From assembly GCA_000002445.1 (NCBI GenBank), contig CP000070.1:832001-896000 (forward strand): DNA of 64,000 nucleotides, in the 5' to 3' direction. The translations under genes and the position numbers were made by a program. The DNA is from Trypanosoma brucei (Eukaryota). This document shows positions 1-64,000 of this stretch, one piece after another. The notes beneath the pieces are model-generated. The model had not been told where the DNA came from, did not search any database, and saw nothing but the letters and a program-made list of their open reading frames with translations. Positions within the stretch are counted from its first letter, which is position 1. The number at the start of each line of letters is the position of its first letter.

Positions 1-171
1 TTCCGTTTATCGTCGGGCAGTGACAATTCGGACTGTCAAACCCTGTCAAGGACGATATCTACGCTGAGTGTCAGAAAAACCTTAGCCCCTGTTCACGAGG
101 GTCACCGCTGCGCCTCCGTTTACCGACTTCTCGGTGCCGGAAGCAGTCTCAGCGAAGATACCACCGCCCAT

Positions 172-2019
172 ATGGCCCAGACTGAAGTTGAGCAAATATG
201 CTCTGGTGAAGCCGAGCCGTACACCTCATACCTCTTCTCCCCTGTCGTGCGTGTAGTGGATCTCAGTGAGGGGCGAAGCTCTCCAACGCCGCCTGGCGGG
301 AATGAAGACCGAATGGCTCCTGACGGGGACCTTGAGATGAAGGATGGGTGTACCAGAGTGAGTTTTTCCCCAAATGGGGAATGCTACGTAGTAGGGACAA
401 GGAGAGGTTTCTTGTGGCTCTTCACGACAGGTTCGCCGCCGGGTCAAAATAATATCTATGGTTACGGTGATGAAAAAGGCGATGGGGTTTGCCTTGACGA
501 GGAGCCACCAGTGGAGCCCTTGAAACTTCAGGCGCACGGCGGTCCCGTTACAGACGTGACTTTTAACGACGTTGGCACACTCTTTGCTTCAGCGGGTGGG
601 GACGCTTGTGTGATACTGTGGAATCAGCGCACGAGGTTGAAAGTCCGTCGTATCAACACAGGTGGTGGTGTGCCCACCCTCGTCCGTTTTGTGCCTGAAA
701 ACAACAATTACCTTCTTGTTTCACTCATGCAGCACCGCCTTTTGCGGCTTTACAATACTTCAACAGGCCGCCCCGTAACGCGCAGAGGAGCCGAGATGCG
801 GATAGAAGCGTCCACTGTGGCAGTTCACTTCTGCGCCGACCCGTTCTTATTCATTGGTGACACAAGCGGAACCGTGAGCATGTGGCGGTACTACTTAGGG
901 TGTGAACACACATGCGCTATGTGCCCCCTTGAACCAAGGCGAAGTGGGGAATGGCGAGAGGGCCGCGCTTCTTCCCCAGCGGTCACAGGTCTTCTCCCGC
1001 ATGGAGTCGCCTCAGGTGCTTCCTCCACAAGGGGAAGCATAAAAGAAAGGTGTTGTCAGGTCCCTGCGGTAGTGGTGGAAAACCAGCCTTGCTTCGAAAA
1101 GGCGGGATCGCTTCTGCTGGAAAAGGGCACGCCGGTGGGAGCACTCGCGGTGAGCACCATGACCCAAGAGCAGCTGCGCTATCTGAAGCGAGCCCAGCGC
1201 ATTGGGTGGAAGATTCCCAAGCGAGGACTCTTCGGAAAGTTGATAGAGGGAATACTCTCTGAAGCGCTCAACCGTAACAACTCCAGCGAATCACCCGGAG
1301 AAATGGATGCCAGTGACTGCTCCAAGTTGATGTGCGCCGTGATGTTGCTCGCGTCGTTGCCGTGCGATCGGATGGCCGTTCTGTGCATTCAGGCGAAGGC
1401 AGAAGACACCCGCGAGTACACGTTGGTGCCCATGTTGGTGGTGGACCGTGCCTGCCGCATCCGGCACATGAGCACTGGGGCTGCGTTCTGCACCGACAAC
1501 GTGCGCTCCCCAACCTTCACATCCACGTGCGAGGAGGGTTTTGTTCAAATTATCGCCTGTACTGCTGCCCGCATGCTGCCGGTGGCAAAGGAAGAGACCG
1601 CGGCCACGGGCTCCTCCGCTGTGGTTACGCCGTGGGCTGTCATGGCGACACTTCCAGTCCCTTGCGGCGGCAGTCCCTCCAGCCTGGCTTGGTCGCCCGA
1701 CATGCGAATCCTTACAGCCGTGACTGAAGAAGGGATGGTTTATCAATGGCGTCGCGTCCAGCTGCACCAAGGCACTACGGTTAACGAAGACATCAATCGT
1801 GACGCCGATGATGGCCTTCGGGCTTCAACGACGAGGGATGAGGTGGATGAGTGGCGGAGGCACTTTGAGAGGGAGAAGAAACGGCAACTGCACCGCTACC
1901 GGGCGAGAAAGAATGCCGCCAACCAACTTGAGGACACATCTCGGCCATACGGCGGCCTGAATGCCGGGAGCGGGTCGCGAACAAGTGTCGTTCAAAGCCT
2001 TTGTCATGCAAGCAACTGA
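172..2019 (+). CDS. WD40-repeat protein (615 aa), function unknown
   Basis: ATG at 172-174 checked in sequence. WD-like blades ('GGPVTDVTFNDVGTLFASAGGDACVILWN', 'GTVSMWRY') with a charged coiled C-terminus. No specific family recognised. Confidence 0.7.
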   Translation: MAQTEVEQICSGEAEPYTSYLFSPVVRVVDLSEGRSSPTPPGGNEDRMAPDGDLEMKDGCTRVSFSPNGECYVVGTRRGFLWLFTTGSPPGQNNIYGYGDEKGDGVCLDEEPPVEPLKLQAHGGPVTDVTFNDVGTLFASAGGDACVILWNQRTRLKVRRINTGGGVPTLVRFVPENNNYLLVSLMQHRLLRLYNTSTGRPVTRRGAEMRIEASTVAVHFCADPFLFIGDTSGTVSMWRYYLGCEHTCAMCPLEPRRSGEWREGRASSPAVTGLLPHGVASGASSTRGSIKERCCQVPAVVVENQPCFEKAGSLLLEKGTPVGALAVSTMTQEQLRYLKRAQRIGWKIPKRGLFGKLIEGILSEALNRNNSSESPGEMDASDCSKLMCAVMLLASLPCDRMAVLCIQAKAEDTREYTLVPMLVVDRACRIRHMSTGAAFCTDNVRSPTFTSTCEEGFVQIIACTAARMLPVAKEETAATGSSAVVTPWAVMATLPVPCGGSPSSLAWSPDMRILTAVTEEGMVYQWRRVQLHQGTTVNEDINRDADDGLRASTTRDEVDEWRRHFEREKKRQLHRYRARKNAANQLEDTSRPYGGLNAGSGSRTSVVQSLCHASN

Positions 2020-2317
2020 TGCGCGGCGCCGCCCACGGTGTGGCACCGCTTGCGCAATGAACGCATGGCCGAAATGTGCCCTTCGTAATATACAAAAAAA
2101 ACTCAGAGGGGTGGTGTTCCCTCGTTCTCCCCTCCCCCCGTCGCACGCCAACTGCACCTACTTGCACGGAAATCGACCGCGCTCTTTCTTTCTACTGGGC
2201 GCCGACTGATTTGCACCCCCTTTTCTAAACACCCACCCTTTTCCACCACCCCGTTATTTACCCCCGGCCCCGGCGTCAGCCGCCACTCGCAGTAGGATTC
2301 TTAGGGACATCTGGAGA

Positions 2318-2809
2318 ATGCTGCGCTCAACTCTGACCTCACTGAACACGTTTCTCACAAGCTCCGTCGCCACCCCACCGATATCTGTAATTAGAACGGG
2401 GCCGAAATGGTGGGCGGATCCCGAGCGCATGGTACGGCAGAAACTCATGTACTTCACGTTAGGGGTCGATCAGCTTCCACTGCGACGAACGGCGGTCATA
2501 CAGCGAGACCTGCAACGCTTCCATATGTGCAAACCGCCTCCCCGTGTTGGGGACTCAACGGGCTACAAACGCTCCCGGGCAGCTCAACTTAACACTTGGT
2601 ATCGCCGCATCCAGTACCAGGAGTATCACATGCAGCATCTCTTCACCAGGCATGTGTGGGGACTGTTGCGTGTGTACCCGGGGAACACTACGAAGATACA
2701 AGGCAAGGCAGATGATGGCTACGTGGGGTACGATTCGGTTCCGTTCCACCGATACAATCGGGCTCCTCTCCCGTTCCCCGCACGGGAACTTTACGAGCGG
2801 AGGAAATAG
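2318..2809 (+). CDS. Hypothetical small basic protein (163 aa), possible mitochondrial presequence
   Basis: ATG at 2318 checked. N-terminus 'MLRSTLTSLNTFLTSSVATPP' is R/S/T/L-rich. Same strand and spacing as the upstream gene and not overlapped by a better ORF. No motif recognised. Confidence 0.45.
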   Translation: MLRSTLTSLNTFLTSSVATPPISVIRTGPKWWADPERMVRQKLMYFTLGVDQLPLRRTAVIQRDLQRFHMCKPPPRVGDSTGYKRSRAAQLNTWYRRIQYQEYHMQHLFTRHVWGLLRVYPGNTTKIQGKADDGYVGYDSVPFHRYNRAPLPFPARELYERRK

Positions 2810-4328
2810 TCGAAAGGCATGTTGTATACGGAAGGACGGAGGGAGGGAGTTACAGTGGAAGAACGTCTTTTAAGAAGTGTGAACGTTTATCGCGCGTGCT
2901 TGGGGATGAGAGAAGTTCCTTGTGCATTGTCAATTTGTCTTGTACGTGGGGATGCTGCTGTCACACGCTCTTTTTCTCCACCTTCTAAGAAAGGAGTACC
3001 ACCGATAGGATTTTAGGATGAAGGAGTGCTGGAGGTGCCTAAACGAATTAAATAGCTTAGTAATATGAGGAAGGGAAGGAACACCTTAAATGTTCACGAA
3101 TCACCACCGGGGCACAAAGCCATAGCCGCTACCCACAAATCACGCTCAACGCGCCTCTAACGACAAAGCGAAGGGGTGCTGCAAACGGCTGGCGATAAGT
3201 GGAAATCACAACTACTATTGGGGCCGGCGTTGTGGGTTTTTTCAGTGTGCTTTCGCGTTGTGATGACAATGAGTTCCACTACCATTCACCAACCATCCAC
3301 AAAAGAGGGACGATACGCGGAGTCCCAAAATGAGGAGGACTAATGCGCGATCACTCTCCTCCTCGCGTTTTCGGAAGGGGCGAGGAAAAACTACTCTCAT
3401 AGACAGTTTTCAGCGCCGTCAAACCATGCCGGCGCAGCCGCGGAAACTTCCTAAGGTAACATCTTTCCTCTCCTCCTCCCCCATTTTCCAGAGCAGCCGT
3501 GCGCCTCCTCAGTGACGAGAAGAAAAAAACACCGTCAGACATGGGAACCTCTCTTGCCCAAAGACCGATGTAGATCTGTGACCTACGGCATGCCGTTTAC
3601 CTCCACCAAAAGTGACAAAATCACACCGTGAAATCCACTTTTTTTTTTTTCGACGGCGCTAAGCTACCCCCAGAAGCCAGCCGACCCGACTGACAGACAA
3701 CCACCAGCGAAACATGACCCCTCCTCTGCATCTTAGAAGTCACCTCCATTTCCAGTGCAATTCTTACCGTGCGAGAGAACGAAAGGAACTAGGACCACCA
3801 TTTGCAAAAATGGATCGCCCAAAGCACGAACAGCTTCGACCCAGCTTGCGGGTGGGTTAGGATAGTTGCAATTCCTTCTTTTGGACTATCATCTAAAGCG
3901 CACTAAAACAAAGATTCGGGGGAAGTGAAAACCCACGTCGTGACAGGTCGTTATTAACCTTAACTCTACAACTGTCGTTGCCTTAACCAGTAGGGTTAGT
4001 CCTGTCTCCTTTTATGGTTGGCATTATTCGCTTCTTCTTTTGTTGGGTAGCTAAATTTAAAAAAAAATCTCCGGAGTTTAGCGCAGTTGGTTATTACAGT
4101 TTTCCTTTACACCCCGCTCCATTTAATTCGATTTCCTAGTGTCCGGGTGTCGCCTGCCGAACGTGCATCTGTCCCTAGCTCTCCCCCCCCCCTCTCGCTG
4201 GAAACCTATGTTAGTCTCATCCCCTTATCCCCTCCCCCGAAATGTGTTTTTATTCTCTCTTTTTCCTTCCCCCTCCGTAATATTAATCAACAATACGAAG
4301 CAGGACGGTTTCGGCGGTAACATTCCCT
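2810..4328. promoter_or_regulatory. Convergent strand-switch region (likely RNA pol II transcription termination zone) between the + unit and the minus-strand array
   Basis: The + strand gene 3' end is at 2809 and the minus-strand gene 3' end at 4329. No ORF longer than ~65 aa, T13 tract at ~3640-3657, no tRNA-like T-loop or acceptor sequences found by eye. Confidence 0.5.
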
Positions 4329-5522
4329 TCAAAGCATTCGCAACAATAGAACTGCGGAACAAAGTGCAGCGGCACGAACACCCGAATGTGCTGCCGGATT
4401 GGACTCCGCTCTCATGACAGGTCTTCGCGCCGGTTCTGCAGAATAGTTGGATTTCAGTCGTACCTCCTCTTGTCCCCTTGAGGTGGATTCTTCGTTCACT
4501 CTCCTCGACAACTCCAAACTGTTCAGAATCTCCCCGATCAGTTCCTCGTGAAGCTGGTCATTAGTGAGTTCTGCCTCTTTGTGCCCTATGCATTTCGTCA
4601 ATTCATCCGCGGTAGTTTTTATTTTTTCCATAACCGCATTTTTTGCTTCTTCGAAACGCGCAAACAGGCGGATGACATCCCCAAATATACTCACTTTATT
4701 GGGATCTTCAGTCCACCGCACTGCACCGTAGGAAGTGACGTCACCGTACTCTCCCCCCTTTACATTTAGTTTGCCTTCCACACTTGATGCGAAATTCATC
4801 ACTCCACCACCCCACGTGAAGCTGTGACTCAATGACCCACCTTTTAATAAACCGTCTGTTGCCGTCCTCATCAAGTTGCAACCCCTGTCTTCATTTCGTT
4901 CAATGATGCTCTCCGCACCCAAGCTACTGAAGGAAATGGATGATAGCGCTTCGTGGAGTTGCAAGTTTTTCTCTGCCGACTTCGTTACATGTGAATCCTC
5001 GATTTTGTAAAGGGTTTCAGGTCCAATTGTTCCACGAAAACATTCTTGCAACTTGTCGTGCACCGCTGGCCTGCTCCCTCCCACGCTTATGCAAAACTGC
5101 GACGTCGTGCGTGCCGCCTGTGCAAATGCAAAAATCCACTCTTCCAGTCTTCCGGCTGCTAACCCAGCGGCGGCTGCTGCTAGCGCCGATGCATTCCTCA
5201 TTTCCTCTAACTCCTGCTGGAATGTAAACTCATTCTTCAATACTGTTTTCAAGAGTGTCCTGATGTCTTTACAATCTTTCTCACTAGAAGGTACGCTGTT
5301 TCGCATTACCGATAACTGCAACTGCGCGCTTTTGATCTTCAAATCTGACAGTTTCTTCATAACCGCAGCACTCCCGCTGTTTACTCTGTGTGCTACCCCT
5401 TTAAGATATGTCGATAACTCACACACTTTATTAGCGGCTGTCGCGTTTAGTGCATTCCTTTCATAATAATTTGCACGTGTTTCTTTTCCCAACAGCGCCA
5501 ACAGCACGAACCAAAACCTCAT
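4329..5522 (-). CDS. ESAG6: ESAG6-like transferrin-receptor subunit / VSG-fold surface protein (397 aa) with signal peptide and hydrophobic C-terminal tail (putative GPI signal)
   Basis: ATG at 5520-5522 checked. Signal peptide 'MRFWFVLLALLGKETRA', Ala-rich helices ('ALAAAAAGLAAGRLEEW'), N-glycosylation sites, 'FTWGGGV' motif. C-terminus '...AAALCSAVLLLRML' is hydrophobic. Size and signal peptide match my recollection of T. brucei ESAG6. Not searched. Confidence 0.7.
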   Translation of the reverse strand: MRFWFVLLALLGKETRANYYERNALNATAANKVCELSTYLKGVAHRVNSGSAAVMKKLSDLKIKSAQLQLSVMRNSVPSSEKDCKDIRTLLKTVLKNEFTFQQELEEMRNASALAAAAAGLAAGRLEEWIFAFAQAARTTSQFCISVGGSRPAVHDKLQECFRGTIGPETLYKIEDSHVTKSAEKNLQLHEALSSISFSSLGAESIIERNEDRGCNLMRTATDGLLKGGSLSHSFTWGGGVMNFASSVEGKLNVKGGEYGDVTSYGAVRWTEDPNKVSIFGDVIRLFARFEEAKNAVMEKIKTTADELTKCIGHKEAELTNDQLHEELIGEILNSLELSRRVNEESTSRGQEEVRLKSNYSAEPARRPVMRAESNPAAHSGVRAAALCSAVLLLRML

Positions 5523-5729
5523 TTTGTTCTCTTTATTTAATTATACTTGAGCTTTCACCTTCGTTACTGAGTAAAAACTAAATCACTCGTGCTATTCTTG
5601 ACACAGATTACCATTGTGGTGACAGTCCGGGAGAATACATTCTCAGTCCCATTTTGCTTTGTCCTACCAAACTCTCATTATAATAAACACCACTGCCTCA
5701 CACGCGTAGGTAGCAGCTACGTCCCCCCA

Positions 5730-5747
5730 ACACACACACACACACAC
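5730..5747. repeat. (CA)8 microsatellite upstream of the ESAG6-like gene; copy at ~8115-8133 is (CA)9
   Basis: 'cacacacacacacaca' read directly; length differs between the two duplication copies. Confidence 0.9.
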
Positions 5748-6160
5748 AACATTCCCCTCAATTGCTCACTTGAAAACAAATAGCAACAGTAATAACACAC
5801 ACACCGCAACAAATTGTACCTCAAATACTTGTTTCCTTCCCTACATCCGAACCATCTTATCCAGCCTCCACTCGACACAGTGTTTTGAAGGGAATAAAAA
5901 CCACTTCCAGGATATTGCTAACCAACAACCCTCCTTCTCGTTAATTAACGCCCTTTTCAACCGATTCTCTTTCGGTGTAGATGATACCGATCATCCCTTG
6001 CAGCTTCATACCACCCTACCCTTCATGGCAGCGCCTTGTCGCTTACTTCTAGCTCTGCGTCCGTGTATTATAACCAAGCGGTAGGTAAAACCAACAACCA
6101 CCAAAAAGATAAGAAAAATAATCCTCATTTAAAACCCCCAAAGTTGTACTTTCCTCAATA

Positions 6161-8374
6161 AACTAGGACCACCATTTGCAAAAATGGATCGCCCAAAGGA
6201 CGAACAGCTTCGACCCAGCTTGCGGGTGGGTTAGGATAGTTGCAATTCCTTCTTTTGGACTATCATCTAAAGCGTACTAAAACAAAGATTCGGGAGAAGT
6301 GAAAACCCACGTCGTGACAGGTCGTTATTAACCTTAACTCTACAACTGTCGTTGCCTTAACCAGTAGGGTTAGTCCTGTCTCCTTTTATGGTTGGCATTA
6401 TTCGCTTCTTCTTTTGTTGGGTAGCTAAATTTAAAAAAAAAATCTCCGGAGTTTAGCGCAGTTGGTTATTACAGTTTTCCTTTACACCCCGCTCCATTTA
6501 ATTCGATTTCCTAGTGTCCGGGTGTCGCCTGCCGAACGTGCATCTGTCCCTAGCTCTCCCCCCCCCTCTCGCTGGAAACCTATGTTAGTCTCATCCCCTT
6601 ATCCCCTCCCCCGAAATGTGTTTTTATTCTCTCTTTTTCCTTCCCCCTCCGTAACATTAATCAACAATACGAAGCAGGACGGTTTCGGCGGTAACATTCC
6701 CTTCAAAGCATTCGCAACAATAGAACTGCGGAACAAAGTGCAGCGGCACGAACACCCGAATGTGCTGCCGGATTGGACTCCGCTCTCATGACAGGTCTTC
6801 GCGCCGGTTCTGCAGAATAGTTGGATTTCAGTCGTACCTCCTGTCACTTTATTCCTAACCGCCCAAACCCCGCACTGAGGTCCCACTTCACAGCAACTCC
6901 AGATAGTTTTGTATCGCCTTGAATTGCCGTTCGTGAAGCTGGTCATTAGTGAGTTCTGCCTCTTTGTGCCCTATGCATTTCGTCAATTCATCCGCGGTAG
7001 TTTTTATTTTTTCCATAACCGCATTTTTTGCTTCTTCGAAACGCGCAAACAGGCGGATGACATCCCCAAATATACTCACTTTATTGGGATCTTCAGTCCA
7101 CCGCACTGCACCGTAGGAAGTGACGTCACCGTACTCTCCCCCCTTTACATTTAGTTTGCCTTCCACACTTGATGCGAAATTCATCACTCCACCACCCCAC
7201 GTGAAGCTGTGACTCAATGACCCACCTTTTAATAAACCGTCTGTTGCCGTCCTCATCAAGTTGCAACCCCTGTCTTCATTTCGTTCAATGATGCTCTCCG
7301 CACCCAAGCTACTGAAGGAAATGGATGATAGCGCTTCGTGGAGTTGCAAGTTTTTCTCTGCCGACTTCGTTACATGTGAATCCTCGATTTTGTAAAGGGT
7401 TTCAGGTCCAATTGTTCCACGAAAACATTCTTGCAACTTGTCGTGCACCGCTGGCCTGCTCCCTCCCACGCTTATGCAAAACTGCGACGTCGTGCGTGCC
7501 GCCTGTGCAAATGCAAAAATCCACTCTTCCAGTCTTCCGGCTGCTAACCCAGCGGCGGCTGCTGCTAGCGCCGATGCATTCCTCATTTCCTCTAACTCCT
7601 GCTGGAATGTAAACTCATTCTTCAATACTGTTTTCAAGAGTGTCCTGATGTCTTTACAATCTTTCTCACTAGAAGGTACGCTGTTTCGCATTACCGATAA
7701 CTGCAACTGCGCGCTTTTGATCTTCAAATCTGACAGTTTCTTCATAACCGCAGCACTCCCGCTGTTTACTCTGTGTGCTACCCCTTTAAGATATGTCGAT
7801 AACTCACACACTTTATTAGCGGCTGTCGCGTTTAGTGCATTCCTTTCATAATAATTTGCACGTGTTTCTTTTCCCAACAGCGCCAACAGCACGAACCAAA
7901 ACCTCATTTTGTTCTCTTTATTTAATTATACTTGAGCTTTCACCTTCGTTACTGAGTAAAAACTAAATCACTCGTGCTATTCTTGACACAGATTACCATT
8001 GTGGTGACAGTCCGGGAGAATACATTCTCAGTCCCATTTTGCTTTGTCCTACCAAACTCTCATTATAATAAACACCACTGCCTCACACGCGTAGGTAGCA
8101 GCTACGTCCCCCCAACACACACACACACACACAACATTCCCCTCAATTGCTCACTTGAAAACAAATAGCAACAGTAATAACACACACACCGCAACAAATT
8201 GTACCTCAAATACTTGTTTCCTTCCCTACATCCGAACCATCTTATCCAGCCTCCACTCGACACAGTGTTTTGAAGGGAATAAAAACCACTTCCAGGATAT
8301 TGCTAACCAACAACCCTCCTTCTCGTTAATTAACGCCCTTTTCAACCGATTCTCTTTCGGTGTAGATGATACCG
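6161..8374. repeat. Copy 2 of the 2.37-kb tandem duplication (ends at 'gatgataccg', then unique sequence) carrying an ESAG7-like gene
   Basis: Identity with 3787-5994 except for a 70-80 bp replaced cassette (6852-6935 vs 4469-4540) and a few flank SNPs or indels. Confidence 0.9.
6888..7907 (-). CDS. ESAG7: ESAG7-like transferrin-receptor subunit (339 aa), identical to the ESAG6-like copy over 330 aa but lacking the hydrophobic tail
   Basis: ATG at 7905-7907 checked. Identical to the 4329-5522 product until '...ELTNDQLHE', then 'RQFKAIQNYLELL*' with the stop inside the swapped cassette. The 339-aa size fits ESAG7. Confidence 0.7.
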   Translation of the reverse strand: MRFWFVLLALLGKETRANYYERNALNATAANKVCELSTYLKGVAHRVNSGSAAVMKKLSDLKIKSAQLQLSVMRNSVPSSEKDCKDIRTLLKTVLKNEFTFQQELEEMRNASALAAAAAGLAAGRLEEWIFAFAQAARTTSQFCISVGGSRPAVHDKLQECFRGTIGPETLYKIEDSHVTKSAEKNLQLHEALSSISFSSLGAESIIERNEDRGCNLMRTATDGLLKGGSLSHSFTWGGGVMNFASSVEGKLNVKGGEYGDVTSYGAVRWTEDPNKVSIFGDVIRLFARFEEAKNAVMEKIKTTADELTKCIGHKEAELTNDQLHERQFKAIQNYLELL

Positions 8375-9228
8375 CGACTACCGTTCGCCACAACTGTTGT
8401 GGTTGCTTCAAGTGGTGGTGAGCAAAGCGTTAAGGTATCACTACAATTTGAGGAGAACAAGAGGTCATCTTTTATTATACTGTGCGCTCCAACAGCGCTT
8501 CCTTGTACACAAATTATGTTTGCTAATTTCCTGTCCTTGAGGAGCTCCCTATTCCACAACGCGACACCAGTCTCAGTACAACTTTCCCTTCTTGAAGGTA
8601 CGTTTGCGATTGCGTCACGGGAACACGAAAGTAGCAACAACATTTTTTTTGCTTCACTCCTCCAGTGGACCTATTTGGTACTAATGCTTTTTGTTAACAC
8701 GTTGTCAAAAGGTTGCGGCATCCCATACCCCGAAGCACGCATCTGCATGATCCCCTAACCAACGGCGTACGAATAAGGCGATGCATTTGTTAACGCATGT
8801 TCGTTTGCATGTTTCCTCGCACTTCTGGGAGCGTGAGGTTGACGCGCCTCACCCGATCACTGCCGCACTATCAGCGCAGACGCAGTAACTCTAAAGGAGG
8901 AAGTGTGCCAACACATGTGTGAGGAAAGAATGGCAGTTCTTAAAGCTATGCCCCTAGTAGCTACAGTGGGGCCTCACACCTCCCGTGTGGTCAATGTTTT
9001 GTGCTTCGCTTCTGCAGTTGAATCACACTTGTCCAGTAAAAAAAAAACGGACGGAAGAAAGGAAGTAGATTGAGGACAGCACGGAGAGTGTAACAAAGAA
9101 ATTCCACAGACGTAGACACGCCTTCTTTTCAGCGCAAATCCCTCGGCAAGGGATTCCTACCTTCAGTGCATGCCCAACACAAACAATAACAAGTTACAAC
9201 ACCACCGGAAACAAAAAAAAACGTCCAC

Positions 9229-11652
9229 TCAACTCTCAACAAGAAAAACCATTTTTGCCTCAGGGGTATCTTGAATGCGAAAGTGTGCACGGTTCGCCTC
9301 AACCAATTTCAGCACTCCACCATAGTGTCGATTAGCCGCTTGCTGAACGCTAAGCGAAGCCCAGAGGAGCAGCTGCGAGGCCTCAACTCCTCGCGCCGGT
9401 ATCAAACTTCGCACCGCTTGCACGGCTTCCTCACGAGATAAAAAGTCGTTCTCTGCGAATTCCGCCTCCAAGTCGAGCGACTCACCAGAACATTCAGCTG
9501 AGACGTTAGCCTGGGAAGAGAGAGTAGAAATGGAAGGCGACCGCGCATCTCCAGACGTTCTCGGTGTAATGGGTGCCTCACCAAAAATATTGCCAGATCG
9601 CCCCCCACTAACTTTCTTCACTTTCCGCATTAAGAAAACTCCGGGCGACGTCTCTTTGCAAACGAAAAGATCAGGAAACAACTGCAAGACAGTGACGATA
9701 CGCGGTGGCAACACAGCCCGCATCGCAGGACTTGCGCACTGAAGGAAGAAGGCAGCTGTGCATGGTTCGTCATCGGGGGCCACATAGTGAAACACAACAG
9801 CCAAATCGCGCGGCGTTTGGTACGGATTCTCCTCACGGATGATGACACGTGTCGCCATATCGCCCGGTGCGGGTTCGGGCTCCTGTGAAGAAAGTGGGTC
9901 GGAGAGGTCTACGCGAGCAATGAAGTTCTCCCCAACACGAAATATGCGGGGATGACGATTCAGAATGTGCATCATCCCCTCAAAACCACCAACCATCACT
10001 TTCTCTTCTTCCGTAAGGCGAACATAGACATAGTGAGACCGATCCCACGTCGTGCATACGCGTCCCATGAGAATTATAAGACCTCGAACGTCTTCCGGAA
10101 ATTGCTCGAAGTCTTCAATGAAATGACCCTTCCAGCGGTCGCTGTTCGCCCCAATGCGCCTTCTCACAAGAGGCGTGTCCGTGTACCTTAGTTGAACTAC
10201 TTCGAATTGGGCAGGGTGATTCTTAACGCAGCCAATCAATTCGTTATGAGTTAAGTTTTTCTTTGTGTAGCGCTGCATCAGTAGGGACGAAGGAACAAAG
10301 TATCCGGGACAAACGCGCGAAACAAACTTCAGGATCGTCGCAAGCTGCTGAGACTCACCAGCCATGTTCGTAACTTCACCTTCCGCATTGAGAGGAATCA
10401 AACTATTGGCTTCCCCCTTTGCAATCTTGAGCTGTAACTGTTCGTGGGCTTCTTCGGGCGTTAGCCCATGCGCCTCAGGGTGCAACACTATGCTACGCCG
10501 GATCTCCGTCGTTCCTGCGATGCTACGGAGTTCAAAGTAGAAAGGCTGACGACGAAACCACTGCAACGTGGAGGAAATACGAATATGCTTCTTTTTTACC
10601 GCCGGTGGTAAGTTAAGGTTTCCAAAGTTTCCCCAGTTAACAGGAACGTACTTCAGGATTTCATACACATCTTCACGCGTGGGCACATTAGATGCAGCGG
10701 CCCAACCTCCATAGGCGTTCATGGAATTTGCGCCACGTGTTTGCGGCTGCGGTGACACGAAACGTGGAGGCTTTGACTCCCCAGCAAGTCGAGTGCAAAT
10801 GTACCTGTCGTGCAACACCCAGAATTCTCCCGCTGCGCGCGGCGTGCGGAGCAAACTAAGAAAGTCTCCGTACTTAACCGTATGGACAGTACCGCTGAGT
10901 TCACAAACTCGAGAGCCCTCCCGCAAGAGAAGGGAATAGGCTTCGCTGAGGGGTTTGTAATTAGGCTCATCCCTCTCACGCCGCCCAAGCACATCGTCGC
11001 GTAGGACGTCCAGGAGCTTTTCGGCGGCGCCCACCAGTCCCCTGTGCGTTCCTTCCGACGCATGCGACCCGATACGTTCGCCCGCTTCATTAACCGTCTC
11101 AGATTCGTCCTTATCGACATCAGCAAGGTAACTCTTCGGTTCGGCGGTAAGTTCCACATGACGAAGTCCATGAGCGTCCTCCACGAGCCGAAGGAGGAGG
11201 CATTTCTGCAACCATTCCTCGACACCCATTCCGCTGCCGAAGATATTGTCACGGCTTACTTTTGGCAGCTGCTCAACAAACACCTTAAGTCCTACACGAC
11301 CACTGGCATGCTGACGTGCAACTACCATTGCTGCAGCACGCTCCGCCACGGGGCGAGTATTAAAAATTGCAGTGAACTCATCTGGTGGAATTGCTTTAAA
11401 CCCGGGTTCTGAAAACGACAAAGCAAAGGGTTCATCACACCCTTCTGGTGAATCGGGTCCTGAGGATCGGAACCGCAGAGAAGCGAAGGGGCTGGCAGCG
11501 GGAATGTCACCGCGGGGTTTCCTCTTTCTTTCGTGAATAAGTTGGTGGTAGTGGACACGATTCTGGAGAATAAACTGCTGCCCTAGCAGCGAGCTGCCCC
11601 AAGGCAACGGTGTTGTGGAGAAAAGGAACTGAATTCGAAGGCGACGATGCAT
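9229..11652 (-). CDS. Conserved hypothetical protein (807 aa)
   Basis: The long ORF starts at TTG in the track. The first ATG is the next codon (11650-11652), checked as 'MHRRLRIQFLF'. No motif recognised. Confidence 0.65.
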   Translation of the reverse strand: MHRRLRIQFLFSTTPLPWGSSLLGQQFILQNRVHYHQLIHERKRKPRGDIPAASPFASLRFRSSGPDSPEGCDEPFALSFSEPGFKAIPPDEFTAIFNTRPVAERAAAMVVARQHASGRVGLKVFVEQLPKVSRDNIFGSGMGVEEWLQKCLLLRLVEDAHGLRHVELTAEPKSYLADVDKDESETVNEAGERIGSHASEGTHRGLVGAAEKLLDVLRDDVLGRRERDEPNYKPLSEAYSLLLREGSRVCELSGTVHTVKYGDFLSLLRTPRAAGEFWVLHDRYICTRLAGESKPPRFVSPQPQTRGANSMNAYGGWAAASNVPTREDVYEILKYVPVNWGNFGNLNLPPAVKKKHIRISSTLQWFRRQPFYFELRSIAGTTEIRRSIVLHPEAHGLTPEEAHEQLQLKIAKGEANSLIPLNAEGEVTNMAGESQQLATILKFVSRVCPGYFVPSSLLMQRYTKKNLTHNELIGCVKNHPAQFEVVQLRYTDTPLVRRRIGANSDRWKGHFIEDFEQFPEDVRGLIILMGRVCTTWDRSHYVYVRLTEEEKVMVGGFEGMMHILNRHPRIFRVGENFIARVDLSDPLSSQEPEPAPGDMATRVIIREENPYQTPRDLAVVFHYVAPDDEPCTAAFFLQCASPAMRAVLPPRIVTVLQLFPDLFVCKETSPGVFLMRKVKKVSGGRSGNIFGEAPITPRTSGDARSPSISTLSSQANVSAECSGESLDLEAEFAENDFLSREEAVQAVRSLIPARGVEASQLLLWASLSVQQAANRHYGGVLKLVEANRAHFRIQDTPEAKMVFLVES

Positions 11653-12382
11653 CAATGCACCGTGGTCGGATCCTCGCTATAGTTGCCGTACTCCAGAAGC
11701 AAGAGATTAAAGGATGGAGAAAAAGCCCTCTAAACTCCCTTTTAGTAATTACACATTCCACTAGGAACCAGTAGTTGTGACGTTTCAGAGAGTTGTTGTG
11801 AAGATCTCCTAATCACACTTGATCATGTTACCACAGTTAAACACTAGATACTAACGTAACGGAAAGCGAGAACTGGCAAAATAAAATGGAGAACGCTGAA
11901 CGAGAGGGACAGCCCCTGCTACAGACACGACCCTTACCCTCCTCAGCGCTCGGACCTACCGCAACCTCAGTTTCTCACCAAACATACACACACAGACACA
12001 CACAGCGGTGATCGATCCTGCAGTGGCCAGTGAGCATAATCGGACAACGCACGGGTACCGCTCTTGTGAAGGGTCGCGTCACATACGAAGCTCCCCATCT
12101 CCTCCTTGCTTATGGCCCCTTCGGCCACTACAATGGCGCCGGTGCGCGACCCTCTCCGTGAGCCTGTTTGCAGCAAAGATGTCGACAGCGAGCACAACAG
12201 TTCGTACAACACCGCACCCGCGGGGGGGGGGGAACGATAATGACAACAATCTCCACATGCATTCTCTTCATCGGTGGAATTCACAGCGAATCAATTCCTG
12301 CGATGTTAATAACGAATACACCCAAAAGTACTGCGTAATCAGTGCTGTTTTTGGCATACGGAACTGATGTTTACTTCAACCC

Positions 12383-14746
12383 TCATATGGTGGTCTTCAC
12401 TTCGGATTCTTCAGTGGGTTTATCTTCCCCACCCGTGCTTTCTGCCAACAGTGCCTCGGCTGCTGCTGTGTCACGCATTATTTTTTCCCGTAGCTCAGCC
12501 TTTTGGTACTCCTCAGCCACATCACGTGGCTCCTCGTAAGTCTCATACTGCTGGAGAATGTCCCCTGTGCGGAATTGGAATTCATCCTGCATAATTACAC
12601 CGCATTCCAACCCAAGCTCGACGGAAGGGACGAGCTCCTTAAAGCGACGTAGCTCCTTAATTTGCCCCTCATACACCACAACGCGGTGGCCAAGCATATC
12701 TTCATCACCAACACCCTCATTATCACTAACGCCGTCAGTTTCTGCAGTGCCCTTGACAAGGGGCGCCTTCCGACACACACGAAAAGTGAGGTGAGCTGCG
12801 ATAATCGTTCCTTTTGTAACCCGCATACCACCAGCATTCCCGCTCTTGCCGGCTTGCGACGCGCGGAACACCTGTAGACACTCTGCCTCTGCTGTGACAC
12901 GAATTTTCGTTATCTTTGGCAGCGCTCCCACCAATGTCTCCTTTAAGGCCTCAAGTCCATGATACAGAACATTGAACCGAATCACCGTCACGTGACTGGG
13001 AACATCCAGCGTGTTGGTATCCTTACAACCACCGTACAACAAAATGCAACCAGGCTGCCCGGAACTACCAATGAGAGCAACATCATAATCCCGCAACCCA
13101 CCAACCTCAGTCACTTTTATCTCTGTGGAAATGCCTTCCAATCTAGGAATCTCATAGATGGATTTCATCAGCGCCTGCAGCATGCCGAAAGTGGCGGCCT
13201 TACACGAGAGCACAAAGGCTTGCGTGCTGTACGTACGCACAAGGTTATTATCAGGTTTACGTGCATATAACATGCCGTGCTGTTCCTGATTTAGTAACTG
13301 CAGGTAGTCTTCCCGCCGCCCTTCCGCCTGGTAAACCTCCTTCATAAAGTGATAAAACTTTTGGGCATGAGACTCGCTGCTCACCTGCAAAAGGACCGAT
13401 CCCGGCTTGGGGTGGACACGAAAACCATGCAACACTACAGGCTGCGACGGGCCGGCCTCCTGTATAATCTGGCCGTGCTCATCTAAAACCTTTCGGACCA
13501 CAGCGTACGTCATACCAGCTACAAGCACCTGACCGGCACGCACCTTACCACAACGTACAATACCCGCTACCTCAGTTGTCGTGTTAACGCCATTTGTTTC
13601 GATCACAGTTACTTCACACCTTGACGGCTCGGGCGTACTTATCTCGCAAAGTTCGGCTTGCAACGCGATGGCCTCAAGGAGCTCAGGAACACCCCGACCA
13701 TCCCGAGCGCACACCGGAACAAACTGCGTGTCGCCGCCATCCTCCTCAAGTTCCACATTGCAATCACGCAGCTGCTGCTTCACATTCTCCACCCTTGGTT
13801 GGCGGTCAATTTTGGTGCAGGCGACAACAAAAGGTATGCCTGACTTGTGTGCAAGCTCAATCACTTCTTTTGTTTGTGGTTGAACCCCATCTACAGCGGA
13901 CACGACGAGGACGATAAGGTCGTTGGCTGTGGCGCCCACCTCACGCATGGTAGTGAACGCCGCGTGGCCCGGTGTATCGATGAATGTCACGAGAGTGTCA
14001 CCAAGGGTTTTCACCTGAAACGCCCCAACATTTTGTGTGATGCCACCAGCCTCCTGGGAGGCCACATTTGTTTTTCGAAGGTAATCCAACAAGGTGGTCT
14101 TGCCGTGGTCCACATGACCCATTATGGAGACAACAGGGGGGCGTGGTACATACCGAACCTTAGCCGCTGTATACTTGATATCGTACTCACGAATGAGTCC
14201 CGCTCGGTGCAGATTGTTTGCCGTGCTTAGTGGGTCGCGGAGGTTTGTGGCTGTGGTGAAGTATTCCCTGAGTGGGTGATCCTCAAGTGCCTTCGCCGGG
14301 TCAGGACCTGGTTTTGGTCGCGCCTTTTGTTGTGGTGTCTTTTGCATTTTGCTGCGGCGTCTCATGAACTTGGCACATCGGGGGTCATCACTCCCCACCC
14401 ACAACGGCCCGGAGCGTGTGGGAATATATACAGCATCCTTCGCAAACTCATGCCAGTCGTATACTTCCCCAAGGCCCATCTCACGCCGGTCATTCTGAAT
14501 AGTCGCCTTCACGTAGTGTGCGACTGTATCCGGGTTGAATCGCCGCATGTTACCAGAGGAAGAATACCGCGGATCCACCACACCCTCCTGCCACTGCAGC
14601 CCGGGTTGGCCGCGGGAGCTCTGCGATTGCCAGCGCCGTGACGTCCAAACGGAAAATCCTGAGGGAAGGTTGGTGAAATGATGTAAGTTTGCGACACTAC
14701 CAAGTGCGGCAACGCGCCGCACACAATGGCAAAGTCCCGACTGCAT
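12383..14746 (-). CDS. Translation initiation factor IF-2, organellar (mitochondrial) type GTPase
   Basis: G-domain motifs '[19 protein letters not shown]', 'DTPGHAAF', 'ACTKIDR' and C-terminal IF-2 beta-barrel regions. The track ORF (to 14998) begins at GTG. The first in-frame ATG is codon 85 (~14746, 'MQSGLCHCV...'), so the true start is uncertain. Confidence 0.8.
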
Positions 14747-15492
14747 GGAAAGGGGACTGGGATTGTCTGCGCACGTAAAAGATTCCCTCTTTGTACAGTG
14801 GTGCCTTGCGACGGGGGGGGGAGGGGAAGAAAACCGAAAGGTGCAAACAAAGGTGCGGCAGTACAACGACAATATGGAGAGATTAGACAGGATGAAGGAA
14901 GGCACTGGAGGAACACGGGAAATGAGCACCGAAGTAACACCACTACGTTGTGCCCATTGGGTACTGGACAATTTCCTTCCCACCAGCAGCGCTGCCACGG
15001 TTTTGACCGAGTCAAACTAACTTTCCGGTATTCTCCTTCAGTAATCAAACCAAGAACTTTCATTTGCACACAAAAGACAAGCATCTGAATCGTTAGGCAG
15101 TATTTGCAGAATTCCAACGATGTGCACGCGCAGTGCTTGTTAACATGGGTTTGGCGTGTTAGAAAGACGCCGATCCATACCTTGTCAGGCAAAATCAACC
15201 ACAGGATGATGATTATTTCCTTTTTAGAGTGGTAGCTCGCAAGGACTAGCACCCACAACCCATGCTTTGGGTGATGCTGGGCTCACTACAATCAGAAAAG
15301 GTACAGAAGACAAGGGAAGGTAGGGGCAAAGAAAACGACAGACTTGGGAGTAACCCCAGTCGTGTGGGCCACGGTGTACAAGTTTCACCAATACAAAGCA
15401 CAGGAGGGAGGCCCATTACGCGCGCCAAATTAACCGTCACAACGACGGCGTCATTAGACACAGCAGTGACCTTCAACCCACACACCGTGTCG

Positions 15493-16614
15493 TCAACACC
15501 CATCTCCACCGCAGCACGTCTCCGTGAGGAAGGGCAACCTCCACACCCGCATCTCTCCGCCGTCTGTCCCCGTGGCCAACACGTCTCGTGCTGCGGATAC
15601 AGCCGACGCCATAACAAGTCCCTCATGAAGCTTCACTTGCCTTACCGGGTTAGAGGTGCGCAACGACCACTCAATTACCGTTGAGTCATCCGAAACCGTC
15701 AGCAGGGTATCGTCGCCAACAAATTCCAGCCCTCGCACGTAATCTTGGTGACCAGTTAAGGTCCGCGCCCCTTCCCCCAATGCCCCGCTTACGGGGTCCA
15801 AATCGACGGCAAAAATGAACTCAGAACACGCGGCGTAGAGCCAACAGCCGGAGTGTCCACCCTGTCCCTCATCCTGCACAAATTGGGTAACACGGGGGCT
15901 GTTTATGACGGCAATGTGGTTGACGGGGTTTTCGAACTCGTCGAATGAGGTCACTAGACGTTCGTCCTGCGTCCGCTGCCCGCCAAATATTGGCCCGATG
16001 TCCCACAACCGTATGGCGCAATCTTCCGAGGCTGTGAGAAGCAAATTTGGGTTCGGGGAGAGCACCAAATCGTTCACTGTACTCGTGGAAGCCATGAAGC
16101 GATCCACCAGATTCCCTGTAGAGGAAAAAGTGTCTCCCGCTCCCTCCACGGGCATACCCGACTGGCGTCGCGTGTCACCACACAAGGCAACATCGTGGAT
16201 GTAAACGGCGCCGTCATCACATGCACTGACTATGAGACAGCAGGCGCCGCCATTCACGCAGGCATTTCCGCTCCGCCTGGAAACTGGGAGCCGCAGCATT
16301 TTGTTAATTCCATCCCCAAAACCACGAATTACCGCGACCGGTTGGCTGATCTCCCGCACATCCCAGTACGCTATGGTACGGTCGTCAGATGCGGTAAGCA
16401 AACACGGCTCACTTTCTTCTATAAACAATGCGTGATTGACCGGCTCGCGGTGGTGCGTTAGTCGTGCGATATTACAACTATCCGAGGGGTTACGCAGATC
16501 CCAGAGCGCAGCTGTGTCGTCACCTGACGTAGAGCACAAGACACTGGCGTGGTGAGGAGAGAACTGAAGTGATGTAATCACTTCGGTATGTGCTTCGGGG
16601 ACAGAGAGCAGCAT
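15493..16614 (-). CDS. WD40-repeat protein (~373 aa)
   Basis: Repeated 'WD' blades ('SGDDTAALWDLRN', 'ASDDRTIAYWDVRE', 'ASEDCAIRLWDI', 'VSDDSTVIEWSL'). The track start at 16659 is GTG; the first ATG is codon 16 ('MLLSVPEAH'). Confidence 0.75.
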   Translation of the reverse strand: MLLSVPEAHTEVITSLQFSPHHASVLCSTSGDDTAALWDLRNPSDSCNIARLTHHREPVNHALFIEESEPCLLTASDDRTIAYWDVREISQPVAVIRGFGDGINKMLRLPVSRRSGNACVNGGACCLIVSACDDGAVYIHDVALCGDTRRQSGMPVEGAGDTFSSTGNLVDRFMASTSTVNDLVLSPNPNLLLTASEDCAIRLWDIGPIFGGQRTQDERLVTSFDEFENPVNHIAVINSPRVTQFVQDEGQGGHSGCWLYAACSEFIFAVDLDPVSGALGEGARTLTGHQDYVRGLEFVGDDTLLTVSDDSTVIEWSLRTSNPVRQVKLHEGLVMASAVSAARDVLATGTDGGEMRVWRLPFLTETCCGGDGC

Positions 16615-18270
16615 TCTGCGTGTCCGTTTGCGGTAAGTTAGCAGAACGCCGTTAGGCACAGACTAAGGAGAAAGACAGCACGCTAAATGGGTTTAACGGC
16701 GACTACCCTATCGTCTCGGTGAATCTGTCCCTATCCTTTTTATTCCCCCGTTACAATATATTTGTTTATATGTCTATGTTATATTCCCTTGTCCAGCCCA
16801 GTTTCCTTTTGAGCGCAGCAAGTGTTGTGTCTAGGGGTGCAGTCAGTCTGTTAGCAGGTGAGTAAGAGCTGACAAGGAAGCATGGGGCTGCACTCCCAGT
16901 GCAAGGAAAAAAAAACAAACACATTTCATAAGGAACAAAGCACCACAACCGCCACAAGCTTCGTGAACTGGGTTGGGCGTTAGGGAACCCGAAAGCAAAG
17001 GACCCACAACCCAAGCAATGGCCCTCCCATCAATCAATGTACTCCCTTCCCTCATTTTTTACATTCCACACTAAAGTATGTGGGAAAAAGTGCTTGTAAG
17101 GTCACTGAAGTTGATCTCCACTTGGCTCTGTAGAATGGAAACGGATACCTCCACCTCGGATCGCAAAGTTATTTTCATTCCTTTCCTGCCACACACGGTG
17201 CAACGAGTATCATGTAATCAAACGAAGCATATTAGGGATGGTAACACGAACGAGTTTTCATACTGCTTAAGCGTTCGCATTTACAATATACCTCGAACGA
17301 ACAAATACCCCTCAAGTTGGAATACATAACCCTGCACTCTGTTTTGTCCAATCGGTGGTGCCACTCACGGAAGTGCACACGCACCCACTTACCTCATTCT
17401 TTCTTTCGTATTTGTGCCTGTCCTGCTCACAACCCTTCCCTCCTTCCCCATCGGCACGTGAAACAAAAGTCTGATACTCTTTTTCATTCTGTAACGCAAA
17501 CCATTGTTCTAGGCACGTACCGGCCGACAAAAAAAAAGGAAAATAATTTGCACAAGTGAAAGAGACGCTAAACAAAAGGGAAAAAAATTAAGAAAATCGA
17601 AAGATGAGGCGGGGAAAGAAACAAAATCAAATGGTGGAAACAAGGATCATTACATATGTATTACAAGGAAACCTTACGGGAAATAATGAAGAAGAAGCTG
17701 TCATGAGAGGAAAATGGAGTAGTAAATAGCACAAAGCTCCTGATGGATCTTTAACGAAGGCTTTCGCATTTATATCCGCTCCTTCAGCAATGTATAAGAT
17801 TAGCATAGTTAAAATAATAAGAAACATCCCCCTCCCTTAAAAAGGAAAAAAATAAAAATAAACAAACACAAACAAGTTTAGGACGCGATGTAATCTGTAA
17901 TTTTCTGTGCGCTGAAAAATAAGCCAAATATGGACGATGCTAATGTTGAGATACTATCATGTAAACATAAAAAGTGACTAAACCAAGTGATTGAATAACA
18001 CATTCAGCCGCGGCGTAGAACCATAGTAGTCACGGGATTCACCGTTAGACACTCTTTAACAATATGACTGCGCGTTCACAAGCGGTGGCACTGTCAGGAA
18101 AGAACCCGCCAAATAAAATATTTCCTGCGTACCATAACCAAATAGAACTACTCTCTCAGCAACTCTCAAGAAAGGAGCAATGATTCTGTTGATGTAACCT
18201 GAGGAGATCGGACGGTGTCACGACCCACACCACCTAGTACTCGGTGTGGGCATGCAGTAACAAATGCATC

Positions 18271-20793
18271 TCAAATTTCAGCGTCTTCGAGCATTAGCAG
18301 AAAAAGACCCCGAAGTTCCTCCCCGCAAGCGCGCGCTTTCGTAAGACACAGGGAAAGATTGTTCAGCTGCCGGACAACCTGCCGCCAACGGTTCTTGCGC
18401 GAATGTGCGCATGTGGTTGCTGTAACAATGGCAGCTGCAGACGCGAGCGGTGGTGATGCAGACCCTCCGCGCCTCTTTGTACGGTAGAGGTGGTGACGAT
18501 GTAGTTTAGAAGCAACCGAAGATGTCCCAGGGGTGGGTGGCCGCATATGCACTCCTCCACGCTTCATTTTAGTTTTCAGCCTCTTTTGCCCTTTCACACC
18601 CTTAGGTGATACGAACTTCCCACGTTCGCGGAATAAACCGGATGTCTCGTCAGTTTCAGTACATGCAGTGGATGGAGACGCGTTCCCTAGAGTCGCACCA
18701 ACGTCGGTGCGGATGTTGTCGGTAGGCGGTAGCAGCGAAGCATCCACGTGGTACTCACTCAACGGAGAGAGCGTGCAAAACGAATATTGTCCTGAAGGCA
18801 GGCGACCTGCCTTCTGCGTCGCGTACGCTGAATCTGTACATCCATTCAACAGAGATTCCCCGGGAAGTTGCGGCTGGTTGTCGTGTGGATCATTAGAAAC
18901 ATCTGTGTTCTGCACGTCTTGCGCCAACGGGCTTGGTTCACGATGAGCTTCGCGTGATAGGTAAAATGCCCGCGGGTTGATGAGCGGGGTCTCGTATTCG
19001 GATGCAGCGGAACCTGTAGTAGCCTGGTATGGGACCGGGGATTTGATAGGATCGAAAGAAGGGTTACGGCTTGCAGTACGTGCCGGTGCCTTCGGTGATA
19101 TTATATGTTTTTCTTGAGTCGTAAGCGCCGTTGCTTTCGGCGGTGGAGTTGCGACTTTCGTCGCTTCTGCGGTTGAGATGGCCTTTGTACGTCCCTTTGC
19201 TGTAGGACGGCGCGACGGTTGCTGCCGCGTTCCCGCGCGTTTTGCCGTAGGGCGGCGGCGCCCAGGCAAAACCGCATGCAAGTCTGCCAGTAACTTGTGG
19301 GTGTCCGACGTTACGGGAAGATGATCAGCAGCGCTGGGAGCTGTAATAACGTCGGCGAAGTTGTATGCTGCGGCTGCCTCAGTGGCACTATTGTTATCGG
19401 CGTTCCCACTACTTTTACTAACCTCGAGAAGGGCAGAAGCAGGTGTGCCTTTAAATGGTACCGTATTGTTCGTGGGACACTCCTTTCCCCTCGGCGGCCG
19501 CTCTGCAGCTGGTGGAGGTACCGAAACCGTCGCTTCTTGTAGGGAGAGTGGGACGACAAGCTGGCCACGGCGGGTCTGAGGTGCCGGTCGCCCCCGCACT
19601 CGCTTGCCTCGTTTTAGTGGAGTTTGCGGGTCTTCATCTAATGCTGTTGGGTCATCCTTTACGCATTTCTCTGTATTGAACAGATGGCCCTCGGTGGATG
19701 ATCGCCCCTTCTTGGACCGGGATTTACGGACAAGGATAGCCATATCGGAAGCTGCCGCCTCGCTTTCCCCACATACAGAAGCAGCACCCGGAATCGCCTC
19801 TGTCTCCTCCTTTTCCTTATCCCCCCCACCTCCCAGTCGAGACGGCTCACAAGCAAGCAGTTGGCTGCGCTGTACAGTAGATGCACGGGAGAATTTTGCC
19901 CCCGAAGCGTCAGACGAAAGATCCACACTCTCCAAGCGGCACAAAAGTTTTTCGTTAACCTCCACTGTCGCTCCTTTTCTTTCCGAGAGAGCGGAAGTTG
20001 TGGTGCTCAGCCCCCGGTCACTCCTTGCATGTCTCATGGGTTCGCGCTGTGTAGATCCAGTTTCTGCACTACACGACGCCCTCTGTGACAGGGACGCAGA
20101 AGCCGAAGATGGCCTTCCCGGTTTTGGGGCGCTGAGAAGAGAGACTGAAGGACAATGCGAATTATCTTTATCGCTAGCCGCTGCCCCATCCCGCAACACC
20201 GAGTTTGGACGATTACAATCTTCATCCTTGGAGTTGTCACAGCTTCCTTCTCCGTCACTCCCACAGTCAACACCGCGTGAAGAGGATTCTGTAGCGCTGA
20301 CAACTTCAGTACCGTCGGGGTTCTGTGGACAGTAACTCAGTGGGAGCACCTCTGTGATACTAACACGCGAGAGCGACCGTGTCCGCCTGCTCGCTGCTAC
20401 CACGGGGGCGATGCATTGTAGGAAGTGTGCCATGTCGTCCACGCTCAATTGCTGAACGAGAGCGCATGTCCCCTCGTACCTACCGCCATCCGCGACAGCA
20501 TGACCGTCGTCACCAGCACCGAGCTCCAGAGCAAATCCGTTGGATTCTGCCCACTTTTGTACAGTGACTCGTGGAAGCTCTATGCGCATCAACTGTTGCT
20601 CCCGCACGACACGGAAGTGAATAAGGTCATCGTAGTGAATGCGCAATGGTGTAGTGGTTTCGCCTTCAACATCCATGGCAATGAGCTCGGCACAGTGTGC
20701 GCCAAAACTGAGCTCACCACCAGCAAACTGCGCCGCAGACACGATGCATCGGAGCAACGAATAGCTTGTTAGCGACTGTGATACGCATTCCAT
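18271..20793 (-). CDS. Hypothetical protein (~840 aa): structured N-terminal region plus a long Ser/Pro/Ala/Thr-rich low-complexity region
   Basis: Long minus-strand ORF in line with neighbours. The track start is GTG; the first ATG is codon 18 ('MECVSQSL'). Internal ~450 aa dominated by S/P/T/A/R. Confidence 0.6.
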   Translation of the reverse strand: MECVSQSLTSYSLLRCIVSAAQFAGGELSFGAHCAELIAMDVEGETTTPLRIHYDDLIHFRVVREQQLMRIELPRVTVQKWAESNGFALELGAGDDGHAVADGGRYEGTCALVQQLSVDDMAHFLQCIAPVVAASRRTRSLSRVSITEVLPLSYCPQNPDGTEVVSATESSSRGVDCGSDGEGSCDNSKDEDCNRPNSVLRDGAAASDKDNSHCPSVSLLSAPKPGRPSSASASLSQRASCSAETGSTQREPMRHARSDRGLSTTTSALSERKGATVEVNEKLLCRLESVDLSSDASGAKFSRASTVQRSQLLACEPSRLGGGGDKEKEETEAIPGAASVCGESEAAASDMAILVRKSRSKKGRSSTEGHLFNTEKCVKDDPTALDEDPQTPLKRGKRVRGRPAPQTRRGQLVVPLSLQEATVSVPPPAAERPPRGKECPTNNTVPFKGTPASALLEVSKSSGNADNNSATEAAAAYNFADVITAPSAADHLPVTSDTHKLLADLHAVLPGRRRPTAKRAGTRQQPSRRPTAKGRTKAISTAEATKVATPPPKATALTTQEKHIISPKAPARTASRNPSFDPIKSPVPYQATTGSAASEYETPLINPRAFYLSREAHREPSPLAQDVQNTDVSNDPHDNQPQLPGESLLNGCTDSAYATQKAGRLPSGQYSFCTLSPLSEYHVDASLLPPTDNIRTDVGATLGNASPSTACTETDETSGLFRERGKFVSPKGVKGQKRLKTKMKRGGVHMRPPTPGTSSVASKLHRHHLYRTKRRGGSASPPLASAAAIVTATTCAHSRKNRWRQVVRQLNNLSLCLTKARACGEELRGLFLLMLEDAEI

Positions 20794-21859
20794 ATCGATT
20801 AATGAGTGAACGCAACTTGGCCTTCTTTCTGGGCACGAGAGCACCTACTCTTTTCTCTCAATCTGTTTGCCCGGCTGTTCTCCCCCTGCGCGTGCCCTTG
20901 AAGCCGTTCTTCCTTTTTCTCGGTAACTTCGTAAATTAACCAACACATATTGGGAAGGGAGAAACGAACATAAACAGTTGGGGGCAAGGTTACATAATTG
21001 CACACATCAGTCCATTGAACGCCGCAACAGATCCAAAAGCAGTTGAGGTTACCTACCATTTTCTCTCAATGGCTACTACCGAACTTGCCCCTGGTAAGGC
21101 ACGCTCGTGTAGTGACAATCTAAAATACACATCAGGAGGGAACGCTAGCAGGTCACAAGCCACCGAAGATGCACACGGAAGGGGATAATAACAAAAAAAA
21201 GAAAGAACAATATGAATATGGTTGTAGCTGAGCAGATGCCCGTGTGAAGGGGGATTATGAGCAAAAGAACTGTAAAATGATAGTGGCACACATTGGTTTG
21301 ACAGCGGGAGCACAAACCCACCCACTTCCACTATGTGGTAGGGGCCATCGAATTGAGTTACCCATCAGGAATCCCCATTTCCCTCCTGGCGAGCAAGAAC
21401 ACTAAAAAGCTATGCATACAGAAGTATTTCTACAGGATGAAAAGTATCATAAGGTGGTGCCCGCTTTGAGTATCACGTGCATCTCCCAAACCACTTAAAG
21501 ATTCACCGAGGTCAAAACCCCAAAGAAGGGAGAAACAATTTGGGAAAGACACATACACATAGTGAAGGGTTAAGTTTGGCCATTCCCTCAGTTGGGCGTC
21601 ATTTTACATTGTTAATCCCCCCTCCCTAATTTCCCACCCGGTGGTGTGCTATTCCCACACTAACAGGTTGCGGTGCATATTACATTGAGGTAGGCCTAAG
21701 TGACTGACCTTCAATCGCTAATTTACACATGCGCCAAGCCATAGTACGCATCGGCTTCACTTACCTTGGCATCCTTTGTGATGTATCAACCGAACGCAGC
21801 TTGGTAATCAGTACCAACAGCTCTAGGGTGTACGCCCCTCCGAAGATCTTACAGACTGT

Positions 21860-22846
21860 CTACAGAGAATCCTCTACAATATTAAGACAGTGAGAGCTCT
21901 TCTCACTCGAGGAGCGACTACGCGGCGACATGAACGTATCACTCTTGACCCTAGCGGCCGTCGACGCCAAAGCCGCTGCCTCAATCGCTCGACGCATCGC
22001 CTCAGACTCGAGTGGTTTTATGATCCTGAGCGTCAGGTTCGTCGCCAGCCGTTCACCATCAATCATAGTCTCTTCCCGACCTGCACCACCCTGCGCACCG
22101 ATGAAAGGTGACGCCTGAAGCTCCATGCGGGAGACAACACTCTTCCGCTGCTCTTCATCGCTCCAGAACTCCTCGGGGACGTCCGAAAGGCAGCGCGGTT
22201 GGCCTTGTGCGAAGGTTGCCGGAGTTTTCGCTTCCGCAGCAACACATGGCGCAACGACGAGTGATTTGGCCCACTTCCTAGACTGTGGCGCCCTCTCGCC
22301 ACCTAGCAGTGCCTGCAGCGGGAGGACAGGCATCACCTCACGCAGGTGCTCTGCCCACAGTCGTCTATCGCCTTTACGGCAATACAGCCAGTTACGGGCG
22401 AGTGTGCTGTTGCTGCTAGTGTCAACAGGTGGGGCCTCTACTTCCTCCCCTTCCCCAGATACAGATGCGTTAGTTATCTGTTTATCAGATTCTCCTGTAT
22501 TACCAGACTGCTGAGCTGCTAAAATAGTTCCAGTCTCGCTCACTTCAGGTGTCAAGGGCCCACCAGCAGAGGGGTCAGGAATCTTCGTCTGTTCGCCGCT
22601 GCCGTAAACCAGACCATCTGAAAATACAAATGCACCAGACACATTGCGACCGTTTTCCCACACACCAACATAATGACCGCCCCCACGCTCCTTGGCGAAA
22701 AAGAGGGTTCCATGCCCGTGCATGCAGCCATCCCTGTGGGCTCCGACGTACGTGTCGCCGTTGGCGAAGGTGAAAATCCCCTGCCCATCGAACCGGCGGT
22801 CATCAGAGGTTCGCTCCCCTCGGTAGCTGCAGCCCGTGTAAAACAT
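21860..22846 (-). CDS. MORN-repeat protein (N-terminal MORN repeats, divergent C-terminal half)
   Basis: 'YEG/YVG..G..HG.G' MORN units ('FANGDTYVGAHRDGCMHGHG', 'GGHYVGVWENGRNVSG', 'FSDGLVYGSGE'). An upstream ATG at 22930 adds 28 Cys-rich residues and lies in or next to the pyrimidine tract. I prefer the ATG at 22846 ('MFYTGCSYRG'). Confidence 0.7.
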   Translation of the reverse strand: MFYTGCSYRGERTSDDRRFDGQGIFTFANGDTYVGAHRDGCMHGHGTLFFAKERGGGHYVGVWENGRNVSGAFVFSDGLVYGSGEQTKIPDPSAGGPLTPEVSETGTILAAQQSGNTGESDKQITNASVSGEGEEVEAPPVDTSSNSTLARNWLYCRKGDRRLWAEHLREVMPVLPLQALLGGERAPQSRKWAKSLVVAPCVAAEAKTPATFAQGQPRCLSDVPEEFWSDEEQRKSVVSRMELQASPFIGAQGGAGREETMIDGERLATNLTLRIIKPLESEAMRRAIEAAALASTAARVKSDTFMSPRSRSSSEKSSHCLNIVEDSL

Positions 22847-23889
22847 AACTGCAGGTTGTGCTGATGCTTTTTTTTTTGTTCCTTCCTTGTATGTACAGAC
22901 CCGTATACAGGCATACATGCATATACACATTTGTATAAATCAACCACATGTAAAGGATGAAGGAAAGGGATAAATTTCCCGTTAATTTTCGGAGTATTGA
23001 GGGTGACGTGAAAAAAAATAAATCACACAGTAACGTGAAAGGGATAAAAGCACGGAAAATGAGTCGTGTGCACACTCACACTATGTCCATGTGCAGATGT
23101 GAGACTGCAAAAGACGAATCGGGCGCCTCGGAGCCTGGTACTGTCAAAAAAACTGAACTGCCTCACAGATGAGCAAATAGGTAACTCAGCCGCAAAGCAT
23201 GGAAGGGAGGGGAAGAAAATATGAGACCATGGATCTCAATCGGAACAAAGCATAGCCTTTTACAGACGCGCCTCGTGTACACAAGTCCTTTTTCTTAAGC
23301 ACATGTTACCACCCAACACATGAAAACTGTCACGGGTACTTATGCACCTGCAGTGGGCAGTGTACGCTATACCACAGTTGCAGCGACCTGTAGAGCAACA
23401 ACAATGAGGGAACGGAGAAACCACAGAACCTCCTCAGCAGAGTAACGGAAGGGAAAGGTGATCGAAATCAGGGGCAATAGGTTGTTCAAAGGCGACTAAA
23501 ACACGTACGCGGAATGCCCATATTAATATGTTGCAAGAAGGTGACGCGCCCAAGCGAGAGCTCCTCGGAAGGCGAAAGGCCAAAGGCGCCAAAGAAAGAG
23601 GAAAAAAAAGAGAAAAAGCGGGGAGAGGAAGGGGAAGAACACAAGAAAGAGGTTCGCCGCGACTCTCATTCGCACCCACGCACACAAACACCCACCCACG
23701 TGCGCGGAGGCCAGTGTGGAGATGCAAACAAAGAGTTCCCCAACTGTGTGAAACTATATACAAATATGTAAGAATCATGCATATATATATTTGCCTGTTA
23801 AAGGTGAGTTGTAGAATTGTGACAACCCTCCTGGAGGATCATAACACCATCCTCTCCCTGCAAGTGAAGGGGAACACATCACCGCATGT

Positions 23890-24294
23890 TCAACCAAATG
23901 TATTTTCCACACCATACGACACGTACAGAAAGCCATCAGGGTCTTTTGCCCTTGCGTAAATGTCTCCCAAGCAGGCACTGTTCGGCGGTAGTTCATTTCC
24001 TATAAACACAAATACGGCTTGACCCTCTTCTAGCAGCAGCCGCTGCCGCAGCGCCATCATGAACTCCATAACGGTAGCAGTTTCAGGGAGAAGAAACTTA
24101 TTACAGTCCAGCTCGCGCTGCACCTGCTGCCGTGTGGAGAAGAGCCTCACATCACGCGGTGTAGAGGCGCTAGCGGCTGAAGTGGGCTCGCAAAGGATGG
24201 GAATGTGTTTGGGGTAGCGCAAGCGCGCGGATTCTGTTTCCTTCGCGCGTTCAGCAAAACTACGTGTGTACTGGTACCGGTAGTGTGAAGGCAT
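23890..24294 (-). CDS. ATG8/ATG12-family ubiquitin-like protein (134 aa) ending in an exposed C-terminal Gly
   Basis: ATG8-fold signature throughout; C-terminus '...DGFLYVSYGVENTFG*'. ATG at 24292-24294 checked. The 151-aa track ORF starts at GTG. Confidence 0.8.
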   Translation of the reverse strand: MPSHYRYQYTRSFAERAKETESARLRYPKHIPILCEPTSAASASTPRDVRLFSTRQQVQRELDCNKFLLPETATVMEFMMALRQRLLLEEGQAVFVFIGNELPPNSACLGDIYARAKDPDGFLYVSYGVENTFG

Positions 24295-25111
24295 AAATGT
24301 AATGACTGTGAAACTGGTACCTCTGCAGCCCCGTAATACAGTCACTGATACTACTATTCACTTGCAATACGAAGCTCACCTTTCTTCCTTCTCCCCTTTG
24401 CCTATAATGACACACACAAAACGCACACGCGGTCCCTTGATATCTAACAACTCCCGCCAACGCCTACAAGGCTCTAATGCTCTTCGACTAGACGGTGTTT
24501 AGGGCAATGAAACGGAGGAAGGGGAACAAGCACAGATTATACCTTGTAGAGAAAGCTGCACAAACATGTTCGTATGGTCTGAAACGATAGGGAGAACAGC
24601 CAAAGCAGCTCCAAAGGGAAGGGTAGCGATGCTATTTTCTTATGCACACGCAAGAACGTGCACATGTAACGCACTCGGGTATACGTCACACAGTTTTTCT
24701 TCCGAAACGACGGGATGACCAAAGAAGAGGAGAAAGACATTCCGTCACGATGACGCCGCTGTCACCTACTTTCAAACCACTCCAAGAATGGGCAAACTAG
24801 GAACCACTACACGAACCTGCTGGTCTCAGCATTTAAAAAAAAAAAAACATCGCAGCGCATCCCCTCCCCGAGTTTCAAAGTAATCCGTGTTGCAGCCGTC
24901 ATATGCTTTCACGTTACCTTCGTATTCACCTATACCTGGTAGCGCACGCAATCGTAAGATCCGTGAAAACACACATACGACACCTTACCAGACACTGCAC
25001 GAGTCAACACAATGGCTTCCTTGTAAGCATCTAAGCACCTAAACGAACGGACATGTATTTATATTTTTTTTTATACCTACAGAACACACAAGTCAACATC
25101 AACTGCTTCAC

Positions 25112-25131
25112 GTGTGTGTGTGTGTGTGTGT
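25112..25131. repeat. (GT)10 microsatellite in the 2.6-kb intergenic region
   Basis: 'gtgtgtgtgtgtgtgtgtgt' read directly. Confidence 0.9.
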
Positions 25132-26887
25132 CTATGGAGGGAGCGACGACAACGATGAATAAAGAAGGAAAAAAGTTTAAGTCCACAAAAGAAAGTTTAA
25201 GTCGGAGGCCTCCACTGACACCGTTGGCTCAGCAGAGAAAGGGGTGGAGAAGGAGGAGGAATGGGTAAATGAGAGATGTAAAAAAGATCGTGACACCAAT
25301 GAAGTTATAAAAAGAGACCAGAGACGGAATACCTTGGACGCAGACCGTGTCAACATACCAACAAAAACAATTTTAAAAACAAAAAAATGAAGGTATTCTT
25401 GCCAATGAAAAGGGAGAGAACAGTGCGAAAACAGTCAACAGACAAGCACTTGGTATTCACGGACAGTGCAGAGACATTAGAGCGACCCCATCAACCGAAG
25501 GAAAAAAAAGAGAAATAGAAAAAGGGAGGCAACCGCGCGATGATCACAAAACAAAAAAAAATCTTACTCCCTCTCTCTGTTTTACAGCTTTTTCTTCTAT
25601 TTCCTATGCCCTCAGAAGCTGATCGTAGTGGTATAAATAATATACGAACAGTTAAAATGGGAAAAGGAGGAGAGTTACTTACTTTCCTCTCATCCTTCGT
25701 TTTGCTGTCGTTCCTTCTTCACTTGTGTTTCTCCCCATACGAAGCTTTCCAAACTACTTCTAAACCTTTCTCCTCGTCGTTGGCCACCGTCCGAAATTAC
25801 TTGGAAAAGAACAGCGACAAAAAAAAAATCACATATACACATACATACGTATGGACAAACGCTGGGGAAAGAGTGGCAAAAAGAAAAAAAGAAAGAAAAG
25901 TGCGACCAAAAAAAGGAAAACAAAAACCGTGGAATAAAAGCGAGACTGGGTCGCAGAACCGCGTGATATCCGCTGCCGAATATAAAACCCCTCCTTCCCC
26001 TTCGTATCAACACCTAATCGTAACTGTTAACGGTTAGGATGTTGAAAGCTTGCGAGGAAACCTGCGCGTGTGGGGTGGCATTATCTAGTAAAGGAAAAGA
26101 GTTGGGTCAACCGCAAATGCATACGTCTTATTTTTGTTGTTGTTGTTAAAGGGAAAACGGGGTTTACGCAATGAAAAAAAAATGCATACATGCGGGTGCC
26201 CACGCAGCTACTCCGTGCAGTATCGGGCAACATGGGAACGGCAGGAATGGAAAGACGCCAACCCCGTCGATACACCGTGCACTAAAAAGTGCAGTTCATC
26301 CGTAACGACAACAAGCAACAGTAAGGCAGCAGGAGCGTTAAACGCCACCATCACGGAAAAGAAGATTGCCGCCGCGTGCAAGTGGTTTGCACGACAGTAA
26401 CCCGGGAGCTTGCTGCTGCATTGGCACATGACCCTCTAAAAGAAAACAAAAACTTAACCCTCCTGTTATAGGCTCACAGAGGCTCGGTGGGCCGAAAAAT
26501 GGGGGGAATGCAAACCAAGAGACGAAAGGGAAAGACGTATATAAAGGAAAAAACGGCCGCTTCTGCCGCAGCTGCTACTCTGCGGCATCAACTATTTCAT
26601 TTGCAGTGTCTCAATGACACCTTAACTCACCGTTTTTCCTGAACTTTCTGTTTACTCTTTTTGTTCTTCCCCCGTAAATTGGATTCCCCTATAACGTGAA
26701 GACCTCCCTCCCCTCCGGTAAATACATCTTTCCTACCCCCCCCCACGCAGCTGCTTTCGCTGCACCAAACACTCCATCCACTAGCAAAGCTCTATTGAAA
26801 CAAAAATATTCGTTACATTAGACATCATTCATCGACTGTAACCTAGGTAGTGTATGAGATACCGTATCAATTACACACTGAGTGTCA

Positions 26888-29800
26888 TCAATGGTGCGCC
26901 CATGGCCCTCCCAAATGCGTTGTTGGGCAACCGGTTGCGTCGCCCTCGTCCTCATCGTCTTCACCTTCCTCAACAGAGCGCAAAAGCGATATCTCACGCA
27001 AAAGCTCCTTTGCACTCGTGGCAGAAACCTGACAACCACGAATGCGCGAGTCCAGATCCGTCATCAGTCCACCTATGTTGCGATTTAGCTCATCCACCAC
27101 ATCGTCGTGTTGTCTCCCTTTAGACTGTAATTCGACCATAAGTGCCTCTTTTTCACGCTTCAAACGCTCAAGCTGATGGCGCATCGAGCTAATGATATCT
27201 GTCCCACCCACGGCCAGATTGCTTGCAGACGGTACAGTCACCGCTGAGGTGGTGGAATTGCCAGTCTCTCCGAGATGCTCTGACGATGTCCAGGGGAGGG
27301 GAACGGGCATACCACCCTGTAGTTCCTCGATTCTGGCCTCCAGTTGTTGCATGACTGCCTCCACCTCACGCATCTCGTCGTCCTTAGCGTCTTGCAGGTC
27401 AAAGAGTTCCTGTTCACGGGCCTCCAGGGCCATCAACGCCGCCTTCTCCGCTGCTCGGGCTCCTTCAAGGACATTAACAAACTCATCGAGTTTACCAATG
27501 GTGTCAGTGTATTCAAACCCCTTCTCGTCCAACTCAAGCAACAGTGCAGCAATTTTTCTGTTAAGTGCATCAAGATCCTCTTTGTGAGTGATCTCCCGCT
27601 GTTCTAACTCTTCCCTCAGGGCAGCGTTCTCTTCGCTAAGTTTCTTAACCTCCTGTTCAAGTTCACCTACGAGATAAACGCCACTCATTAACTCTTCAAC
27701 CTTTCCACGGGCCACCTCCACGTGCGAACTTCGTGCCTTTTCAAGCATGTTGAACAGTGAGAGAAGCATCTCGTCACGGAACTTTTTGTCCCTATCTTGG
27801 GTGCAACGAAGTTCAAGTAACTCTTCCTCACGGGCAAAAAGCTCACTGCGCACCGTGCACTCAGCCTGACGAGCCTCATCCAATAGTACGACCATCTCCT
27901 CCATATTCTCCAGCATTTCGGTGTGTTCTGTGGCCCGCTCCTCAAGTTCGTCAAGTAAGTCACCTTCACGTTTCGCGCGAATACGGTCACGGTTGAGGAA
28001 CCCAACGACCAATAAGCACTGCAGCGAAGACAAAGAAGAGCGTTCAATAACCAAACGAGACAAGACCTCATCAACGAAAACACCCTGCTCATCAACCATG
28101 ACACCGCAGGCACGCCGCAAGAATGAAGACATCGTCAAATTGCCGCCACCAGCATCGTTAGTCCCAATACTACTGCCCAAAAGCAGCCGCTGCGTTTCCC
28201 TGAATGGGTAATGCTGAAGCCGTTGAGCAATTTCCGAAGGATGAATGCTTGAAGGATGGGTGACATCAAATTCAACCACACGACCACTCGGAGTGAACGT
28301 TACATTACTCACACAATCCCTGTAGACACGACATGCATTAGCAGCATCAACAACAACAGCACAACGTAACTCTTCCGGTTTATTCTTCAGCAACTCATCT
28401 AACCTCTCACCTTGAAGTTGAACACACTGAGAACTTACCATGCAATCTCCCTCCATCGAAGCCATCCACCGAGAATCATGTTTGCGCTCCTCCTCGCCGC
28501 CACGCGAAGGCTCATTCAACGCTTCCTCTAAGTCGTCCAGAGCGTTCGACATCAACACAGAAGGGCGATCATTGTGCGAAGAAGCGTCCACCACATCGAC
28601 ACCACTCCTCAGTTTTTTCAAAGCATCTACAGCTTTACGAAGCCCATCGCTCTGAGATACCAATTCATTGGTCTTGCGCTCATTCACAGCCTGCAGTTCC
28701 ATCACCTGCTCCTCCATATCACGAAGTCGTCTTTGTTGCTTGTCCAACTCATCTACCCTCAGTTCATCAGTGCCCCGCAATTGTTCATTCTGTGTCAGAA
28801 ATTCTTTCAGACGGTCACCAAGTTCCTGAAGTAGTTCGCCCTGAACAACAAGTTCATGAGATTTAATATCAAGTTCCTTCCGCAACTCGTCGTTTTCCGA
28901 AGATATCTCAGAGAGCTTCAGACGCAATTCCTTCACATCAGATAAAAGACATTCGATTTCTTTAGAATTTTCATCATCAACACTACGGAGATCGATATTT
29001 TCCCGCTTCACAAGAATCAACTCATTTTTGATAACACCAATACCATCACCGTCACCAGAAACATCCACATCAGCACTCTTCTCCTTCAAAAGATATTCAC
29101 CATCAGAATCAATTTTCATAGCACCGTCCTTCGCATCCCGAGAAACATCACGATCATCATTACGTAAAGAAAAAAGTTCGTTACTTCGTCTCAGTTCCTC
29201 ATTCTCAGTGCGTAGTTCAGCAAGTTGCTCCTCCATCTCATGAAGTTTCTCATTCTGCACATCAAGTTCACGTGCCTTGTCCCCTTCAGTATTGCGAAGC
29301 TCCTCATTCTCAGCGCGTAGTTCAGCAAGTTGCTCTTCCATCTCATGAAGTTTCTCATTCTGCACATCAAGTTCACGTGCCTTGTCACCATCAGTATTGC
29401 GAAGCTCCTCATTTTCAGCGCGTAGTTCAGCAAGTTGCTCCTCCATCTCATGAAGTTTCTCATTCTGCACATCAAGTTCACGTGCCTTGTCACCATCAGT
29501 ATTGCGAAGCTCCTCATTTTCAGCGCGTAGTTCGGCAAGTTGCTCCTCCATCTCATGAAGTTTCTCATTCTGCACATCAAGTTCACGTGCCTTGTCACCA
29601 TCAGTATTGCGAAGCTCCTCATTTTCAGCGCGTAGTTCAGCAAGTTGCTCCTCCATCTCATGAAGTTTCTCATTCTGCACATCAAGTTCACGTGCCTTGT
29701 CACCATCAGTATTGCGAAGCTCCTCATTTTCAGCGCGTAGTTCAGCAAGTTGCTCCTCCATCTCATGAAGTTTCTCATTCTGCACATCAAGTTCACGTGC

Positions 29801-32800
29801 CTTGTCACCATCAGTATTGCGAAGCTCCTCATTTTCAGCGCGTAGTTCGGCAAGTTGCTCCTCCATCTCATGAAGTTTCTCATTCTGCACATCAAGTTCA
29901 CGTGCCTTGTCACCATCAGTATTGCGAAGCTCCTCATTTTCAGCGCGTAGTTCAGCAAGTTGCTCCTCCATCTCATGAAGTTTCTCATTCTGCACATCAA
30001 GTTCACGTGCCTTGTCACCATCAGTATTGCGAAGCTCCTCATTTTCAGCGCGTAGTTCAGCAAGTTGCTCCTCCATCTCATGAAGTTTCTCATTCTGCAC
30101 ATCAAGTTCACGTGCCTTGTCACCATCAGTATTGCGAAGCTCCTCATTTTCAGCGCGTAGTTCAGCAAGTTGCTCCTCCATCTCATGAAGTTTCTCATTC
30201 TGCACATCAAGTTCACGTGCCTTGTCCCCTTCAGTATTGCGAAGCTCCTCATTTTCAGCGCGTAGTTCAGCAAGTTGCTCCTCCATCTCATGAAGTTTCT
30301 CATTCTGCACATCAAGTTCACGTGCCTTGTCACCATCAGTATTGCGAAGCTCCTCATTTTCAGCGCGTAGTTCAGCAAGTTGCTCCTCCATCTCATGAAG
30401 TTTCTCATTCTGCACATCAAGTTCACGTGCCTTGTCACCATCAGTATTGCGAAGCTCCTCATTTTCAGCGCGTAGTTCAGCAAGTTGCTCTTCCATCTCA
30501 TGAAGTTTCTCATTCTGTACATCAAGTTCACGTGCCTTGTCACCTTCAGTATTGCGAAGCTCCTCATTCTCAGCGCGTAGTTCAGCAAGTTGCTCCTCCA
30601 TCTCATGAAGTTTCTCATTCTGTACATCAAGTTCACGTGCCTTGTCACCATCAGTATTGCGAAGCTCCTCATTCTCAGCGCGTAGTTCAGCAAGTTGCTC
30701 CTCCATCTCATGAAGTTTCTCATTCTGCACATCAAGTTCACGTGCCTTGTCACCATCAGTATTGCGAAGCTCCTCATTTTCAGCGCGTAGTTCAGCAAGT
30801 TGCTCCTCCATCTCATGAAGTTTCTCATTCTGCACATCAAGTTCACGTGCCTTGTCACCATCAGTATTGCGAAGCTCCTCATTCTCAGCGCGTAGTTCAG
30901 CAAGTTGCTCCTCCATCTCATGAAGTTTCTCATTCTGCACATCAAGTTCACGTGCCTTGTCACCATCAGTATTGCGAAGCTCCTCATTCTCAGCGCGTAG
31001 TTCAGCAAGTTGCTCCTCCATCTCATGAAGTTTCTCATTCTGTACATCAAGTTCACGTGCCTTGTCACCATCAGTATTGCGAAGCTCCTCATTCTCAGCG
31101 CGTAGTTCAGCAAGTTGCTCTTCCATCTCATGAAGTTTCTCATTCTGCACATCAAGTTCACGTGCCTTGTCACCATCAGTATTGCGAAGCTCCTCATTCT
31201 CAGCGCGTAGTTCAGCAAGTTGCTCCTCCATCTCATGAAGTTTCTCGTTCTGCACATCAAGTTCACGTGCCTTGTCACCATCAGTATTGCGAAGCTCCTC
31301 ATTTTCAGCGCGTAGTTCAGCAAGTTGCTCCTCCATCTCATGAAGTTTCTCATTCTGCACATCAAGTTCACGTGCCTTGTCACCATCAGTATTGCGAAGC
31401 TCCTCATTCTCAGCGCGTAGTTCAGCAAGTTGCTCCTCCATCTCATGAAGTTTCTCATTCTGCACATCAAGTTCACGTGCCTTGTCCCCTTCAGTATTGC
31501 GAAGCTCCTCATTCTCAGTGCGTAGTCCATTTATCTTCTGTTCAAGTTCTTTTTGTAGGTAGAGAAGTTGCTGATTTCTTACTTCTAGTTCTCTTAATTT
31601 AGCGTGCTGCTCCTCTCGTATTCCTGTATTTTCGGTGCGCACTTCTCGGAGTTGTTCAACTAGTTCTTGGACTCTTCCTGATTGGACGCATAGATCGAGT
31701 GACTTTTCCACTTCGTGTTCGCGTAGCTGTTCGTTTTCTTTTTGTAGTTCGTTGGCATCTTGCTGTAGTTGTCGTAGTTGTGAATTTAGCTCCTCTATTT
31801 GATTTGTTTTACTGTTACAAATTTGCTGGAGATTGCTGTGAGATTCAGATAAAGTTCTCATCTGCCGATGTACATCCTGTATGTATTCGCTCTGCTTTTT
31901 TGCATCTACAGATATAATTTCATTATTTTTACAGAGTTCCTCATTTTCCCTAGCCAGAGTATTTAATTGGTTCTCTACAGCAGTTAGCCGCGCCTGTTGT
32001 GCAGCTAGTTCATTTGTTTTCTCCTCTTGTAATCGGAGAAGATCATCCCTCTCAGACGAAACATCATGCAGTTTTGCGCCAAGTTCACAGAGTTCTTGTT
32101 CTAGAGTATTCAGTTGTTGACGGCCTTCGTCGATTTGCTCCTTCAATAGATCTAGGCCATCCTTAGGTTCATTTAATTTCAACAGCAGCCGCTGCGTTTC
32201 CCTGAATGGGTAATGCTGAAGCCGTTGAGCAATTTCCGAAGGATGAATGCTTGAAGGATGGGTGACATCAAATTCAACCACACGACCACTCGGAGTGAAC
32301 GTTACATTACTCACACAATCCCTGTAGACACGACATGCATTAGCAGCATCAACAACAACAGCACAACGTAACTCTTCCGGTTTATTCTTCAGCAACTCAT
32401 CTAACCTCTCACCTTGAAGTTGAACACACTGAGAACTTACCATGCAATCTCCCTCCATCGAAGCCATCCACCGAGAATCATGTTTCCGCAGCTCATCATT
32501 TTCAGCACGAATCGCCTTCAGACTCTCTTGTAGCAAAGAAATTTTGGACTCAACGTTAGCAATCAGTTCATTAAGAGACTCAATTTCCTTTGCGTTATCA
32601 GATTCGGCAAGACGAAGTTGCTCATTTTCCTCCTTAAGTTGTTGCAAATGTCGCTCCACCTCGCACACATGTTTCTTGAGCAAATCAAGCTCACGGGCTT
32701 TTTCTTCTTCAGCACGGTGGAGCTCCTCGCTTTCTTTACTCAACTTTTTGATGTGTTGATCCTTTGCCGAACAGAGTTCATTTTGCGCATCAAGCTCAAT

Positions 32801-35800
32801 CACCTTCTCTCTGACACACTCCCTCAATGCATCCACTTCCTCTTGCATCTTCTTCACCTTTTCCTCCATTTCCTCCAGATGACGACTCCGCAAGTCAAGT
32901 TCACGTGCCTTTTCGGCCTCCGAATCCCGAAGCCCACCGTTTTCAGTGCGAAGTTCAGCAAGTTGCTCTTCCATCTCATTAAGTTTCTCATTCTGCACAT
33001 CAAGTTCACGTGCTTTCGCCTCATCAGAGCCGCGAAGTTGCTCATTTTGAACTAAAAATTCTTGAAGCTTACCGTCCAAGTCACCTAGTAAACCTTCCTG
33101 AACAACAAGATCATTCGACTTACACTCCAAAGTTCTCTTGAGATCACAATTTTCTTCCACTAAAGCATCTAATTGGTTCTCTACAGCAGTTAGCCGCGCC
33201 TGTTGTGCAGCTAGTTCATTTGTTTTCTCCTCTTGTAATCGGAGAAGATCATCCCTCTCAGACGAAACATCATGCAGTTTTGCGCCAAGTTCACAGAGTT
33301 CTTGTTCTAGAGTATTCAGTTGTTGACGGCCTTCGTCGATTTGCTCCTTCAATAGATCTAGGCCATCCTTAGGTTCATTTAATTTCAACAGCAGCCGCTG
33401 CGTTTCCCTGAATGGGTAATGCTGAAGCCGTTGAGCAATTTCCGAAGGATGAATGCTTGAAGGATGGGTGACATCAAATTCAACCACACGACCACTCGGA
33501 GTGAACGTTACATTACTCACACAATCCCTGTAGACACGACATGCATTAGCAGCATCAACAACAACAGCACAACGTAACTCTTCCGGTTTATTCTTCAGCA
33601 ACTCATCTAACCTCTCACCTTGAAGTTGAACACACTGAGAACTTACCATGCAATCTCCCTCCATCGAAGCCATCCACCGAGAATCATGTTTCCGCAGCTC
33701 ATCATTTTCAGCACGAATCGCCTTCAGACTCTCTTGTAGCAAAGAAATTTTGGACTCAACGTTAACAATCAGTTCATTAAGAGACTCAATTTCCTTTGCG
33801 TTATCAAAATCAGTAAGACGAAGTTGCTCATTTTCCTCCTTAAGTTGTTGCAAATGCCGTTCCATCTCATGAAGTTTCTCATTCTGTACATCAAGTTCAC
33901 GTGCCTTGTCACCATCAGTATTGCGAAGCTCCTCATTCTCAGCGCGTAGTTCAGCAAGTTGCTCCTCCATCTCATGAAGTTTCTCATTCTGCACATCAAG
34001 TTCACGTGCCTTGTCACCATCAGTATTGCGAAGCTCCTCATTTTCCTCCTTAAGTTGTTGCAAATGCCGTTCCATCTCATGAAGTTTCTCATTCTGTACA
34101 TCAAGTTCACGTGCCTTGTCACCATCAGTATTGCGAAGCTCCTCATTCTCAGCGCGTAGTTCAGCAAGTTGCTCCTCCATCTCATGAAGTTTCTCATTCT
34201 GCACATCAAGTTCACGTGCCTTGTCACCATCAGTATTGCGAAGCTCCTCATTCTCAGCGCGTAGTTCAGCAAGTTGCTCTTCCATCTCATGAAGTTTCTC
34301 ATTCTGCACATCAAGTTCACGTGCCTTGTCCCCTTCAGTATTGCGAAGCTCCTCATTCTCAGCGCGTAGTTCAGCAAGTTGCTCCTCCATCTCATGAAGT
34401 TTCTCATTCTGCACATCAAGTTCACGTGCCTTGTCACCATCAGTATTGCGAAGCTCCTCATTCTCAGCGCGTAGTTCAGCAAGTTGCTCTTCCATCTCAT
34501 GAAGTTTCTCATTCTGCACATCAAGTTCACGTGCCTTGTCCCCTTCAGTATTGCGAAGCTCCTCATTCTCAGCGCGTAGTTCAGCAAGTTGCTCCTCCAT
34601 CTCATGAAGTTTCTCATTCTGCACATCAAGTTCACGTGCCTTGTCACCATCAGTATTGCGAAGCTCCTCATTCTCAGCGCGTAGTTCAGCAAGTTGCTCC
34701 TCCATCTCATGAAGTTTCTCATTCTGTACATCAAGTTCACGTGCCTTGTCACCATCAGTATTGCGAAGCTCCTCATTCTCAGCGCGTAGTTCAGCAAGTT
34801 GCTCTTCCATCTCATGAAGTTTCTCATTCTGCACATCAAGTTCACGTGCCTTGTCACCATCAGTATTGCGAAGCTCCTCATTCTCAGCGCGTAGTTCAGC
34901 AAGTTGCTCTTCCATCTCATGAAGTTTCTCATTCTGCACATCAAGTTCACGTGCCTTGTCACCATCAGTATTGCGAAGCTCCTCATTCTCAGCGCGTAGT
35001 TCAGCAAGTTGCTCTTCCATCTCATGAAGTTTCTCATTCTGTACATCAAGTTCACGTGCCTTGTCACCATCAGTATTGCGAAGCTCCTCATTTTCAGCGC
35101 GTAGTTCAGCAAGTTGCTCCTCCATCTCATGAAGTTTCTCATTCTGCACATCAAGTTCACGTGCCTTGTCACCTTCAGTATTGCGAAGCTCCTCATTTTC
35201 AGCGCGTAGTTCAGCAAGTTGCTCTTCCATCTCATGAAGTTTCTCATTCTGTACATCAAGTTCACGTGCCTTGTCACCATCAGTATTGCGAAGCTCCTCA
35301 TTTTCAGCGCGTAGTTCGGCAAGTTGCTCCTCCATCTCATGAAGTTTCTCATTCTGTACATCAAGTTCACGTGCCTTGTCACCATCAGTATTGCGAAGCT
35401 CCTCATTTTCAGCGCGTAGTTCGGCAAGTTGCTCCTCCATCTCATGAAGTTTCTCATTCTGTACATCAAGTTCACGTGCCTTGTCACCATCAGTATTGCG
35501 AAGCTCCTCATTTTCAGCGCGTAGTTCAGCAAGTTGCTCCTCCATCTCATGAAGTTTCTCATTCTGCACATCAAGTTCACGTGCCTTGTCCCCTTCAGTA
35601 TTGCGAAGCTCCTCATTCTCAGCGCGTAGTTCAGCAAGTTGCTCCTCCATCTCATGAAGTTTCTCATTCTGCACATCAAGTTCACGTGCCTTGTCCCCTT
35701 CAGTATTGCGAAGCTCCTCATTCTCAGTGCGTAGTTCAGCAAGTTGCTCCTCCATCTCATGAAGTTTCTCATTCTGCACATCAAGTTCACGTGCCTTGTC

Positions 35801-38800
35801 CCCTTCAGTATTGCGAAGCTCCTCATTTTCAGCGCGTAGTTCAGCAAGTTGCTCCTCCATCTCATGAAGTTTCTCATTCTGTACATCAAGTTCACGTGCC
35901 TTGTCACCATCAGTATTGCGAAGCTCCTCATTCTCAGCGCGTAGTTCAGCAAGTTGCTCTTCCATCTCATGAAGTTTCTCATTCTGCACATCAAGTTCAC
36001 GTGCCTTGTCCCCTTCAGTATTGCGAAGCTCCTCATTCTCTGCGCGTAGTTCAGCAAGTTGCTCCTCCATCTCATGAAGTTTCTCATTCTGTACATCAAG
36101 TTCACGTGCCTTGTCACCATCAGTATTGCGAAGCTCCTCATTCTCAGCGCGTAGTTCAGCAAGTTGCTCCTCCATCTCATGAAGTTTCTCATTCTGTACA
36201 TCAAGTTCACGTGCCTTGTCACCATCAGTATTGCGAAGCTCCTCATTCTCAGCGCGTAGTTCAGCAAGTTGCTCTTCCATCTCATGAAGTTTCTCATTCT
36301 GCACATCAAGTTCACGTGCCTTGTCCCCTTCAGTATTGCGAAGCTCCTCATTCTCAGCGCGTAGTTCGGCAAGTTGCTCCTCCATCTCATGAAGTTTCTC
36401 ATTCTGCACATCAAGTTCACGTGCCTTGTCCCCTTCAGTATTGCGAAGCTCCTCATTCTCAGCGCGTAGTTCAGCAAGTTGCTCCTCCATCTCATGAAGT
36501 TTCTCATTCTGCACATCAAGTTCACGTGCCTTGTCCCCTTCAGTATTGCGAAGCTCCTCATTTTCAGCGCGTAGTTCAGCAAGTTGTTCCTCCATCTCAT
36601 GAAGTTTCTCATTCTGCACATCAAGTTCACGTGCCTTGTCCCCTTCAGTATTGCGAAGCTCCTCATTTTCAGCGCGTAGTTCGGCAAGTTGCTCCTCCAT
36701 CTCATGAAGTTTCTCATTCTGCACATCAAGTTCACGTGCCTTGTCCCCTTCAGTATTGCGAAGCTCCTCATTCTCAGCGCGTAGTTCAGCAAGTTGCTCC
36801 TCCATCTCATGAAGTTTCTCATTCTGCACATCAAGTTCACGTGCCTTGTCACCATCAGTATTGCGAAGCTCCTCATTCTCAGCGCGTAGTTCAGCAAGTT
36901 GCTCCTCCATCTCATGAAGTTTCTCATTCTGCACATCAAGTTCACGTGCCTTGTCACCATCAGTATTGCGAAGCTCCTCATTTTCAGCGCGTAGTTCAGC
37001 AAGTTGCTCTTCCATCTCATGAACGTATCCCTGCAGCTGGACGTCACCTGATGCTGCTTCCCTAATGCGATGAAGCTCCTCATTTTCAGCGCGTAGTTCA
37101 GCAAGTTGCTCTTCCATCTCATGAACGTATCCCTGCAGCTCGACGTCACCTGATGCTGCTTCCCTAATGCGATGAAGCTCCTCATTTTCAGCGCGTAGTT
37201 CAGCAAGTTGCTCTTCCATCTCATGAACGTATCCCTGCAGCTCGACGTCACCTGATGCTGCTTCCCTAATGCGATGAAGCTCCTCATTTTCAGCGCGTAG
37301 TTCAGCAAGTTGCTCTTCCATCTCATGAACGTATCCCTGCAGCTCGACGTCACCTGAAGCTGCTTCCCTAATGCAATGAAGCTCTTCTTTTTCTATTAGT
37401 TGTCCTATTATCTGTTGATGTGGTCGCATGGGGCTGTGTTGTCCTTGTTTGTCTTCTTTTATTCGTACTGCTTTTCTTTCTTCGGGGGACTCTTCGCTTA
37501 ATGGTTCTTCGGTTTTTTGTTGCCTCTGACGATGTGCTCTTATGTTACATATATTATCTTTGTCGTGATCACGTAACGATTCGTCTTGTTCATGTAGCTT
37601 GCTGTGCTCTGTTGGGGTTTCTTTTCTGTACGTTTCCCTTGTCTGACATTCTTCTGAACTTTCGACGGATGTGTTGGTGCGGGTTGTTTCTTCTTCGCTA
37701 GTTTCTTTCTCTAAAAGATATCCGTCGTCTTTTGCGTCCTCGGTTTTTGTTTGAATAACTTCTTCTTTGTTTTCTTTTGTCCGGCGTAGTAAAGTGTTTT
37801 CGTCATTCAGTATGCGTAGCCTCTCCTCCAATGCTTTTATGTGCCCTCGTAGTTCCTCAATCTGAGCAATTTCCTCCCTGGTGGACATGAATAAATCACC
37901 ATCGTCCAGGGTTTCGTGCAAACTGTGAGAATAAGAAGGACTGTCTTGGTGATCTCCTTCCCTCCGGCCTCTATTGCTGTGTTGGTGAGGGTCACTTTCT
38001 CCTTGTTTCCCGATCGTTTGCATTAGTTGCAACACTGAAAGAAACTCTGCCCTCCTGACCCGTTGTGCGAGATCGTATTGTGACACGGAAGGAGGGTGAG
38101 AGACGGTGAACACGACAGATGTGTAGTACTCATTGAAACAAATATCGTCAATATCACTGATATCTACCTGGCAAGCACGAGCGGCATCCACAAGAACGGC
38201 TTTGTTGATATCTTCTCTATTGTTGATTATGTGCGTCCTCCATTCACGGAGATCGATATTCTTTTTGAGTGTGGATGTGACCCTCTCCCCATGTTGGTCT
38301 TTATGTCCCTCGATGATGTAGCCCTCTCTGCTCCCACCGCGAGTTGATGCATGCAGCGGAGACTCGTGCTCACTTACCCCCTGGTCCGTAGCGTCGTATC
38401 CTCTAATCTGATCACCGCTGCTTTCCCTTTGTAGTTCCTCTATTTCTTTGCGGTAGTGCTCCAGCTGACGAAGATCTTCGTCATGGCGCTGCTTAAGTTC
38501 GCTGATCTTGATTATCCCTTCTTGGCGCGTCTTCTCTGCCAGTTCACGCTGCTCGTTCAGGAGCTGCTGTAGCTCGTTGTTCACCCGCTGCGCTTCTTCA
38601 ATTTGTTGTAAGAGGTCACTGTTCTCTTCATGGGCAATATCAGTGGAATTTTGCCGTGGCTGAGAGTCCACTGCTTCGTCCTTCGGCTGCAAACCACCAC
38701 AGCTGAACCCCCCTTCCAACGCATGATGAAGAGCAACGTGGAGCAGCGGGCGGTGAATGGTAGCGCACCAGTCAATGAACTGCACATCCTTGTCCGTAAT

Positions 38801-39892
38801 GCTAACGACATCACCATTATCATCCGAAATACTCAAAACTGTCAGAATACAAGAACGGGAAACGTTGGTTGACGGCCTATCAGCAGAGGCAACGAACGTA
38901 AGGTACTGTTCGCTCTCATCTTCGCAAGCCCCATCGTCAACACTGCTTCCCTCTTCAGCACTGCAGTGCAACTTTGTTTCAATGCGCTTGATTTGCGTGT
39001 TCAGTTCCTTTATGTGAGCTATGTGGCTGGTAATATTCGCGTGCAGCTCGTCTGTGGACCGCTGAGAGTTTACGATCTCACATATGACGTGAAACATGCC
39101 CATCTGGGCAATGATCCAATCAAAAAGAAGAGGTAGCAGGGTGTCAGTACCGGACCTCGACCCGCCGGTCGTTTTCCCACTTAGTTGATTGCAGTAGAGG
39201 TGGACATCGGACATGTAGGCATCGTTGATGTCGTTGTAAAGTTCTACGCTCATATCAGTCATTGGGTCAAATTCCAGCAACCGCTGTATGTAGGTCGGAT
39301 CCCTCACAGCGGCCCGCAGGTCCTCCCACGACCATGAGGAATCAACAACCAAGTCCTCATTTAGAAGTGCGACAGTTGCCTCTAGCGCAAGCCGAAGTTG
39401 CACCGATGGAACCCGTGTGTTGAACACTTCGTGAAGTCGCACCTCCTCTACAGCCGCAATAGCACGACGAACGGCATCGGAAGACTCCTTTGCACGCCCC
39501 ATGGCCGCCTCATTGTTACGCCGAACAGCCGCCATCTCCTCGCGCAACGCCATAACACTCATGTGGCGGTGCCTCATCTCCTCCATTTTCCTCTCTTTGT
39601 CGATCCTTAGTGTGTTGAGAACAGCGGGATCGTGGCTGTTCTGTGGGAGCAACACACGCACCGTAGCGGAACGTGAATCCAGCTGCAACACGCGCCCCAG
39701 AAACCATCGCCGCTTGGAAGCTTTGCCTAATAATTCATAGGCCACAAGAGACCCCACGCACAAGGGGTCTTTCACACTATTAAGTAACGACTTCACACGG
39801 CTGTGGGTCGGACTAGCGCCTTTGTCCAACGCATGCAGAGAATCTGCTGTTTGTGACCACTCCTCATCGAAATGGCCTTCGGCGGTTGCCAT
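26888..39892 (-). CDS. FAZ10: Giant (4334 aa, ~0.5 MDa) coiled-coil repeat protein; candidate FAZ10-type flagellum-attachment-zone protein
   Basis: Single uninterrupted minus-frame ORF. The track start is GTG; the first ATG is at 39890-39892 ('MATAEGHFDEEW'), checked. ~750-aa non-repetitive N-terminal region, then heptad-rich coiled coil built from 35-aa repeats 'EELRNT(D/E)GDKARELDVQNEKLHEMEEQLAELRAEN'. The FAZ10 assignment rests on size and on recalled neighbouring genes, not on a search. Confidence 0.85.
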   Translation of the reverse strand: MATAEGHFDEEWSQTADSLHALDKGASPTHSRVKSLLNSVKDPLCVGSLVAYELLGKASKRRWFLGRVLQLDSRSATVRVLLPQNSHDPAVLNTLRIDKERKMEEMRHRHMSVMALREEMAAVRRNNEAAMGRAKESSDAVRRAIAAVEEVRLHEVFNTRVPSVQLRLALEATVALLNEDLVVDSSWSWEDLRAAVRDPTYIQRLLEFDPMTDMSVELYNDINDAYMSDVHLYCNQLSGKTTGGSRSGTDTLLPLLFDWIIAQMGMFHVICEIVNSQRSTDELHANITSHIAHIKELNTQIKRIETKLHCSAEEGSSVDDGACEDESEQYLTFVASADRPSTNVSRSCILTVLSISDDNGDVVSITDKDVQFIDWCATIHRPLLHVALHHALEGGFSCGGLQPKDEAVDSQPRQNSTDIAHEENSDLLQQIEEAQRVNNELQQLLNEQRELAEKTRQEGIIKISELKQRHDEDLRQLEHYRKEIEELQRESSGDQIRGYDATDQGVSEHESPLHASTRGGSREGYIIEGHKDQHGERVTSTLKKNIDLREWRTHIINNREDINKAVLVDAARACQVDISDIDDICFNEYYTSVVFTVSHPPSVSQYDLAQRVRRAEFLSVLQLMQTIGKQGESDPHQHSNRGRREGDHQDSPSYSHSLHETLDDGDLFMSTREEIAQIEELRGHIKALEERLRILNDENTLLRRTKENKEEVIQTKTEDAKDDGYLLEKETSEEETTRTNTSVESSEECQTRETYRKETPTEHSKLHEQDESLRDHDKDNICNIRAHRQRQQKTEEPLSEESPEERKAVRIKEDKQGQHSPMRPHQQIIGQLIEKEELHCIREAASGDVELQGYVHEMEEQLAELRAENEELHRIREAASGDVELQGYVHEMEEQLAELRAENEELHRIREAASGDVELQGYVHEMEEQLAELRAENEELHRIREAASGDVQLQGYVHEMEEQLAELRAENEELRNTDGDKARELDVQNEKLHEMEEQLAELRAENEELRNTDGDKARELDVQNEKLHEMEEQLAELRAENEELRNTEGDKARELDVQNEKLHEMEEQLAELRAENEELRNTEGDKARELDVQNEKLHEMEEQLAELRAENEELRNTEGDKARELDVQNEKLHEMEEQLAELRAENEELRNTEGDKARELDVQNEKLHEMEEQLAELRAENEELRNTEGDKARELDVQNEKLHEMEEQLAELRAENEELRNTDGDKARELDVQNEKLHEMEEQLAELRAENEELRNTDGDKARELDVQNEKLHEMEEQLAELRAENEELRNTEGDKARELDVQNEKLHEMEEQLAELRAENEELRNTDGDKARELDVQNEKLHEMEEQLAELRAENEELRNTEGDKARELDVQNEKLHEMEEQLAELRTENEELRNTEGDKARELDVQNEKLHEMEEQLAELRAENEELRNTEGDKARELDVQNEKLHEMEEQLAELRAENEELRNTDGDKARELDVQNEKLHEMEEQLAELRAENEELRNTDGDKARELDVQNEKLHEMEEQLAELRAENEELRNTDGDKARELDVQNEKLHEMEEQLAELRAENEELRNTEGDKARELDVQNEKLHEMEEQLAELRAENEELRNTDGDKARELDVQNEKLHEMEEQLAELRAENEELRNTDGDKARELDVQNEKLHEMEEQLAELRAENEELRNTDGDKARELDVQNEKLHEMEEQLAELRAENEELRNTDGDKARELDVQNEKLHEMEEQLAELRAENEELRNTDGDKARELDVQNEKLHEMEEQLAELRAENEELRNTEGDKARELDVQNEKLHEMEEQLAELRAENEELRNTDGDKARELDVQNEKLHEMEEQLAELRAENEELRNTEGDKARELDVQNEKLHEMEEQLAELRAENEELRNTDGDKARELDVQNEKLHEMEEQLAELRAENEELRNTDGDKARELDVQNEKLHEMERHLQQLKEENEELRNTDGDKARELDVQNEKLHEMEEQLAELRAENEELRNTDGDKARELDVQNEKLHEMERHLQQLKEENEQLRLTDFDNAKEIESLNELIVNVESKISLLQESLKAIRAENDELRKHDSRWMASMEGDCMVSSQCVQLQGERLDELLKNKPEELRCAVVVDAANACRVYRDCVSNVTFTPSGRVVEFDVTHPSSIHPSEIAQRLQHYPFRETQRLLLKLNEPKDGLDLLKEQIDEGRQQLNTLEQELCELGAKLHDVSSERDDLLRLQEEKTNELAAQQARLTAVENQLDALVEENCDLKRTLECKSNDLVVQEGLLGDLDGKLQEFLVQNEQLRGSDEAKARELDVQNEKLNEMEEQLAELRTENGGLRDSEAEKARELDLRSRHLEEMEEKVKKMQEEVDALRECVREKVIELDAQNELCSAKDQHIKKLSKESEELHRAEEEKARELDLLKKHVCEVERHLQQLKEENEQLRLAESDNAKEIESLNELIANVESKISLLQESLKAIRAENDELRKHDSRWMASMEGDCMVSSQCVQLQGERLDELLKNKPEELRCAVVVDAANACRVYRDCVSNVTFTPSGRVVEFDVTHPSSIHPSEIAQRLQHYPFRETQRLLLKLNEPKDGLDLLKEQIDEGRQQLNTLEQELCELGAKLHDVSSERDDLLRLQEEKTNELAAQQARLTAVENQLNTLARENEELCKNNEIISVDAKKQSEYIQDVHRQMRTLSESHSNLQQICNSKTNQIEELNSQLRQLQQDANELQKENEQLREHEVEKSLDLCVQSGRVQELVEQLREVRTENTGIREEQHAKLRELEVRNQQLLYLQKELEQKINGLRTENEELRNTEGDKARELDVQNEKLHEMEEQLAELRAENEELRNTDGDKARELDVQNEKLHEMEEQLAELRAENEELRNTDGDKARELDVQNEKLHEMEEQLAELRAENEELRNTDGDKARELDVQNEKLHEMEEQLAELRAENEELRNTDGDKARELDVQNEKLHEMEEQLAELRAENEELRNTDGDKARELDVQNEKLHEMEEQLAELRAENEELRNTDGDKARELDVQNEKLHEMEEQLAELRAENEELRNTDGDKARELDVQNEKLHEMEEQLAELRAENEELRNTDGDKARELDVQNEKLHEMEEQLAELRAENEELRNTEGDKARELDVQNEKLHEMEEQLAELRAENEELRNTDGDKARELDVQNEKLHEMEEQLAELRAENEELRNTDGDKARELDVQNEKLHEMEEQLAELRAENEELRNTEGDKARELDVQNEKLHEMEEQLAELRAENEELRNTDGDKARELDVQNEKLHEMEEQLAELRAENEELRNTDGDKARELDVQNEKLHEMEEQLAELRAENEELRNTDGDKARELDVQNEKLHEMEEQLAELRAENEELRNTDGDKARELDVQNEKLHEMEEQLAELRAENEELRNTDGDKARELDVQNEKLHEMEEQLAELRAENEELRNTDGDKARELDVQNEKLHEMEEQLAELRAENEELRNTDGDKARELDVQNEKLHEMEEQLAELRAENEELRNTDGDKARELDVQNEKLHEMEEQLAELRAENEELRNTEGDKARELDVQNEKLHEMEEQLAELRTENEELRRSNELFSLRNDDRDVSRDAKDGAMKIDSDGEYLLKEKSADVDVSGDGDGIGVIKNELILVKRENIDLRSVDDENSKEIECLLSDVKELRLKLSEISSENDELRKELDIKSHELVVQGELLQELGDRLKEFLTQNEQLRGTDELRVDELDKQQRRLRDMEEQVMELQAVNERKTNELVSQSDGLRKAVDALKKLRSGVDVVDASSHNDRPSVLMSNALDDLEEALNEPSRGGEEERKHDSRWMASMEGDCMVSSQCVQLQGERLDELLKNKPEELRCAVVVDAANACRVYRDCVSNVTFTPSGRVVEFDVTHPSSIHPSEIAQRLQHYPFRETQRLLLGSSIGTNDAGGGNLTMSSFLRRACGVMVDEQGVFVDEVLSRLVIERSSLSSLQCLLVVGFLNRDRIRAKREGDLLDELEERATEHTEMLENMEEMVVLLDEARQAECTVRSELFAREEELLELRCTQDRDKKFRDEMLLSLFNMLEKARSSHVEVARGKVEELMSGVYLVGELEQEVKKLSEENAALREELEQREITHKEDLDALNRKIAALLLELDEKGFEYTDTIGKLDEFVNVLEGARAAEKAALMALEAREQELFDLQDAKDDEMREVEAVMQQLEARIEELQGGMPVPLPWTSSEHLGETGNSTTSAVTVPSASNLAVGGTDIISSMRHQLERLKREKEALMVELQSKGRQHDDVVDELNRNIGGLMTDLDSRIRGCQVSATSAKELLREISLLRSVEEGEDDEDEGDATGCPTTHLGGPWAHH
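29195..31525 (-). repeat. Array A: ~22 tandem copies of a 105-bp coding repeat (35-aa unit) inside the giant gene
   Basis: Period measured from 'tcagtattgcgaagctcctcatt' recurring every 105 bp. Copies differ only at a few mostly synonymous positions (ctgcacatc/ctgtacatc, ctcctcc/ctcttcc) and a D/E site. Confidence 0.9.
31960..32650 (-). repeat. ~690-bp intragenic module, duplicated at 33165-33855 (period ~1205 bp); a 300-bp partial third copy lies at 28183-28483
   Basis: 'cagcagccgctgcgtttccctgaatgggtaatgctgaagccgttgagc' appears at 28183, 32187 and 33393, identical over ~300 bp. Encodes 'KHDSRWMASMEGD...VVVDAANACRVYRDCVSNVTFTPSGRVVEFDVTHPSSIHPSEIAQRLQHYPFRETQRLL'. Confidence 0.85.
33856..37020 (-). 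repeat. Array B: ~30 tandem copies of the same 105-bp repeat
   Basis: Same unit as array A, separated from it by ~2.3 kb of unique or duplicated module sequence. Confidence 0.9.
37020..37385 (-). repeat. ~3.5 copies of a diverged 102-bp (34-aa) repeat at the protein-N-terminal side of array B
   Basis: 'gcgatgaagctcctcattttcagcgcgtagttcagcaagttgctcttccatctcatgaacgtatccctgcagctcgacgtcacctgatgctgcttccctaat' recurs with period 102. Protein unit 'EEQLAELRAENEELHRIREAASGDVELQGYVHEM'. Confidence 0.85.
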
Positions 39893-41065
39893 TGTAGGAA
39901 AGAGAACACGGAACACTAGCTAAAGCACCCAAAAGTACCTGGTCCCAAAACCCTGGTTGACACTTTGCTACTCTCCCCCTTCCCTCAATCGCTCTACTAC
40001 ACCTCGCTCACAAGTTCTACTGACTTCGCACTCAGCGGAGTTCGGATTCTTCCAAGACACGGCCAAATCCTCTCCTCCTCCTCCTCCTGTTTTTGCCCTT
40101 TTTTTTTCGTTCTATTACAAAAATTAAACAAAACTTTTGTCCTCCCCAACACTCACCCTCGCGGTGGCAAACACCAGTAGCAGTGGTGGTGTCGCCTCGT
40201 CACACTCGAAATGAACTACCGACTTGGGTGTGTTAACTCAGCCTTTCCACGGGGTTAGATCGCTCTTCAACTTTTCTGGCCCCTGTAGGTGCGGTTCTGA
40301 CCGTTCTTCGGGAATACTATAATGTACAACGATGCAAGCAGAGGAAACAGGAGAAATGAAATGATGGACACGACCCACTTGTAAAATCGACTAGTGCGTG
40401 GGTCTAAAGATAACACACAAATGCACAGTTATTTGTTTCTTACAAAGAAATCCGCACACTCAACGATACTTTTTCGACCTCTTCCTGCCGCTTGCAGTCT
40501 GACGCTCTTGCAACGATCCGCAAAAGCACAAGGCCAACACCAAACAGATACGATGCGATATGATATTATACGTATACCCACGTAATATCCAGAAAGTAGC
40601 GCATCTGCATCCTCCCCCCCCCCTCGTTGCAGCCACCTGTTTCTACGTGCGGGCACAATAAAGGAAGAAGGTCGCTTCCTTCTCACTATCAAGTGGAGGT
40701 CAAAGGAAAGACCACCCCTCTGGTCTGAGGCTTAAAATGAAAACAACGATGTGTCGGCAACTTCTGCAGTTCATTCAGGAGAATGGCACAACGTCGCATG
40801 TACGACCACCGTCGCCACCAGCAGCGGCACCGACAGAAGTTGATAGTTATAATTTTTTCCCCCTTTTAAAGTTCTGTACCGCGTAATCACCCGATGCCTC
40901 CTCCCTTCCTGTCGTTTGCTCGATGGGGAAGATAAATGTGAACGACAAATGTGGCAGTCACTTGTGAAGGGTCAAAATCAAAACATACCAATACACCACC
41001 AACTACGTCCTCAGCCTGACACCGCACCTTCCCACGCACGCACTCGCATGGGGCACCACACGCTC

Positions 41066-42847
41066 TCACATCTCGGATGGATGGTGCGTGACGAACACGT
41101 GCAGTGGGTCAAAGTCCTCGAGCAAGGGATTAAACCCACTTCGCGTAGTGAAGATAGATGTTTTATCACCCCCGAATGTTTTCCAAAACTGAGGGTGCGA
41201 CATGCTTGAAACCTCTTTATATGCACCGCATATATTGCGGTACACCGCCTTAAGAAGGTCGAAATCTGTAGGAAAGCAAATGTCGATCATTCCTGCGTTG
41301 CCATGCAGGGAATCCGCAGGACGACGGAGGTAAATGTCCTTGGCAATACGCGTCTTGCTTTGCAGCACCGGTCCATTCACGCCTGGGAGGCCTTGACGCA
41401 CCGACCCCCAATCTACAAGGAAAAGATGATGACGGGGAAAATACGTTGCACAGGTCTCAAGGAAGAGCATCGAGACTGTTGGCAGCCACAAGGTGCGGAA
41501 CGGGCTGTGCATCCACATCATCTTTGTAATAACTACCCGCAGAGGGTCGTACATGTTTGGCTCGATGCTCGTAAAGGGAGGTGGATCGATGTTGTCACGT
41601 CCACCGGTGAGGCACAGTACCTTGAGGCTATGAAACGACTCCTCCTGCATCCAGCGTGCATAGCGCAAGTAGCGAAGTATGACCGGATCCTTCACTGAAA
41701 AATACCTCTCGTGAGCAGTGGAAAGATTGTCATGTTGCTGGAAGTGAAACCATTGCTCATTACATACTCCATCGGCACTCAGCACGACACAATCGTGCGG
41801 CATACCAGAGAGTAACTCCACGCCGAACACGACGCAGCGCCTACGCTCCACTTCCCTCCAGTTCAAAATGGAGATGTTGTGAATTTTGACATGGTGGTAG
41901 TGCATAATAAGACGGTTACGAAGCACCTGCACGAGCTGAGGGTTTATTTCCACCACATGATACTCACACTGTTCGTACACAGAAGGGAAGTGCTCGCTCA
42001 GGTAGTCCAGAACACTAACAGCAAGTGCCCCTGAGCCCGCCCCAATATCGTACACAACCAGCGGGTCCCGAGGATCGAACTTCGCTCTCATCATGGTTAC
42101 CAGGTACTCTGCAATCACCCAACCGTAGTGTGGTTGAAAGAGTTGGGTGGGTGTGACACATGAGGGTGTAGAATCGTGAATCTTCCCCACGTAGCGCTCA
42201 TAGTCCTGCTGGTTGCGCAGGCTACCAAACGGAATGGGGTCAAAGTAGCCGGTGGTCATGAGTTGGCGGTATTTGCGATACAGTTTTGGGTAGTATCCCC
42301 ATTTCTTATGATACAAGGCAAAATGAATGAAGTCTCGCATAATCAACTCCGTTCCAAGTGACTCGTGGTCGGCGACAGCCCCACCTTCAAAAACAAGAAG
42401 GTCCTCGAATAGTTTTTTTTGTCGCGTCACTCGTCGCTCCTCCTCCTCAGCTGCAAGCTCGTGAAGGCGTGATTCTGACACAGCCTCATTACACGATGAC
42501 AATATGTAAGGCATCCCACTACCTACCGATGGAAGCACCGGGGTCGAGCTCATAGCAGCAGCATGGGGCCCCACGACGGCACCTGATGCAGTAGTCATAC
42601 TGCAATCAACAATGTTGCCCTGCGAGACACAAGAAGGGGCGCCATCGCAGCTATTATTACCATCATTTCCCTGATTGCTGTAATGCGGGGGCAGGAGAGC
42701 GGCGCTGCCGTCGCCTGGCGTACTGAAGGGACTGCGGCTTCCGGCAGCACCAGCAGCGGGAAAGGAATACCATCGTCTCCCCGGGGATGATGGGATGGAG
42801 CGGGGCGAAACCCGAAGGGTACGCCCACCGAGTGGGAAGTACCTCAT
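41066..42847 (-). CDS. Putative SAM-dependent methyltransferase, NDUFAF7/MidA (Methyltransf_28/DUF185)-like, with N-terminal presequence-like extension (593 aa)
   Basis: ATG at 42845-42847 checked. 'VVYDIGAGSGALAVSVLDYL' (DxGxGxG SAM-binding loop) followed by 'YHVVEINPQLVQVLRNRL', resembling the NDUFAF7 'hlVEiSp.L...Q' motif. N-terminus 'MRYFPLGGRTLRVSPRSIPSSPGRRW' is Arg/Ser-rich. Confidence 0.65.
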   Translation of the reverse strand: MRYFPLGGRTLRVSPRSIPSSPGRRWYSFPAAGAAGSRSPFSTPGDGSAALLPPHYSNQGNDGNNSCDGAPSCVSQGNIVDCSMTTASGAVVGPHAAAMSSTPVLPSVGSGMPYILSSCNEAVSESRLHELAAEEEERRVTRQKKLFEDLLVFEGGAVADHESLGTELIMRDFIHFALYHKKWGYYPKLYRKYRQLMTTGYFDPIPFGSLRNQQDYERYVGKIHDSTPSCVTPTQLFQPHYGWVIAEYLVTMMRAKFDPRDPLVVYDIGAGSGALAVSVLDYLSEHFPSVYEQCEYHVVEINPQLVQVLRNRLIMHYHHVKIHNISILNWREVERRRCVVFGVELLSGMPHDCVVLSADGVCNEQWFHFQQHDNLSTAHERYFSVKDPVILRYLRYARWMQEESFHSLKVLCLTGGRDNIDPPPFTSIEPNMYDPLRVVITKMMWMHSPFRTLWLPTVSMLFLETCATYFPRHHLFLVDWGSVRQGLPGVNGPVLQSKTRIAKDIYLRRPADSLHGNAGMIDICFPTDFDLLKAVYRNICGAYKEVSSMSHPQFWKTFGGDKTSIFTTRSGFNPLLEDFDPLHVFVTHHPSEM

Positions 42848-43280
42848 CTGAGTTGAGCGAATCCACAGAAGAAAAAAAATGGAGGAAGCAAATTAAAGAA
42901 ATACGAAAACAAAATAAGAAAGAGCAGGAAAAGTGAAAAAATATTAGAGTCGCGAGCACGCACCTTCATACACAAATATACATGCATGTACAGGGACGTA
43001 AATTGCTCAAAGGGTTCCTCTCTCAAATCGTGCAGCAACACGCAAAAACAGAGTAAAAGGAAAGAAACAAAGACGCAGCGGCACCGCAGCAACACTCGCT
43101 AAATACGGTTTTCAACGCCGAAAAACAGAAAAACAAGAGCAAACATAAAGCATTACGTATGTATATACACGCATGGTCTGCGCGAGAAAATGCACATACC
43201 TTGGTTATGCCGCCTCAATTGGATGGCCCCATACGCATGAACACGAGACCACATAACAACTCGCAGTGGTACACGAATGT

Positions 43281-44354
43281 TCAAGCAATAGGTTCGTTAT
43301 CATGTGTTTCTCTCTCTAACCGCACACCGCCTTTATGGTCACTTGTAGTTTCCCGTATCTCGCATGTCTCCCCCGGCTGGCTTGTGTCTCTACTCGGGTA
43401 GGCACCATCAGTCGCATTGTCCCCAAGGTTGTGGACCCCGATATCGGGAACGGCACCACTACTTCCTGCCGGATTCTTTTTATATCGGCGAAAGTCACGA
43501 CGCTTCTGGATTGCTAAGCACCCGCATGGCCCTTTACTTCTATCCGTGGCGACGAGTGGCTTTGACTGCTTCGATAACTTTTCACGCCTTTTCGCACGTT
43601 TGCTCAGCACGTGTTCGTACGTGGTTCGGCGGGTTAAGCAGAGATTGATATGAAACACTATGAGATTTCCCAATGCGGCCAGTCCAGCAGCGGAGAGCGC
43701 AAGTGTGAGAAAAAGAAAAACCATGTACGTCACGTAGCTACTGACTCCAAAACGCTCCTTGAGGCGGTCACTGAAGTCCTGCTTGTGTATAAATGCATTA
43801 GAGATGACGTAAATGCCAACGCCGAACACAAGGGCGATAGAACACCATGCTGTGCCCATGAAGCAGCAGAACATGACATAATTCCCCTCCCCTACACACG
43901 TGTTCAGCCAACGACAGTGGTGGTCGAAGCCGGGGACACACTTGTCACACACACTGCAGTGTTTGCTGCCCAAAATAACAAAGCGTCTGCAAAAGACGCA
44001 AGGCTCAGTACCAGGCGGGGCGGCTTCCTGCACAAGTTCCTCTTGTGCATAGCGTGGAACGTCCGTGGCAAAGACAATTGGGTCCTCAATCCGACTACAG
44101 GAAAGCGCTAATTTCAGCGCCGCTGTAGTGAATGTTAAGAAGCCAGAAATGGGGGAAATTATGCAAACCAGCAAACTATCGAGCATCGGAACGTGCAGTG
44201 TGAAATGCAGCGTAGCAAGCGTGACAATGACAGACCAAGCTATTACCTGAAGGGCGTCTAAAGGACACTCAAACCCACTGCGCCGCGGCCGTACAGGGCC
44301 CCCATAAATGTCAATCCACTGCCCAACAGGAGGCTCACAGCAACAGCTGCACAT
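43281..44354 (-). CDS. DHHC-type zinc-finger palmitoyl acyltransferase (~357 aa, 4 predicted TM helices)
   Basis: 'CVFCRRFVILGSKHCSVCDKCVPGFDHHCRWLNTCVGEGNY' is a canonical DHHC cysteine-rich domain flanked by hydrophobic helices. The track start at 44468 is TTG; the first ATG is codon 39 ('MCSCCCEPP'). Confidence 0.8.
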   Translation of the reverse strand: MCSCCCEPPVGQWIDIYGGPVRPRRSGFECPLDALQVIAWSVIVTLATLHFTLHVPMLDSLLVCIISPISGFLTFTTAALKLALSCSRIEDPIVFATDVPRYAQEELVQEAAPPGTEPCVFCRRFVILGSKHCSVCDKCVPGFDHHCRWLNTCVGEGNYVMFCCFMGTAWCSIALVFGVGIYVISNAFIHKQDFSDRLKERFGVSSYVTYMVFLFLTLALSAAGLAALGNLIVFHINLCLTRRTTYEHVLSKRAKRREKLSKQSKPLVATDRSKGPCGCLAIQKRRDFRRYKKNPAGSSGAVPDIGVHNLGDNATDGAYPSRDTSQPGETCEIRETTSDHKGGVRLERETHDNEPIA

Positions 44355-45006
44355 TAAAAGATTACAAGGACACACCGAACTGTGAACCTTCCAATTTGTT
44401 GAAGGGAAACAAGAAGCAACAAACCAGCAGTAACAGTAGAAGATGCTACGGCAAATCCGCCCCCACAATAATTTACGTCTACTCCCCTCCGGTCCCGCTC
44501 CCTGCTGTTAAGTGTGCGTGTATGTTTGTGTCGCACTACAGCGTGTCCCCTTTTCCGATCCTGCTACTTTCTTCCACTCGTCCTCAAACAGTTCCTTAGG
44601 GTTTAGGTGTACCTCCCCTCACCTTATCCAACTAAACGTCGGGCAATCCAGAGGGACAGTGCTGAAGCAACGAGCAGATGCGGGGCCGATGCAATGGCAG
44701 CGCCACGTGTATCCCCCACCCTACTGGTCCTTAACCCCACCTCCCCACCGGCCCCTCCGTGTTATCAAAGAACTTTACTTCTTGCCGTTGTTTTTCCTCT
44801 TATTTCGCTCTCTGAGCAACTACTTTTTTTTTGCGCTTTCCGCTTTCCTCACTCTATTCCTCTCCCCCACCCCTTTCCCCAATGGAGCTTTTGATGCGTA
44901 CTTATGCGGGTGAAGAACCCACCGTATATGCGCACACACACAAACTGATGACACCGTGATGAGGAGCTGATGGTCAAAAATTGGCGATGAAGTCCCAACA
45001 GTAACA

Positions 45007-45032
45007 ATATATATATATATATATATATATAT
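45007..45032. repeat. (AT)13 microsatellite
   Basis: 'atatatatatatatatatatatatat' read directly in the intergenic region. Confidence 0.9.
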
Positions 45033-46018
45033 GTGGCAATGGAAACAATTAAAGACTGTTACCACACGATCAGTGCCCAGACCAAACGCCCTAGACACTG
45101 TCTTCACTCACCTGTGGAGTGTAAAACCAAGAGGCCTAAGGAAAGAAACAGCGACAGTAGAAACAAAAACAGAAGGGGGCGATGAAAGTAATGACAGACA
45201 TTTGTACAAGTTATTCCCCAACATTAAGGGCACATCGCTGCAAATAGGAGTGAACAATTTTGCGGAAACAGAACATGAAGAAACGGACAAACAATGTTAA
45301 ACAAGGGGGAAAGCAACAACCACCAGGAAGTTAGAAAAAAAATTCAGAAAAGATGAAGACAGAGGCTTCCCAAGACGCCATCAACGAATGGCAGACACTT
45401 CTCTCCCATGTAAATTACAAACATGAGTAGAACGTCGCACGGTTACAGTTGGGTGAGAATTGCGTGCGAACAAGGATGGGTGGTAACGGGAGGGAAGTTA
45501 GCGATGACGAATTGCACTCCACACAAAAATAAGCGGGAAAGAGAAAATTAAAACGCCGACAACCAAAGGCTAAGTGGTAGCTCACACTTACGAATGACCC
45601 CTTTGGGCCCCCCGGGCCAAGCATAACCCATCGAGACGGCAAGAACCATATAATGAAAAAAAAAGAAAACGTAACCGAAGAAAAAAGTCGATAACCCTAC
45701 TTCACACGCAGGAAATTCCAACTCGGTAAAGAGCACAGACACACACAAGCACCGGCCACCACTCCATTGTACCGCACGAAACCTTTGTGCCTTCACCGCA
45801 CCGAGCCACCCGCACACAACACAATTTGTTCATTCACCCCGTCACTCTCTAATGCTTACACATAGGCGGTTGAGTCCCCTCTCCACACCTGCTGCCAACA
45901 ATGTGCCTCCTACCCTGCACTTTGACAATCGATAGATTTTCCCCCACTTACACTCCCCCCTTCACCTGTGTTTGCATCAACTGCAGGATACGCATTACTA
46001 CCATCGAGTCGCTGTCCA

Positions 46019-47122
46019 TCACTTCTGGCGCTTGTAAGTCTTTCCCCACAGAGTTTCTACGCTGGCAGCAAATCCTGGTGAGCAAAGCCTCAGTTTCTCA
46101 ATAAGCTCCTTCACCTGCTCTGCCACCGCAGCCTCGTAGGCTACATAATCCTCCTGCAGATCCGCTTCCTCATAGAGCCGCCTCACTGTGGCCACCTTCT
46201 CCGAGTCTCCACTGCCGTAGTTTGCTTTGAACTCAGCAATCTGCGCACTGCTCGCTTTTGCGAGAAATGTTACGGCCAACCAAGAACACTTTGCATCCTG
46301 AATGTCAGTTCCAACTTTTCCTAGCCGCTCGGGTGGTGTAAAACAATCCATGACGTCGTCCTGCACCTGAAAGTATTCGCCCATAAGCATGGCCAACTCT
46401 TCCGTAACGCCCATGTCAACGGTGGGAAGAGCCTCACTAACAATAAGCCCCATAACTAGTGGTAGAAGGTAAGTGTAATAAGCTGTCTTGTACTTCACAA
46501 TCCGCTTGTAATTGGAAAGGGTGAACTCCGCGAAATCTGTCGTAGTGGGCTGCGATACGTCGGGATCGAGTTTGTTTGAGTCAAACATTGACGTCACATC
46601 GTATAACTGCCCGACAGCTGTGGTGTAATCCACTCTGTTGAAACGACAGAGCAAATCCTGCAAAAAAGGACGGTCTGCAAAGAAGTGCATCGCCATCATG
46701 TGAGTCCACGACTTCAATAGCAGACCGTCATTTATAGCACACTGCACCGTGACGCCTGGGTGACGGTACCAGCATGGCTTACCACGCCGCGTGACGCTGT
46801 TGTCCATAATGTCATCTTCCACCAAGTAATGGGCCTGAAGGAACTCAATCATCCAACCACAAACACACGCATCGTGTAGAACACGTTTCCGCCTTGCCCC
46901 ATCGTCTTTTTCACCGTTGTTGTTTGGGCTTAGGGAAAGAAGGGACTCGGCCACATCGATCACCGTCAGGCCACGGTTGTATTTGCCGCCCAAGCATGTG
47001 GTGTCCATCATTTTCCGGAGGTATCTGACTCGATTCGGATCCATGTCGAACTTAAGTTTCAGTTCTTCGAGCAGAAACATCTGAATCTCATCATATACCT
47101 GCATAAACATTTGCATTACCAT
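46019..47122 (-). CDS. FPPS: Farnesyl pyrophosphate synthase (367 aa)
   Basis: First aspartate-rich motif 'LVEDDIMDNSVTRRGKPCWY' and second 'GEYFQVQDDVMDCF'. ATG at 47120-47122 checked ('MVMQMFMQVYDEIQMF'). The 367-aa length and sequence match my recollection of T. brucei FPPS. Confidence 0.95.
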   Translation of the reverse strand: MVMQMFMQVYDEIQMFLLEELKLKFDMDPNRVRYLRKMMDTTCLGGKYNRGLTVIDVAESLLSLSPNNNGEKDDGARRKRVLHDACVCGWMIEFLQAHYLVEDDIMDNSVTRRGKPCWYRHPGVTVQCAINDGLLLKSWTHMMAMHFFADRPFLQDLLCRFNRVDYTTAVGQLYDVTSMFDSNKLDPDVSQPTTTDFAEFTLSNYKRIVKYKTAYYTYLLPLVMGLIVSEALPTVDMGVTEELAMLMGEYFQVQDDVMDCFTPPERLGKVGTDIQDAKCSWLAVTFLAKASSAQIAEFKANYGSGDSEKVATVRRLYEEADLQEDYVAYEAAVAEQVKELIEKLRLCSPGFAASVETLWGKTYKRQK

Positions 47123-47959
47123 TATACTTTCGCTGTGTGCGGTGATACCGCCTCTTGCTACTGTAGTTAAGTTTTTTTTCCTTCTGAAACAGAAGAGATA
47201 AATATTTTACAACAAGGAAAACTGTGCACTCAACACCACATCGAGAACACAAACATGTCTGGGGATAACCGCAACGCCTTTCTATCCCCGACTAAAAGAA
47301 GGAAAGCGTTAGGCACGTCAATATGCGGAGAGGGGGCACATGTCGACAAAGCAAGCGGTAAAATAATTCTTTAGCTGATAAGTAGAGAGTTTCTTATCTG
47401 TAAGCAATATGTTGCACTTCCGGCAAAACTCAAACAGATGCATATACATGGTTATACAGTCACAAGCAAAGACGTATATATACGTGTATGTCTGAGCAAT
47501 GAAACAGGTATCAAACTCAAGCACGCAATCGTAACCGCGCATGGACCGCAGAGTTTATCGGCGCGCCTAATACCACCTCCTCACCCCTTCATTCGTACAG
47601 GTAACAGCCACTTACATGCAGCACACATGGATCGGAGAAAAACAGTGCCGCGAGGGTGGCCATTGAAATGCGTCACACTGCACCGATTGGTACCTCAAAA
47701 GACAATGGCACGTCAGACAGCAACGCCTTGTGGGTTGACACACAAAAATGCTTACCCCTATCACTAGTACCCACACGCACGCAGCCCCAAACATACTCCA
47801 TTCTACGTTTCTCTATAAGTACGGCGTGTCCTCCTACTCCCAATGAACACTCATATTTTGAATGCGGAGCACCGTTTAGCCGAAACATTTGCCCTCTCTT
47901 GCCTTTCCTTTCCCAAACTCATATATTTGTTTCCTCATCTCGTCACTTTCCCTGTAGAG

Positions 47960-49750
47960 TCAGCGGTCACCAACCATCAGGACCGCACCTCCGCCCACGG
48001 AGGTGCCACGCGCCTGCTCTGTTTCTTTTAGAAGTATATTAATCTCATCCACAAGACGCAAGCACTCTGTCTTCAATCCAACGAAGTAGCTCTCCCTCCC
48101 CTTCAAACGAACAAATTCTTCGAGTGTGAAAGAGGACTGACGCAGTTGCCGCAGGCGTCCCTCAAGTGTGGACATGGACCGGTACGAAGTGTCTTCATTC
48201 AACTGCTTGCGCAAAGTGTCGACTGTTCCACTAAGCACATTTAGTTGCTGCTTGCTTGAGTCACGCAGCTTTATCAAGAATGTTCTTTCATTGAGAAGTT
48301 CCGTGCGGCGGGCGTCCACGTTGCGGCGCAATCCGTCCATGTCACCGTATTTGATCATCTCTTGTGACTGCTCTTCCATCTTAAGAGCGTGTGCCTGCAG
48401 CTCCGCCTTGATCTTTGTGTCCAAGTTCTCCACCTTCTCAAGTTCAACCTTGCGGTCCATCAACTCCCTCTCAAGTCGCTGGTGTGTCATTGTGTCGTGC
48501 TCAATCTGGTTTCGCTTTGCGTCTACCTCACTTTCTAGCGCTTGAAGGGCGTTTGGTGACCCTTCTTGTGGCATTTGCTTCTTGAGTTCTAAAGCTTGAG
48601 AGATTCGCTCAAGCAGTGTCGCGATGTTCCTCTGCACCTCGGTAATTTTGTCCATCTCCTCCTTCAACTTAGCAGGAAACGAGTCCATGAAGCTTTGCAG
48701 TTCGCGGTCCTTTTCCTGTAGCTCCTGGAATGCCTTAATGTTATCCCCACTGTAACTCTTCAACTCTTCATCCAGGGAGGCGCAGCGGTTCTTTGATTCG
48801 CTAAGAGCATCGCGCGTCTCATTCACCTGACGTTCAAGGACCTCAATGTCCCCACGGGCCGTCTTCACCTGTTTGATCAAAAGTTGTCGCTCCTCCTCCA
48901 CAGAAAGCGCACACTGTTTGGTTAACTCCTCCTTCAACTGACGCTTAGATAAAATACCACGAAGCACCTCAGCCGCTCGCTTCTTGTCGGGATCCGTCGA
49001 AAGCTTCGTCATCAGTAACTCCTGCTTCGCCGTTAGCATGCGTATTTGGTGCTGGTGGGAAAGAACAGCGTCTGACACATTGAACGCTTCGTCACGCGTT
49101 GCCTTGTATAAGCCGAAGTCCTGATTCTCCGCAAGAATACGACGGTCCAAGTTTTGCATTTCTTCTTCCAATGTTTGGGTATTCTTTTTCGTCAGCGCCT
49201 CCATTTCTTTGGCATTGAGAAAGAGCTGATCCACTTGTTTACGCTTTTCCCCATTCACCTGGTTTAGCTTTGTTGCTTGGTCCTTCACGCTGCTGGGGTC
49301 TTGTGTCGTGCTCTTCTCCAAAGCTAAATTAATATCAGCGAGAGTCCCCTTCAACTTTGCCGCCTCATCCGTCAGGGCCTTGTTCCGCTGCTGCAGTTGC
49401 GTGAGAACAGAGCCTCCTTTGACGATTAGTTCCTCTTGTTCGTTGAGACGCTCAATCTCCGTTGTTAGCTCCGTGATTTTCGGTCGCAGTAAGCCAATAT
49501 AGTAACTGCGATCACCCACCTGGCGGCCTGGTCCTGCGTTACCGGACCGTGTGGCTGCACGCATCCCCTCTAGTGTCACCGGGGCCTGTGCACTCACCGA
49601 AACGGCTTGTTGCAAGCTCTCACCCATACCGGCAACGCGGGCACCCCGCATTTGCGATCCAGGCCTCATCTGCGATCCGGGGCGCATCTGCGATCCCGGC
49701 CTCAACCCACTCGTCTGGTTGAAATTAGTCCGACCAAATCCCCCCTGCAT
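47960..49750 (-). CDS. IFT74: Intraflagellar transport protein IFT74/72-like coiled-coil protein (596 aa)
   Basis: ATG at 49748-49750 checked. Basic N-terminus with '(RPGSQM)x3' and 'RPGT/S'-type repeats, then ~500 aa of continuous coiled coil, as in IFT74. Confidence 0.7.
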   Translation of the reverse strand: MQGGFGRTNFNQTSGLRPGSQMRPGSQMRPGSQMRGARVAGMGESLQQAVSVSAQAPVTLEGMRAATRSGNAGPGRQVGDRSYYIGLLRPKITELTTEIERLNEQEELIVKGGSVLTQLQQRNKALTDEAAKLKGTLADINLALEKSTTQDPSSVKDQATKLNQVNGEKRKQVDQLFLNAKEMEALTKKNTQTLEEEMQNLDRRILAENQDFGLYKATRDEAFNVSDAVLSHQHQIRMLTAKQELLMTKLSTDPDKKRAAEVLRGILSKRQLKEELTKQCALSVEEERQLLIKQVKTARGDIEVLERQVNETRDALSESKNRCASLDEELKSYSGDNIKAFQELQEKDRELQSFMDSFPAKLKEEMDKITEVQRNIATLLERISQALELKKQMPQEGSPNALQALESEVDAKRNQIEHDTMTHQRLERELMDRKVELEKVENLDTKIKAELQAHALKMEEQSQEMIKYGDMDGLRRNVDARRTELLNERTFLIKLRDSSKQQLNVLSGTVDTLRKQLNEDTSYRSMSTLEGRLRQLRQSSFTLEEFVRLKGRESYFVGLKTECLRLVDEINILLKETEQARGTSVGGGAVLMVGDR

Positions 49751-50630
49751 CTTTGGGAAGTATTGTATTCCGGTGCAGCAAAAGTGACTCCGGTACTCAA
49801 GCTCTTCCGTTCCTATTCAAATTGTATTCTCTTCGTCTAGGCGATGTCCAGCTCCGCTTTCCCCTCCTTTTACCAGCGATACTAAACTGTTATTCGCTTT
49901 TTATTCCCTGAAATCCCTGGCGGATCCTTCACGTGTTGTATCGTGCCCACAGCGCAAAAGAGTCGAATGAAATGACAAGAGGACTTGTGAAAAAAAAAAA
50001 AGAATGCGCCAAGCTGCTTAACCAATAGTGAAGCGGCTGCCAGTCACTCCCTTTGTCTCCCAAGCCACTAAAGCACCACGGGTTTGTGAAATAAGGGGGA
50101 CACGACATGATGTATATATGTATATATACGTACACATGAAAATTATTAGTGACCACTGAAAATGTTGCTATCTCACCCAGCAGTATTTACCATCAGGGTA
50201 TCTCCTCACTCGTATCAGTAAGGATTAGAAAAAAAAAAATGGCACACAACATGCTTACTCGGTAGAGGAAGGAAGGTAGAATTACGGATAGAGGGCAGAA
50301 ATAATAGTCAACAAACCTTCAGGCATCAAAGTCGCGGCCCACAATTACTGCTTCTGATTTCTCTTTTTTAAAACGTTGCCGCTGATTGTGTGAGTGTGTG
50401 TTACCTTTATTCGCGCGCTTCAGAGCGCTACCCCACTTTAAAATAACACACAACAGAGGACGCACGGCGGCCAGGAAACTATGCCTTACCTGTCTGTCGA
50501 CGCATTTTCCGCTCCCGCAAGTACAAGAGAAATACACAACAGCGGAACTGTCGAAATCACCACTTAGTACTGCTCCCACTTCACTTTCTTTTGGAGGCTC
50601 TGCTCTCTGTGCAAACTTCGGACTTATCAC

Positions 50631-51461
50631 TCACCAATCCAAATCAGCCGTGCGGACCCGCTTAGAAACGGGCTCTTGCTCCACCTCTTCCTCAATTACA
50701 AGCCGCTGCCGCCGTGTTCCACGACCACTACGGTGCACCACCGAAGAATCACCCCTTTTGCCTATTTTTCTATTGCTTTCCTCCATTTCTTCTTCCTCAT
50801 CCAACTCATCGTCCATCACAAACTCGGGGAACTCCTCATCCTCCTCATCTTCTAACGCTTCGAACTCAGTGCGGTCCTCCTCACGATCGAGTACCCGCTC
50901 AAATGCCTCAAGACTGCAATTGATCACGCTGTCATATGTCCCACTTCGCAACCGCTCCAACAGCTCCTTCTCCACTTCCAGTTCCAACCGTGCCGCAGCT
51001 TCTGCCTTTGCCTCGCGACGGATCAACTTATCCTCCTGGCGCTTGTTTACGGAAACGTACTCCACCTTTGGCTCTAACAACATCTTTCGGCGCCGCATCA
51101 AATACTGCTTAAGTCGCAGCAGCCGGGCCTTGACCTTGTTCACAAGCTTTTGGTCCCACCACTGTAGCTCTTCATCAATCTGAGCAAGCGCACGTGGAAA
51201 ATTAGCGTCAAGTCGGACTTTCTCCCATTGCCGCCGAGGCAGGTGCGCACGCTCCGCTGTCTTGACATAAAGGTAAAGCTCATCGTCATGTTCGACCACT
51301 GTGGCGTATTGTGCGTTTGAAAGGGGGCATACACCACGTTGGCAGAGACCTGTCACGTTGTACGGGTTGCGGCAGAAACGAGCCTTATCGTCGTGCGTCT
51401 TAACTTTAAATGAACAGAAAGTTTGCCCCATAACGTTCCACATCGCATCATCATGGTTCAT
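50631..51461 (-). CDS. MAK16: MAK16 / ribosomal L28e-domain nucleolar protein (276 aa)
   Basis: 'MNHDDAMWNVMGQTFCSFKVKTHDDKARFCRNPYNVTGLCQRGVCPLSNAQYATV...YLYVKTAERAHLPRRQWEKVRL' matches the conserved MAK16 N-domain, with an acidic C-terminal tail. The track start (51527) is TTG; ATG at 51459-51461 checked. Confidence 0.9.
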   Translation of the reverse strand: MNHDDAMWNVMGQTFCSFKVKTHDDKARFCRNPYNVTGLCQRGVCPLSNAQYATVVEHDDELYLYVKTAERAHLPRRQWEKVRLDANFPRALAQIDEELQWWDQKLVNKVKARLLRLKQYLMRRRKMLLEPKVEYVSVNKRQEDKLIRREAKAEAAARLELEVEKELLERLRSGTYDSVINCSLEAFERVLDREEDRTEFEALEDEEDEEFPEFVMDDELDEEEEMEESNRKIGKRGDSSVVHRSGRGTRRQRLVIEEEVEQEPVSKRVRTADLDW

Positions 51462-51774
51462 CGCTCCAGTGTACTGAACACACGCGTCGCTAGTGTGTGA
51501 AAAAAGCGGCCGTGTACTGGCAAGCAATGGGTGTATGCACGCTGTCCTACGTAGAACCTCTAAACGTAACCTTCGCGGAAGAGAGCCCTCAGATCAGCAA
51601 GGAGATGAGAATGGGCGGTTGTTTTCCTAACAAGATAAAGTGATGAAAAAGGGTGATAACAGTTGTCAACTATATGCTCAGACTGATGAAGCTAGAAAAA
51701 AAATTGATAGTAAAACCTGTCAAGGCACTTTCCTAGCCTCTAGATGGGGATAAGTCATTTGAATGATTCCCTTA

Positions 51775-52956
51775 TCACGAAGGCACGTCCGTCAGCTGAA
51801 ACAGTGGGTGTTCTGGTCCAACATAATCTCGAACGGACGAAAGAGCTACAGCGCCAAACGGCACACCGAATGCATGAAGCTTCAACGCCTCCGTGAGGCA
51901 GCGCTCCAGGTCACCCGAAAGAAACAAGGTCACAACAAGGGCACAACGGTGATCGTGCTTGTGCGGATCGTCCGCGAGAATTGACCGTAGTCTCTTTTCA
52001 CTACATACATCGCCTTTCCACTTAATTGTCAAAGAGTGCATCATTCGTTGCGTGGCACATACGCGCGCAGCGTCGCTTTCAAATTCCACGCAAAACTCCT
52101 CGTAGTCTCCCCGCAACCGTTGCAAGTGGTCGTCTGCACACCTTCCCTGGACCAGGATAGCAAGACTCACCCATGCGAGGCACATTGCTGTGCTTCCCCT
52201 CAGTCTGGTATCACTTCCACAGTTTGAAGACATTGCATCTAGAGTGCCAAGCGCGCGGCCAAAGATTTTCTCTGCATACTCCGCCCGGCCCGTCGTCATC
52301 AAACGCTTGCCCATCTCAATCAACCGAGCGATGTCTACTGTCATTCGCTGTCCGACAACTGAAGCCGTATCAACTGCGTCGTCTTGCACTGGCTGTTGCG
52401 GGGATAACGGAAGTGATGATACTACGGCAATACTGTCACCACGTTGGTACGAAGCCAGGCGTTGGCATACCAACGCCACCTCAGAAACCAGATTCGCAAG
52501 TGGCTGGTGTAGCATGTCCGCAATCTCTCCCCTGTACACAATGAGAAGGAGCGGCGTCCCCTTTTCCTTGCCCAGCTGCGTTCTGGCGGCACCGAAGGCG
52601 TCATCGCTACAATTCCACAGGTGCAATCCCAACCTCGTGCCAAACTCGGTAGCGGCGGCCTTAACAACCCGTTCAAAAGCGATCAAATCTGCTGCAGTGA
52701 CTGCATCAACATCCGCCTCGTAGCACAGTAGCAGGTGATCAAAACTACTGGAGGTGAAAATAGACTGAAAACTATCTACGCTGTCAACTACGGACACGCA
52801 GAATTCGCCTAACGATGCCATAAAGTGCCTCAAAAGCAAATAAGCGAGGGTACGCATGTGCACGTAATTTTTGTTCCACAGTAAAATGGAGTATGGGAAA
52901 AGCGCAGTGAAGAAGGCAGTCATACACTGTTGTGTAAAAAAAGCACGTAGAAACAT
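51775..52956 (-). CDS. Conserved hypothetical protein (393 aa)
   Basis: ATG at 52954-52956 checked. Long minus-strand ORF in register with neighbours. No confident motif (weak thioredoxin-fold-like stretch 'WNCSDDAF...PLLLIVYRGE'). Confidence 0.6.
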   Translation of the reverse strand: MFLRAFFTQQCMTAFFTALFPYSILLWNKNYVHMRTLAYLLLRHFMASLGEFCVSVVDSVDSFQSIFTSSSFDHLLLCYEADVDAVTAADLIAFERVVKAAATEFGTRLGLHLWNCSDDAFGAARTQLGKEKGTPLLLIVYRGEIADMLHQPLANLVSEVALVCQRLASYQRGDSIAVVSSLPLSPQQPVQDDAVDTASVVGQRMTVDIARLIEMGKRLMTTGRAEYAEKIFGRALGTLDAMSSNCGSDTRLRGSTAMCLAWVSLAILVQGRCADDHLQRLRGDYEEFCVEFESDAARVCATQRMMHSLTIKWKGDVCSEKRLRSILADDPHKHDHRCALVVTLFLSGDLERCLTEALKLHAFGVPFGAVALSSVRDYVGPEHPLFQLTDVPS

Positions 52957-53080
52957 ATTGAAACTGAGGTGTGGTCCGAAATCACGGCAAACAGTAGCAA
53001 CTGCGTACTAACGTACTGCAACCGGGTATCCAGCCGTTTTCCTTTTCTGACTTTGTAAGGGAAGCATTATTTTACATGGG

Positions 53081-54394
53081 TCATGTTGGTGCATCCGCCA
53101 TACAATCGATCACCTCGTCTGGCAAACCCAACCGCATGTTGAGCACCGGATCCGGCTCTTCTGGAGCAATTGGGGCACCCCTTCCCCCACAGTAGGAAAG
53201 AGAGGTCCCCTCAAGGTTACAACCAGGGACTACCTCACAGTGAGGCTCGTCATGGCTCCACGTGCCACGGAAAACGCGGCCATCCCGTGTTTTGATTTCA
53301 CCCACACCATGTCTCCTGTCATCTAGCCAGTCACCAGAGTACTCAACTTCCCCGCATTGGTACACACCTCGTCCGCAACGCTTACCGCCTCGAAACTCAC
53401 CCTTGTAGCTACATTTTTTGTCTTGGGAAACAAACTCACCATCGCCATCGTATAGTCCCCTACACCAGGAACCCTTATACATGGACCCGTCGGCGTATGT
53501 GCATTTCCCGATGCCATGAACAGCACCACTGCTCCACCCTCCTTCGTACTGAAGCAACTTACTTGTATATGTCCCCGTGCCGTGCTTCCGTCCGTTACAC
53601 CAATCTCCGGTATAAACATCCCCATTGTAGTAGGTCATCGTTCCACGGCCGTGCTCATAGCCGTTTCGCCACTGGCCTTCGTACCTAGCCCCGTTAGTAT
53701 AGAAAAATGTTCCCGAGCCTTCGTACACGCCATTCACCCAATCGCCTTTATACGCATATCCCTCACGGTACAGGTACTCTCCGTATCCCCGTATTTGGCC
53801 GTCAACAAAATCGCCAATATACAGCCCTTCAGGTTCCGCCAGCTCGCCCCGACCATGCCATTTTCCGGCCAGCCACTTCCCGCTGTAAAGTGTTCCAAAG
53901 TTAGGGCTGCAGCACATGCCATTACCATTGCGCACTCCGAAGAACCATTCACCCTCGTAAATATCGTTATCTGCCACTCGGCGCATGACGCCCGTCCCGT
54001 GCATTCGGCAACTTTTCCAATTGCCTTCATACATATCGCCGTTGTCAAAAGTAATGGATTGATACCCTTCTGGACTCATTGCCTTCAATCGTTCACGTAC
54101 AACAATGAGCAGTTCGTCAAGAAGAGCCTGTGTGCGCTCAGATGCACGCTGCTCCACTAACTGCAGCTCCTCTCGCCGCTCATTCTGCTTTCGCAGCAGG
54201 TGTCTTAGCGACTTCTTGAAGTTCAAACATTCTATATGACCAGCCTCACGCTCTCTAAATGTCCTCTCAACTTCCTCCTGTGCTTCCAGCGACTGCCGCA
54301 GTATCTCTATCCCGCCCTTAGGGAATGTTGGGGGGTTCACGGACGGACAGGAACTCCACATCGGCACTAGGCCGATTCCTGATCCCAAAGCCAT
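53081..54394 (-). CDS. MORN-repeat protein (437 aa, ~12 consecutive MORN units)
   Basis: ATG at 54392-54394 checked. Units 'YEGNWKSCRMHGTG', 'YEGEWFFGVRNGNG', 'YSGKWLAGKWHGRG', 'YKGDWVNGVYEGSG', 'YEGQWRNGYEHGRG', 'YTGDWCNGRKHGTG' and further. Confidence 0.85.
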   Translation of the reverse strand: MALGSGIGLVPMWSSCPSVNPPTFPKGGIEILRQSLEAQEEVERTFREREAGHIECLNFKKSLRHLLRKQNERREELQLVEQRASERTQALLDELLIVVRERLKAMSPEGYQSITFDNGDMYEGNWKSCRMHGTGVMRRVADNDIYEGEWFFGVRNGNGMCCSPNFGTLYSGKWLAGKWHGRGELAEPEGLYIGDFVDGQIRGYGEYLYREGYAYKGDWVNGVYEGSGTFFYTNGARYEGQWRNGYEHGRGTMTYYNGDVYTGDWCNGRKHGTGTYTSKLLQYEGGWSSGAVHGIGKCTYADGSMYKGSWCRGLYDGDGEFVSQDKKCSYKGEFRGGKRCGRGVYQCGEVEYSGDWLDDRRHGVGEIKTRDGRVFRGTWSHDEPHCEVVPGCNLEGTSLSYCGGRGAPIAPEEPDPVLNMRLGLPDEVIDCMADAPT

Positions 54395-54749
54395 TGTGTG
54401 CGGACCTTTTTACCTTTGGACCCTGGAGACAAACAAGCAAAGCTGGCGCAGCCTAAGCGGCAGGAAGCACCAATAGGACCTCTACCCAGGCAGCAATGTA
54501 GGGAAAGTCAAACACAGCGACAGGTGAACGACACGGAAGCCGCCCCTCAGACAGTGTGATCAACGTCTTCGATTACACAAAGAGGGAGAAAGTATGGAAA
54601 TAGGAAAAAGGGAGGAAGTAAAGATAGTTTATAAAACAGTAAAAGTGGGGTGGAAGCTGTAAGGTCAACAGCGGATGCGCACGGAGATCGAATGGAAGCT
54701 CTTCTGTCAGCTCCAACACGCATACATACCTAAAACAGCATAGACCCAT

Positions 54750-55199
54750 CTATTTGCCACGCATCTGCATCATGACGCTCTTAAATTCTTCAAACGACAC
54801 TTCGCCATCGCCATCTTCATCTGCTTCGGCAATCATCTCTTGCAGCACGTCATCGCCGGGGTTTTCTCCAAGGAGCTTAGCCACCTCCTTCAGGTTTGCA
54901 AACGAGATTTTCCCCTTTTTGTCCAAGTCGAATAACTGGAACGCCTTTAACACTTCCTCTGGGGAGTCCTTCTGTGCCATCCGTGACTTGACCATCCGCT
55001 CAAACTCCCCATATTCAATGAGACCATTGGCATTGGTGTTCATCGACCGTACAGTCCGTTCCACTTCATCCCTTGGAAGGTCTCCGAAACCCAAACCCTT
55101 CATTGCCAGTGCCATTTCCTCCGCGTCGATAGCTCCGGAGCCGTCCGCATCGAAGAGATTAAACGCTTCACGGATCTGTTCATCAGTAAGCGCCGCCAT
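54750..55199 (-). CDS. Centrin/calmodulin-family EF-hand protein (149 aa, four EF-hands)
   Basis: ATG at 55197-55199 checked. '[23 protein letters not shown]' and three further EF-hand loops ('[13 protein letters not shown]', '[13 protein letters not shown]'). Centrin-like spacing. Confidence 0.85.
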
Positions 55200-56760
55200 T
55201 GTGGCAAAACAAGCTCGGGCCCTGTTACTGATTATTTCGTTAACAGTGGTGTCCCCTTAAGCGCACACAGCTGCAGAAGTGAATATCTACTTCCTTGGAG
55301 AAATGTAGCTCACTAAGATGAAGCACCAAGAAGCAGAAGATAAATCAACGGTTCATATAAGGGAAGGAGAGTACAGCTCCACCACCCACCAGCAACCTAG
55401 CGTAAGTACATATAACCGGATAATGGTATGTGGTACGAAAAAAACAAACCCCACACATACAATTGTACCTACTTGGACGACACCAAATGAGGTTAAACCA
55501 ACCACATGGAAAAAAAAGGCACAGCATGCCCAACTTCTTCGCAGCCGAGTACCCTAACACCACAACGGTTCAACAACACCCTGCCATCCCACACTTATCC
55601 TTTTCTTCTCGTTGCACGCCTGTCAAGGGTTCACCTGATGCTTCCGTTTCAAAACGACATGGCGGCTACAGAAAGTCACTAATAATTCACCAGAGATAGC
55701 AGATGCGTAAGCAATGGACTTCACTAAACAACACACAAATTAGTGAGAAACGCAAAATACCCTGTCCGCACCCCACACACACCACGCATGAACGCAAACA
55801 AACTGACGATGCTAAATCCCGGAGACATACAAGTTGGAAATATAAGCGGAAAAAGAAGCACTCGATAAAACGCACAAAGGATAAACCAATCCCCGCACGA
55901 GCGGTTTGCGATCGCATACCCACACCTCCGGAAACGAGGACCACAGATAATGTACGCTAGCACCGGCTTCAAGAAAAGTAGCGGAAGCAGCAACTTGACA
56001 TCAGGGAGTGAATTGGTGCCAAACCATGTTTGCACTCCTATCCCAAGGCACCGCAGTACAGCAAACAAACATCAAATGACCACATACAGGCAACGCTTCC
56101 CGGGGGTCCGTCGGACCGAGATGAGATAACACAAAGCAGACCGGGGGGGGGGGGTTCTGCCTTCCTTTTGAGGGGCGCTTGACAACATCATTCACAGCGG
56201 CTGCCAGTTGCGTGGTCGGGGGTAGAGCGTGGTCTATAATTGCTCAGTTGTCAACCGGGCTCGGAGACCTACCATCACTGAAGGCAGTGTCTCAGTCGGC
56301 CCGCAGCCACCGTCCACAAGCATGCGCTGCACCGCTCAACGGCAGCAAGCTACACCAAATAACCTCCATTGATAACTATTGTACGACCCCACACCATCGG
56401 GAGCCCACACCTCCTCTCAACATCCCTGTCCCACTTTTGCTAACAAACAACAAAACAAAGGGGGAACAAGACTTTACCCATATAACACAACGACCCTAAA
56501 TTTTGGCTCTCACCCCCGGTATTCCCAGCAGTGAGTAGCTCTGTGGATGTCACTTAAGCACAGCCTTTACAATGACAACCTCCATTTATTTCACACACTC
56601 ACCAACACCCCCGCACATACCCGTACGTCATGCAGATTACTTTTTCGGGTGCTTCAGCAAAAGTGCAAGACACGAGGCACGTATTGATTATAACAGGAGC
56701 ATTTTTTCCCTCCAGTTCTCAGATAATTTTACATACGCAGCCGCAGCGCTACCACAATTC

Positions 56761-57099
56761 TCAAACAACATCCAACAGCGTGACCTCAAACACAATGACA
56801 GTGTTAGGAGGAATTATGCCAGGGAAACCAGTTGACCCAAAGGCCAGTGATGGAGGCATGGTGAGCCGACTGCGCTCACCCTTTGACATCTGCACAATTC
56901 CCTCGTCCCAGCCTTTGATGACCTCTCCGCATCCAACACGGAAAACAAACGGCTTCCCCCTTTCAATAGTGGAGTCGAACTTTCGACCATCAGGCAGATA
57001 TCCAACATAGTCCAGTGTCACGATACTCCCCTGACGCGGTATCGTTTTGCCATCGCCCTCAATGATCTTGTCCATCATAACGCAGTCATTTCGCGACAT
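56761..57099 (-). CDS. FKBP12-type peptidyl-prolyl cis-trans isomerase (112 aa)
   Basis: ATG at 57097-57099 checked. 'GDGKTIPRQGSIVTLDYVGYLPDGRKFDSTIERGKPFVFRVGCGEVIKGWDEGIVQMSKGERSRLTMPPSLAFG' is the FKBP fold signature. Confidence 0.9.
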   Translation of the reverse strand: MSRNDCVMMDKIIEGDGKTIPRQGSIVTLDYVGYLPDGRKFDSTIERGKPFVFRVGCGEVIKGWDEGIVQMSKGERSRLTMPPSLAFGSTGFPGIIPPNTVIVFEVTLLDVV

Positions 57100-58291
57100 T
57101 TCCGCCCTACCGATTGGTTTGCTTCAGCTCTAGGTAAATAAAGTCCACTTCAAAGACTTGTTAGTCTTCCCTATAATCGTTTTGTTTCTAGATTTCCTCC
57201 TTTGGAGGCAAATTACCTCACCTGACGATTGCTCTCCCTCTCTCTTTCTCTCTATTCGAAAAGAATTCGATTTGTAGCCTAATGCACTACTCTGTTATTG
57301 CCTTTTACTTTATTCTATAAAGGCGATGGGGCTTCTTGCTTTGTTCCACGCAAACTACGAATCAATAACAAGTGACTAGGTAGAGGGAGGGTGAGTTGTT
57401 TGCATTGGAACGCTCTTCGTTTCAATGCATGCAAAGAAACACTCTGGGAACTGTTTACTTGCCCCTCCAACGCTGTGAACACCCATTCGCCTACGACTCT
57501 GCGTCGAACAGACGTAAAAATTGCATTATATCCGAGGAACGGCAGATACCCATCGGGGTGCAAAGGTGCGCCATTTTTTCATGAATACACGGTACGGAGC
57601 TTTAAAAAAGGGTCATTGCTCCAGCAGGAATGGAGTCTTATCATCACCAGCCAAGTAGTTAACACGATGAACACGTTAACGAAGAAGAGATTTTAAAATA
57701 TAATAAGTAGGGAAAGTGTTCAGTTGAATATTCACCTGAACGGTGGCTCCAATCGATACGGCCGACAGTTTGCACACAGTTAGATAGAGTCCCACACCGG
57801 AGGTGCGAACCATAGCGTTAGGCCCTTTTTTTTTAGAAAAGGGGTTTAACTCTCGTGTGGTAAGCTCAATAGTCCTGCCAAACGAGTAAGTGGGAGTAAC
57901 TTCCCAATCAAACCAATCCGGTGGATCAAACAACCTACTGTCAGAATAGATATCCATCTCTGATGAAACCAGCTCCTGCAAGGTGAAGAATCACTAAAAC
58001 CTCGGTGGTCAAAGTGATCACTTCGGGCATTGCAGTATTTCGTAGGACTTCCCGCAGACCTCACGTTAGTAGGGGATATTGTTCCCTGCCACGAAGCAAA
58101 CCAAGCAAATTCTGCAAATGCACCCAGTTAACTAAAGGGAAACGTAAAACAACAGTAGTCTCCACCAAAGACAATGCTTATGGGTGAACGATCCATAAGA
58201 AGGCATACCACTCACATAAACAGGTAACGGAGGCAAAACGAATCCCAAAATATATTTATATATATTTGAAAATATCGCGTACGCACCGCCA

Positions 58292-58987
58292 CTAATAACG
58301 AGGAGACAGAATGTCAAGAACCTCCTTGCCTGGCATCGTGTGCAAAGCCCGCTCCCCTGACAACGCACGTTCCGTGTCCTCAAGCTTATCACCACTACTC
58401 TGACCGCATTCTGTAATCCACGCTCGACTAACCGGCGTACCACAGCTGGAGCCAGATAAAACGGCGACACGGTCAACCACTTCCCATCCATCGATAACCT
58501 GTCCGCAAACAACAAATTTGCCATCTAAATGGTCATTCCGTGCTAAGTTGAAAAAAAACTGTGAACCGTTTTGATTGGGGGCGCTGTGCGCCATTGCCAC
58601 CGTTCCTCGAAGATGTTTCCCTGCCTTACCCTCAAAACTCTCGTCCGGGAATGGAAATCCGAACACACTAACATTTCCTCGTCCATCCTTCAGCAAAATA
58701 TCACCCCCTTGCACGATAAACCCAGGGATGACACGATGAAATGGAATACCTTTGTAAAACAAGGGGCATTGGCTGTAACCTCGCTCACCAGTGCATAGTG
58801 AACGAAAATTTTCGGTTGTCTTGGGAACGATGTCGTGGAAAAGCTCAACACTCACACGGCCGAGTGCATCTCCCTCCACGGTGACGTCCATGAAAACCAC
58901 GGGGTTCACCTCATCTCGTTCGTACGGTACGAAATACTGCAGTATCCTCCCGTTAATTAGCTGTGCTAAACGCGTACGATGTAGCAT
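58292..58987 (-). CDS. Cyclophilin-type peptidyl-prolyl isomerase with ~30-aa N-terminal extension
   Basis: 'EVNPVVFMDVTVEGDALGRVSVELFHDIVPKTTENFRSLCTGERG...YKGIPFHRVIPGFIVQGGD' aligns with the cyclophilin A core. The track start at 59008 is TTG; the first ATG is codon 8 ('MLHRTRLAQLINGRILQYFVPYERDE...'). Confidence 0.8.
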   Translation of the reverse strand: MLHRTRLAQLINGRILQYFVPYERDEVNPVVFMDVTVEGDALGRVSVELFHDIVPKTTENFRSLCTGERGYSQCPLFYKGIPFHRVIPGFIVQGGDILLKDGRGNVSVFGFPFPDESFEGKAGKHLRGTVAMAHSAPNQNGSQFFFNLARNDHLDGKFVVCGQVIDGWEVVDRVAVLSGSSCGTPVSRAWITECGQSSGDKLEDTERALSGERALHTMPGKEVLDILSPRY

Positions 58988-59471
58988 TAACACTAGCAAC
59001 GCGACCAACTACCGATAATACGCTACCTTACCCTTTCTTTAACAGTTAAAAGAAAATAAGCCGCGCGAACACACAAATCAAATATGATAAGTTACCTAAA
59101 GACTCTAAAGGAAACATTGCGACTGCTTCGCGCTGGGAGCAGTAAAGACCACGAATCACCTTGTGCTTGTGTACAAGTTGTTTCTCTTTAATCTCCTACT
59201 TCATCCCTATATCGCACAACGTGGTAGTGCAAATATATGCTCACATGTTTCCTATTAACCTTGAATCCACCCTCAGGCGGACCAGCTTCTTTTCTTTGTT
59301 ACCCAATCAGTTTTGACGTACACATACCATATACAGGAAAAGGGATAAAGCTGCCTCAAACCTACTAAACCCGGAACAGGGCGTGCGCTCGGTTGAACAC
59401 GCAGCGATTCCCCCACAAAGATATAAACATTCGTGTTCACAACACCATATATGTACGGAATATCCAAGTTT

Positions 59472-60212
59472 TTAGCACCCGCAACCTGCCTTTTGCTTCG
59501 GTGGCGGTGGGCGCTGAGCCTCCGCCCTCGCTCTCGCTTCCGCTTCTGCCCTTGCTCTTGCTTCTGCCTCTGCCCTTGCTCTCGCTTCTGCCTCTGCCCT
59601 TGCTCTTGCTTCTGCCTCTGCCCTTGCTTCCGCTTCTGCCTCTGCCCTTGCTCTTGCTTCCGCTTCTGCCTCAGCTTCCGCGTCGGCTTCGGGGTTGGCC
59701 TCATCCTCCACGATGGGCTCGCCCTCAACCTCAATTTTCCGTCGCATGTATTCCCTCCTTATTTCTCTCATAGCCTCTCTCCCTTCTTCACCATACAGCG
59801 CATCCATAAACTCATCCACTGACACGTATCCCCGGTTATCCGAGTCCAGTGCGTTAAAAAGCGCATCGACCTCTTCAACACTGAGTGTGTCTTGAGTGGA
59901 ACCAACCTTTCCAGCGGTTTCCTGAAGTGTGGCGCGGGTAAAAATGCCATCAGGGGCGAGGGCAACAAGGTGCTTCGCCATTGCGTATGCGTCCCGAATG
60001 TGCTCACTCTCTTCACACATCAGCAAAAATTCATCTTCTGTTAGCAAGCCTGGAAACTGGCCTCGACGCGCGACATCCTCCACAGCCGACAACTTAAATA
60101 AGAATCCAGATTCCAAACCGGCAACAAGGGCTATAGATGGAGGGACAACTTTGTTTCCATCTCTCCTCTTGAAGTGCCGCTTTTCGAATGCAACATCTGG
60201 AGGGCAGAGCAT
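59472..60212 (-). CDS. EF-hand protein with long acidic Glu/Ala-rich repeat tail ending '...PPPPKQKAGCGC' (246 aa); possibly I/6-autoantigen-like cytoskeletal protein
   Basis: The track start is TTG; the first ATG is at 60210-60212 ('MLCPPDVAFEKR'), checked. EF-hand loop 'DALFNALDSDNRGYVSVDEFMDAL'. C-terminal '(AEAEARAR)n' encoded by imperfect 24-bp repeats ~59540-59665. Confidence 0.65.
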   Translation of the reverse strand: MLCPPDVAFEKRHFKRRDGNKVVPPSIALVAGLESGFLFKLSAVEDVARRGQFPGLLTEDEFLLMCEESEHIRDAYAMAKHLVALAPDGIFTRATLQETAGKVGSTQDTLSVEEVDALFNALDSDNRGYVSVDEFMDALYGEEGREAMREIRREYMRRKIEVEGEPIVEDEANPEADAEAEAEAEARARAEAEAEARAEAEARARAEAEARARAEAEARARAEAEARARAEAQRPPPPKQKAGCGC

Positions 60213-61212
60213 TATCTTGAATAAGGTAACAACAACTTTGAATATGTAAGGTTCTTCACCTACATGGACGGGGGAATTTAAAAGGAATGAAACGTAACTG
60301 CAGCATGGCGGGTAACGACAAGTACGCAACCCACGTAGAATTTTGAAGGAAATACTAACATGTGAGTTTGGGAAAGAATCAGCATATCGAAGACATTTGT
60401 ATTAAGCACATATGATAAAGCGAGCGACTGCAAATTTATTCCCGTCCCCTCACTTTCTAGGATAAAAGATTTAACAAATTCATCTGAATTTCTGTTGCCT
60501 GTCCACCCATTCCAGATCCGTTCACAACTCTGCCTCTTCATCTGCTTCCGCCTCCTCGTCCGCTTCTGCATCCACTTCCGCATCAGCTTCAGGGTTGGCC
60601 TCATCCTCCACGACGGGCTCGGTCTCAGCCTCAATTTTCCGTCGCATGTATTCCCTCCTTATTTCTCTCATAGCCTCTCTCCCTTCTTCACCATACAGCG
60701 CATCCATAAACTCATCCACTGACACGTATCCCCGGTTACCCAAGTCCAGTGCGTTAAAAAGCGCATCGACCTCTTCAACACTGAGTGTGTCTTGAGTGGA
60801 ACCAACCTTTCCAGCGGTTTCCTGAAGTGTGGCGCGGGTAAAAATGCCATCAGGGGCGAGGGCAACAAGGTGCTTCGCCATTGCGTATGCGTCCCGAATG
60901 TGCTCACTCTCTTCACACATCAGCAAAAATTCATCTTTTGTTAGCAAGCCTGGAAACTGGCCTCGACGCGCGACATCCTCCACAGCCGACAACTTAAATA
61001 AGAATCCAGATTCCAAACCGGTGCCAAGGGCTATAGATGGAGGAGTAACCTTGTTTCCGCTCCTCTTGAAGCACCGCTTTTCGAATGCAACATCTGGAGG
61101 GCAGAGCATTATCTTGAATAAGGTAACAACAACTTTGAATATGTAAGGTTCTTCACCTACATGGACGGGGGAATTTAAAAGGAATGAAACGTAACTGCAG
61201 CATGGCGGGTAG
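59670..61212 (-). repeat. Tandem duplication (period 900 bp) giving the two EF-hand genes; high identity over ~640 bp per copy (59670-60312 vs 60570-61212), divergent 3' parts
   Basis: 'gcctcatcctccacga[tc]gggctcg' at 59700 and 60600. Upstream flank identical to 'catggcgggta', then unique. Confidence 0.85.
60522..61109 (-). CDS. Tandem paralogue of the EF-hand protein (195 aa) with a short divergent acidic tail ('...EADAEVDAEADEEAEADEEAEL')
   Basis: ~95% identical to the 59472-60212 product over the N-terminal 170 aa. The track start is TTG; ATG at 61107-61109 checked. Confidence 0.65.
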   Translation of the reverse strand: MLCPPDVAFEKRCFKRSGNKVTPPSIALGTGLESGFLFKLSAVEDVARRGQFPGLLTKDEFLLMCEESEHIRDAYAMAKHLVALAPDGIFTRATLQETAGKVGSTQDTLSVEEVDALFNALDLGNRGYVSVDEFMDALYGEEGREAMREIRREYMRRKIEAETEPVVEDEANPEADAEVDAEADEEAEADEEAEL

Positions 61213-61319
61213 CAAGTATGTGGCTTGTAAAAACCTAAACTGGGTATAGGGGAAAGCAATACATATATACTGAGTTTCCCGTATTCCGCAAACTCTCACA
61301 ATGTGGGCCTTGCTTGATA

Positions 61320-62669
61320 TCATAACCTCTCCATCGATCTCGATGTGGAAATAAAAGATCCCAGGTCCCCAACCCGTCGAAATACAGACCCCATTTCATT
61401 GTTCCGTGGATCCATCTTACTGGGATATAGCTTATTTTTGAACTCCACCCAATCAAACTCGTTGCTGAACCCCTTTCCACTTCCACTAAGCAACCCCCGC
61501 GACTGTTGTGAAGGAAGGTGAGACCGACTCTCTCTTAAAGAACGCGGCACCTGTTTATAGACGGATGGCTGCTCTTCACGTAATGCCTGCAATTTGTTCG
61601 CTAGTTTTTCAAGATGTTCGTTTCCAACATACAAAGTGAGACCATCCTTCACGATCGCCTCAGCTTTCTCAAAGTCATCTTGATATGCTGCCGCCGCCGC
61701 CCATCCCACGTAACCCCTTGCGCAAGCGGTGCTCGTTGGCTTCACCTGTGGCTGCAGCAACGCCGCCTCTCTCCCGTTGTACTCTGCACCTTTGAAGTCA
61801 GCATTTAACAGTGAAGCAAATGAGATATTAGCGTGAGTAGTGGCCTGGGAATCAGGATCATGACAAAACATTAAGGCGTCAGCTAGCACGGATGCTGCAT
61901 CGCTATAGTTACCAGCATTAATGCACCCTTCTGAAATGGTCGTGAGCAGAAGAATTAGGCTTCTTTCATCATCTGCCGTCGTCTCAGCGGGGGACACTGT
62001 GGCCCCGATAAATGTACCTAAACTTTCGCTGATCTCCACTTGATGTTGTTCAGGCAAGCATTTTTCGCATTCCCCTAATACAGAAAGTGACCCTTCGAAA
62101 CGACTCCTCGCCAGCCGCCGGTGAGGCGTGCTCCCACCCTTTTCAACATAAGACTTATAATCAAACAGATCGTCTAGAAACCGGTCTTTTAAAACGGGGT
62201 TGGATAGTACGGATCTGAGACCAACAGGGGATATCTTAACCCCAAGTTGCTCCTCGAATTTTTTCATCGGAACGAGGAGAGGAGCAATACTGGGTTGCAA
62301 CGTCTTGTATCCACGTGCTGATTCAACCTCTGGGTACACTTCCACAGCTTTAAAGAAATCGTTAGAAGCGTTGACAAGCTCGCTAAGGGGATCTTTTATG
62401 TAGCAACGAAGCCACTCCTCCACCTCAACAGGTACGTGTTCCTGTTGATACGTTGAAAGAAATTCGTGTAGCCGGAATGGCACCTCCATACCAGTAGGAA
62501 AACACCCCAGTGTCCACCAGTACTTCATAGTGTACGGTCCTGGGCCGTGTGGACCCGGGAAGCGGTAAAGGTACAACGTTGGGTTCAGTGTCATATGTTT
62601 CTGATGTTTCGATCCTGGGCTCCATCCGCCCCTTTGGTAATTCTTACATGAAACACTCCGGAAAAGCAT
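61320..62669 (-). CDS. Conserved hypothetical protein (~449 aa), possibly helical-repeat (TPR-like)
   Basis: Long minus-strand ORF. The track start is TTG; the first ATG is codon 6 ('MLFRSVSCKNYQRGG', basic N-terminus). No confident motif. Confidence 0.55.
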   Translation of the reverse strand: MLFRSVSCKNYQRGGWSPGSKHQKHMTLNPTLYLYRFPGPHGPGPYTMKYWWTLGCFPTGMEVPFRLHEFLSTYQQEHVPVEVEEWLRCYIKDPLSELVNASNDFFKAVEVYPEVESARGYKTLQPSIAPLLVPMKKFEEQLGVKISPVGLRSVLSNPVLKDRFLDDLFDYKSYVEKGGSTPHRRLARSRFEGSLSVLGECEKCLPEQHQVEISESLGTFIGATVSPAETTADDERSLILLLTTISEGCINAGNYSDAASVLADALMFCHDPDSQATTHANISFASLLNADFKGAEYNGREAALLQPQVKPTSTACARGYVGWAAAAAYQDDFEKAEAIVKDGLTLYVGNEHLEKLANKLQALREEQPSVYKQVPRSLRESRSHLPSQQSRGLLSGSGKGFSNEFDWVEFKNKLYPSKMDPRNNEMGSVFRRVGDLGSFISTSRSMERL

Positions 62670-62922
62670 CTGAGGAGTCCTCAAAATGCAATACCTTGAA
62701 AATTACACGAAACATGAGGATTCTTTTTTTTTTCGAATGGTGCAAATGAATAAAGAAACAATGTACACAACGTAAGTTCGCACTGTCAAAACTTATTTAA
62801 AAGGGGGATGAGAAGTAAAAAAAATTGAAGATAAATCCGCAGGAGCCTCAATGAAAATTCCAAACGTTTGCACCCCACGAATGCAACGCGAATGCATTTT
62901 CTTGTGTTTCGTGATCAATGAT

Positions 62923-63705
62923 TCAAGTAGCGAACTGTTTAAGTAAGCGCAACCAGTTAAGATATTCTTCCTGCTCCAGAAAGTGCGCCTGAGCCATCAT
63001 ATACTCAGCAAAGCCGTTATTTACACCACGTTCATCCAAATAATCTAGTATTTCATCAGTTAAATCGTCATCAAGTTCATTGAGCATCGGTCCGCGGTAA
63101 CGATAATCCCTGCAGCGTCTGCATTCGATATTCAGTTTCTGCCCGAAAGAAGTACCTACACTTGTTGTTTTACCTGGACCTAAAGCTCCGATAGAGTAGT
63201 CCATTTCCCTATCCGTGCTGTGAACCACAAGCGAATCCATCACCAATTCCATGTCAATCGAAGTTAACCCAAACTCCACGCCCCCTGAGTGTTGATGTTT
63301 CTTTATAAAGAGGTTGAAAACTAGATATTCTTCACCGTTCCGTTCCCCATTGTCCATCCGATATGTTTGTTCATATTTTTTTGGCTCCATCAAGGCAACG
63401 ACGTGCAAATCTTCCCTTGCACTATCATCGGCACCCATTGTTTTTGTCAAATCAAACCTGCAACTTCCAATTTTGTGCTCCATGCTCCATCCCGCCGGCA
63501 CAGCGGGTTTGGGGGGCAAAAAATCGCGTATGGCCTCTTCACTCAATTCACGCGTTGTAAGATCATAAAGCTTCCGGTGGCGGTAAAACGGTACCCGCCT
63601 TATCTGTTGAGGAGTTACCGCAGTGACTGGGTATCCCTGCGGGGAAACTTGGGAGTACAGGCGGTACTCACAAATCGCTTTGCGTGAAGCAACTACACGC
63701 CGCAT
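62923..63705 (-). CDS. p32/gC1qR/MAM33-family mitochondrial acidic matrix protein (260 aa)
   Basis: C-terminus 'LDYLDERGVNNGFAEYMMAQAHFLEQEEYLNWLRLLKQFAT' matches the conserved MAM33 C-terminal helix. I chose ATG at 63703-63705 ('MRRVVASRKAICEYRLYSQ', presequence-like) over the 76-aa Phe/Cys-rich upstream extension in the track ORF. Confidence 0.75.
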   Translation of the reverse strand: MRRVVASRKAICEYRLYSQVSPQGYPVTAVTPQQIRRVPFYRHRKLYDLTTRELSEEAIRDFLPPKPAVPAGWSMEHKIGSCRFDLTKTMGADDSAREDLHVVALMEPKKYEQTYRMDNGERNGEEYLVFNLFIKKHQHSGGVEFGLTSIDMELVMDSLVVHSTDREMDYSIGALGPGKTTSVGTSFGQKLNIECRRCRDYRYRGPMLNELDDDLTDEILDYLDERGVNNGFAEYMMAQAHFLEQEEYLNWLRLLKQFAT

Positions 63706-64000
63706 TTTGGGTGAGAACACCTTATACGTATTTTTTTTCCGTTTATGTGAATACCGGTAACAACAAACGAAGCTTATAAGAACAAAAATTGTCACGGATG
63801 TTCTAATTCGAAAGCTGTAAAAAAAAAAAAAGACAGACAAACGTATTAGTCGTTCGAGAAGATCAAGGGATATACACGGAGCACGCCGACAAAATTCTGC
63901 AAAACGTGTCGGCTTGCAGTGAAATATCGCCAAAATGCAATGCCACTAGAGGTACTCATATCATTACAACGCGAAAAATAGAAATACTGTGGTTACGCAT

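What the first reader, a model, noticed from the sequence alone, without database searches (positions are those of the whole stretch)
3787..8374. Tandem 2.37-kb duplication carrying ESAG6/ESAG7-like genes; coding sequence identical while flanks have drifted
The two units (3787-6160, 6161-8374) encode proteins identical over 330 residues. The non-coding flanks carry ~1% SNPs and homopolymer-length changes (C11 vs C9 near 4183/6558, A9 vs A10, CA8 vs CA9). So the coding identity is not simply because the copy is young. It implies ongoing gene conversion restricted to the ORF, or strong purifying selection on both copies. Bloodstream-expression-site ESAG6/7 pairs are usually noticeably diverged from each other. 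A chromosome-internal, almost identical pair is a useful reference, or reservoir, copy of the transferrin receptor.
Basis: partly seen in the sequence, partly recalled or inferred. Interest (0 to 1): 0.6.

Follow-up and report, generated by a model that had tools for sequence, protein, structure and literature searches.

The report
Known chromosome-7 ESAG7/ESAG6 gene pair
This is the already catalogued non-telomeric copy of the trypanosome transferrin-receptor gene pair (Tb927.7.3260/3250); the two copies are kept alike by block-wise recombination that also covers non-coding DNA, not by selection or conversion confined to the coding sequence.

Summary
The duplication is real. The window is Trypanosoma brucei brucei TREU927 chromosome 7. 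The two minus-strand ORFs are exact matches to XP_845948.1 (397 aa, ESAG6 type, 4329-5522) and XP_845949.1 (339 aa, ESAG7 type, 6888-7907). Jackson et al. 2013 already describe them as the single non-expression-site ESAG6/7 pair, at a strand-switch region.

The perfectly identical tract is 1,444 nt (4546-5989 = 6931-8374). It holds codons 1-326 plus 467 nt of non-coding 5' flank, including an identical (AC)9 microsatellite. All 6 differences (4 substitutions, 2 homopolymer indels) lie in the 3' flank. Between the two homology blocks sits a sharply bounded cassette (77 vs 88 nt, 48% identity). This cassette makes one subunit GPI-anchored and the other truncated.

A block model (p = 0.001) fits better than a coding/non-coding model (p = 0.03). 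The best explanation is intra-locus gene conversion limited by homology breaks. The shared head domain is mostly ESAG7-like and carries 38 residues seen in none of 37 expression-site copies, so a "reservoir" role is unsupported. Low novelty.

The parts
4329..5522 (-). ESAG6-type gene (397 aa; XP_845948.1; Tb927.7.3250): signal peptide, VSG A-type head, C-terminal hydrophobic GPI-signal tail
   Evidence: ORF. Exact match in NCBI on the 2,205,233-bp TREU927 contig. 6SOY_A E = 4.7e-180 over residues 1-396. PF00913. Mean Kyte-Doolittle hydropathy of the last 15 aa is 1.67, against 1.59 for BES1 ESAG6.
6888..7907 (-). ESAG7-type gene (339 aa; XP_845949.1; Tb927.7.3260): same head, short non-hydrophobic tail ...RQFKAIQNYLELL*
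   Evidence: ORF. Exact match in NCBI. The tail is homologous to expression-site ESAG7 tails ...EFEAIQKYLGSL*.
4546..5989 (-). Homology block A, unit 1: 1,444 nt, 100% identical to 6931-8374. Holds codons 1-326 and 467 nt of 5' flank with (AC)9 at 5730-5747.
   Evidence: blastn 100%, 0 gaps; MAFFT difference list; microsatellite.
6931..8374 (-). Homology block A, unit 2 (partner of 4546-5989); (AC)9 at 8115-8132
4469..4545 (-). ESAG6-specific cassette (77 nt; encodes ...ELIGEILNSLELSRRVNEESTSRGQ...)
   Evidence: 40 of 77 mismatches to the ESAG7 cassette. It is sharply bounded on both sides and occurs nowhere else in the window.
6843..6930 (-). ESAG7-specific cassette (88 nt; encodes RQFKAIQNYLELL then TGA). 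The 11 extra nt also put the downstream GPI-signal segment out of frame.
   Evidence: It occupies the same position (CDS nt 978 onward) as the nt 985-1068 lesion described for expression-site ESAG7 genes.
3787..4468 (-). Homology block B, unit 1: the last 140 nt of the ESAG6 CDS (4329-4468) plus 542 nt of 3' flank. 99.1% identical to 6161-6842.
   Evidence: blastn over 683 columns: 4 mismatches, 2 gaps. All 6 differences lie at or below 4281, downstream of the ESAG6 stop codon.
6161..6842 (-). Homology block B, unit 2. 6703-6842 is an untranslated, intact copy of the ESAG6 GPI-signal coding segment, lying 3' of the ESAG7 stop codon.
   Evidence: Residual GPI-signal coding sequence is known for all expression-site ESAG7 genes.
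5990..6160 (.). Single-copy 171-nt spacer between the two repeat units
   Evidence: No second copy in the window.
2810..4328 (.). Convergent strand-switch region. Plus-strand genes end at 2809. The minus-strand gene array (4329 to at least 63933) ends with ESAG7 then ESAG6.
   Evidence: ORF strands. WD40 domain in 172-2019(+). [quoted passage not shown] No tRNA and no Rfam family.

Best explanation
This is the known chromosome-internal ESAG7-ESAG6 tandem pair of T. b. brucei TREU927 (Tb927.7.3260/3250). The two genes are the last in a long minus-strand gene array that abuts a convergent strand-switch region.

Each ~2.2-kb repeat unit has the same parts: a 5' flank, a VSG-A-type head (codons 1-326), a subunit-defining cassette, the GPI-signal coding segment and a 3' flank. 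The cassette is 77 nt in ESAG6. In ESAG7 it is 88 nt and carries an in-frame TGA. The GPI-signal segment is translated only in ESAG6.

The ESAG6/ESAG7 split is old. The chr7 ESAG7 tail shares the derived AIQxYL..L-stop motif with expression-site ESAG7.

The rest of the two units is kept alike by intra-locus homologous recombination, most likely non-crossover gene conversion. This acts on whole homology blocks whose ends are set by the heterologous cassette and by the repeat edges.

The most recent event homogenised all of block A, both non-coding 5' flank and head, so block A has 0 differences in 1,444 nt. Block B was homogenised earlier or less often and has 6 differences in 682 nt.

Shown: the anatomy, the distribution of differences, the family membership and the identity of the locus. 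Inferred: the mechanism (conversion), its direction (the head is mostly ESAG7-like), and retention of the cassette by a heterology barrier and/or selection for one anchored plus one unanchored subunit. Transcription as the tail of a Pol II unit is inferred from gene order only.
For: - Exact protein matches on the TREU927 2.2-Mb contig.
- The literature names the pair and its strand-switch location.
- 1,444-nt perfect identity spans the ATG.
- An identical (AC)9 microsatellite lies in the 5' flank, while homopolymers in the 3' block differ.
- Block A vs block B: Fisher p = 0.0011 for all differences, 0.011 for substitutions only.
- The cassette is 48% identical with abrupt edges, at the same position as the ESAG7 lesion in expression sites.
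- The ESAG7 tail motif is shared with 17 expression-site ESAG7 proteins.
- By identity, the chr7 head lies outside both expression-site types: 78.1% to ESAG6 and 80.3% to ESAG7, while expression-site ESAG6 vs ESAG7 is 84.3%. The tails, by contrast, sort by type. This incongruence is what concerted evolution predicts.
- ESAG6/7 mosaics and conversion tracts of similar length in coding and non-coding DNA are documented in expression sites. One expression site has an ESAG7 head on an ESAG6 tail.
Against: - There are only 6 differences in total, so the tests have little power. With substitutions alone, the 5' flank vs 3' flank contrast is p = 0.13.
- Two of the differences are homopolymer-length changes and could be sequencing errors.
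- No second strain or long-read assembly could be examined, so neither the copy number nor the perfect identity is independently verified.
- No expression-site DNA was available, so synonymous divergence and the extent of expression-site-derived sequence could not be measured.
- The direction of conversion rests on 20 diagnostic positions: ESAG7-like 11, ESAG6-like 4, neither 5.
Confidence: 0.75

Rival explanations
1. One reading: gene conversion confined to the ORF, or strong purifying selection on both copies, keeps the coding sequence identical while neutral flanks drift.
For: There are no differences in the 977 shared coding nt, and 6 differences elsewhere (Fisher p = 0.034).
Against: - The 467-nt 5' flank, with its (AC)9 microsatellite, is also identical.
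- The 140-nt GPI-signal segment is identical although it is untranslated in the ESAG7 unit.
- Given 6 differences in non-coding DNA, the chance that all fall in the 3' flank is (542/1149)^6 = 0.011. Under the block model it is (542/682)^6 = 0.25. Both are my arithmetic on the counts.
- Selection cannot remove synonymous or 5'-flank changes.
- With substitutions only, the coding/non-coding contrast is not significant (p = 0.13).
Confidence: 0.07
2. A very young whole-unit duplication of a single gene, followed by import or rapid divergence of the short cassette. The clustering of the 6 differences in the 3' flank is chance or local hypermutability (homopolymers).
For: Overall identity outside the cassette is at least 99.1%. 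Two of the 6 differences are in homopolymer runs.
Against: - The cassette is 48% identical, so it is not young.
- The chr7 ESAG7 tail is no closer to the sampled expression-site ESAG7 tails (7 of 13 residues shared, my count) than the head is (about 80%), so it is not a recent import from a sampled expression site.
- 4 true substitutions in 542 nt against none in 1,584 nt gives (542/2126)^4 = 0.004.
Confidence: 0.1
3. Assembly artefact: either a false duplication, or a consensus collapse that erased real differences within the 1.4-kb block.
For: The identical block is longer than a Sanger read. No independent assembly could be retrieved. The 90% protein cluster holds only the two TREU927 proteins.
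Against: - The two units have distinct cassettes, a unique spacer, distinct outer flanks and 6 private differences. This is hard to produce by a false duplication.
- The pair is treated as two genes in the finished reference and in the literature.
Confidence: 0.05

Closest known systems
ESAG7/ESAG6 pairs of telomeric bloodstream expression sites (heterodimeric transferrin receptor; PDB 6SOY/6SOZ)
   Same: The same protein family: head about 78-80% identical. The gene order in the direction of transcription is ESAG7 then ESAG6. ESAG6 has a GPI-signal tail. ESAG7 has a truncated tail and a residual GPI-signal sequence in its 3' region. The six head cysteines and the N26/N110 sequons are conserved.
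   Different: The pair is chromosome-internal, at the end of a housekeeping gene array, and not promoter-proximal in a telomeric Pol I unit. Its heads are 100% identical, against 82-88% within expression-site pairs. It has 38 private residues. The ESAG6 tail is only 50% identical to expression-site ESAG6 tails. The sequon at about N234/235 is absent.
BES7 of Lister 427: ESAG7 head carrying an ESAG6 GPI tail (Hertz-Fowler 2008; eLife 2026, PMC13186567)
   Same: Shows that ESAG6 and ESAG7 exchange segments within a locus, with a break at the same C-terminal junction. The chr7 'ESAG6' likewise has a mostly ESAG7-like head on an ESAG6 tail.
   Different: In BES7 it was the tail (the C-terminal 120 aa) that was homogenised, giving two anchors. 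Here the head and 5' flank were homogenised and the anchor difference was kept.
T. congolense Fam15 GPI+/GPI- tandem pairs and T. brucei PAG genes (Fam14) (Jackson 2013)
   Same: Non-expression-site homologues of the transferrin receptor, arranged in tandem. The PAGs also sit beside convergent Pol II units.
   Different: These are far more divergent families. The chr7 pair is a bona fide ESAG6/7 by sequence. No procyclin locus is apparent in the window, but this was not specifically searched for. No direct comparison with PAG or Fam15 sequences was made here.
Concerted evolution of tandem duplicates by gene conversion (general)
   Same: The identity tract ignores the coding boundary, has abrupt ends at heterology, and different segments have discordant histories.
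   Different: Nothing unusual. This is a textbook-like instance with a small retained functional cassette.

Membership tests
ESAG6/ESAG7 transferrin-receptor family (Fam15) | VSG A-type N-terminal domain with high similarity to characterised ESAG6/ESAG7 | tested here: met
   6SOY_A E = 4.7e-180 and 6SOY_B E = 2.3e-166. PF00913 at 41 bits, above the 22.1-bit cut-off.
ESAG6/ESAG7 transferrin-receptor family (Fam15) | One subunit with a C-terminal GPI-addition signal, the other truncated without it | tested here: met
   397-aa protein with a hydrophobic tail (KD 1.67). 339-aa protein ending ...AIQNYLELL (KD -0.66). No dedicated GPI predictor was run.
ESAG6/ESAG7 transferrin-receptor family (Fam15) | Tandem arrangement, ESAG7 upstream of ESAG6 in the direction of transcription | tested here: met
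   ESAG7 at 6888-7907(-) lies upstream of ESAG6 at 4329-5522(-).
ESAG6/ESAG7 transferrin-receptor family (Fam15) | 'Expression-site-associated': located just downstream of a telomeric Pol I expression-site promoter | tested here: not met
   The pair is embedded in a chromosome-7 housekeeping gene array at a convergent strand-switch region. The presence of an expression-site-type promoter in 7908-9228 could not be tested, because no promoter sequence was available.
ESAG6/ESAG7 transferrin-receptor family (Fam15) | Subunit-specific differences in the head loops that together form the asymmetric transferrin-binding site | tested here: not met
   The heads are identical over residues 1-326. The 20 ESAG6/ESAG7-diagnostic positions (207-266) are the same in both chr7 subunits. 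The requirement for subunit-specific elements comes from the literature.
ESAG6/ESAG7 transferrin-receptor family (Fam15) | Binds host transferrin as a heterodimer | not testable with these tools
   Needs protein expression and binding assays.
Tandem duplicates under concerted evolution by gene conversion | Identity tract crosses coding/non-coding boundaries and ends abruptly at heterology | tested here: met
   Block A spans 467 nt of flank plus 977 nt of CDS. 7 of the 8 positions 4538-4545 differ, immediately next to the perfect tract.
Tandem duplicates under concerted evolution by gene conversion | Different segments of the repeat have discordant divergence or history | tested here: met
   0/1444 vs 6/682 (p = 0.0011). 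Cassette 48% identical. Heads group by locus and tails by subunit type.
Tandem duplicates under concerted evolution by gene conversion | Conversion events seen directly, or as differing tract ends among strains | not testable with these tools
   No other trypanosome assemblies could be reached.

The most novel reading that the evidence does not exclude
Both chr7 subunits carry the same, mostly ESAG7-like head and differ only in the anchor cassette. The locus therefore cannot by itself build the canonical asymmetric ESAG6/ESAG7 transferrin site. It might encode a pseudo-homodimeric receptor with altered or no transferrin binding, or with another ligand. Alternatively it might supply constitutively (Pol II) transcribed subunits that pair with expression-site-encoded partners, for example in stages whose active VSG site lacks ESAG6/7. 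A side effect would follow either way: many omics studies that report 'TfR' under Tb927.7.3250/3260 may be reading cross-mapped expression-site transcripts.
Probability: 0.12. Interest if true: 0.55.

Novelty: already known. Interest (0 to 1): 0.22.

Why it matters
The locus is annotated and has been described in print, so its existence adds nothing.

Three modest points are useful.
- The pattern of identity is a clean, small example of block-wise gene conversion stopped by a roughly 80-nt functional cassette. It should not be cited as evidence for selection on the ORF.
- The two subunits have identical, mostly ESAG7-like heads. This questions whether the pair is a functional stand-alone transferrin receptor or a good 'reference' for one.
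- These two gene IDs are the usual proxies for the transferrin receptor in TREU927-based transcriptomics and proteomics. Their divergence from expression-site copies (about 20% of head residues, 38 of them private) matters for read and peptide assignment.

Tried and rejected
- Exact-protein look-ups for independent assemblies found nothing on record. Copy number and identity could not be cross-checked.
- The structure paper (Trevor 2019) is not held. Transferrin-contact residues could not be mapped, so I relied on reviews for 'asymmetric site' and 'heterodimer only'.
- A literature search for Lister 427 and neighbouring-gene IDs gave 0 papers.
- tRNA and Rfam scans of the whole window were empty, so no RNA gene marks the strand-switch region.
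- blastn of the cassettes, the spacer and both outer flanks against the window found no other copies. There is no target-site-duplication-like signature of transposition.
- PAG identity was considered. It was rejected on the very high similarity to ESAG6/7 proper and on Jackson's classification, but was not tested against PAG sequences.
- Rooting with PAG or T. congolense outgroups was considered and not run. The diagnostic positions lie in hypervariable loops, where alignment to such distant sequences would not be reliable.
- An expression-site promoter upstream of ESAG7 was not tested, for lack of a reference sequence.
- The published expression data cannot separate chr7 from expression-site transcripts, so I drew no conclusion about expression.
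Full report
**What is there**

A self-comparison of the region shows two direct repeats, 3787-5989 and 6161-8374, separated by a single-copy 171-nt spacer at 5990-6160. Each repeat carries a minus-strand ORF: 4329-5522 (397 aa) and 6888-7907 (339 aa).

Both proteins match the solved T. brucei transferrin receptor. The 397-aa protein aligns end to end with ESAG6 (6SOY_A, E = 4.7e-180) and over residues 1-328 with ESAG7 (6SOY_B, E = 2.3e-166). Both carry the VSG A-type domain PF00913.

Both sequences are exact matches to NCBI proteins of T. b. brucei TREU927, XP_845948.1 and XP_845949.1, on a 2,205,233-bp contig.

Jackson et al. [quoted passage not shown] The window agrees with this. Every ORF of at least 200 aa from 4329 to 63933 is on the minus strand, while 172-2019 (WD40) and 2318-2809 are on the plus strand. 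ESAG7 then ESAG6 are therefore the last two genes of a long array that converges on 2810-4328. No tRNA or Rfam family lies in the window.

**Anatomy of the repeat**

A base-by-base alignment gives three segments.

- Block A, 4546-5989 = 6931-8374. It is 1,444 nt with zero differences. It contains the first 977 nt of the CDS (326 identical residues) and 467 nt of 5' flank, including an (AC)9 and an (AC)5 run that are identical in the two units.
- The cassette, 4469-4545 (77 nt) vs 6843-6930 (88 nt). It has 40 mismatches in 77 positions plus an 11-nt indel, with abrupt edges.
  - In ESAG6 the cassette reads through (…ELIGEILNSLELSRRVNEESTSRGQ…).
  - In ESAG7 it encodes RQFKAIQNYLELL followed by TGA.
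- Block B, 3787-4468 vs 6161-6842, is 99.1% identical.
  - It has 4 substitutions (3825, 3901, 3921, 4281) and 2 single-base homopolymer changes (A9/A10, C10/C9).
  - All six differences lie downstream of the ESAG6 stop codon.
  - The 140 nt that encode the ESAG6 GPI-signal tail (4329-4468) are identical in the ESAG7 unit (6703-6842). There they are untranslated and out of frame.
  - A residual GPI-signal sequence behind a frameshifting lesion at CDS nt 985-1068 has been reported for all expression-site ESAG7 genes (PMC13186567). The chr7 cassette starts at CDS nt 978, the same place.

Three observations contradict this.

- The 5' flank is as perfect as the ORF.
- The only strongly divergent segment lies inside the coding region.
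- An untranslated segment in the ESAG7 unit is also perfect.

The statistics point the same way. Block A vs block B gives Fisher p = 0.0011 for all differences and 0.011 for substitutions only. Coding vs the rest gives p = 0.034 and 0.13.

Given six differences, the chance that all fall in the 3' flank is 0.011 if they are spread over all non-coding DNA, and 0.25 if they are spread over block B. This is my arithmetic on the counts.

The counts are small, so this is a preference between models, not proof. Several details in the finding are also off:
- the identical protein prefix is 326 residues, not 330;
- the C run is C10 vs C9, not C11 vs C9;
- the CA repeat does not differ between the units.

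**History**

I aligned the chr7 pair with 20 ESAG6 and 17 ESAG7 proteins from expression sites.

- The chr7 ESAG7 tail (RQFKAIQNYLELL*) shares the derived AIQxYL..L-stop pattern with expression-site ESAG7 (EFEAIQKYLGSL*). The ESAG6/ESAG7 split therefore predates the separation of this locus from expression-site copies.
- The head tells another story. The chr7 head is 78.1% identical to expression-site ESAG6 and 80.3% to ESAG7. Expression-site ESAG6 vs ESAG7 is 84.3%, and copies within a type are about 92% identical.
- Heads therefore group by locus and tails by subunit type, which is the signature of concerted evolution.
- Five expression-site pairs, paired here by adjacent accession numbers, are 82-88% identical over the head. 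The chr7 pair is 100% identical.

Precedents exist. Expression-site ESAGs are mosaics, with conversion tracts of similar length in coding and non-coding DNA (PMC2567434). BES7 also carries an ESAG7 head joined to an ESAG6 tail.

**Most likely mechanism**

Intra-locus gene conversion homogenises whole homology blocks. The tracts end at the heterologous cassette and at the repeat edges. Block A is longer and was converted most recently. Block B was converted earlier or less often.

The cassette persists for one of two reasons, or both: heterology blocks heteroduplex extension, or loss of either subunit type is selected against. These steps are inferred.

The direction of conversion is uncertain. 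At the 20 positions that distinguish expression-site ESAG6 from ESAG7 (all within residues 207-266), the shared chr7 head is ESAG7-like at 11, ESAG6-like at 4 and neither at 5, and these states are interleaved.

**Functional reading**

Reviews state that only ESAG6/ESAG7 heterodimers bind transferrin, through subunit-specific elements at an asymmetric membrane-distal site. The chr7 subunits have no head differences at all. A dimer made only from this locus would be a pseudo-homodimer with one anchor.

The head keeps the six conserved cysteines and the N26/N110 sequons. It lacks the two extra ESAG7 cysteines and the loop sequon at about N234/235.

It carries 38 residues found in none of the 37 expression-site proteins, spread along the whole domain. 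That gives no sign that the locus donates sequence to expression sites, which agrees with Jackson's statement that internal copies do not recombine with ESAGs. The 'reservoir' idea is therefore unsupported. 'Reference copy' is true only in the trivial sense that omics papers use these IDs, and reads or peptides from expression-site copies probably cross-map to them.

**Limits**

- No other trypanosome genome or expression-site DNA could be reached with the tools.
- The following therefore remain untested: copy number, the perfect identity, synonymous divergence, the extent of expression-site-derived DNA, and the presence of an expression-site promoter in 7908-9228.

**Verdict**

This is a real feature, correctly recognised as ESAG6/7 and as chromosome-internal, but it is already known. 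The specific evolutionary inference (ORF-restricted identity) does not hold. The data fit ordinary block-wise gene conversion in a tandem duplicate with a retained functional cassette.

Noticed in passing
window 26888-39916 (-), repeats 29196-31526 and 33861-37329: A giant ORF (4,342 aa by the mechanical ORF call) holds two arrays of a 105-nt (35-aa) tandem repeat. One array has about 22 copies at 98% match and the other about 33 copies at 96% match. Long mirror ORFs appear on the opposite strand as a by-product.
   Followed up: no
window 6703-6842 (-): The ESAG7 3' untranslated region contains an intact, 100% identical copy of the ESAG6 GPI-signal coding segment. It is silenced only by the upstream 88-nt cassette (stop codon plus an 11-nt length difference). 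Replacing that cassette would turn ESAG7 into a second anchored subunit, as seen naturally in BES7.
   Followed up: partly
chr7 ESAG6/7 residues 230-250 (window about 4770-4835 and 7155-7220): The head lacks the loop N-glycosylation sequon present in BES1 ESAG6 (N235, N250) and ESAG7 (N234). It also lacks the two ESAG7-specific cysteines (C230, C247).
   Followed up: partly
protein cluster of XP_845948.1 / XP_845949.1: The 90%-identity cluster holds only the two TREU927 proteins. No orthologue from T. b. gambiense or another subspecies appeared among hits with E <= 1e-20. The locus may be strain-specific, collapsed in other assemblies, or simply absent from the database.
   Followed up: no
chr7 ESAG6 tail, window 4329-4545: The ESAG6 C-terminal tail is only 50% identical to expression-site ESAG6 tails, against 78% for the head. 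Expression-site tails are 89% identical to one another. The tail has diverged much faster than the head, or the head exchanged with expression sites more recently.
   Followed up: no
window 9229-11655 (-) and 2318-2809 (+): The immediate neighbours of the pair (808 aa and 163 aa) have no Pfam domain at E <= 0.01. The start codons listed for several minus-strand genes are bacterial-style TTG/GTG calls and probably overextend the true ORFs.
   Followed up: no

What the first reader, a model, noticed from the sequence alone, without database searches (positions are those of the whole stretch)
4469..4540. A ~70-80 bp cassette swap converts a GPI-anchored-type subunit into a truncated one, like the ESAG6/ESAG7 split
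The copies diverge only at 4469-4540 versus 6852-6935, then re-converge. In copy 2 the cassette introduces a stop (6888-6890) after '...RQFKAIQNYLELL'. In copy 1 the frame continues for 68 more residues through sequence that is 3'UTR in copy 2 (4329-4468 equals 6712-6851), and ends in a hydrophobic tail 'AAALCSAVLLLRML'. The same DNA is coding in one paralogue and untranslated in the other. A heterodimeric receptor with one anchored and one unanchored subunit is the established design of the trypanosome transferrin receptor.
Basis: partly seen in the sequence, partly recalled or inferred. Interest (0 to 1): 0.6.

Follow-up and report, generated by a model that had tools for sequence, protein, structure and literature searches.

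The report
Known chromosome-7 ESAG7/ESAG6 transferrin receptor pair
The two tandem genes are the already annotated chromosome-internal ESAG7 and ESAG6 transferrin-receptor genes of Trypanosoma brucei TREU927, and the short block that truncates one copy while leaving leftover anchor-signal DNA in its 3' UTR has already been published for this gene family, so the finding is real but ordinary.

Summary
Two minus-strand tandem genes are 100% identical over 1,444 bp (4546-5989 = 6931-8374) and 99.1% identical over 683 bp (3787-4468 = 6161-6842). They differ in one block: 77 nt at 4469-4545 versus 88 nt at 6843-6930.

These genes are not merely "like" ESAG6/ESAG7. They are Tb927.7.3250 (ESAG6, 397 aa, XP_845948.1) and Tb927.7.3260 (ESAG7, 339 aa, XP_845949.1) of T. 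brucei TREU927 chromosome 7. The literature describes them as the only non-expression-site ESAG6/7 pair.

Both tails match their class in expression-site copies. A 2026 eLife paper already reports that all ESAG7 genes keep residual GPI-signal coding sequence behind a premature stop.

"Cassette swap" is not supported as a mechanism. The first 13 codons of the block are homologous in register, and both blocks are as diverged from expression-site versions as the rest of the gene. Old class-specific blocks with recently homogenised flanks (gene conversion) fit better.

The one locus-specific oddity is that both subunits share an identical, mostly ESAG7-like ligand-binding head.

Novelty: already known. 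Interest: low.

The parts
6888..7907 (-). ESAG7 coding sequence (Tb927.7.3260, XP_845949.1), 339 aa. It is the unanchored transferrin-receptor subunit and the upstream gene of the pair, as in expression sites.
   Evidence: ORF. 100% identical to the TREU927 protein. PDB 6soy_B ESAG7 matches at E = 2e-166. The tail HERQFKAIQNYLELL is orthologous to ..YEEFEAIQKYLGSL of 17 expression-site ESAG7s.
4329..5522 (-). ESAG6 coding sequence (Tb927.7.3250, XP_845948.1), 397 aa. It has the C-terminal extension and hydrophobic GPI-type tail and is the last gene of the minus-strand transcription unit.
   Evidence: ORF. Exact match to the TREU927 protein. PDB 6soy_A ESAG6 matches at E = 5e-180 over residues 1-396. 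Tail hydrophobicity lies in the range of expression-site ESAG6.
4469..4545 (-). ESAG6-specific block, 77 nt (ORF nt 978-1054, codons 327-352: ELIGEILNSLELSRRVNEESTSRGQ).
   Evidence: Orthologous to ..EFIWETINRLELSKRVSEQ.. of expression-site ESAG6.
6843..6930 (-). ESAG7-specific block, 88 nt: 13 codons (RQFKAIQNYLELL), the stop TGA at 6888-6890, and 45 nt of non-alignable 3' UTR.
   Evidence: The first 39 nt are in register with the ESAG6 block at 21/39 identity. The rest is not alignable (755 of 1,000 shuffles score as high).
6703..6842 (-). Residual ESAG6-tail and GPI-signal coding sequence, untranslated in ESAG7. It is out of frame with the ESAG7 ORF, and a TGA sits in its own frame just upstream of it.
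   Evidence: 100% identical to 4329-4468. Three-frame translation. The same feature is reported for all expression-site ESAG7s (PMC13186567).
4329..4468 (-). Last 46 codons plus stop of ESAG6: EEVRLKSNYSAEPARRPVMRAESNPAAHSGVRAAALCSAVLLLRML*, holding the putative omega region and hydrophobic tail.
4004..4328 (-). ESAG6 3' UTR, delimited by homology. The same sequence at about 6378-6702 forms the distal part of the ESAG7 3' UTR.
   Evidence: Colinear with and 74% identical to the 338-nt BES1 ESAG6 3' UTR from the supplement of PMC6312234. The BES1 end aligns at about 4004 and about 6378. The poly(A) sites are inferred, not measured.
4546..5989 (-). Copy-1 half of the 1,444-bp block that is 100% identical in both copies (partner 6931-8374). 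It covers codons 1-326 (signal peptide plus the whole VSG-like ectodomain) and 467 bp of 5' flank.
6931..8374 (-). Copy-2 half of the identical 1,444-bp block.
5990..6160 (.). Unique 171-bp spacer between the two repeat units.
   Evidence: Identity ends exactly at 5989/8374 and at 3787/6161.
2810..4328 (.). Convergent strand-switch region. Plus-strand genes end by 2809, and every ORF of at least 250 aa assigned to a gene from 4329 to 63933 is on the minus strand.
   Evidence: [quoted passage not shown] No tRNA genes were found.

Best explanation
Window 3787-8374 holds the single chromosome-internal ESAG7-ESAG6 tandem pair of T. brucei brucei TREU927 chromosome 7 (Tb927.7.3260, then Tb927.7.3250). 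It lies on the minus strand at the end of a transcription unit, next to a convergent strand-switch region.

The genes encode the two subunit types of the trypanosome transferrin receptor. ESAG6 carries a C-terminal extension with a GPI-addition signal. ESAG7 ends 13 codons into a short class-specific block.

Behind the ESAG7 stop, the DNA returns to the ESAG6 sequence. ESAG7 therefore carries the leftover, unreadable GPI-signal coding sequence and then the same 3' UTR as ESAG6.

Shown here:
- Gene identity.
- The exact anatomy of the block.
- Orthology of each tail to its class in expression-site copies.
- Homology of the 3' UTR to the BES1 ESAG6 3' UTR.

Inferred:
1. The class-specific blocks are old. 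Repeated gene conversion between the neighbouring copies has erased every other difference, giving 100% identity on both sides of the block.
2. The shared 3' UTR gives both mRNAs the same post-transcriptional control, such as the iron-starvation response shown for expression-site ESAG6 and ESAG7 UTRs.
3. The 397-aa product is GPI-anchored.
For: Identity of the genes:
- The 339-aa and 397-aa products are exact matches to TREU927 XP_845949.1 and XP_845948.1, on a 2,205,233-bp contig.
- PDB 6SOY ESAG6 and ESAG7 match at E = 5e-180 and 2e-166. Pfam assigns the VSG A-type domain.
- The neighbouring 13,005-bp ORF with 35-aa repeats is FAZ10, Tb927.7.3330.
- PMC3605285 names the Tb927.7.3250/3260 pair at a strand-switch region. 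PMC6071061 equates them with ESAG6 and ESAG7.

Anatomy.

Class-specific tails: conserved in 17 ESAG7 and 19 ESAG6 sequences.

Prior publication of the feature:
- PMC13186567 states that all ESAG7 genes keep residual GPI-signal coding behind a premature stop, with lesions at ORF nt 985-1068. Here the block is at nt 978-1054 (ESAG6) and 978-1065 (ESAG7).
- The BES1 ESAG7 3' UTR primer arm contains the ESAG6 "FNYT" coding homologue.

Old blocks with homogenised flanks:
- The chr7 ectodomain is about 80% identical to expression-site proteins, and the ESAG6 tail is 51% identical.
- The end of the ESAG7 coding sequence shows many mismatches and two small gaps against the 41-nt BES1 primer arm.
- The two chr7 copies are nevertheless 100% identical on both sides of the block.
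- Conversion between adjacent ESAG7 and ESAG6 is documented in BES7. Concerted evolution of the family is proposed in PMC3605285.

3' UTR:
- 74% identical to and colinear with the BES1 ESAG6 3' UTR.
- UTR-mediated iron regulation is reported in PMC6312234 and PMC11858757.

GPI signal:
- Mean Kyte-Doolittle hydropathy (KD) of the last 14 residues is 2.11, against 1.76-2.46 for expression-site ESAG6 and below 0 for ESAG7 tails.
- Rule-based omega candidates are A372 and A378.
Against: - No GPI predictor (NetGPI, PredGPI, big-PI) could be run. The position homologous to the likely expression-site omega region is S374-N375-P376, and proline next to omega is disfavoured (established knowledge), so anchoring is likely but not shown.
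- No expression-site genomic DNA could be fetched. DNA-level comparison of the block rests on two primer sequences and a machine-read supplement alignment.
- Perfect identity of 1,444 bp could partly reflect assembly of a tandem repeat. No reads were available.
- Expression of these two copies, as opposed to cross-mapped expression-site transcripts, is not established by the papers read.
Confidence: 0.9

Rival explanations
1. Recent tandem duplication of one gene, followed by import of a short patch (a true cassette swap) from an ESAG6 or ESAG7 donor elsewhere. This one event would have turned one duplicate into the other class.
For: The flanks are 100% identical right up to the block edges, which is what a short conversion patch in a young duplicate would look like. 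Short-tract exchange among ESAG6/7 copies and mosaic genes is documented.
Against: Both blocks are well diverged from all sampled expression-site versions:
- The ESAG7 tail RQFKAIQNYLELL against EFEAIQKYLGSL/WFL.
- The ESAG6 tail at 51% identity.
- The BES1 primer arm, which aligns only with many mismatches and two small gaps.

No recent donor is visible. The first 39 nt of the two blocks are homologous in register, which is not expected of an unrelated insert. An unsampled or lost donor cannot be excluded.
Confidence: 0.07
2. Sequencing or assembly artefact. Either the block difference is an error, or the perfect identity of the flanks comes from collapsing or consensus-polishing two somewhat different tandem copies.
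For: A 2.4-kb tandem repeat with 1,444 bp of perfect identity is the kind of region where assemblies can homogenise copies. No reads could be inspected.
Against: - Both block versions encode tails conserved in dozens of independently sequenced genes, so the block difference is biological.
- The assembly keeps six small differences between the copies at 3825-4281 and a unique 171-bp spacer, so the copies were resolved.
- The pair is annotated as two genes and discussed as a pair.
Confidence: 0.03
3. The pair is a decaying relic rather than a working receptor locus. The ESAG6-type copy has lost efficient GPI addition, and the two identical heads cannot form a transferrin-binding site, so the anchored/unanchored design is only vestigial here.
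For: - Heads are identical, with 16 of 27 class-diagnostic positions in the ESAG7 state, 6 in the ESAG6 state and 5 in neither.
- The ESAG7-specific Cys230/Cys247 pair and the sequons at 234/235/250 are missing.
- ESAG6 and ESAG7 homodimers are reported not to bind transferrin (PMC5426795).
- Proline sits at the position homologous to the likely omega+1/+2.
Against: - Both ORFs are intact over 339 and 397 codons, with signal peptide, conserved cysteines and class-specific tails.
- The hydrophobic tail and alternative omega sites are present.
- The 3' UTR is conserved with the regulated BES1 UTR.
- The subunits could also pair with expression-site partners.
Confidence: 0.2

Closest known systems
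Expression-site ESAG6/ESAG7 of T. brucei (heterodimeric transferrin receptor, PDB 6SOY/6SOZ)
   Same: - Same gene family and same gene order (ESAG7 then ESAG6).
- Same VSG-like ectodomain.
- Same class-specific tails.
- Same position of the truncating lesion: ORF nt about 978-1065 here against 985-1068 reported.
- Same leftover GPI-signal DNA in the ESAG7 3' UTR.
- Homologous 3' UTR.
   Different: - Chromosome-internal, at a convergent strand-switch region, not behind a telomeric expression-site promoter.
- About 20% protein divergence from all expression-site copies, more than ESAG6 and ESAG7 differ from each other (0.84 identity).
- The two heads are identical, whereas expression-site pairs differ sharply at residues about 207-264.
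- The ESAG7 block is 11 nt longer than the ESAG6 block, and the stop arises in register. The published description for expression sites is small deletions plus a frameshift.
BES7 'ESAG6a' of Lister 427, an ESAG7 carrying an ESAG6-type GPI tail
   Same: A product of exchange between adjacent ESAG7 and ESAG6 copies: an ESAG7-type head joined to an ESAG6 tail. It is 27/27 ESAG7 at diagnostic positions (PMC2567434; PMC13186567). The chr7 397-aa protein likewise combines a mostly ESAG7-like head with an ESAG6 tail.
   Different: In BES7 the conversion ran through the block, so both subunits are anchored and the partner keeps a true ESAG6 head. On chr7 the conversion stopped at both edges of the block, so the tails stay different and the heads became the same.
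T. congolense Fam15 transferrin-receptor-like tandem pairs (GPI+ and GPI-)
   Same: Tandem pairs of VSG-A-like genes that differ in predicted anchoring (PMC3605285). One copy in L001 is cut short by a stop, with the tail coding still in frame downstream.
   Different: Only 23-34% identical. The C-terminal architecture is different (..ALLARYxKxKG + tail) and there is no FxAIQxYL motif. The truncation seen in L001 is a simple stop or one-base lesion at a different place.
Procyclin-associated genes PAG1/PAG2 (Fam14) and A-type VSGs
   Same: The same VSG A-type N-terminal domain (Pfam PF00913). They are the distant hits in the exhaustive search.
   Different: 22-29% identity, other loci, and no ESAG6- or ESAG7-type tails.

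Membership tests
ESAG6 (GPI-anchored transferrin-receptor subunit) | Full-length homology to ESAG6, including the C-terminal extension beyond the ESAG7 end | tested here: met
   6soy_A matches at E = 5e-180 over residues 1-396. The tail aligns with 19 ESAG6 sequences. Exact match to XP_845948.1.
ESAG6 (GPI-anchored transferrin-receptor subunit) | C-terminal GPI-addition signal (small omega residues, spacer, hydrophobic tail) | tested here: inconclusive
   Rule-based check only. Mean KD of the last 14 residues is 2.11, within the ESAG6 range. Omega candidates are A372 and A378, but the position homologous to the likely expression-site omega region is S-N-P. No trained predictor was available.
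ESAG6 (GPI-anchored transferrin-receptor subunit) | ESAG6-class residues in the subunit-specific region (about residues 207-264) | tested here: not met
   Of 27 fully diagnostic columns, only 6 are in the ESAG6 state, 16 are in the ESAG7 state and 5 in neither. The ESAG6 sequons at 235 and 250 are absent.
ESAG7 (unanchored transferrin-receptor subunit) | Class-specific short tail (F-x-A-I-Q-x-Y-L ...) with no hydrophobic C-terminus | tested here: met
   RQFKAIQNYLELL against EFEAIQKYLGSL/WFL/GFL in 17 ESAG7s. Tail KD is below 0.
ESAG7 (unanchored transferrin-receptor subunit) | Residual GPI-signal coding sequence downstream of the premature stop | tested here: met
   6703-6842 is 100% identical to ESAG6 coding 4329-4468. 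The feature is described for all expression-site ESAG7s in PMC13186567.
ESAG7 (unanchored transferrin-receptor subunit) | ESAG7-specific extra cysteine pair (Cys230/Cys247; extra disulphide noted in PMC3320590) | tested here: not met
   Both positions are Ser in the chr7 proteins.
Expression-site-associated gene in the strict sense | Located in a telomeric bloodstream expression site, just downstream of its promoter | tested here: not met
   The pair is flanked by housekeeping-type genes and FAZ10 in a chromosome core, at a convergent strand-switch region. PMC3605285 calls it the only non-ES pair. A promoter-like sequence upstream was not searched for.
Trypanosome transferrin receptor (functional heterodimer) | The ESAG6:ESAG7 heterodimer binds host transferrin | not testable with these tools
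   Needs co-expression and binding assays. Identical heads and the reported non-binding of homodimers make this an open question for this pair.

The most novel reading that the evidence does not exclude
On chromosome 7 the two receptor subunits have become identical in the whole ligand-binding ectodomain (codons 1-326, 1,444 bp at 100%). Only the 77/88-nt tail block has escaped homogenisation. If real, the block is a conversion-resistant island. It would record an ESAG6/ESAG7 split older than the heads suggest.

The locus would also be a natural experiment: a one-anchor dimer with symmetric, mostly ESAG7-like heads that lack the ESAG7 disulphide. There are two possible outcomes:
- It cannot bind transferrin alone, and serves only as a partner or a sequence reservoir for expression-site copies.
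- It binds, showing that head asymmetry is dispensable.

I found no statement of this in the papers searched.
Probability: 0.25. Interest if true: 0.4.

Novelty: already known. Interest (0 to 1): 0.12.

Why it matters
It matters little beyond confirming the annotation. The receptor design, the gene pair and the leftover anchor-signal DNA in ESAG7 are all in the literature.

The useful residue is practical:
- Tb927.7.3250/3260 are the identifiers under which most transcriptomic and proteomic studies report "the" transferrin receptor.
- The two copies differ only in the 77/88-nt block and six 3' UTR positions.
- They are about 20% diverged at the protein level from the expression-site genes that are actually expressed at high level.

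Reads and peptides assigned to them therefore need care.

The identical heads also offer a cheap test of whether subunit asymmetry is required for transferrin binding.

Tried and rejected
- **Fetching expression-site or TREU927 DNA by exact protein look-up.** This failed for the two window proteins and for two expression-site proteins. DNA-level comparison of the block with expression-site genes was limited to primer sequences and a machine-read supplement alignment of ESAG6 3' UTRs.
- **Two word-indexed protein searches.** Both returned only six clusters, all T. brucei ESAG6/7. T. congolense and PAG relatives appeared only in the exhaustive HMMER search.
- **Global alignment of the two blocks.** It scored no better than shuffles (198 of 500 reach the score). 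That at first suggested unrelated sequences, but the in-register test of the first 39 nt showed real homology.
- **T. congolense truncated copies.** I checked whether they share the ESAG7 tail motif, which would have dated the split before speciation. They do not; the architecture differs.
- **Published omega site or GPI prediction for Tb927.7.3250.** None was found.
- **Papers not held.** The receptor structure paper and the 1997 EMBO J paper were unavailable.
- **tRNA scan of the window.** Nothing was found.
Full report
**1. What is in the sequence**

Two minus-strand ORFs lie in tandem: 6888-7907 (339 aa) and 4329-5522 (397 aa). BLASTN of the two repeat units shows two matching stretches:
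- 4546-5989 = 6931-8374 at 100% over 1,444 bp.
- 3787-4468 = 6161-6842 at 99.1% over 683 bp.

These are separated by a block that does not match: 77 nt (4469-4545) against 88 nt (6843-6930). Identity ends exactly at the block edges and at the outer repeat edges, and a unique 171-bp spacer (5990-6160) separates the units.

The six small differences in the downstream stretch all lie at 3825-4281. The 140 nt that end the longer ORF (4329-4468) are identical to 6703-6842 behind the stop of the shorter ORF.

The errors are numerical:
- The copy-2 coordinates are about 9 nt off.
- The copy-1 block ends at 4545.
- The longer product has 58 extra residues, not 68. About 46 codons lie in DNA that is untranslated in the other copy.

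**2. What the genes are**

- Pfam assigns both products to the A-type VSG domain.
- The PDB search gives full-length matches to the two chains of the T. brucei transferrin receptor. ESAG6 (6soy_A) matches at E = 5e-180 over residues 1-396. ESAG7 (6soy_B) matches at E = 2e-166 over residues 1-328.
- Both window products are exact matches to T. brucei brucei TREU927 proteins XP_845949.1 (339 aa) and XP_845948.1 (397 aa), on a 2,205,233-bp contig.
- Further along the window, a 13,005-bp ORF with about 55 copies of a 35-aa repeat matches the published description of FAZ10, Tb927.7.3330 (PMC5358337). This fixes the location on chromosome 7.
- Jackson et al. [quoted passage not shown]
- The window agrees. 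Plus-strand genes end by 2809. Every ORF of at least 250 aa assigned to a gene from 4329 onward is on the minus strand; the plus-strand ORFs in that list lie within larger minus-strand ORFs.
- Other papers use these identifiers directly for ESAG6 and ESAG7.

The finding is thus not something that resembles the ESAG6/ESAG7 split. It is that split, in an annotated gene pair.

**3. The block compared with expression-site genes**

I aligned the two chr7 proteins with 17 ESAG7 and 19 ESAG6 sequences from expression sites of several strains and subspecies.
- Every ESAG7 ends ..YEEFEAIQKYL(GSL/WFL/GFL). The chr7 copy ends ..HERQFKAIQNYLELL.
- Every ESAG6 continues ..YEEFIWETINRLELSKRVSEQ... to a hydrophobic end. 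The chr7 copy reads ..HEELIGEILNSLELSRRVNEE... to ..AAALCSAVLLLRML.

Each chr7 tail is therefore the orthologue of its class.

[quoted passage not shown] It attributes the premature stop to small deletions and a frameshift between ORF nucleotides 985 and 1068 (PMC13186567). The chr7 block occupies ORF nt 978-1054 (ESAG6) and 978-1065 (ESAG7), the same place.

A published BES1 ESAG7 3' UTR primer arm (AATGGAGTAAAGGCGAATTCAACTATACTG) contains the homologue of the ESAG6 "FNYT" codons. This is independent DNA evidence for the same re-convergence in an expression site.

**4. Swap or divergence**

- A global alignment of the two blocks scores no better than shuffles.
- The first 39 nt, however, align without gaps and in frame at 21/39 identity (4 of 20,000 shuffles reach this). 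That gives 5 of 13 identical residues, including the shared N-x-L-E-L.
- The ESAG7 stop sits in register opposite an arginine codon of ESAG6.
- Only the remaining 38 versus 49 nt are unalignable, and the 11-nt length difference puts the downstream GPI-signal DNA out of frame. A TGA also sits in that frame just before the sequences re-converge.

The block is thus a strongly diverged homologous stretch plus indels, not a foreign cassette.

Neither block is a recent import:
- The chr7 ESAG6 tail is 51% identical to expression-site tails.
- The end of the ESAG7 coding sequence shows many mismatches and two small gaps against the 41-nt BES1 primer arm.
- The ectodomain is about 80% identical to expression-site proteins.

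The simplest reading is that both class-specific blocks are old at this locus and that gene conversion between the neighbours has recently erased all other differences. Exchange between adjacent ESAG7 and ESAG6 is documented. The BES7 "ESAG6a" is 27/27 ESAG7 at diagnostic positions yet carries the ESAG6 tail. Concerted evolution of the family has also been proposed.

This step is inference. A patch from an unsampled donor cannot be excluded.

**5. Anchor signal and 3' UTR**

No trained GPI predictor was available, so I used a rule-based check.
- Mean Kyte-Doolittle hydropathy (KD) of the last 14 residues is 2.11. Expression-site ESAG6 tails give 1.76-2.46 and all ESAG7 tails are below 0.
- Candidate omega sites are A372 and A378.
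- The position homologous to the likely expression-site omega region reads S-N-P, and proline next to omega is disfavoured (established knowledge).

Anchoring is therefore likely but not shown.

Downstream of the ESAG6 stop, the sequence is colinear with and 74% identical to the 338-nt BES1 ESAG6 3' UTR taken from the supplement of PMC6312234. This places the homologous poly(A) region near 4004, and near 6378 in the ESAG7 copy.

The ESAG7 mRNA would then carry 45 nt of block, 140 nt of dead GPI-signal coding and the same roughly 325-nt UTR. Iron-starvation control through the 3' UTR has been shown for expression-site ESAG6 (PMC6312234) and is reported for ESAG7 (PMC11858757). Shared control of the two chr7 mRNAs is a reasonable but untested inference.

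**6. The one locus-specific oddity**

Expression-site ESAG6 and ESAG7 differ sharply at residues about 207-264 (46-61% identity in those alignment windows). On chromosome 7 the two heads are identical.
- At 27 columns that fully separate the classes, the shared chr7 head has 16 ESAG7 states, 6 ESAG6 states and 5 in neither.
- It lacks the ESAG7-specific Cys230/Cys247 pair and the sequons at 234/235/250.
- Homodimers of either subunit are reported not to bind transferrin (PMC5426795).

It is therefore open whether this pair can make a working receptor by itself. I found no comment on this in the papers searched. Assembly homogenisation of the repeat could not be ruled out without reads.

**7. 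Distant relatives**

The exhaustive search found only T. congolense transferrin-receptor-like proteins, PAG1/PAG2 and VSGs, at 22-34% identity. T. congolense tails have a different architecture and no ESAG7-type motif. One T. congolense copy is cut short by a stop with the tail coding still in frame behind it. This parallels the T. brucei lesion but is not homologous to it.

**8. Verdict**

- The functional reading is right.
- "Cassette swap" is not supported as a mechanism.
- The whole feature is already known.
- Interest is low. The identical heads are a minor point that could be tested cheaply.

Noticed in passing
window 26888-39916 (-), repeats 29088-37329: A giant ORF (13,005 bp, 4,334 aa from the first ATG at 39892) with about 55 copies of a 105-bp (35-aa) repeat in two arrays. 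It matches the published description of FAZ10, Tb927.7.3330 (13,005-bp ORF, 52 repeats of 35 aa).
   Followed up: yes
window 4546-5522 and 6931-7907: The two receptor subunits have identical ectodomains (codons 1-326). The shared head is a mosaic: 16 ESAG7-type, 6 ESAG6-type and 5 unique states at 27 diagnostic positions. It lacks the ESAG7-specific Cys230/Cys247 pair and the N-glycosylation sequons at 234/235/250.
   Followed up: partly
window 3825-4281 versus 6199-6655: The only differences between the copies outside the block are three substitutions (3825, 3901, 3921), one further substitution (4281) and two one-base indels in homopolymer runs (4058, 4183). All lie in the shared 3' UTR or flank. 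They are usable as copy-specific markers.
   Followed up: partly
L001 6600-6800 (T. congolense IL3000 contig CAEQ01002464) and L002 2855-2951: A T. congolense transferrin-receptor-like copy ends ..ARYQKLKG*. The residual tail coding (STPTSVFILNKTTKHFCNLTVLL*) is still in frame downstream and is homologous to the ..KGWIPPSSALNPRKATRHFSILLALL tail of a full-length paralogue. This is an independent case of truncation that leaves the tail DNA behind. That copy may be a pseudogene, because its ORF is short at the N-terminus.
   Followed up: partly
protein P0034 (T. b. rhodesiense ESAG6 variant, 411 aa): This ESAG6 entry leaves the normal frame near the omega region and reads ..PTRQQYIRVFLPLHFVVQFYCLECCEGRM... 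That is the same alternative frame as the ESAG7 reading frame continued across window 6703-6842 (..SPIRQHIRVFVPLHFVPQFYCCECFEGNV..). It is a frameshifted allele or a sequencing error in that record.
   Followed up: no
window 2810-4328: A 1.5-kb convergent strand-switch region with no ORF assigned to a gene and no tRNA genes. It contains homopolymer and C-rich tracts (for example 3640-3652 and 4187-4200). It was not examined further for termination-associated features.
   Followed up: no

What the first reader, a model, noticed from the sequence alone, without database searches (positions are those of the whole stretch)
26888..39892. 13-kb gene encoding a 4334-aa modular coiled-coil giant (candidate FAZ10)
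Read in protein order, the architecture is: ~750-aa non-repetitive N-terminal region (39892 to ~37700); 102-bp variant repeats (37385-37020); 105-bp array B (~30 copies); duplicated 'domain + coiled-coil' modules (33855-31960); array A (~22 copies); a third domain copy (28483-28183) and a unique coiled-coil C-terminus. More than half of the ORF is perfect heptad-compatible repeat. If it is the FAZ10 orthologue, the repeat copy number sets the rod length of a flagellum-attachment-zone scaffold.
Basis: partly seen in the sequence, partly recalled or inferred. Interest (0 to 1): 0.55.

Follow-up and report, generated by a model that had tools for sequence, protein, structure and literature searches.

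The report
Trypanosoma brucei FAZ10 giant gene
This 13-kb gene is the already characterised Trypanosoma brucei FAZ10, a giant repetitive coiled-coil protein that helps hold the parasite's flagellum to its cell body, so the finding is correct but not new.

Summary
The ORF is real and lies where stated: window 26888-39892, minus strand, 13,005 bp, 4334 aa, 502.65 kDa. It is T. brucei brucei TREU927 FAZ10 (Tb927.7.3330) itself, not merely an orthologue.

- **Identity:** length and mass equal the published values. All 17 residue numbers quoted in a 2026 FAZ10 preprint match this translation.
- **Context:** a neighbouring ORF is 100% identical to TREU927 XP_845954.1. The next gene downstream is an ATG8-family gene, where Tb927.7.3320 (ATG8.3) should be.
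- **Architecture:** There are two 105-bp arrays (about 30 and 22 units), a 240-aa module duplicated 1206 bp apart, and three virtually identical FAZ1_cons domains.
- **Corrections:** the non-repetitive N-terminus is 838 aa and holds a fourth, diverged FAZ1_cons copy. The 105-bp arrays make up 44.6% of the ORF, not more than half.

One side result: residues ~45-320 form a small beta domain followed by a dynein-type stalk and microtubule-binding-domain hairpin, shared with FAZ1. No AAA+ motor is present and the head is acidic. Others have partly noted this resemblance.

Verdict: already known, low interest.

The parts
26888..39892 (-). FAZ10 coding sequence (Tb927.7.3330), 4334 codons plus stop
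   Evidence: ORF list and translation. Length, mass and residue numbering match the published FAZ10.
39656..39751 (-). aa 48-79: small SH3/Tudor-like beta domain at the base of the N-terminal hairpin
   Evidence: The AlphaFold2 model has strands at model residues 13-44. The motif VAYE..W.WSLG is conserved across FAZ10 and FAZ1 relatives.
39458..39631 (-). aa 88-145: outward helix of the hairpin, equivalent to dynein stalk CC1
   Evidence: Model helix 53-110, pLDDT >90. It aligns to dynein stalk CC1 in profile and fold searches.
39155..39457 (-). aa 146-246: globular helical head with the fold of the dynein microtubule-binding domain; acidic (pI 4.4, net charge -9)
   Evidence: phmmer and profile hits to dynein MTBD structures. 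Foldseek match to 6rzb_C: TM 0.74 normalised to the target, rmsd 3.5 A. Charge computed.
38948..39154 (-). aa 247-315: return helix of the hairpin, equivalent to dynein stalk CC2
   Evidence: Model helix 212-280; dynein stalk alignments.
38018..38281 (-). aa 538-625: diverged fourth copy of the FAZ1_cons domain (PF23398)
   Evidence: Pfam E=1.7e-17, 63.5 bits against a cutoff of 27.5.
37022..37378 (-). aa 839-957: 34-aa (102-bp) variant repeats, which lead into array B
   Evidence: Pattern search finds four units, at aa 839, 873, 907 and 941.
33872..37021 (-). aa 958-2007: array B, 30 near-identical 35-aa (105-bp) units
   Evidence: TRF 33861-37329, period 105. Unit census.
33149..33868 (-). 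aa 2009-2248: duplicated module, copy 1 (degenerate repeat, then FAZ1_cons at 33688-33386, then start of the central coiled coil)
   Evidence: Self-comparison at an offset of 402 aa gives 96% aa and 97.6% nt identity. Direct repeat with 1206-bp spacing. Pfam FAZ1_cons 80.1 bits.
32663..33148 (-). aa 2249-2410: unique part of the central coiled coil, containing degenerate copies of the 35-aa unit
   Evidence: Translation. This segment lies inside the D2070-P2576 construct that was shown experimentally to form a helical dimer.
31943..32662 (-). aa 2411-2650: duplicated module, copy 2 (FAZ1_cons at 32482-32180)
29196..31526 (-). Array A, 22 units of 105 bp
   Evidence: TRF: 22.2 copies, 98% matches. 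Unit census.
28178..28486 (-). aa 3803-3905: third identical FAZ1_cons copy
   Evidence: 302/303 nt identical to the central copies.
26891..28177 (-). aa 3906-4334: unique C-terminal region, mostly helical or coiled coil, acidic tail. The last 250 aa are the published antibody epitope.
   Evidence: Translation. Pfam gives only sub-threshold coiled-coil hits. Motifs are shared with the C-termini of Leptomonas and Leishmania orthologues. Antibody described.

Best explanation
**What it is (shown).** This is the FAZ10 gene (Tb927.7.3330) of Trypanosoma brucei brucei TREU927, chromosome 7. It encodes a 4334-aa, very acidic, modular protein.
- An N-terminal unit has a small beta domain carrying an antiparallel helical hairpin. 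The hairpin is tipped by a globular head with the fold of the dynein stalk and microtubule-binding domain.
- Four FAZ1_cons globular domains are present.
- Between them lie long helical rods. Two of these are arrays of a 35-aa (five-heptad) unit.

**What is published by others.**
- FAZ10 sits in the intracellular domain of the flagellum attachment zone, at the intermembrane staples.
- Its depletion loosens attachment of the new flagellum and misplaces nuclei, kinetoplasts and the cleavage furrow.
- The central region is a parallel coiled-coil dimer with monomeric globular domains at both ends.

**What I infer.**
- The whole molecule is a parallel dimer: a segmented, semi-flexible rod of roughly 0.4 um if fully extended.
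- The FAZ1_cons domains act as nodes for partner binding.
- The N-terminal hairpin is a passive docking strut, not a motor.
- Repeat number sets the length of two rod segments. It is kept uniform by concerted evolution.
For: **Identity.**
- ORF length 13,005 bp, 4334 aa, 502.65 kDa, against the published 13,005 bp, 4334 aa, 502 kDa.
- 17 of 17 quoted residue positions match.
- The flanking ORF 21860-22930 is identical to TREU927 XP_845954.1, on a 2.2-Mb contig.
- An ATG8-family ORF lies next door, where Tb927.7.3320 ATG8.3 is expected.
- The N-terminus retrieves Trypanosoma orthologues at 35-42% identity, and L. major LmjF.22.1320. The L. mexicana counterpart of the latter is the published Leishmania FAZ10.

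**Domains.** FAZ1_cons is found four times, above Pfam's cutoff. This agrees with the review table, which lists a shared domain in FAZ1, FAZ8 and FAZ10.

**N-terminal hairpin.**
- A profile of FAZ10-type sequences alone hits dynein MTBDs at E=1e-4.
- A wider family profile hits them at E=2e-28.
- The AlphaFold2 model has pLDDT 82.5.
- The top 41 Foldseek PDB hits are all dynein stalk/MTBD, best E=4.5e-8.

**Rod.**
- The 35-aa unit has one continuous heptad register with 6 of 10 a/d positions hydrophobic.
- Degenerate copies of the unit lie inside the experimentally dimeric central region.
Against: - Nothing contradicts the identity.
- For the mechanism, the repeat arrays are predicted about 90% disordered by IUPred in the preprint.
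- Each unit contains a Gly in NTDGDK and carries a net charge of -7. The arrays may therefore not be regular coiled coils.
- The head of the hairpin is acidic (pI 4.4). Dictyostelium dynein MTBD and more distant family members are basic (pI 8.2-9.7). This argues against classical tubulin binding.
- The protein migrates at ~2 MDa, so the assembled copy number may be too low.
- An extended 0.4-um rod does not obviously fit FAZ sticks of about 50 x 16 nm spaced about 55 nm apart.
Confidence: 0.93

Rival explanations
1. The gene model is an assembly compromise. The two arrays are collapsed, or partly an artefact of assembling near-identical 105-bp units. The real FAZ10 gene would then be much longer, up to about four times, or differ in structure between alleles.
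For: - FAZ10 runs as a doublet at ~2 MDa against 502 kDa predicted, and the authors themselves suggest under-assembled repeats.
- Units are 94-100% identical at the nucleotide level, and are as similar between arrays as within them.
- A short-read contig product (P0011) ends at aa 822, just before the repeats start at aa 839.
Against: - The reading frame is intact across both arrays and all junctions.
- The central region is reported to be constant in length across T. brucei strains.
- A net charge of about -350 in the arrays is expected to slow SDS-PAGE migration. This could explain part of the size excess.
- No read-level data were available here.
Confidence: 0.45
2. FAZ10 carries a dynein motor domain at its N-terminus and actively pulls the FAZ filament along subpellicular microtubules. 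This is the 'alternative pull' model of Trepout 2020.
For: - Phyre2 reported a 'dynein motor domain' in the FAZ10 N-terminal region.
- Genuine dynein similarity is confirmed here by sequence profile and by fold.
Against: - The similarity covers only the stalk and MTBD. For example, it spans residues 1949-2182 of the 3367-residue Dictyostelium motor construct.
- No AAA+, linker or other dynein motor family is found anywhere in the protein by Pfam.
- The hairpin helices are about 58 and 69 residues long. From my own knowledge, dynein stalk helices are considerably longer.
- The head is acidic, unlike microtubule-binding dynein heads.
Confidence: 0.03
3. The 35-aa arrays are not coiled coils. They would be highly charged single helices or disordered acidic spacers, acting as entropic springs or spacers rather than as a dimeric rod.
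For: - IUPred disorder of 87-97% in the repeat regions.
- One Gly per unit, net charge -7 per unit, and polar residues (N, D, K, Q) at 4 of 10 core positions.
Against: - COILS predicts coiled coil for both repeat blocks.
- 35 = 5 x 7 keeps one register through the whole array.
- Degenerate versions of the same unit sit within the central segment that is experimentally helical and dimeric.
Confidence: 0.2
4. The ORF is a different FAZ1-family paralogue, such as FAZ1 or FAZ8, rather than FAZ10.
For: It shares the N-terminal module and FAZ1_cons domains with FAZ1-type proteins. These include a T. rangeli protein named FAZ1 and a T. congolense chromosome-4 protein.
Against: - FAZ1-type sequences are only 17-21% identical over the N-terminal module, against 36-43% for FAZ10-type orthologues.
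- Size, repeat unit, residue numbering and chromosome-7 neighbours all match FAZ10.
Confidence: 0.01

Closest known systems
T. brucei FAZ10 (Tb927.7.3330; Moreira et al. 2017, PMC5358337)
   Same: Everything that could be compared matches: ORF length, protein length and mass, two blocks of 35-aa repeats around a central region, residue numbering and chromosome context.
   Different: Nothing differs. This is the same gene. I count 51-52 units, depending on how degenerate edge units are scored.
FAZ1 (Tb927.4.3740) and its orthologues, including the Leishmania protein deposited as 'mL100' in PDB 7AIH
   Same: The architecture is the same: an N-terminal beta domain plus dynein-type stalk and head, FAZ1_cons domains, a tandem-repeat coiled coil, and conserved C-terminal helices.
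   Different: FAZ1 is smaller, about 193 kDa. It uses a different repeat unit: 14 aa in the T. congolense FAZ1-type protein. It is only about 20% identical in the shared module.
Leishmania FAZ10 (LmxM.22.1320 / LmjF.22.1320)
   Same: It is orthologous in the N-terminal module, the FAZ1_cons domains and the C-terminal motifs.
   Different: It is 2046 aa, with unrelated acidic repeats. [quoted passage not shown]
Dynein heavy chain stalk and microtubule-binding domain
   Same: It has an antiparallel coiled-coil hairpin tipped by a six-helix head. This is supported by profile E-values down to 2e-28 and by Foldseek probability 1.00.
   Different: There is no AAA+ ring, linker or tail. The stalk helices are about 58 and 69 residues, shorter than I recall for dynein. 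The base is closed by a small beta domain. The head is acidic instead of basic.
Other giant repetitive FAZ proteins (ClpGM6, FLAM3)
   Same: They are very large, repeat-rich FAZ components. Their apparent mass on gels exceeds the annotated mass.
   Different: Their domains are unrelated (calpain-like, CLU) and they lie in the flagellar-side FAZ domain.

Membership tests
FAZ10 (Tb927.7.3330) | 13,005-bp ORF encoding 4334 aa and about 502 kDa | tested here: met
   against the published values.
FAZ10 (Tb927.7.3330) | Published residue identities at numbered positions (D2070, P2576, L2178, L2181, K2182, Q2184, K2223, T2224, E2247, K2252, N2371-L2373, D2378-I2381) | tested here: met
   17 of 17 match.
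FAZ10 (Tb927.7.3330) | About 52 near-identical 35-aa repeats in two coiled-coil blocks separated by a central region | tested here: met
   30 plus 21 near-identical units, plus degenerate edge units.
FAZ10 (Tb927.7.3330) | Position on T. brucei chromosome 7 next to Tb927.7.3320 (ATG8.3) | tested here: met
   The ATG8-family ORF at 23890-24345 is the next gene downstream. ORF 21860-22930 is identical to TREU927 XP_845954.1.
FAZ10 (Tb927.7.3330) | Localisation to the FAZ intracellular domain, with flagellum detachment and furrow misplacement on depletion | not testable with these tools
   Taken from the literature only.
FAZ1_cons domain proteins (Pfam PF23398; formerly Pfam-B 506 in FAZ1, FAZ8 and FAZ10) | At least one domain scoring above the Pfam gathering score of 27.5 bits | tested here: met
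   63.5 bits (aa 538-625) and 80.1 bits (central copy). Four copies in total.
Dynein heavy chain | Antiparallel stalk with a microtubule-binding head | tested here: met
Dynein heavy chain | Ring of six AAA+ modules with a linker (the motor) | tested here: not met
   No AAA+ or dynein motor Pfam family is found in any part of the protein. The similarity is confined to stalk residues of dynein.
Dynein heavy chain | Basic tubulin-facing head surface and microtubule binding | tested here: inconclusive
   Whole-head charge is -9 (pI 4.4), against +2.8 (pI 8.9) for Dictyostelium. Surface residues and binding were not tested.
Parallel dimeric coiled-coil rod | Continuous heptad register with a hydrophobic a/d core | tested here: inconclusive
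   One register gives 6 of 10 hydrophobic core positions per unit. My crude heptad score flags 60% of the protein. No dedicated coiled-coil predictor was available.
Parallel dimeric coiled-coil rod | Dimerisation in solution | not testable with these tools
   Reported for the central region D2070-P2576 by SEC-MALS and CD.

The most novel reading that the evidence does not exclude
The N-terminal module shared by FAZ10 and FAZ1 may be a dynein stalk-and-head hairpin detached from any motor. It is mounted on a small beta domain, and in these two families its head has turned acidic. On this reading it no longer binds the microtubule lattice in the dynein manner. It would have been repurposed as a static docking strut for another FAZ partner. 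More basic, dynein-like versions persist in other kinetoplastid paralogues.

The resemblance itself has partly been noticed. Phyre2 called it a 'dynein motor domain' in 2020. UniRef names an Angomonas FAZ1-type protein 'Dynein heavy chain coiled coil stalk domain-containing'. The motor-less, acidic-head reading is the new part.
Probability: 0.45. Interest if true: 0.4.

Novelty: already known. Interest (0 to 1): 0.15.

Why it matters
As a scan finding it matters little. It re-identifies a named, functionally characterised gene of a reference genome.

Two points remain useful to specialists.

- **Copy number is unresolved.** The gap between the 502-kDa model and the ~2-MDa band is unexplained. 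It bears directly on any argument that repeat number sets a structural length in the FAZ.
- **The 'dynein motor' is not a motor.** The published idea that FAZ10 and FAZ1 carry dynein motors that pull the FAZ along microtubules does not survive inspection. Only a stalk and head are present, and the head is acidic. This redirects the question to what that hairpin docks onto.

Tried and rejected
- **Word-indexed protein search** with the N-terminal 411 aa found nothing at E<=0.001. Exact look-up of the full protein also failed. The giant is simply not held intact in that collection. The exhaustive representative search did find relatives.
[quoted passage not shown] No enzymatic or motor domain was found.
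- **FAZ1_cons fold.** The AlphaFold2 model is confident (pLDDT 85). Foldseek against the PDB gave no significant match: best E=0.14, TM about 0.4. Its function stays unknown.
- **AlphaFold-database fold search** for other stand-alone stalk proteins could not be run, because the library was unavailable.
- **tRNA scan** of the window found none.
- **Literature searches** for an explicit description of a microtubule-binding domain in FAZ1 or FAZ10 found only Trepout 2020. A search for 'mL100' found nothing relevant.
- **Rejected readings:** another FAZ1-family paralogue; two genes; a dynein motor.
Full report
**Observation**

The window carries a single uninterrupted minus-strand reading frame from 39916 (GTG) to 26888. 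From the first ATG at 39892 it is 13,005 bp including the stop. It encodes 4334 aa of 502.65 kDa with pI 4.56. Nearly all long ORFs in the window lie on the same strand, as expected for a trypanosomatid polycistronic unit.

Tandem Repeats Finder reports two arrays of a 105-bp unit. One is 29196-31526, with 22.2 copies and 98% matches. The other is 33861-37329, with 33.1 copies and 96% matches.

Read in register, array B has 30 near-identical 35-aa units and one degenerate unit. Array A has 21 plus one. At the protein level the units differ almost only by D or E at position 21. Nucleotide identity averages 97.6%, and it is the same between the two arrays as within them. Four 34-aa variant units precede array B.

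A 240-aa module occurs twice, 1206 bp apart, at 97.6% nucleotide identity. It consists of a degenerate repeat, a globular domain and the start of a coiled coil. The globular domain occurs a third time near the C-terminus. The three copies are 303/303 and 302/303 nt identical.

- The unique N-terminus is 838 aa.
- It contains a fourth, diverged copy of the domain.
- The 105-bp arrays make up 44.6% of the ORF rather than more than half.

**Identity**

Moreira et al. 2017 describe T. brucei FAZ10 (Tb927.7.3330) as a 13,005-bp ORF on chromosome 7. It predicts a 502-kDa protein whose last residue is 4334, with 52 near-identical 35-aa repeats in two coiled-coil blocks around a central region (PMC5358337). 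The ORF here matches on every count.

A 2026 preprint on the FAZ10 central region quotes 17 residue identities with their numbers, from D2070 to P2576. All 17 are found at those positions in this translation.

The context agrees:
- The ORF at 21860-22930 is identical to XP_845954.1 of T. brucei brucei TREU927, on a 2.2-Mb contig.
- The ORF at 41066-42847 clusters with the TREU927 protein XP_845957.1.
- The next gene downstream of the giant ORF, at 23890-24345, is an ATG8-family gene. Tb927.7.3320 is ATG8.3 (PMC5349162).

An exhaustive HMMER search with residues 1-411 found a 100% identical fragment. It also found orthologues at 35-42% identity from T. theileri, T. conorhini and T. cruzi. More distant relatives came from Lotmaria, Leptomonas and L. 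major LmjF.22.1320. The L. mexicana counterpart of that last gene, LmxM.22.1320, is the published Leishmania FAZ10.

This is FAZ10 itself.

**Domains**

Pfam places the FAZ1_cons domain (PF23398) at aa 538-625 and in the three identical copies (aa 2069-2169, 2471-2571, 3805-3905), all well above the curated cutoff. The 2016 FAZ review already lists one shared domain for FAZ1, FAZ8 and FAZ10.

I modelled the domain with an alignment of 12 family members. The model is confident (pLDDT 85): three strands packed against helices. This agrees with the preprint's description. It has no significant structural neighbour in the PDB. Its role is unknown. The preprint found it monomeric and not needed for dimerisation.

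**N-terminal module**

The 2017 paper saw 'no recognizable motifs' in the N-terminus. Here the evidence runs as follows:
- A single-sequence search of PDB sequences gave a cluster of weak hits to dynein heavy-chain stalks and microtubule-binding domains. It also gave a strong hit to chain BG of 7AIH.
- A profile of the nine FAZ10-type sequences alone hits yeast and Dictyostelium dynein MTBD structures at E=1e-4. Nothing unrelated scores above them.
- A profile that also includes FAZ1-type and more distant relatives reaches E=2e-28. That alignment runs through CC1, the head and CC2.
- An AlphaFold2 model of aa 36-343 has pLDDT 82.5. It shows a small beta domain, a 58-residue helix, a globular helical head and a 69-residue return helix.
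- Its 41 best Foldseek matches in the PDB are all dynein stalk or MTBD structures. The best E-value is 4.5e-8. Against the isolated mouse MTBD the TM-score is 0.74 normalised to the target, with rmsd 3.5 A.

So residues ~45-320 are a dynein-type stalk-and-head hairpin seated on a beta domain. The same module heads FAZ1-type proteins. These include a T. rangeli protein named FAZ1 and a T. congolense chromosome-4 protein with 14-aa repeats.

This is not entirely new. [quoted passage not shown] UniRef names an Angomonas FAZ1-type protein 'Dynein heavy chain coiled coil stalk domain-containing protein'.

My results narrow that claim in two ways:
- The similarity covers only the stalk and head, and Pfam finds no AAA+ or other motor family anywhere in the protein. 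There is no motor.
- The head is acidic in all FAZ10-type and nearly all FAZ1-type sequences (pI 4.3-5.2, net -3 to -9; the one exception is Phytomonas P0031, pI 9.3). The Dictyostelium dynein head and four more distant family members with canonical dynein motifs are basic (pI 8.2-9.7).

That is evidence, though not proof, against dynein-style binding to the acidic tubulin surface.

**How it most likely works**

*Shown by others.*
- FAZ10 is a cytoskeletal protein of the FAZ intracellular domain. It has a periodic, staple-like distribution.
- Its loss widens the gap between the FAZ and the paraflagellar rod, detaches the new flagellum, and misplaces organelles and the cleavage furrow.
- The central region D2070-P2576 is a helical, parallel coiled-coil dimer about 42-51 nm long with a globular domain at each end.

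*Shown here.*
- The 35-aa unit keeps one heptad register through an array, with 6 of 10 core positions hydrophobic.
- Degenerate copies of the unit lie inside the experimentally dimeric segment.

*Inferred.*
- The full molecule is a parallel dimer of rod segments separated by FAZ1_cons nodes.
- At 0.1485 nm per residue, a general coiled-coil figure, array A contributes about 114 nm and the 34/35-aa block about 176 nm. The whole rod region is then about 0.4 um.
- That is far longer than the sticks of about 50 x 16 nm spaced about 55 nm apart seen by cryo-STET. The molecule must therefore fold back, or run along the FAZ across several staples.
- 'Copy number sets rod length' is thus plausible for the molecule. 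No cellular dimension has yet been tied to it.

*Caveats.*
- IUPred calls the arrays disordered.
- Each unit has a Gly and a net charge of -7.

**Assembly question**

FAZ10 migrates as a doublet near 2 MDa, and its discoverers suspected under-assembled repeats. The near-identity of units within and between arrays makes collapse possible. So does the way a short-read contig product stops at aa 822, just before the repeats. The extreme acidity of the arrays, about -350 net charge, should also slow migration on SDS gels. I could not test this without reads.

**Verdict**

The gene is already known and experimentally characterised, so interest as a discovery is low.

The refinement worth keeping is this: the 'dynein' part of FAZ10 and FAZ1 is a motor-less stalk-and-head hairpin with an acidic head.

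Noticed in passing
PDB 7aih_BG; relatives P0026 and P0046 (no window coordinates): The chain deposited as mitoribosomal protein 'mL100' in the Leishmania large-subunit structures 7AIH, 7AM2 and 7ANE is a FAZ1-family protein. It has the same N-terminal beta domain plus stalk and head, and a C-terminal FAZ1_cons domain. UniRef calls it 'Flagellar attachment zone protein'. Either a FAZ1 paralogue really sits on the mitoribosome, or the assignment deserves a second look.
   Followed up: partly
window 4329-5522 (-) and 6888-7907 (-): Two tandem paralogous ORFs of 397 and 339 aa lie at a chromosome-internal site. Both give a weak match to the trypanosome VSG A-type domain (Pfam Trypan_glycop, E about 2e-10).
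   Followed up: no
window ~2019-4329: The WD40 ORF at 172-2019 is on the plus strand, while nearly all other long ORFs are on the minus strand. This interval therefore looks like a convergent strand-switch region. No tRNA gene is present anywhere in the window.
   Followed up: no
window 23890-24345 (-): An ATG8-family ORF (Pfam E=1.3e-24) lies immediately downstream of FAZ10. Its position corresponds to Tb927.7.3320, the atypical ATG8.3.
   Followed up: yes
window 33386-33688, 32180-32482 and 28178-28480: The three FAZ1_cons copies are 303/303 and 302/303 nt identical, although they lie 1.2 kb and 4 kb apart. The 105-bp units are as similar between the two arrays as within them. Both point to ongoing gene conversion inside the gene.
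   Followed up: partly
relatives P0028, P0032, P0034 and P0036 (P0036 is from T. congolense IL3000): Shorter proteins of about 600-660 aa carry the same beta domain plus stalk and head, but with canonical dynein MTBD motifs and a basic head (pI 8.2-9.7). They include a trypanosome paralogue and unnamed environmental sequences. They look like motor-less proteins that may still bind microtubules.
   Followed up: partly
window 41066-42847 (-): The ORF from the first ATG is 593 aa. That length matches the T. b. gambiense and T. equiperdum models, whereas the TREU927 record for the same gene (XP_845957.1, a NDUFAF7-like methyltransferase) is 510 aa. The start codon is therefore annotated differently between strains.
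   Followed up: no

What the first reader, a model, noticed from the sequence alone, without database searches (positions are those of the whole stretch)
29195..37020. Two 105-bp coding arrays with near-perfect copy identity and mostly synonymous variants; copy number likely mis-assembled
More than 50 copies differ only at 5-6 positions, mostly synonymous plus one D/E site and a Pro/His polymorphism. This degree of homogenisation indicates frequent unequal crossing-over or gene conversion. It makes the true copy number very hard to get from short reads, so lengths of 2.3 and 3.2 kb are probably minimum estimates and strain-variable. Because variants are shared between arrays A and B, the arrays exchange sequence with each other.
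Basis: seen in the sequence. Interest (0 to 1): 0.5.

Follow-up and report, generated by a model that had tools for sequence, protein, structure and literature searches.

The report
FAZ10 repeat arrays of Trypanosoma brucei
The two 105-bp arrays are the already-described 35-amino-acid coiled-coil repeats of FAZ10, a giant flagellum-anchoring protein of the sleeping-sickness parasite, and their copy number differs between the genome assemblies compared here, but this was already suspected in print.

Summary
A 13,005-bp minus-strand gene (26888-39892) holds 30 + 22 in-register 105-bp units, with six recurrent variable sites, all at third codon positions. Five are silent and one is Asp/Glu. The "Pro/His" site is an antisense-frame artefact.

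The gene is FAZ10 (Tb927.7.3330) of Trypanosoma brucei TREU927. Length, 52 repeats, 502.7 kDa and four published primers all match. The 2017 FAZ10 paper already described the repeats. It also proposed under-assembly, because the protein runs at about 2000 kDa.

New here:
- Other assemblies differ. DAL972 has 46 + 13 units. PacBio IVM-t1 has 37 units in the C-terminal array, within a 16.9-kb gene.
- Two short-read assemblies break at the arrays.
- Variants private to one lineage sit in both arrays, which supports exchange between arrays.
- Silent changes dominate (8 of 10, P = 8e-5), which indicates purifying selection.
- No assembly comes near the ~38 kb of extra repeats that 2 MDa would need.

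Verdict: a known feature.

The parts
26888..39892 (-). FAZ10 coding sequence (Tb927.7.3330): 4334 codons plus stop, 13,005 bp
   Evidence: A single ORF. From the first ATG it is 4334 aa and 502.7 kDa, equal to the published 13,005 bp and 502 kDa (PMC5358337). The published tagging and RNAi primers match exactly at 26801-26980 and 27520-27933.
37394..39892 (-). Unique N-terminal region, containing FAZ1_cons domain copy 1 at about 38018-38281
   Evidence: Pfam PF23398, E = 1.3e-17. It is 98.7-98.9% identical to DAL972 and IVM-t1.
36983..37393 (-). Four variant units of 102 bp (34 aa; NEELHRIREAASGDVELQGYVHEMEEQLAELRAE), upstream of array B
   Evidence: Self-matches at a 102-bp shift, 97.6-98.4% identity. 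Translation. In IVM-t1 these units are interleaved with canonical units.
33833..36982 (-). Array B: 30 units of 105 bp (35 aa). Units 28 and 30 carry the divergent tail MERHLQQLKEE
   Evidence: DAL972 has 46 units here, and IVM-t1 has 24 canonical units plus interleaved variant units.
33164..33832 (-). Dispersed module M1 (669 bp), containing FAZ1_cons copy 2 at about 33389-33646
   Evidence: 98.95% identical to M2. Pfam E = 2e-44 for the two central copies together.
32627..33163 (-). Spacer X between M1 and M2. It is coiled-coil sequence with one diverged repeat unit at 32942-33046
   Evidence: IVM-t1 has three extra canonical units at this diverged unit.
31958..32626 (-). Dispersed module M2 (669 bp), containing FAZ1_cons copy 3
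   Evidence: DAL972 has a single M module in place of M1-X-M2.
31514..31957 (-). Spacer Y between M2 and array A, made of diverged coiled-coil units
29204..31513 (-). Array A: 22 units of 105 bp (35 aa)
   Evidence: DAL972 has 13 units and IVM-t1 has 37.
26888..29203 (-). C-terminal region, including the third dispersed copy M3 (28178-28495, 318 bp) with FAZ1_cons copy 4
   Evidence: M3 is 98.4% identical to M1 and to M2. Pfam E = 4.3e-22. The second OVI contig starts inside M3, at window 28483.

Best explanation
The two arrays are the two coiled-coil repeat domains of FAZ10, a giant cytoskeletal protein of the flagellum attachment zone in Trypanosoma brucei.

- **What a unit is.** Each 105-bp unit encodes 35 residues, which is five heptads. 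Adding or removing whole units therefore changes the length of the rod (about 5 nm per unit if it is a canonical coiled coil) without disturbing the heptad register.
- **How the units stay alike.** They are kept nearly identical by repeated unequal crossing-over and gene conversion within each array and between the two arrays.
- **Role of selection.** Purifying selection on the protein removes amino-acid changes, so almost only silent third-position variants persist.
- **Consequence.** The number and order of units, and even the dispersed 669-bp FAZ1_cons modules between the arrays, differ between strains or assemblies. Short-read assemblies cannot cross the arrays.

Shown here: gene identity, array structure, the variant pattern, and the differences between assemblies. 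Inferred: the recombination mechanism and the rod or spacer role of the repeats. Taken from publications: FAZ localisation, RNAi phenotype, and the coiled-coil dimer of the central region.
For: **Identity**
- The ORF length, 52 repeats, 502.7 kDa and C-terminus match the published description (against PMC5358337).
- Four published primers match exactly (primers from PMC3313915).
- The neighbours are 100% identical to TREU927 FPPS and the methyltransferase.
- There are four FAZ1_cons domains.

**Selection**
- Of 10 segregating sites, 8 are silent where 2 would be expected (21 silent sites of 105). Binomial P = 7.8e-5.

**Recombination**
- 12 of 15 site pairs show all four allele combinations within 105 bp.
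- Neighbouring units are more alike than shuffled ones (P about 0.03-0.04).
- Units B23-B30 alternate with period 2, and units A11-A20 repeat with period 3. The corresponding exact repeats are 365 bp at a 210-bp shift and 512 bp at a 315-bp shift.

**Exchange between arrays**
- Mean between-array difference (2.51 per 105 bp) lies between the within-array values (1.91 and 2.74).
- A 365-bp exact stretch is shared by both arrays.
- Variants 27G (14 of 50 units) and 90C (6 of 50) occur in both TREU927 arrays but in 0 of 126 units of DAL972 and IVM-t1 (P = 5e-9 and 4e-4). Variant 12C occurs in both arrays of DAL972 and IVM-t1 but not in TREU927.

**Variable copy number**
-.

**Coiled coil**
- One heptad register places L/M at 6 of 10 a/d positions.
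- COILS prediction is reported in PMC5358337, and the central region is a parallel dimer in 10.64898/2026.05.05.722045.
Against: - Four of the six common variants (sites 24, 51, 78, 105) are polymorphic in all three assemblies. Variant turnover is therefore slower than strain divergence.
- Within-array unit divergence (about 2%) is no lower than the divergence of the flanks between strains (about 1%). Homogenisation is effective but not especially fast.
- The private variants could be ancestral polymorphisms that were lost elsewhere.
- Differences between assemblies may partly be assembly errors:
  - DAL972 has a frameshift in array B and a possibly collapsed central region.
  - IVM-t1 has many 1-nt deletions and a 1224-bp perfectly duplicated block.
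- No reads were available.
Confidence: 0.85

Rival explanations
1. The reference arrays are strongly collapsed. On this view the true gene holds several hundred units (about 38 kb more) and encodes the roughly 2-MDa protein seen on gels.
For: - FAZ10 and Myc-tagged FAZ10 run as a doublet at about 2000 kDa, against 502 kDa predicted. The authors themselves propose under-assembled repeats (PMC5358337).
- Exact repeats of 512 bp and 365 bp are places where extra higher-order copies could be hidden.
- Short-read assemblies break at the arrays.
- Repeats collapsed in the assembly of another FAZ giant protein, T. cruzi H49/calpain (PMC3214072).
- The PacBio IVM-t1 gene is longer, at 16,932 bp.
Against: - About 362 extra units would be needed.
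- The long-read assembly of a close relative adds only about 3.9 kb, and part of that may be a haplotype duplication.
- The TREU927 arrays carry 21 distinct unit types in a largely aperiodic order. That is not what a collapsed consensus looks like.
- The protein is very acidic (pI 4.56, 26% D+E). Acidic proteins are known to run slowly on SDS gels, and calibration above 1 MDa is coarse (general knowledge).
- ClpGM6 shows a similar excess (PMC5358337).
Confidence: 0.12
2. The near-identity is an assembly artefact: divergent units were merged into a consensus, so the homogeneity is not real.
For: Repeats are a known source of consensus errors. DAL972 and IVM-t1 do carry sequence errors inside the arrays.
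Against: - Three independent assemblies (TREU927 and DAL972 from, as I recall, capillary reads; IVM-t1 from PacBio) give the same consensus unit and the same four polymorphic sites.
- The variants are structured, being at third positions and silent.
- Peptides and antibodies confirm the protein (PMC5358337).
Confidence: 0.02
3. The two arrays do not exchange sequence. They share variants only because one ancestral polymorphic array was split or duplicated, and each array has since evolved separately.
For: - Four common variants are old and shared across all assemblies.
- Allele frequencies differ somewhat between arrays at sites 24, 27 and 105 (P = 0.04-0.08).
Against: - Lineage-private variants are present in both arrays of the same genome: 27G and 90C in TREU927, 12C in DAL972 and IVM-t1, and 67T in both C-terminal blocks of IVM-t1.
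- An identical rare unit type carrying the Ala-to-Thr change occurs once in each array (B12 = A22).
- The dispersed modules M1, M2 and M3, which lie 1.2-5 kb apart, are also 98.4-99% identical, so non-tandem copies within this gene are homogenised as well.
Confidence: 0.15

Closest known systems
FAZ10 (Tb927.7.3330) of Trypanosoma brucei, described by Moreira et al. 2017 (PMC5358337)
   Same: It is this gene. The match covers the 13,005-bp ORF, 52 near-identical 35-aa repeats in two coiled-coil domains separated by a central region, 502 kDa predicted mass, the same C-terminus and the same primers. Under-assembly and allelic variation in repeat number were already proposed there.
   Different: Nothing differs in the sequence. 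Added here are the DNA-level variant analysis, the unit-by-unit comparison of assemblies, and a probable explanation of the 'second motif' in T. b. gambiense as a frameshifted reading.
Other giant repeat proteins of the trypanosomatid cytoskeleton: ClpGM6 / T. cruzi H49 calpain-like protein (68-aa repeats), FLAM3, FAZ1 and NUP-1
   Same: - They are large structural proteins with long runs of near-identical coding repeats.
- The repeats are nearly identical within a species and diverge between species (NUP-1, PMC3313915).
- Gel sizes exceed predictions (ClpGM6, PMC5358337).
- Repeats collapsed in genome assemblies (H49, PMC3214072).
   Different: They have different unit lengths and sequences and are not homologous in the repeats. 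FAZ10 has two arrays separated by duplicated FAZ1_cons modules. ClpGM6 and H49 carry calpain domains.
Coding minisatellites under concerted evolution, such as yeast FLO adhesins and human mucin VNTRs (from general knowledge, not tested here)
   Same: They are in-frame tandem units with variable copy number, generated by unequal recombination, and the length of the protein changes with copy number.
   Different: Those are mostly surface or secreted proteins whose length variation changes adhesion or antigenicity. FAZ10 is an intracellular coiled-coil scaffold, and its unit length is constrained to a multiple of seven residues.

Membership tests
FAZ10 (Tb927.7.3330) | ORF of 13,005 bp / 4334 aa with 52 repeats of 35 aa in two blocks, and a predicted mass of 502 kDa | tested here: met
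   against PMC5358337.
FAZ10 (Tb927.7.3330) | Published gene-specific primers (C-terminal tagging and RNAi) match the sequence | tested here: met
   There are exact matches at 26891-26980, 26801-26888, 27914-27933 and 27520-27539. The primers are from PMC3313915.
FAZ10 (Tb927.7.3330) | Chromosome 7 context of T. brucei TREU927 | tested here: met
   FPPS equals XP_845959.1 exactly. The methyltransferase is 510/510 identical to XP_845957.1. The ATG8, DHHC and MORN neighbours are present.
FAZ10 (Tb927.7.3330) | FAZ1_cons globular domains (Pfam PF23398) | tested here: met
   There are four copies, with E-values from 1e-17 to 2e-44, all above the gathering score.
FAZ10 (Tb927.7.3330) | Localisation to the FAZ intracellular domain, with flagellum detachment and furrow misplacement on knock-down | not testable with these tools
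   Published in PMC5358337.
Concertedly evolving coding tandem array (VNTR-like) | Head-to-tail in-frame units of high identity | tested here: met
   96-98% matches and 0% indels. Mean pairwise differences are 1.9-2.7 per 105 bp.
Concertedly evolving coding tandem array (VNTR-like) | Copy number differs between strains | tested here: met
   Unit counts for B/A are 30/22 (window) and 46/13 (DAL972). In IVM-t1, A has 37 units, with further blocks. This holds at the level of assemblies and has not been verified with reads.
Concertedly evolving coding tandem array (VNTR-like) | Lineage-specific variants spread over many units and both arrays | tested here: met
   The variants are 27G and 90C (TREU927 only, in both arrays), 12C (DAL972 and IVM-t1, in both arrays) and 67T (IVM-t1).
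Concertedly evolving coding tandem array (VNTR-like) | Units alike within a species but divergent between species | not tested
   This is reported in PMC5358337, with up to 57% divergence for T. cruzi and T. congolense. No orthologous repeat sequence from another species was retrievable here.
Collapsed repeat in the reference assembly | Excess read depth over the arrays, or spanning long reads longer than the reference | not testable with these tools
   No reads are available.
Collapsed repeat in the reference assembly | Exact internal repeats longer than the reads used | tested here: inconclusive
   The longest exact repeats are 512 bp (A) and 365 bp (B). These are longer than any Illumina read. 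They are shorter than the roughly 600-800-bp length I assume, from memory, for the capillary reads behind this reference.
Collapsed repeat in the reference assembly | A long-read assembly of the same strain shows more copies | tested here: inconclusive
   Only a different strain (IVM-t1, PacBio) was available. Its gene is 16,932 bp against 13,005 bp, and part of the excess may be an artefact.

The most novel reading that the evidence does not exclude
FAZ10 repeat number is a fast-evolving, heritable length dial. On this reading, unequal exchange changes the coiled-coil rod by tens to hundreds of nanometres between strains and alleles. The gel doublet would then be two alleles. The true gene in laboratory strains may be several times longer than any current assembly, which would make reference FAZ10 models seriously incomplete and would link repeat number to FAZ geometry and cell shape.
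Probability: 0.12. Interest if true: 0.55.

Novelty: already known. Interest (0 to 1): 0.25.

Why it matters
FAZ10 is needed for flagellum attachment and for correct placement of the cleavage furrow in T. brucei, and its size is still disputed (502 kDa predicted, about 2 MDa on gels).

- The arrays differ by 9-24 units between assemblies, so reference gene models should not be trusted for repeat number.
- None of the three assemblies that span the gene comes close to 2 MDa. This narrows the explanations and says what has to be measured, namely spanning long reads in TREU927 and Lister 427.
- A small practical point: the "second repeat motif" reported for T. b. gambiense is probably the same DNA read in a shifted frame after a 1-nt deletion in the deposited sequence.

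Tried and rejected
**Searches that gave nothing useful**
- An exact look-up of the 4334-aa protein found nothing.
- A homologue search with the N-terminal 472 aa gave only a Logan fragment and a 761-aa orthologue fragment without repeats.
- A homologue search with four repeat units found nothing. Giant FAZ10 entries appear to be missing from that database.
- Literature searches for FAZ10 together with PacBio, long-read or alleles found nothing relevant.
- Look-ups of the neighbouring genes using the mechanical ORF starts failed. Using the annotated starts worked.

**Interpretations rejected**
- The + strand ORFs (29272-31602, 34111-37065) and the second minus-frame ORFs (29191-31530, 33769-37353) are not genes. 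They are open only inside the arrays, as expected when a stop-free unit is repeated.
- A bacterial or phage origin does not fit. The genes are eukaryotic, trypanosome-specific, and nearly all on one strand.
Full report
**1. The observation**

Tandem Repeats Finder reports two 105-bp arrays: 29196-31526 (22.2 copies, 98% matches, no indels) and 33861-37329 (33.1 copies, 96%). Both lie inside one minus-strand ORF, 26888-39916. Its translation is a long coiled-coil-like protein.

In that frame there are 30 in-register units in the N-terminal array (B, 33833-36982) and 22 in the C-terminal array (A, 29204-31513). The consensus unit is NEELRNTDGDKARELDVQNEKLHEMEEQLAELRAE.

The variable sites are as follows.
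- Six sites vary recurrently: unit positions 24, 27, 51, 78, 90 and 105. All are third codon positions.
- Five of the six are silent. Position 24 gives Asp/Glu.
- Rare variants are positions 57, 81 and 102 (silent) and position 100 (Ala to Thr, once in each array).
- Units B28 and B30 differ at 18 nt, giving the tail MERHLQQLKEE.
- Four further 102-bp (34-aa) variant units sit upstream of B at 36983-37393.

Site 27 is a silent Gly codon. It reads His/Pro only in a + strand frame, and the spurious + strand ORF through the arrays shows ...VPCHHQY... or ...VPCPLQY....

**2. What it is**

The non-repeat parts contain four copies of Pfam FAZ1_cons (PF23398), with E-values from 1e-17 to 2e-44. The neighbours are eukaryotic genes, nearly all on the minus strand.
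- The FPPS neighbour is identical to T. brucei TREU927 XP_845959.1.
- The methyltransferase is 510/510 identical to XP_845957.1.

From its first ATG (39892) the ORF is 4334 aa, or 13,005 bp with the stop. The predicted mass is 502.7 kDa and the pI is 4.56. [quoted passage not shown]

The published Tb927.7.3330 tagging and RNAi primers (PMC3313915) match the window exactly at the stop codon and within the C-terminal region. The finding is therefore the repeat domains of a characterised gene.

**3. Anatomy of the gene**

In order along the gene:
- a unique N-terminal region with FAZ1_cons copy 1;
- four 34-aa variant units;
- array B (30 units);
- module M1 (669 bp, FAZ1_cons copy 2);
- spacer X (537 bp, with one diverged unit);
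- module M2 (669 bp, 98.95% identical to M1, FAZ1_cons copy 3);
- spacer Y (444 bp);
- array A (22 units);
- the C-terminal region, with a 318-bp third copy, M3 (98.4% identical to M1 and M2, FAZ1_cons copy 4).

The 35-residue unit is five heptads. One register puts Leu or Met at 6 of 10 a/d positions. The 2017 paper predicted both arrays as coiled coils. [quoted passage not shown]

**4. How the arrays evolve, from evidence inside the window**

- **Selection.** Of 10 segregating sites, 8 are silent, although only 21 of the 105 sites are silent sites. Binomial P = 7.8e-5 and pN/pS is about 0.06. Selection therefore acts on the peptide, not only on length.
- **Recombination between units.** 12 of 15 pairs of common sites show all four allele combinations within one 105-bp unit.
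- **Local duplication.**
  - Neighbouring units are slightly more alike than shuffled ones (P = 0.03-0.04).
  - Units B23-B30 alternate with period 2, and the array edge unit with the RHLQQLKEE tail is duplicated.
  - Units A11-A20 repeat with period 3.
  - These patterns give exact repeats of 365 bp at a 210-bp shift and 512 bp at a 315-bp shift.
  - Such patterns are the expected footprints of out-of-register exchange.
- **No differentiation between arrays.**
  - Mean differences per 105 bp are 1.91 within A, 2.74 within B and 2.51 between them.
  - Six unit types are shared by both arrays.
  - One shared type is the rare unit carrying Ala to Thr (B12 = A22).
  - A 365-bp exact stretch is common to both arrays.

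**5. Other assemblies**

I reached these by looking up exact copies of the neighbouring genes with 10-kb flanks.

- **T. equiperdum OVI.** One contig ends at window 37182, about 200 bp into the repeat domain. The next contig starts at 28483, inside M3. The arrays are not assembled.
- **Logan short-read contig.** It follows FAZ10 to window 37430 and then jumps to an unrelated gene.
- **T. b. gambiense DAL972.** The gene spans 12,638 bp.
  - Array B has 46 units and array A has 13.
  - A single M module replaces M1-X-M2.
  - Only 2 of 59 units are the Glu form.
  - One unit is 104 bp. The deposited sequence therefore changes frame inside array B.
- **T. b. equiperdum IVM-t1 (PacBio).** The gene spans 16,932 bp.
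  - Array A has 37 units.
  - The N-terminal array has 24 canonical units, interleaved with 34-aa variant units.
  - Three extra canonical units sit in spacer X.
  - A second X-tail-M2-Y block is followed by another array.
  - The two 1224-bp X-tail-M2-Y copies are identical, while the units that follow them differ at 7 sites. This is either a very recent duplication or two haplotypes concatenated.
  - This assembly also has many 1-nt deletions in the arrays.

**6. The same variants across assemblies**

- Sites 24, 51, 78 and 105 are polymorphic in all three genomes and in both arrays, so these variants pre-date the split of the strains.
- Sites 27 (G in 14 of 50 units) and 90 (C in 6 of 50 units) are variable only in TREU927, and in both of its arrays. 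They occur in 0 of 126 units elsewhere (P = 5e-9 and 4e-4).
- Variant 12C is absent from TREU927 but present in both arrays of DAL972 and IVM-t1.
- Variant 67T is confined to IVM-t1, where it occurs in both of its C-terminal blocks.

Lineage-private variants that sit in both arrays are the best available evidence that the arrays exchange sequence. Loss of an ancestral polymorphism elsewhere cannot be fully excluded.

The persistence of four old polymorphisms shows that unit number and order change faster than variants are fixed or lost. Within-array divergence (about 2%) is no lower than the divergence of the flanks between strains (about 1%), which points the same way.

**7. Is the reference mis-assembled?**

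This cannot be decided here, because no reads are available.

In favour:
- FAZ10 runs at about 2000 kDa as a doublet, and the authors propose extra repeats or allelic repeat-number variation.
- Repeats collapsed in the assembly of a related FAZ protein (PMC3214072).
- Short-read assemblies break at the arrays.
- The long-read assembly is longer.

Against a large collapse:
- About 362 more units (38 kb) would be needed.
- The largest assembly adds only 3.9 kb.
- DAL972's array A is shorter than the one in the window.
- The TREU927 arrays carry 21 unit types in a mostly aperiodic order.
- The longest exact repeats (512 and 365 bp) are below the length I assume, from memory, for the capillary reads behind this reference.
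- The protein is extremely acidic, which is known to slow SDS-PAGE migration (general knowledge).
- PCR of the central region from strain 427 gave the TREU927-sized product. This also suggests that DAL972's single central module is a collapse of the 669-bp duplicate rather than a real deletion.

**8. Comparison and verdict**

This is FAZ10 itself. It belongs with the other giant repeat proteins of the trypanosome cytoskeleton (ClpGM6/H49, FLAM3, FAZ1, NUP-1) and behaves like a coding minisatellite under concerted evolution.

The repeats, their number, the coiled-coil prediction, and the suspicion of under-assembly with allelic variation are all already published.

What this analysis adds is modest:
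- a DNA-level variant analysis showing purifying selection and exchange between arrays;
- a unit-level comparison showing that three assemblies disagree in both arrays and in the central modules;
- the point that no assembly approaches 2 MDa;
- a likely explanation for the "other motif" of T. b. gambiense.

The novelty class is "already known", and interest is low to moderate.

Noticed in passing
L012+L004 (T. b. gambiense DAL972, FN554970.1), gene nt 4276-4379; compare window 33769-37353 (-): One repeat unit is 104 bp because a G is lost from GATGGAGGAG, so the deposited gene changes frame inside array B. The array stays open in the shifted frame and reads NYALRMRSFAILMVTRHVNLMCRMRNFMRWRSNLL. 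[quoted passage not shown] That link is an inference, because their figure was not available.
   Followed up: partly
window 33164-33832, 31958-32626, 28178-28495: Dispersed near-identical copies of the FAZ1_cons module lie inside one gene: 669 bp at 98.95% identity and 318 bp at 98.4%, spaced 1.2-5 kb apart. DAL972 has only one central copy. IVM-t1 has an extra copy. An OVI contig breaks inside the third copy.
   Followed up: partly
L011 20,853-21,533 and L003 1-1224 (IVM-t1, CM010678.1): A 1224-bp block (X-tail, M2, Y) occurs twice with 100% identity, yet the repeat units after each copy differ at 7 variant sites. This is either a recent duplication or haplotype concatenation. The 692 bp between the two loci were not retrievable.
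   Followed up: partly
L011 15,200-18,450 (IVM-t1): In IVM-t1, 34-aa (102-bp) variant units are interleaved with the 35-aa units of the N-terminal array. In the window all four variant units lie upstream of array B. A 34-residue unit breaks the heptad register.
   Followed up: no
window 4329-5522 and 6888-7907 (-); 172-2019 (+): Two adjacent ORFs of 397 and 339 aa match the Pfam A-type trypanosome VSG domain, with sizes typical of an ESAG6/ESAG7-like pair. They lie next to a + strand WD40 gene, which makes a convergent strand switch at about 2.0-4.3 kb. This stretch also shows strong GC and AT skew. No tRNA was found.
   Followed up: no
window 41066-42847 (-): The NDUFAF7-like methyltransferase is annotated with different starts in different assemblies: 593 aa in OVI and DAL972, and 510 aa in TREU927 and IVM-t1.
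   Followed up: no
window 59518-59670: There is a short 24-bp tandem repeat (6.4 copies, 87% matches) inside a minus-strand ORF at 59472-60329.
   Followed up: no
L001 (Logan ERR7929163 contig), positions 2682-4475: This short-read contig follows FAZ10 to window 37430 and then continues into an unrelated 462-aa ORF on the other strand. It is most likely a chimeric join at the edge of the repeat domain.
   Followed up: partly
window 23890-24294 (-): An ATG8-family gene (134 aa) lies immediately downstream of FAZ10. Its protein is identical in TREU927-like, DAL972, IVM-t1 and OVI assemblies and in several Logan runs, which made it a useful anchor for fetching the locus from other assemblies.
   Followed up: yes
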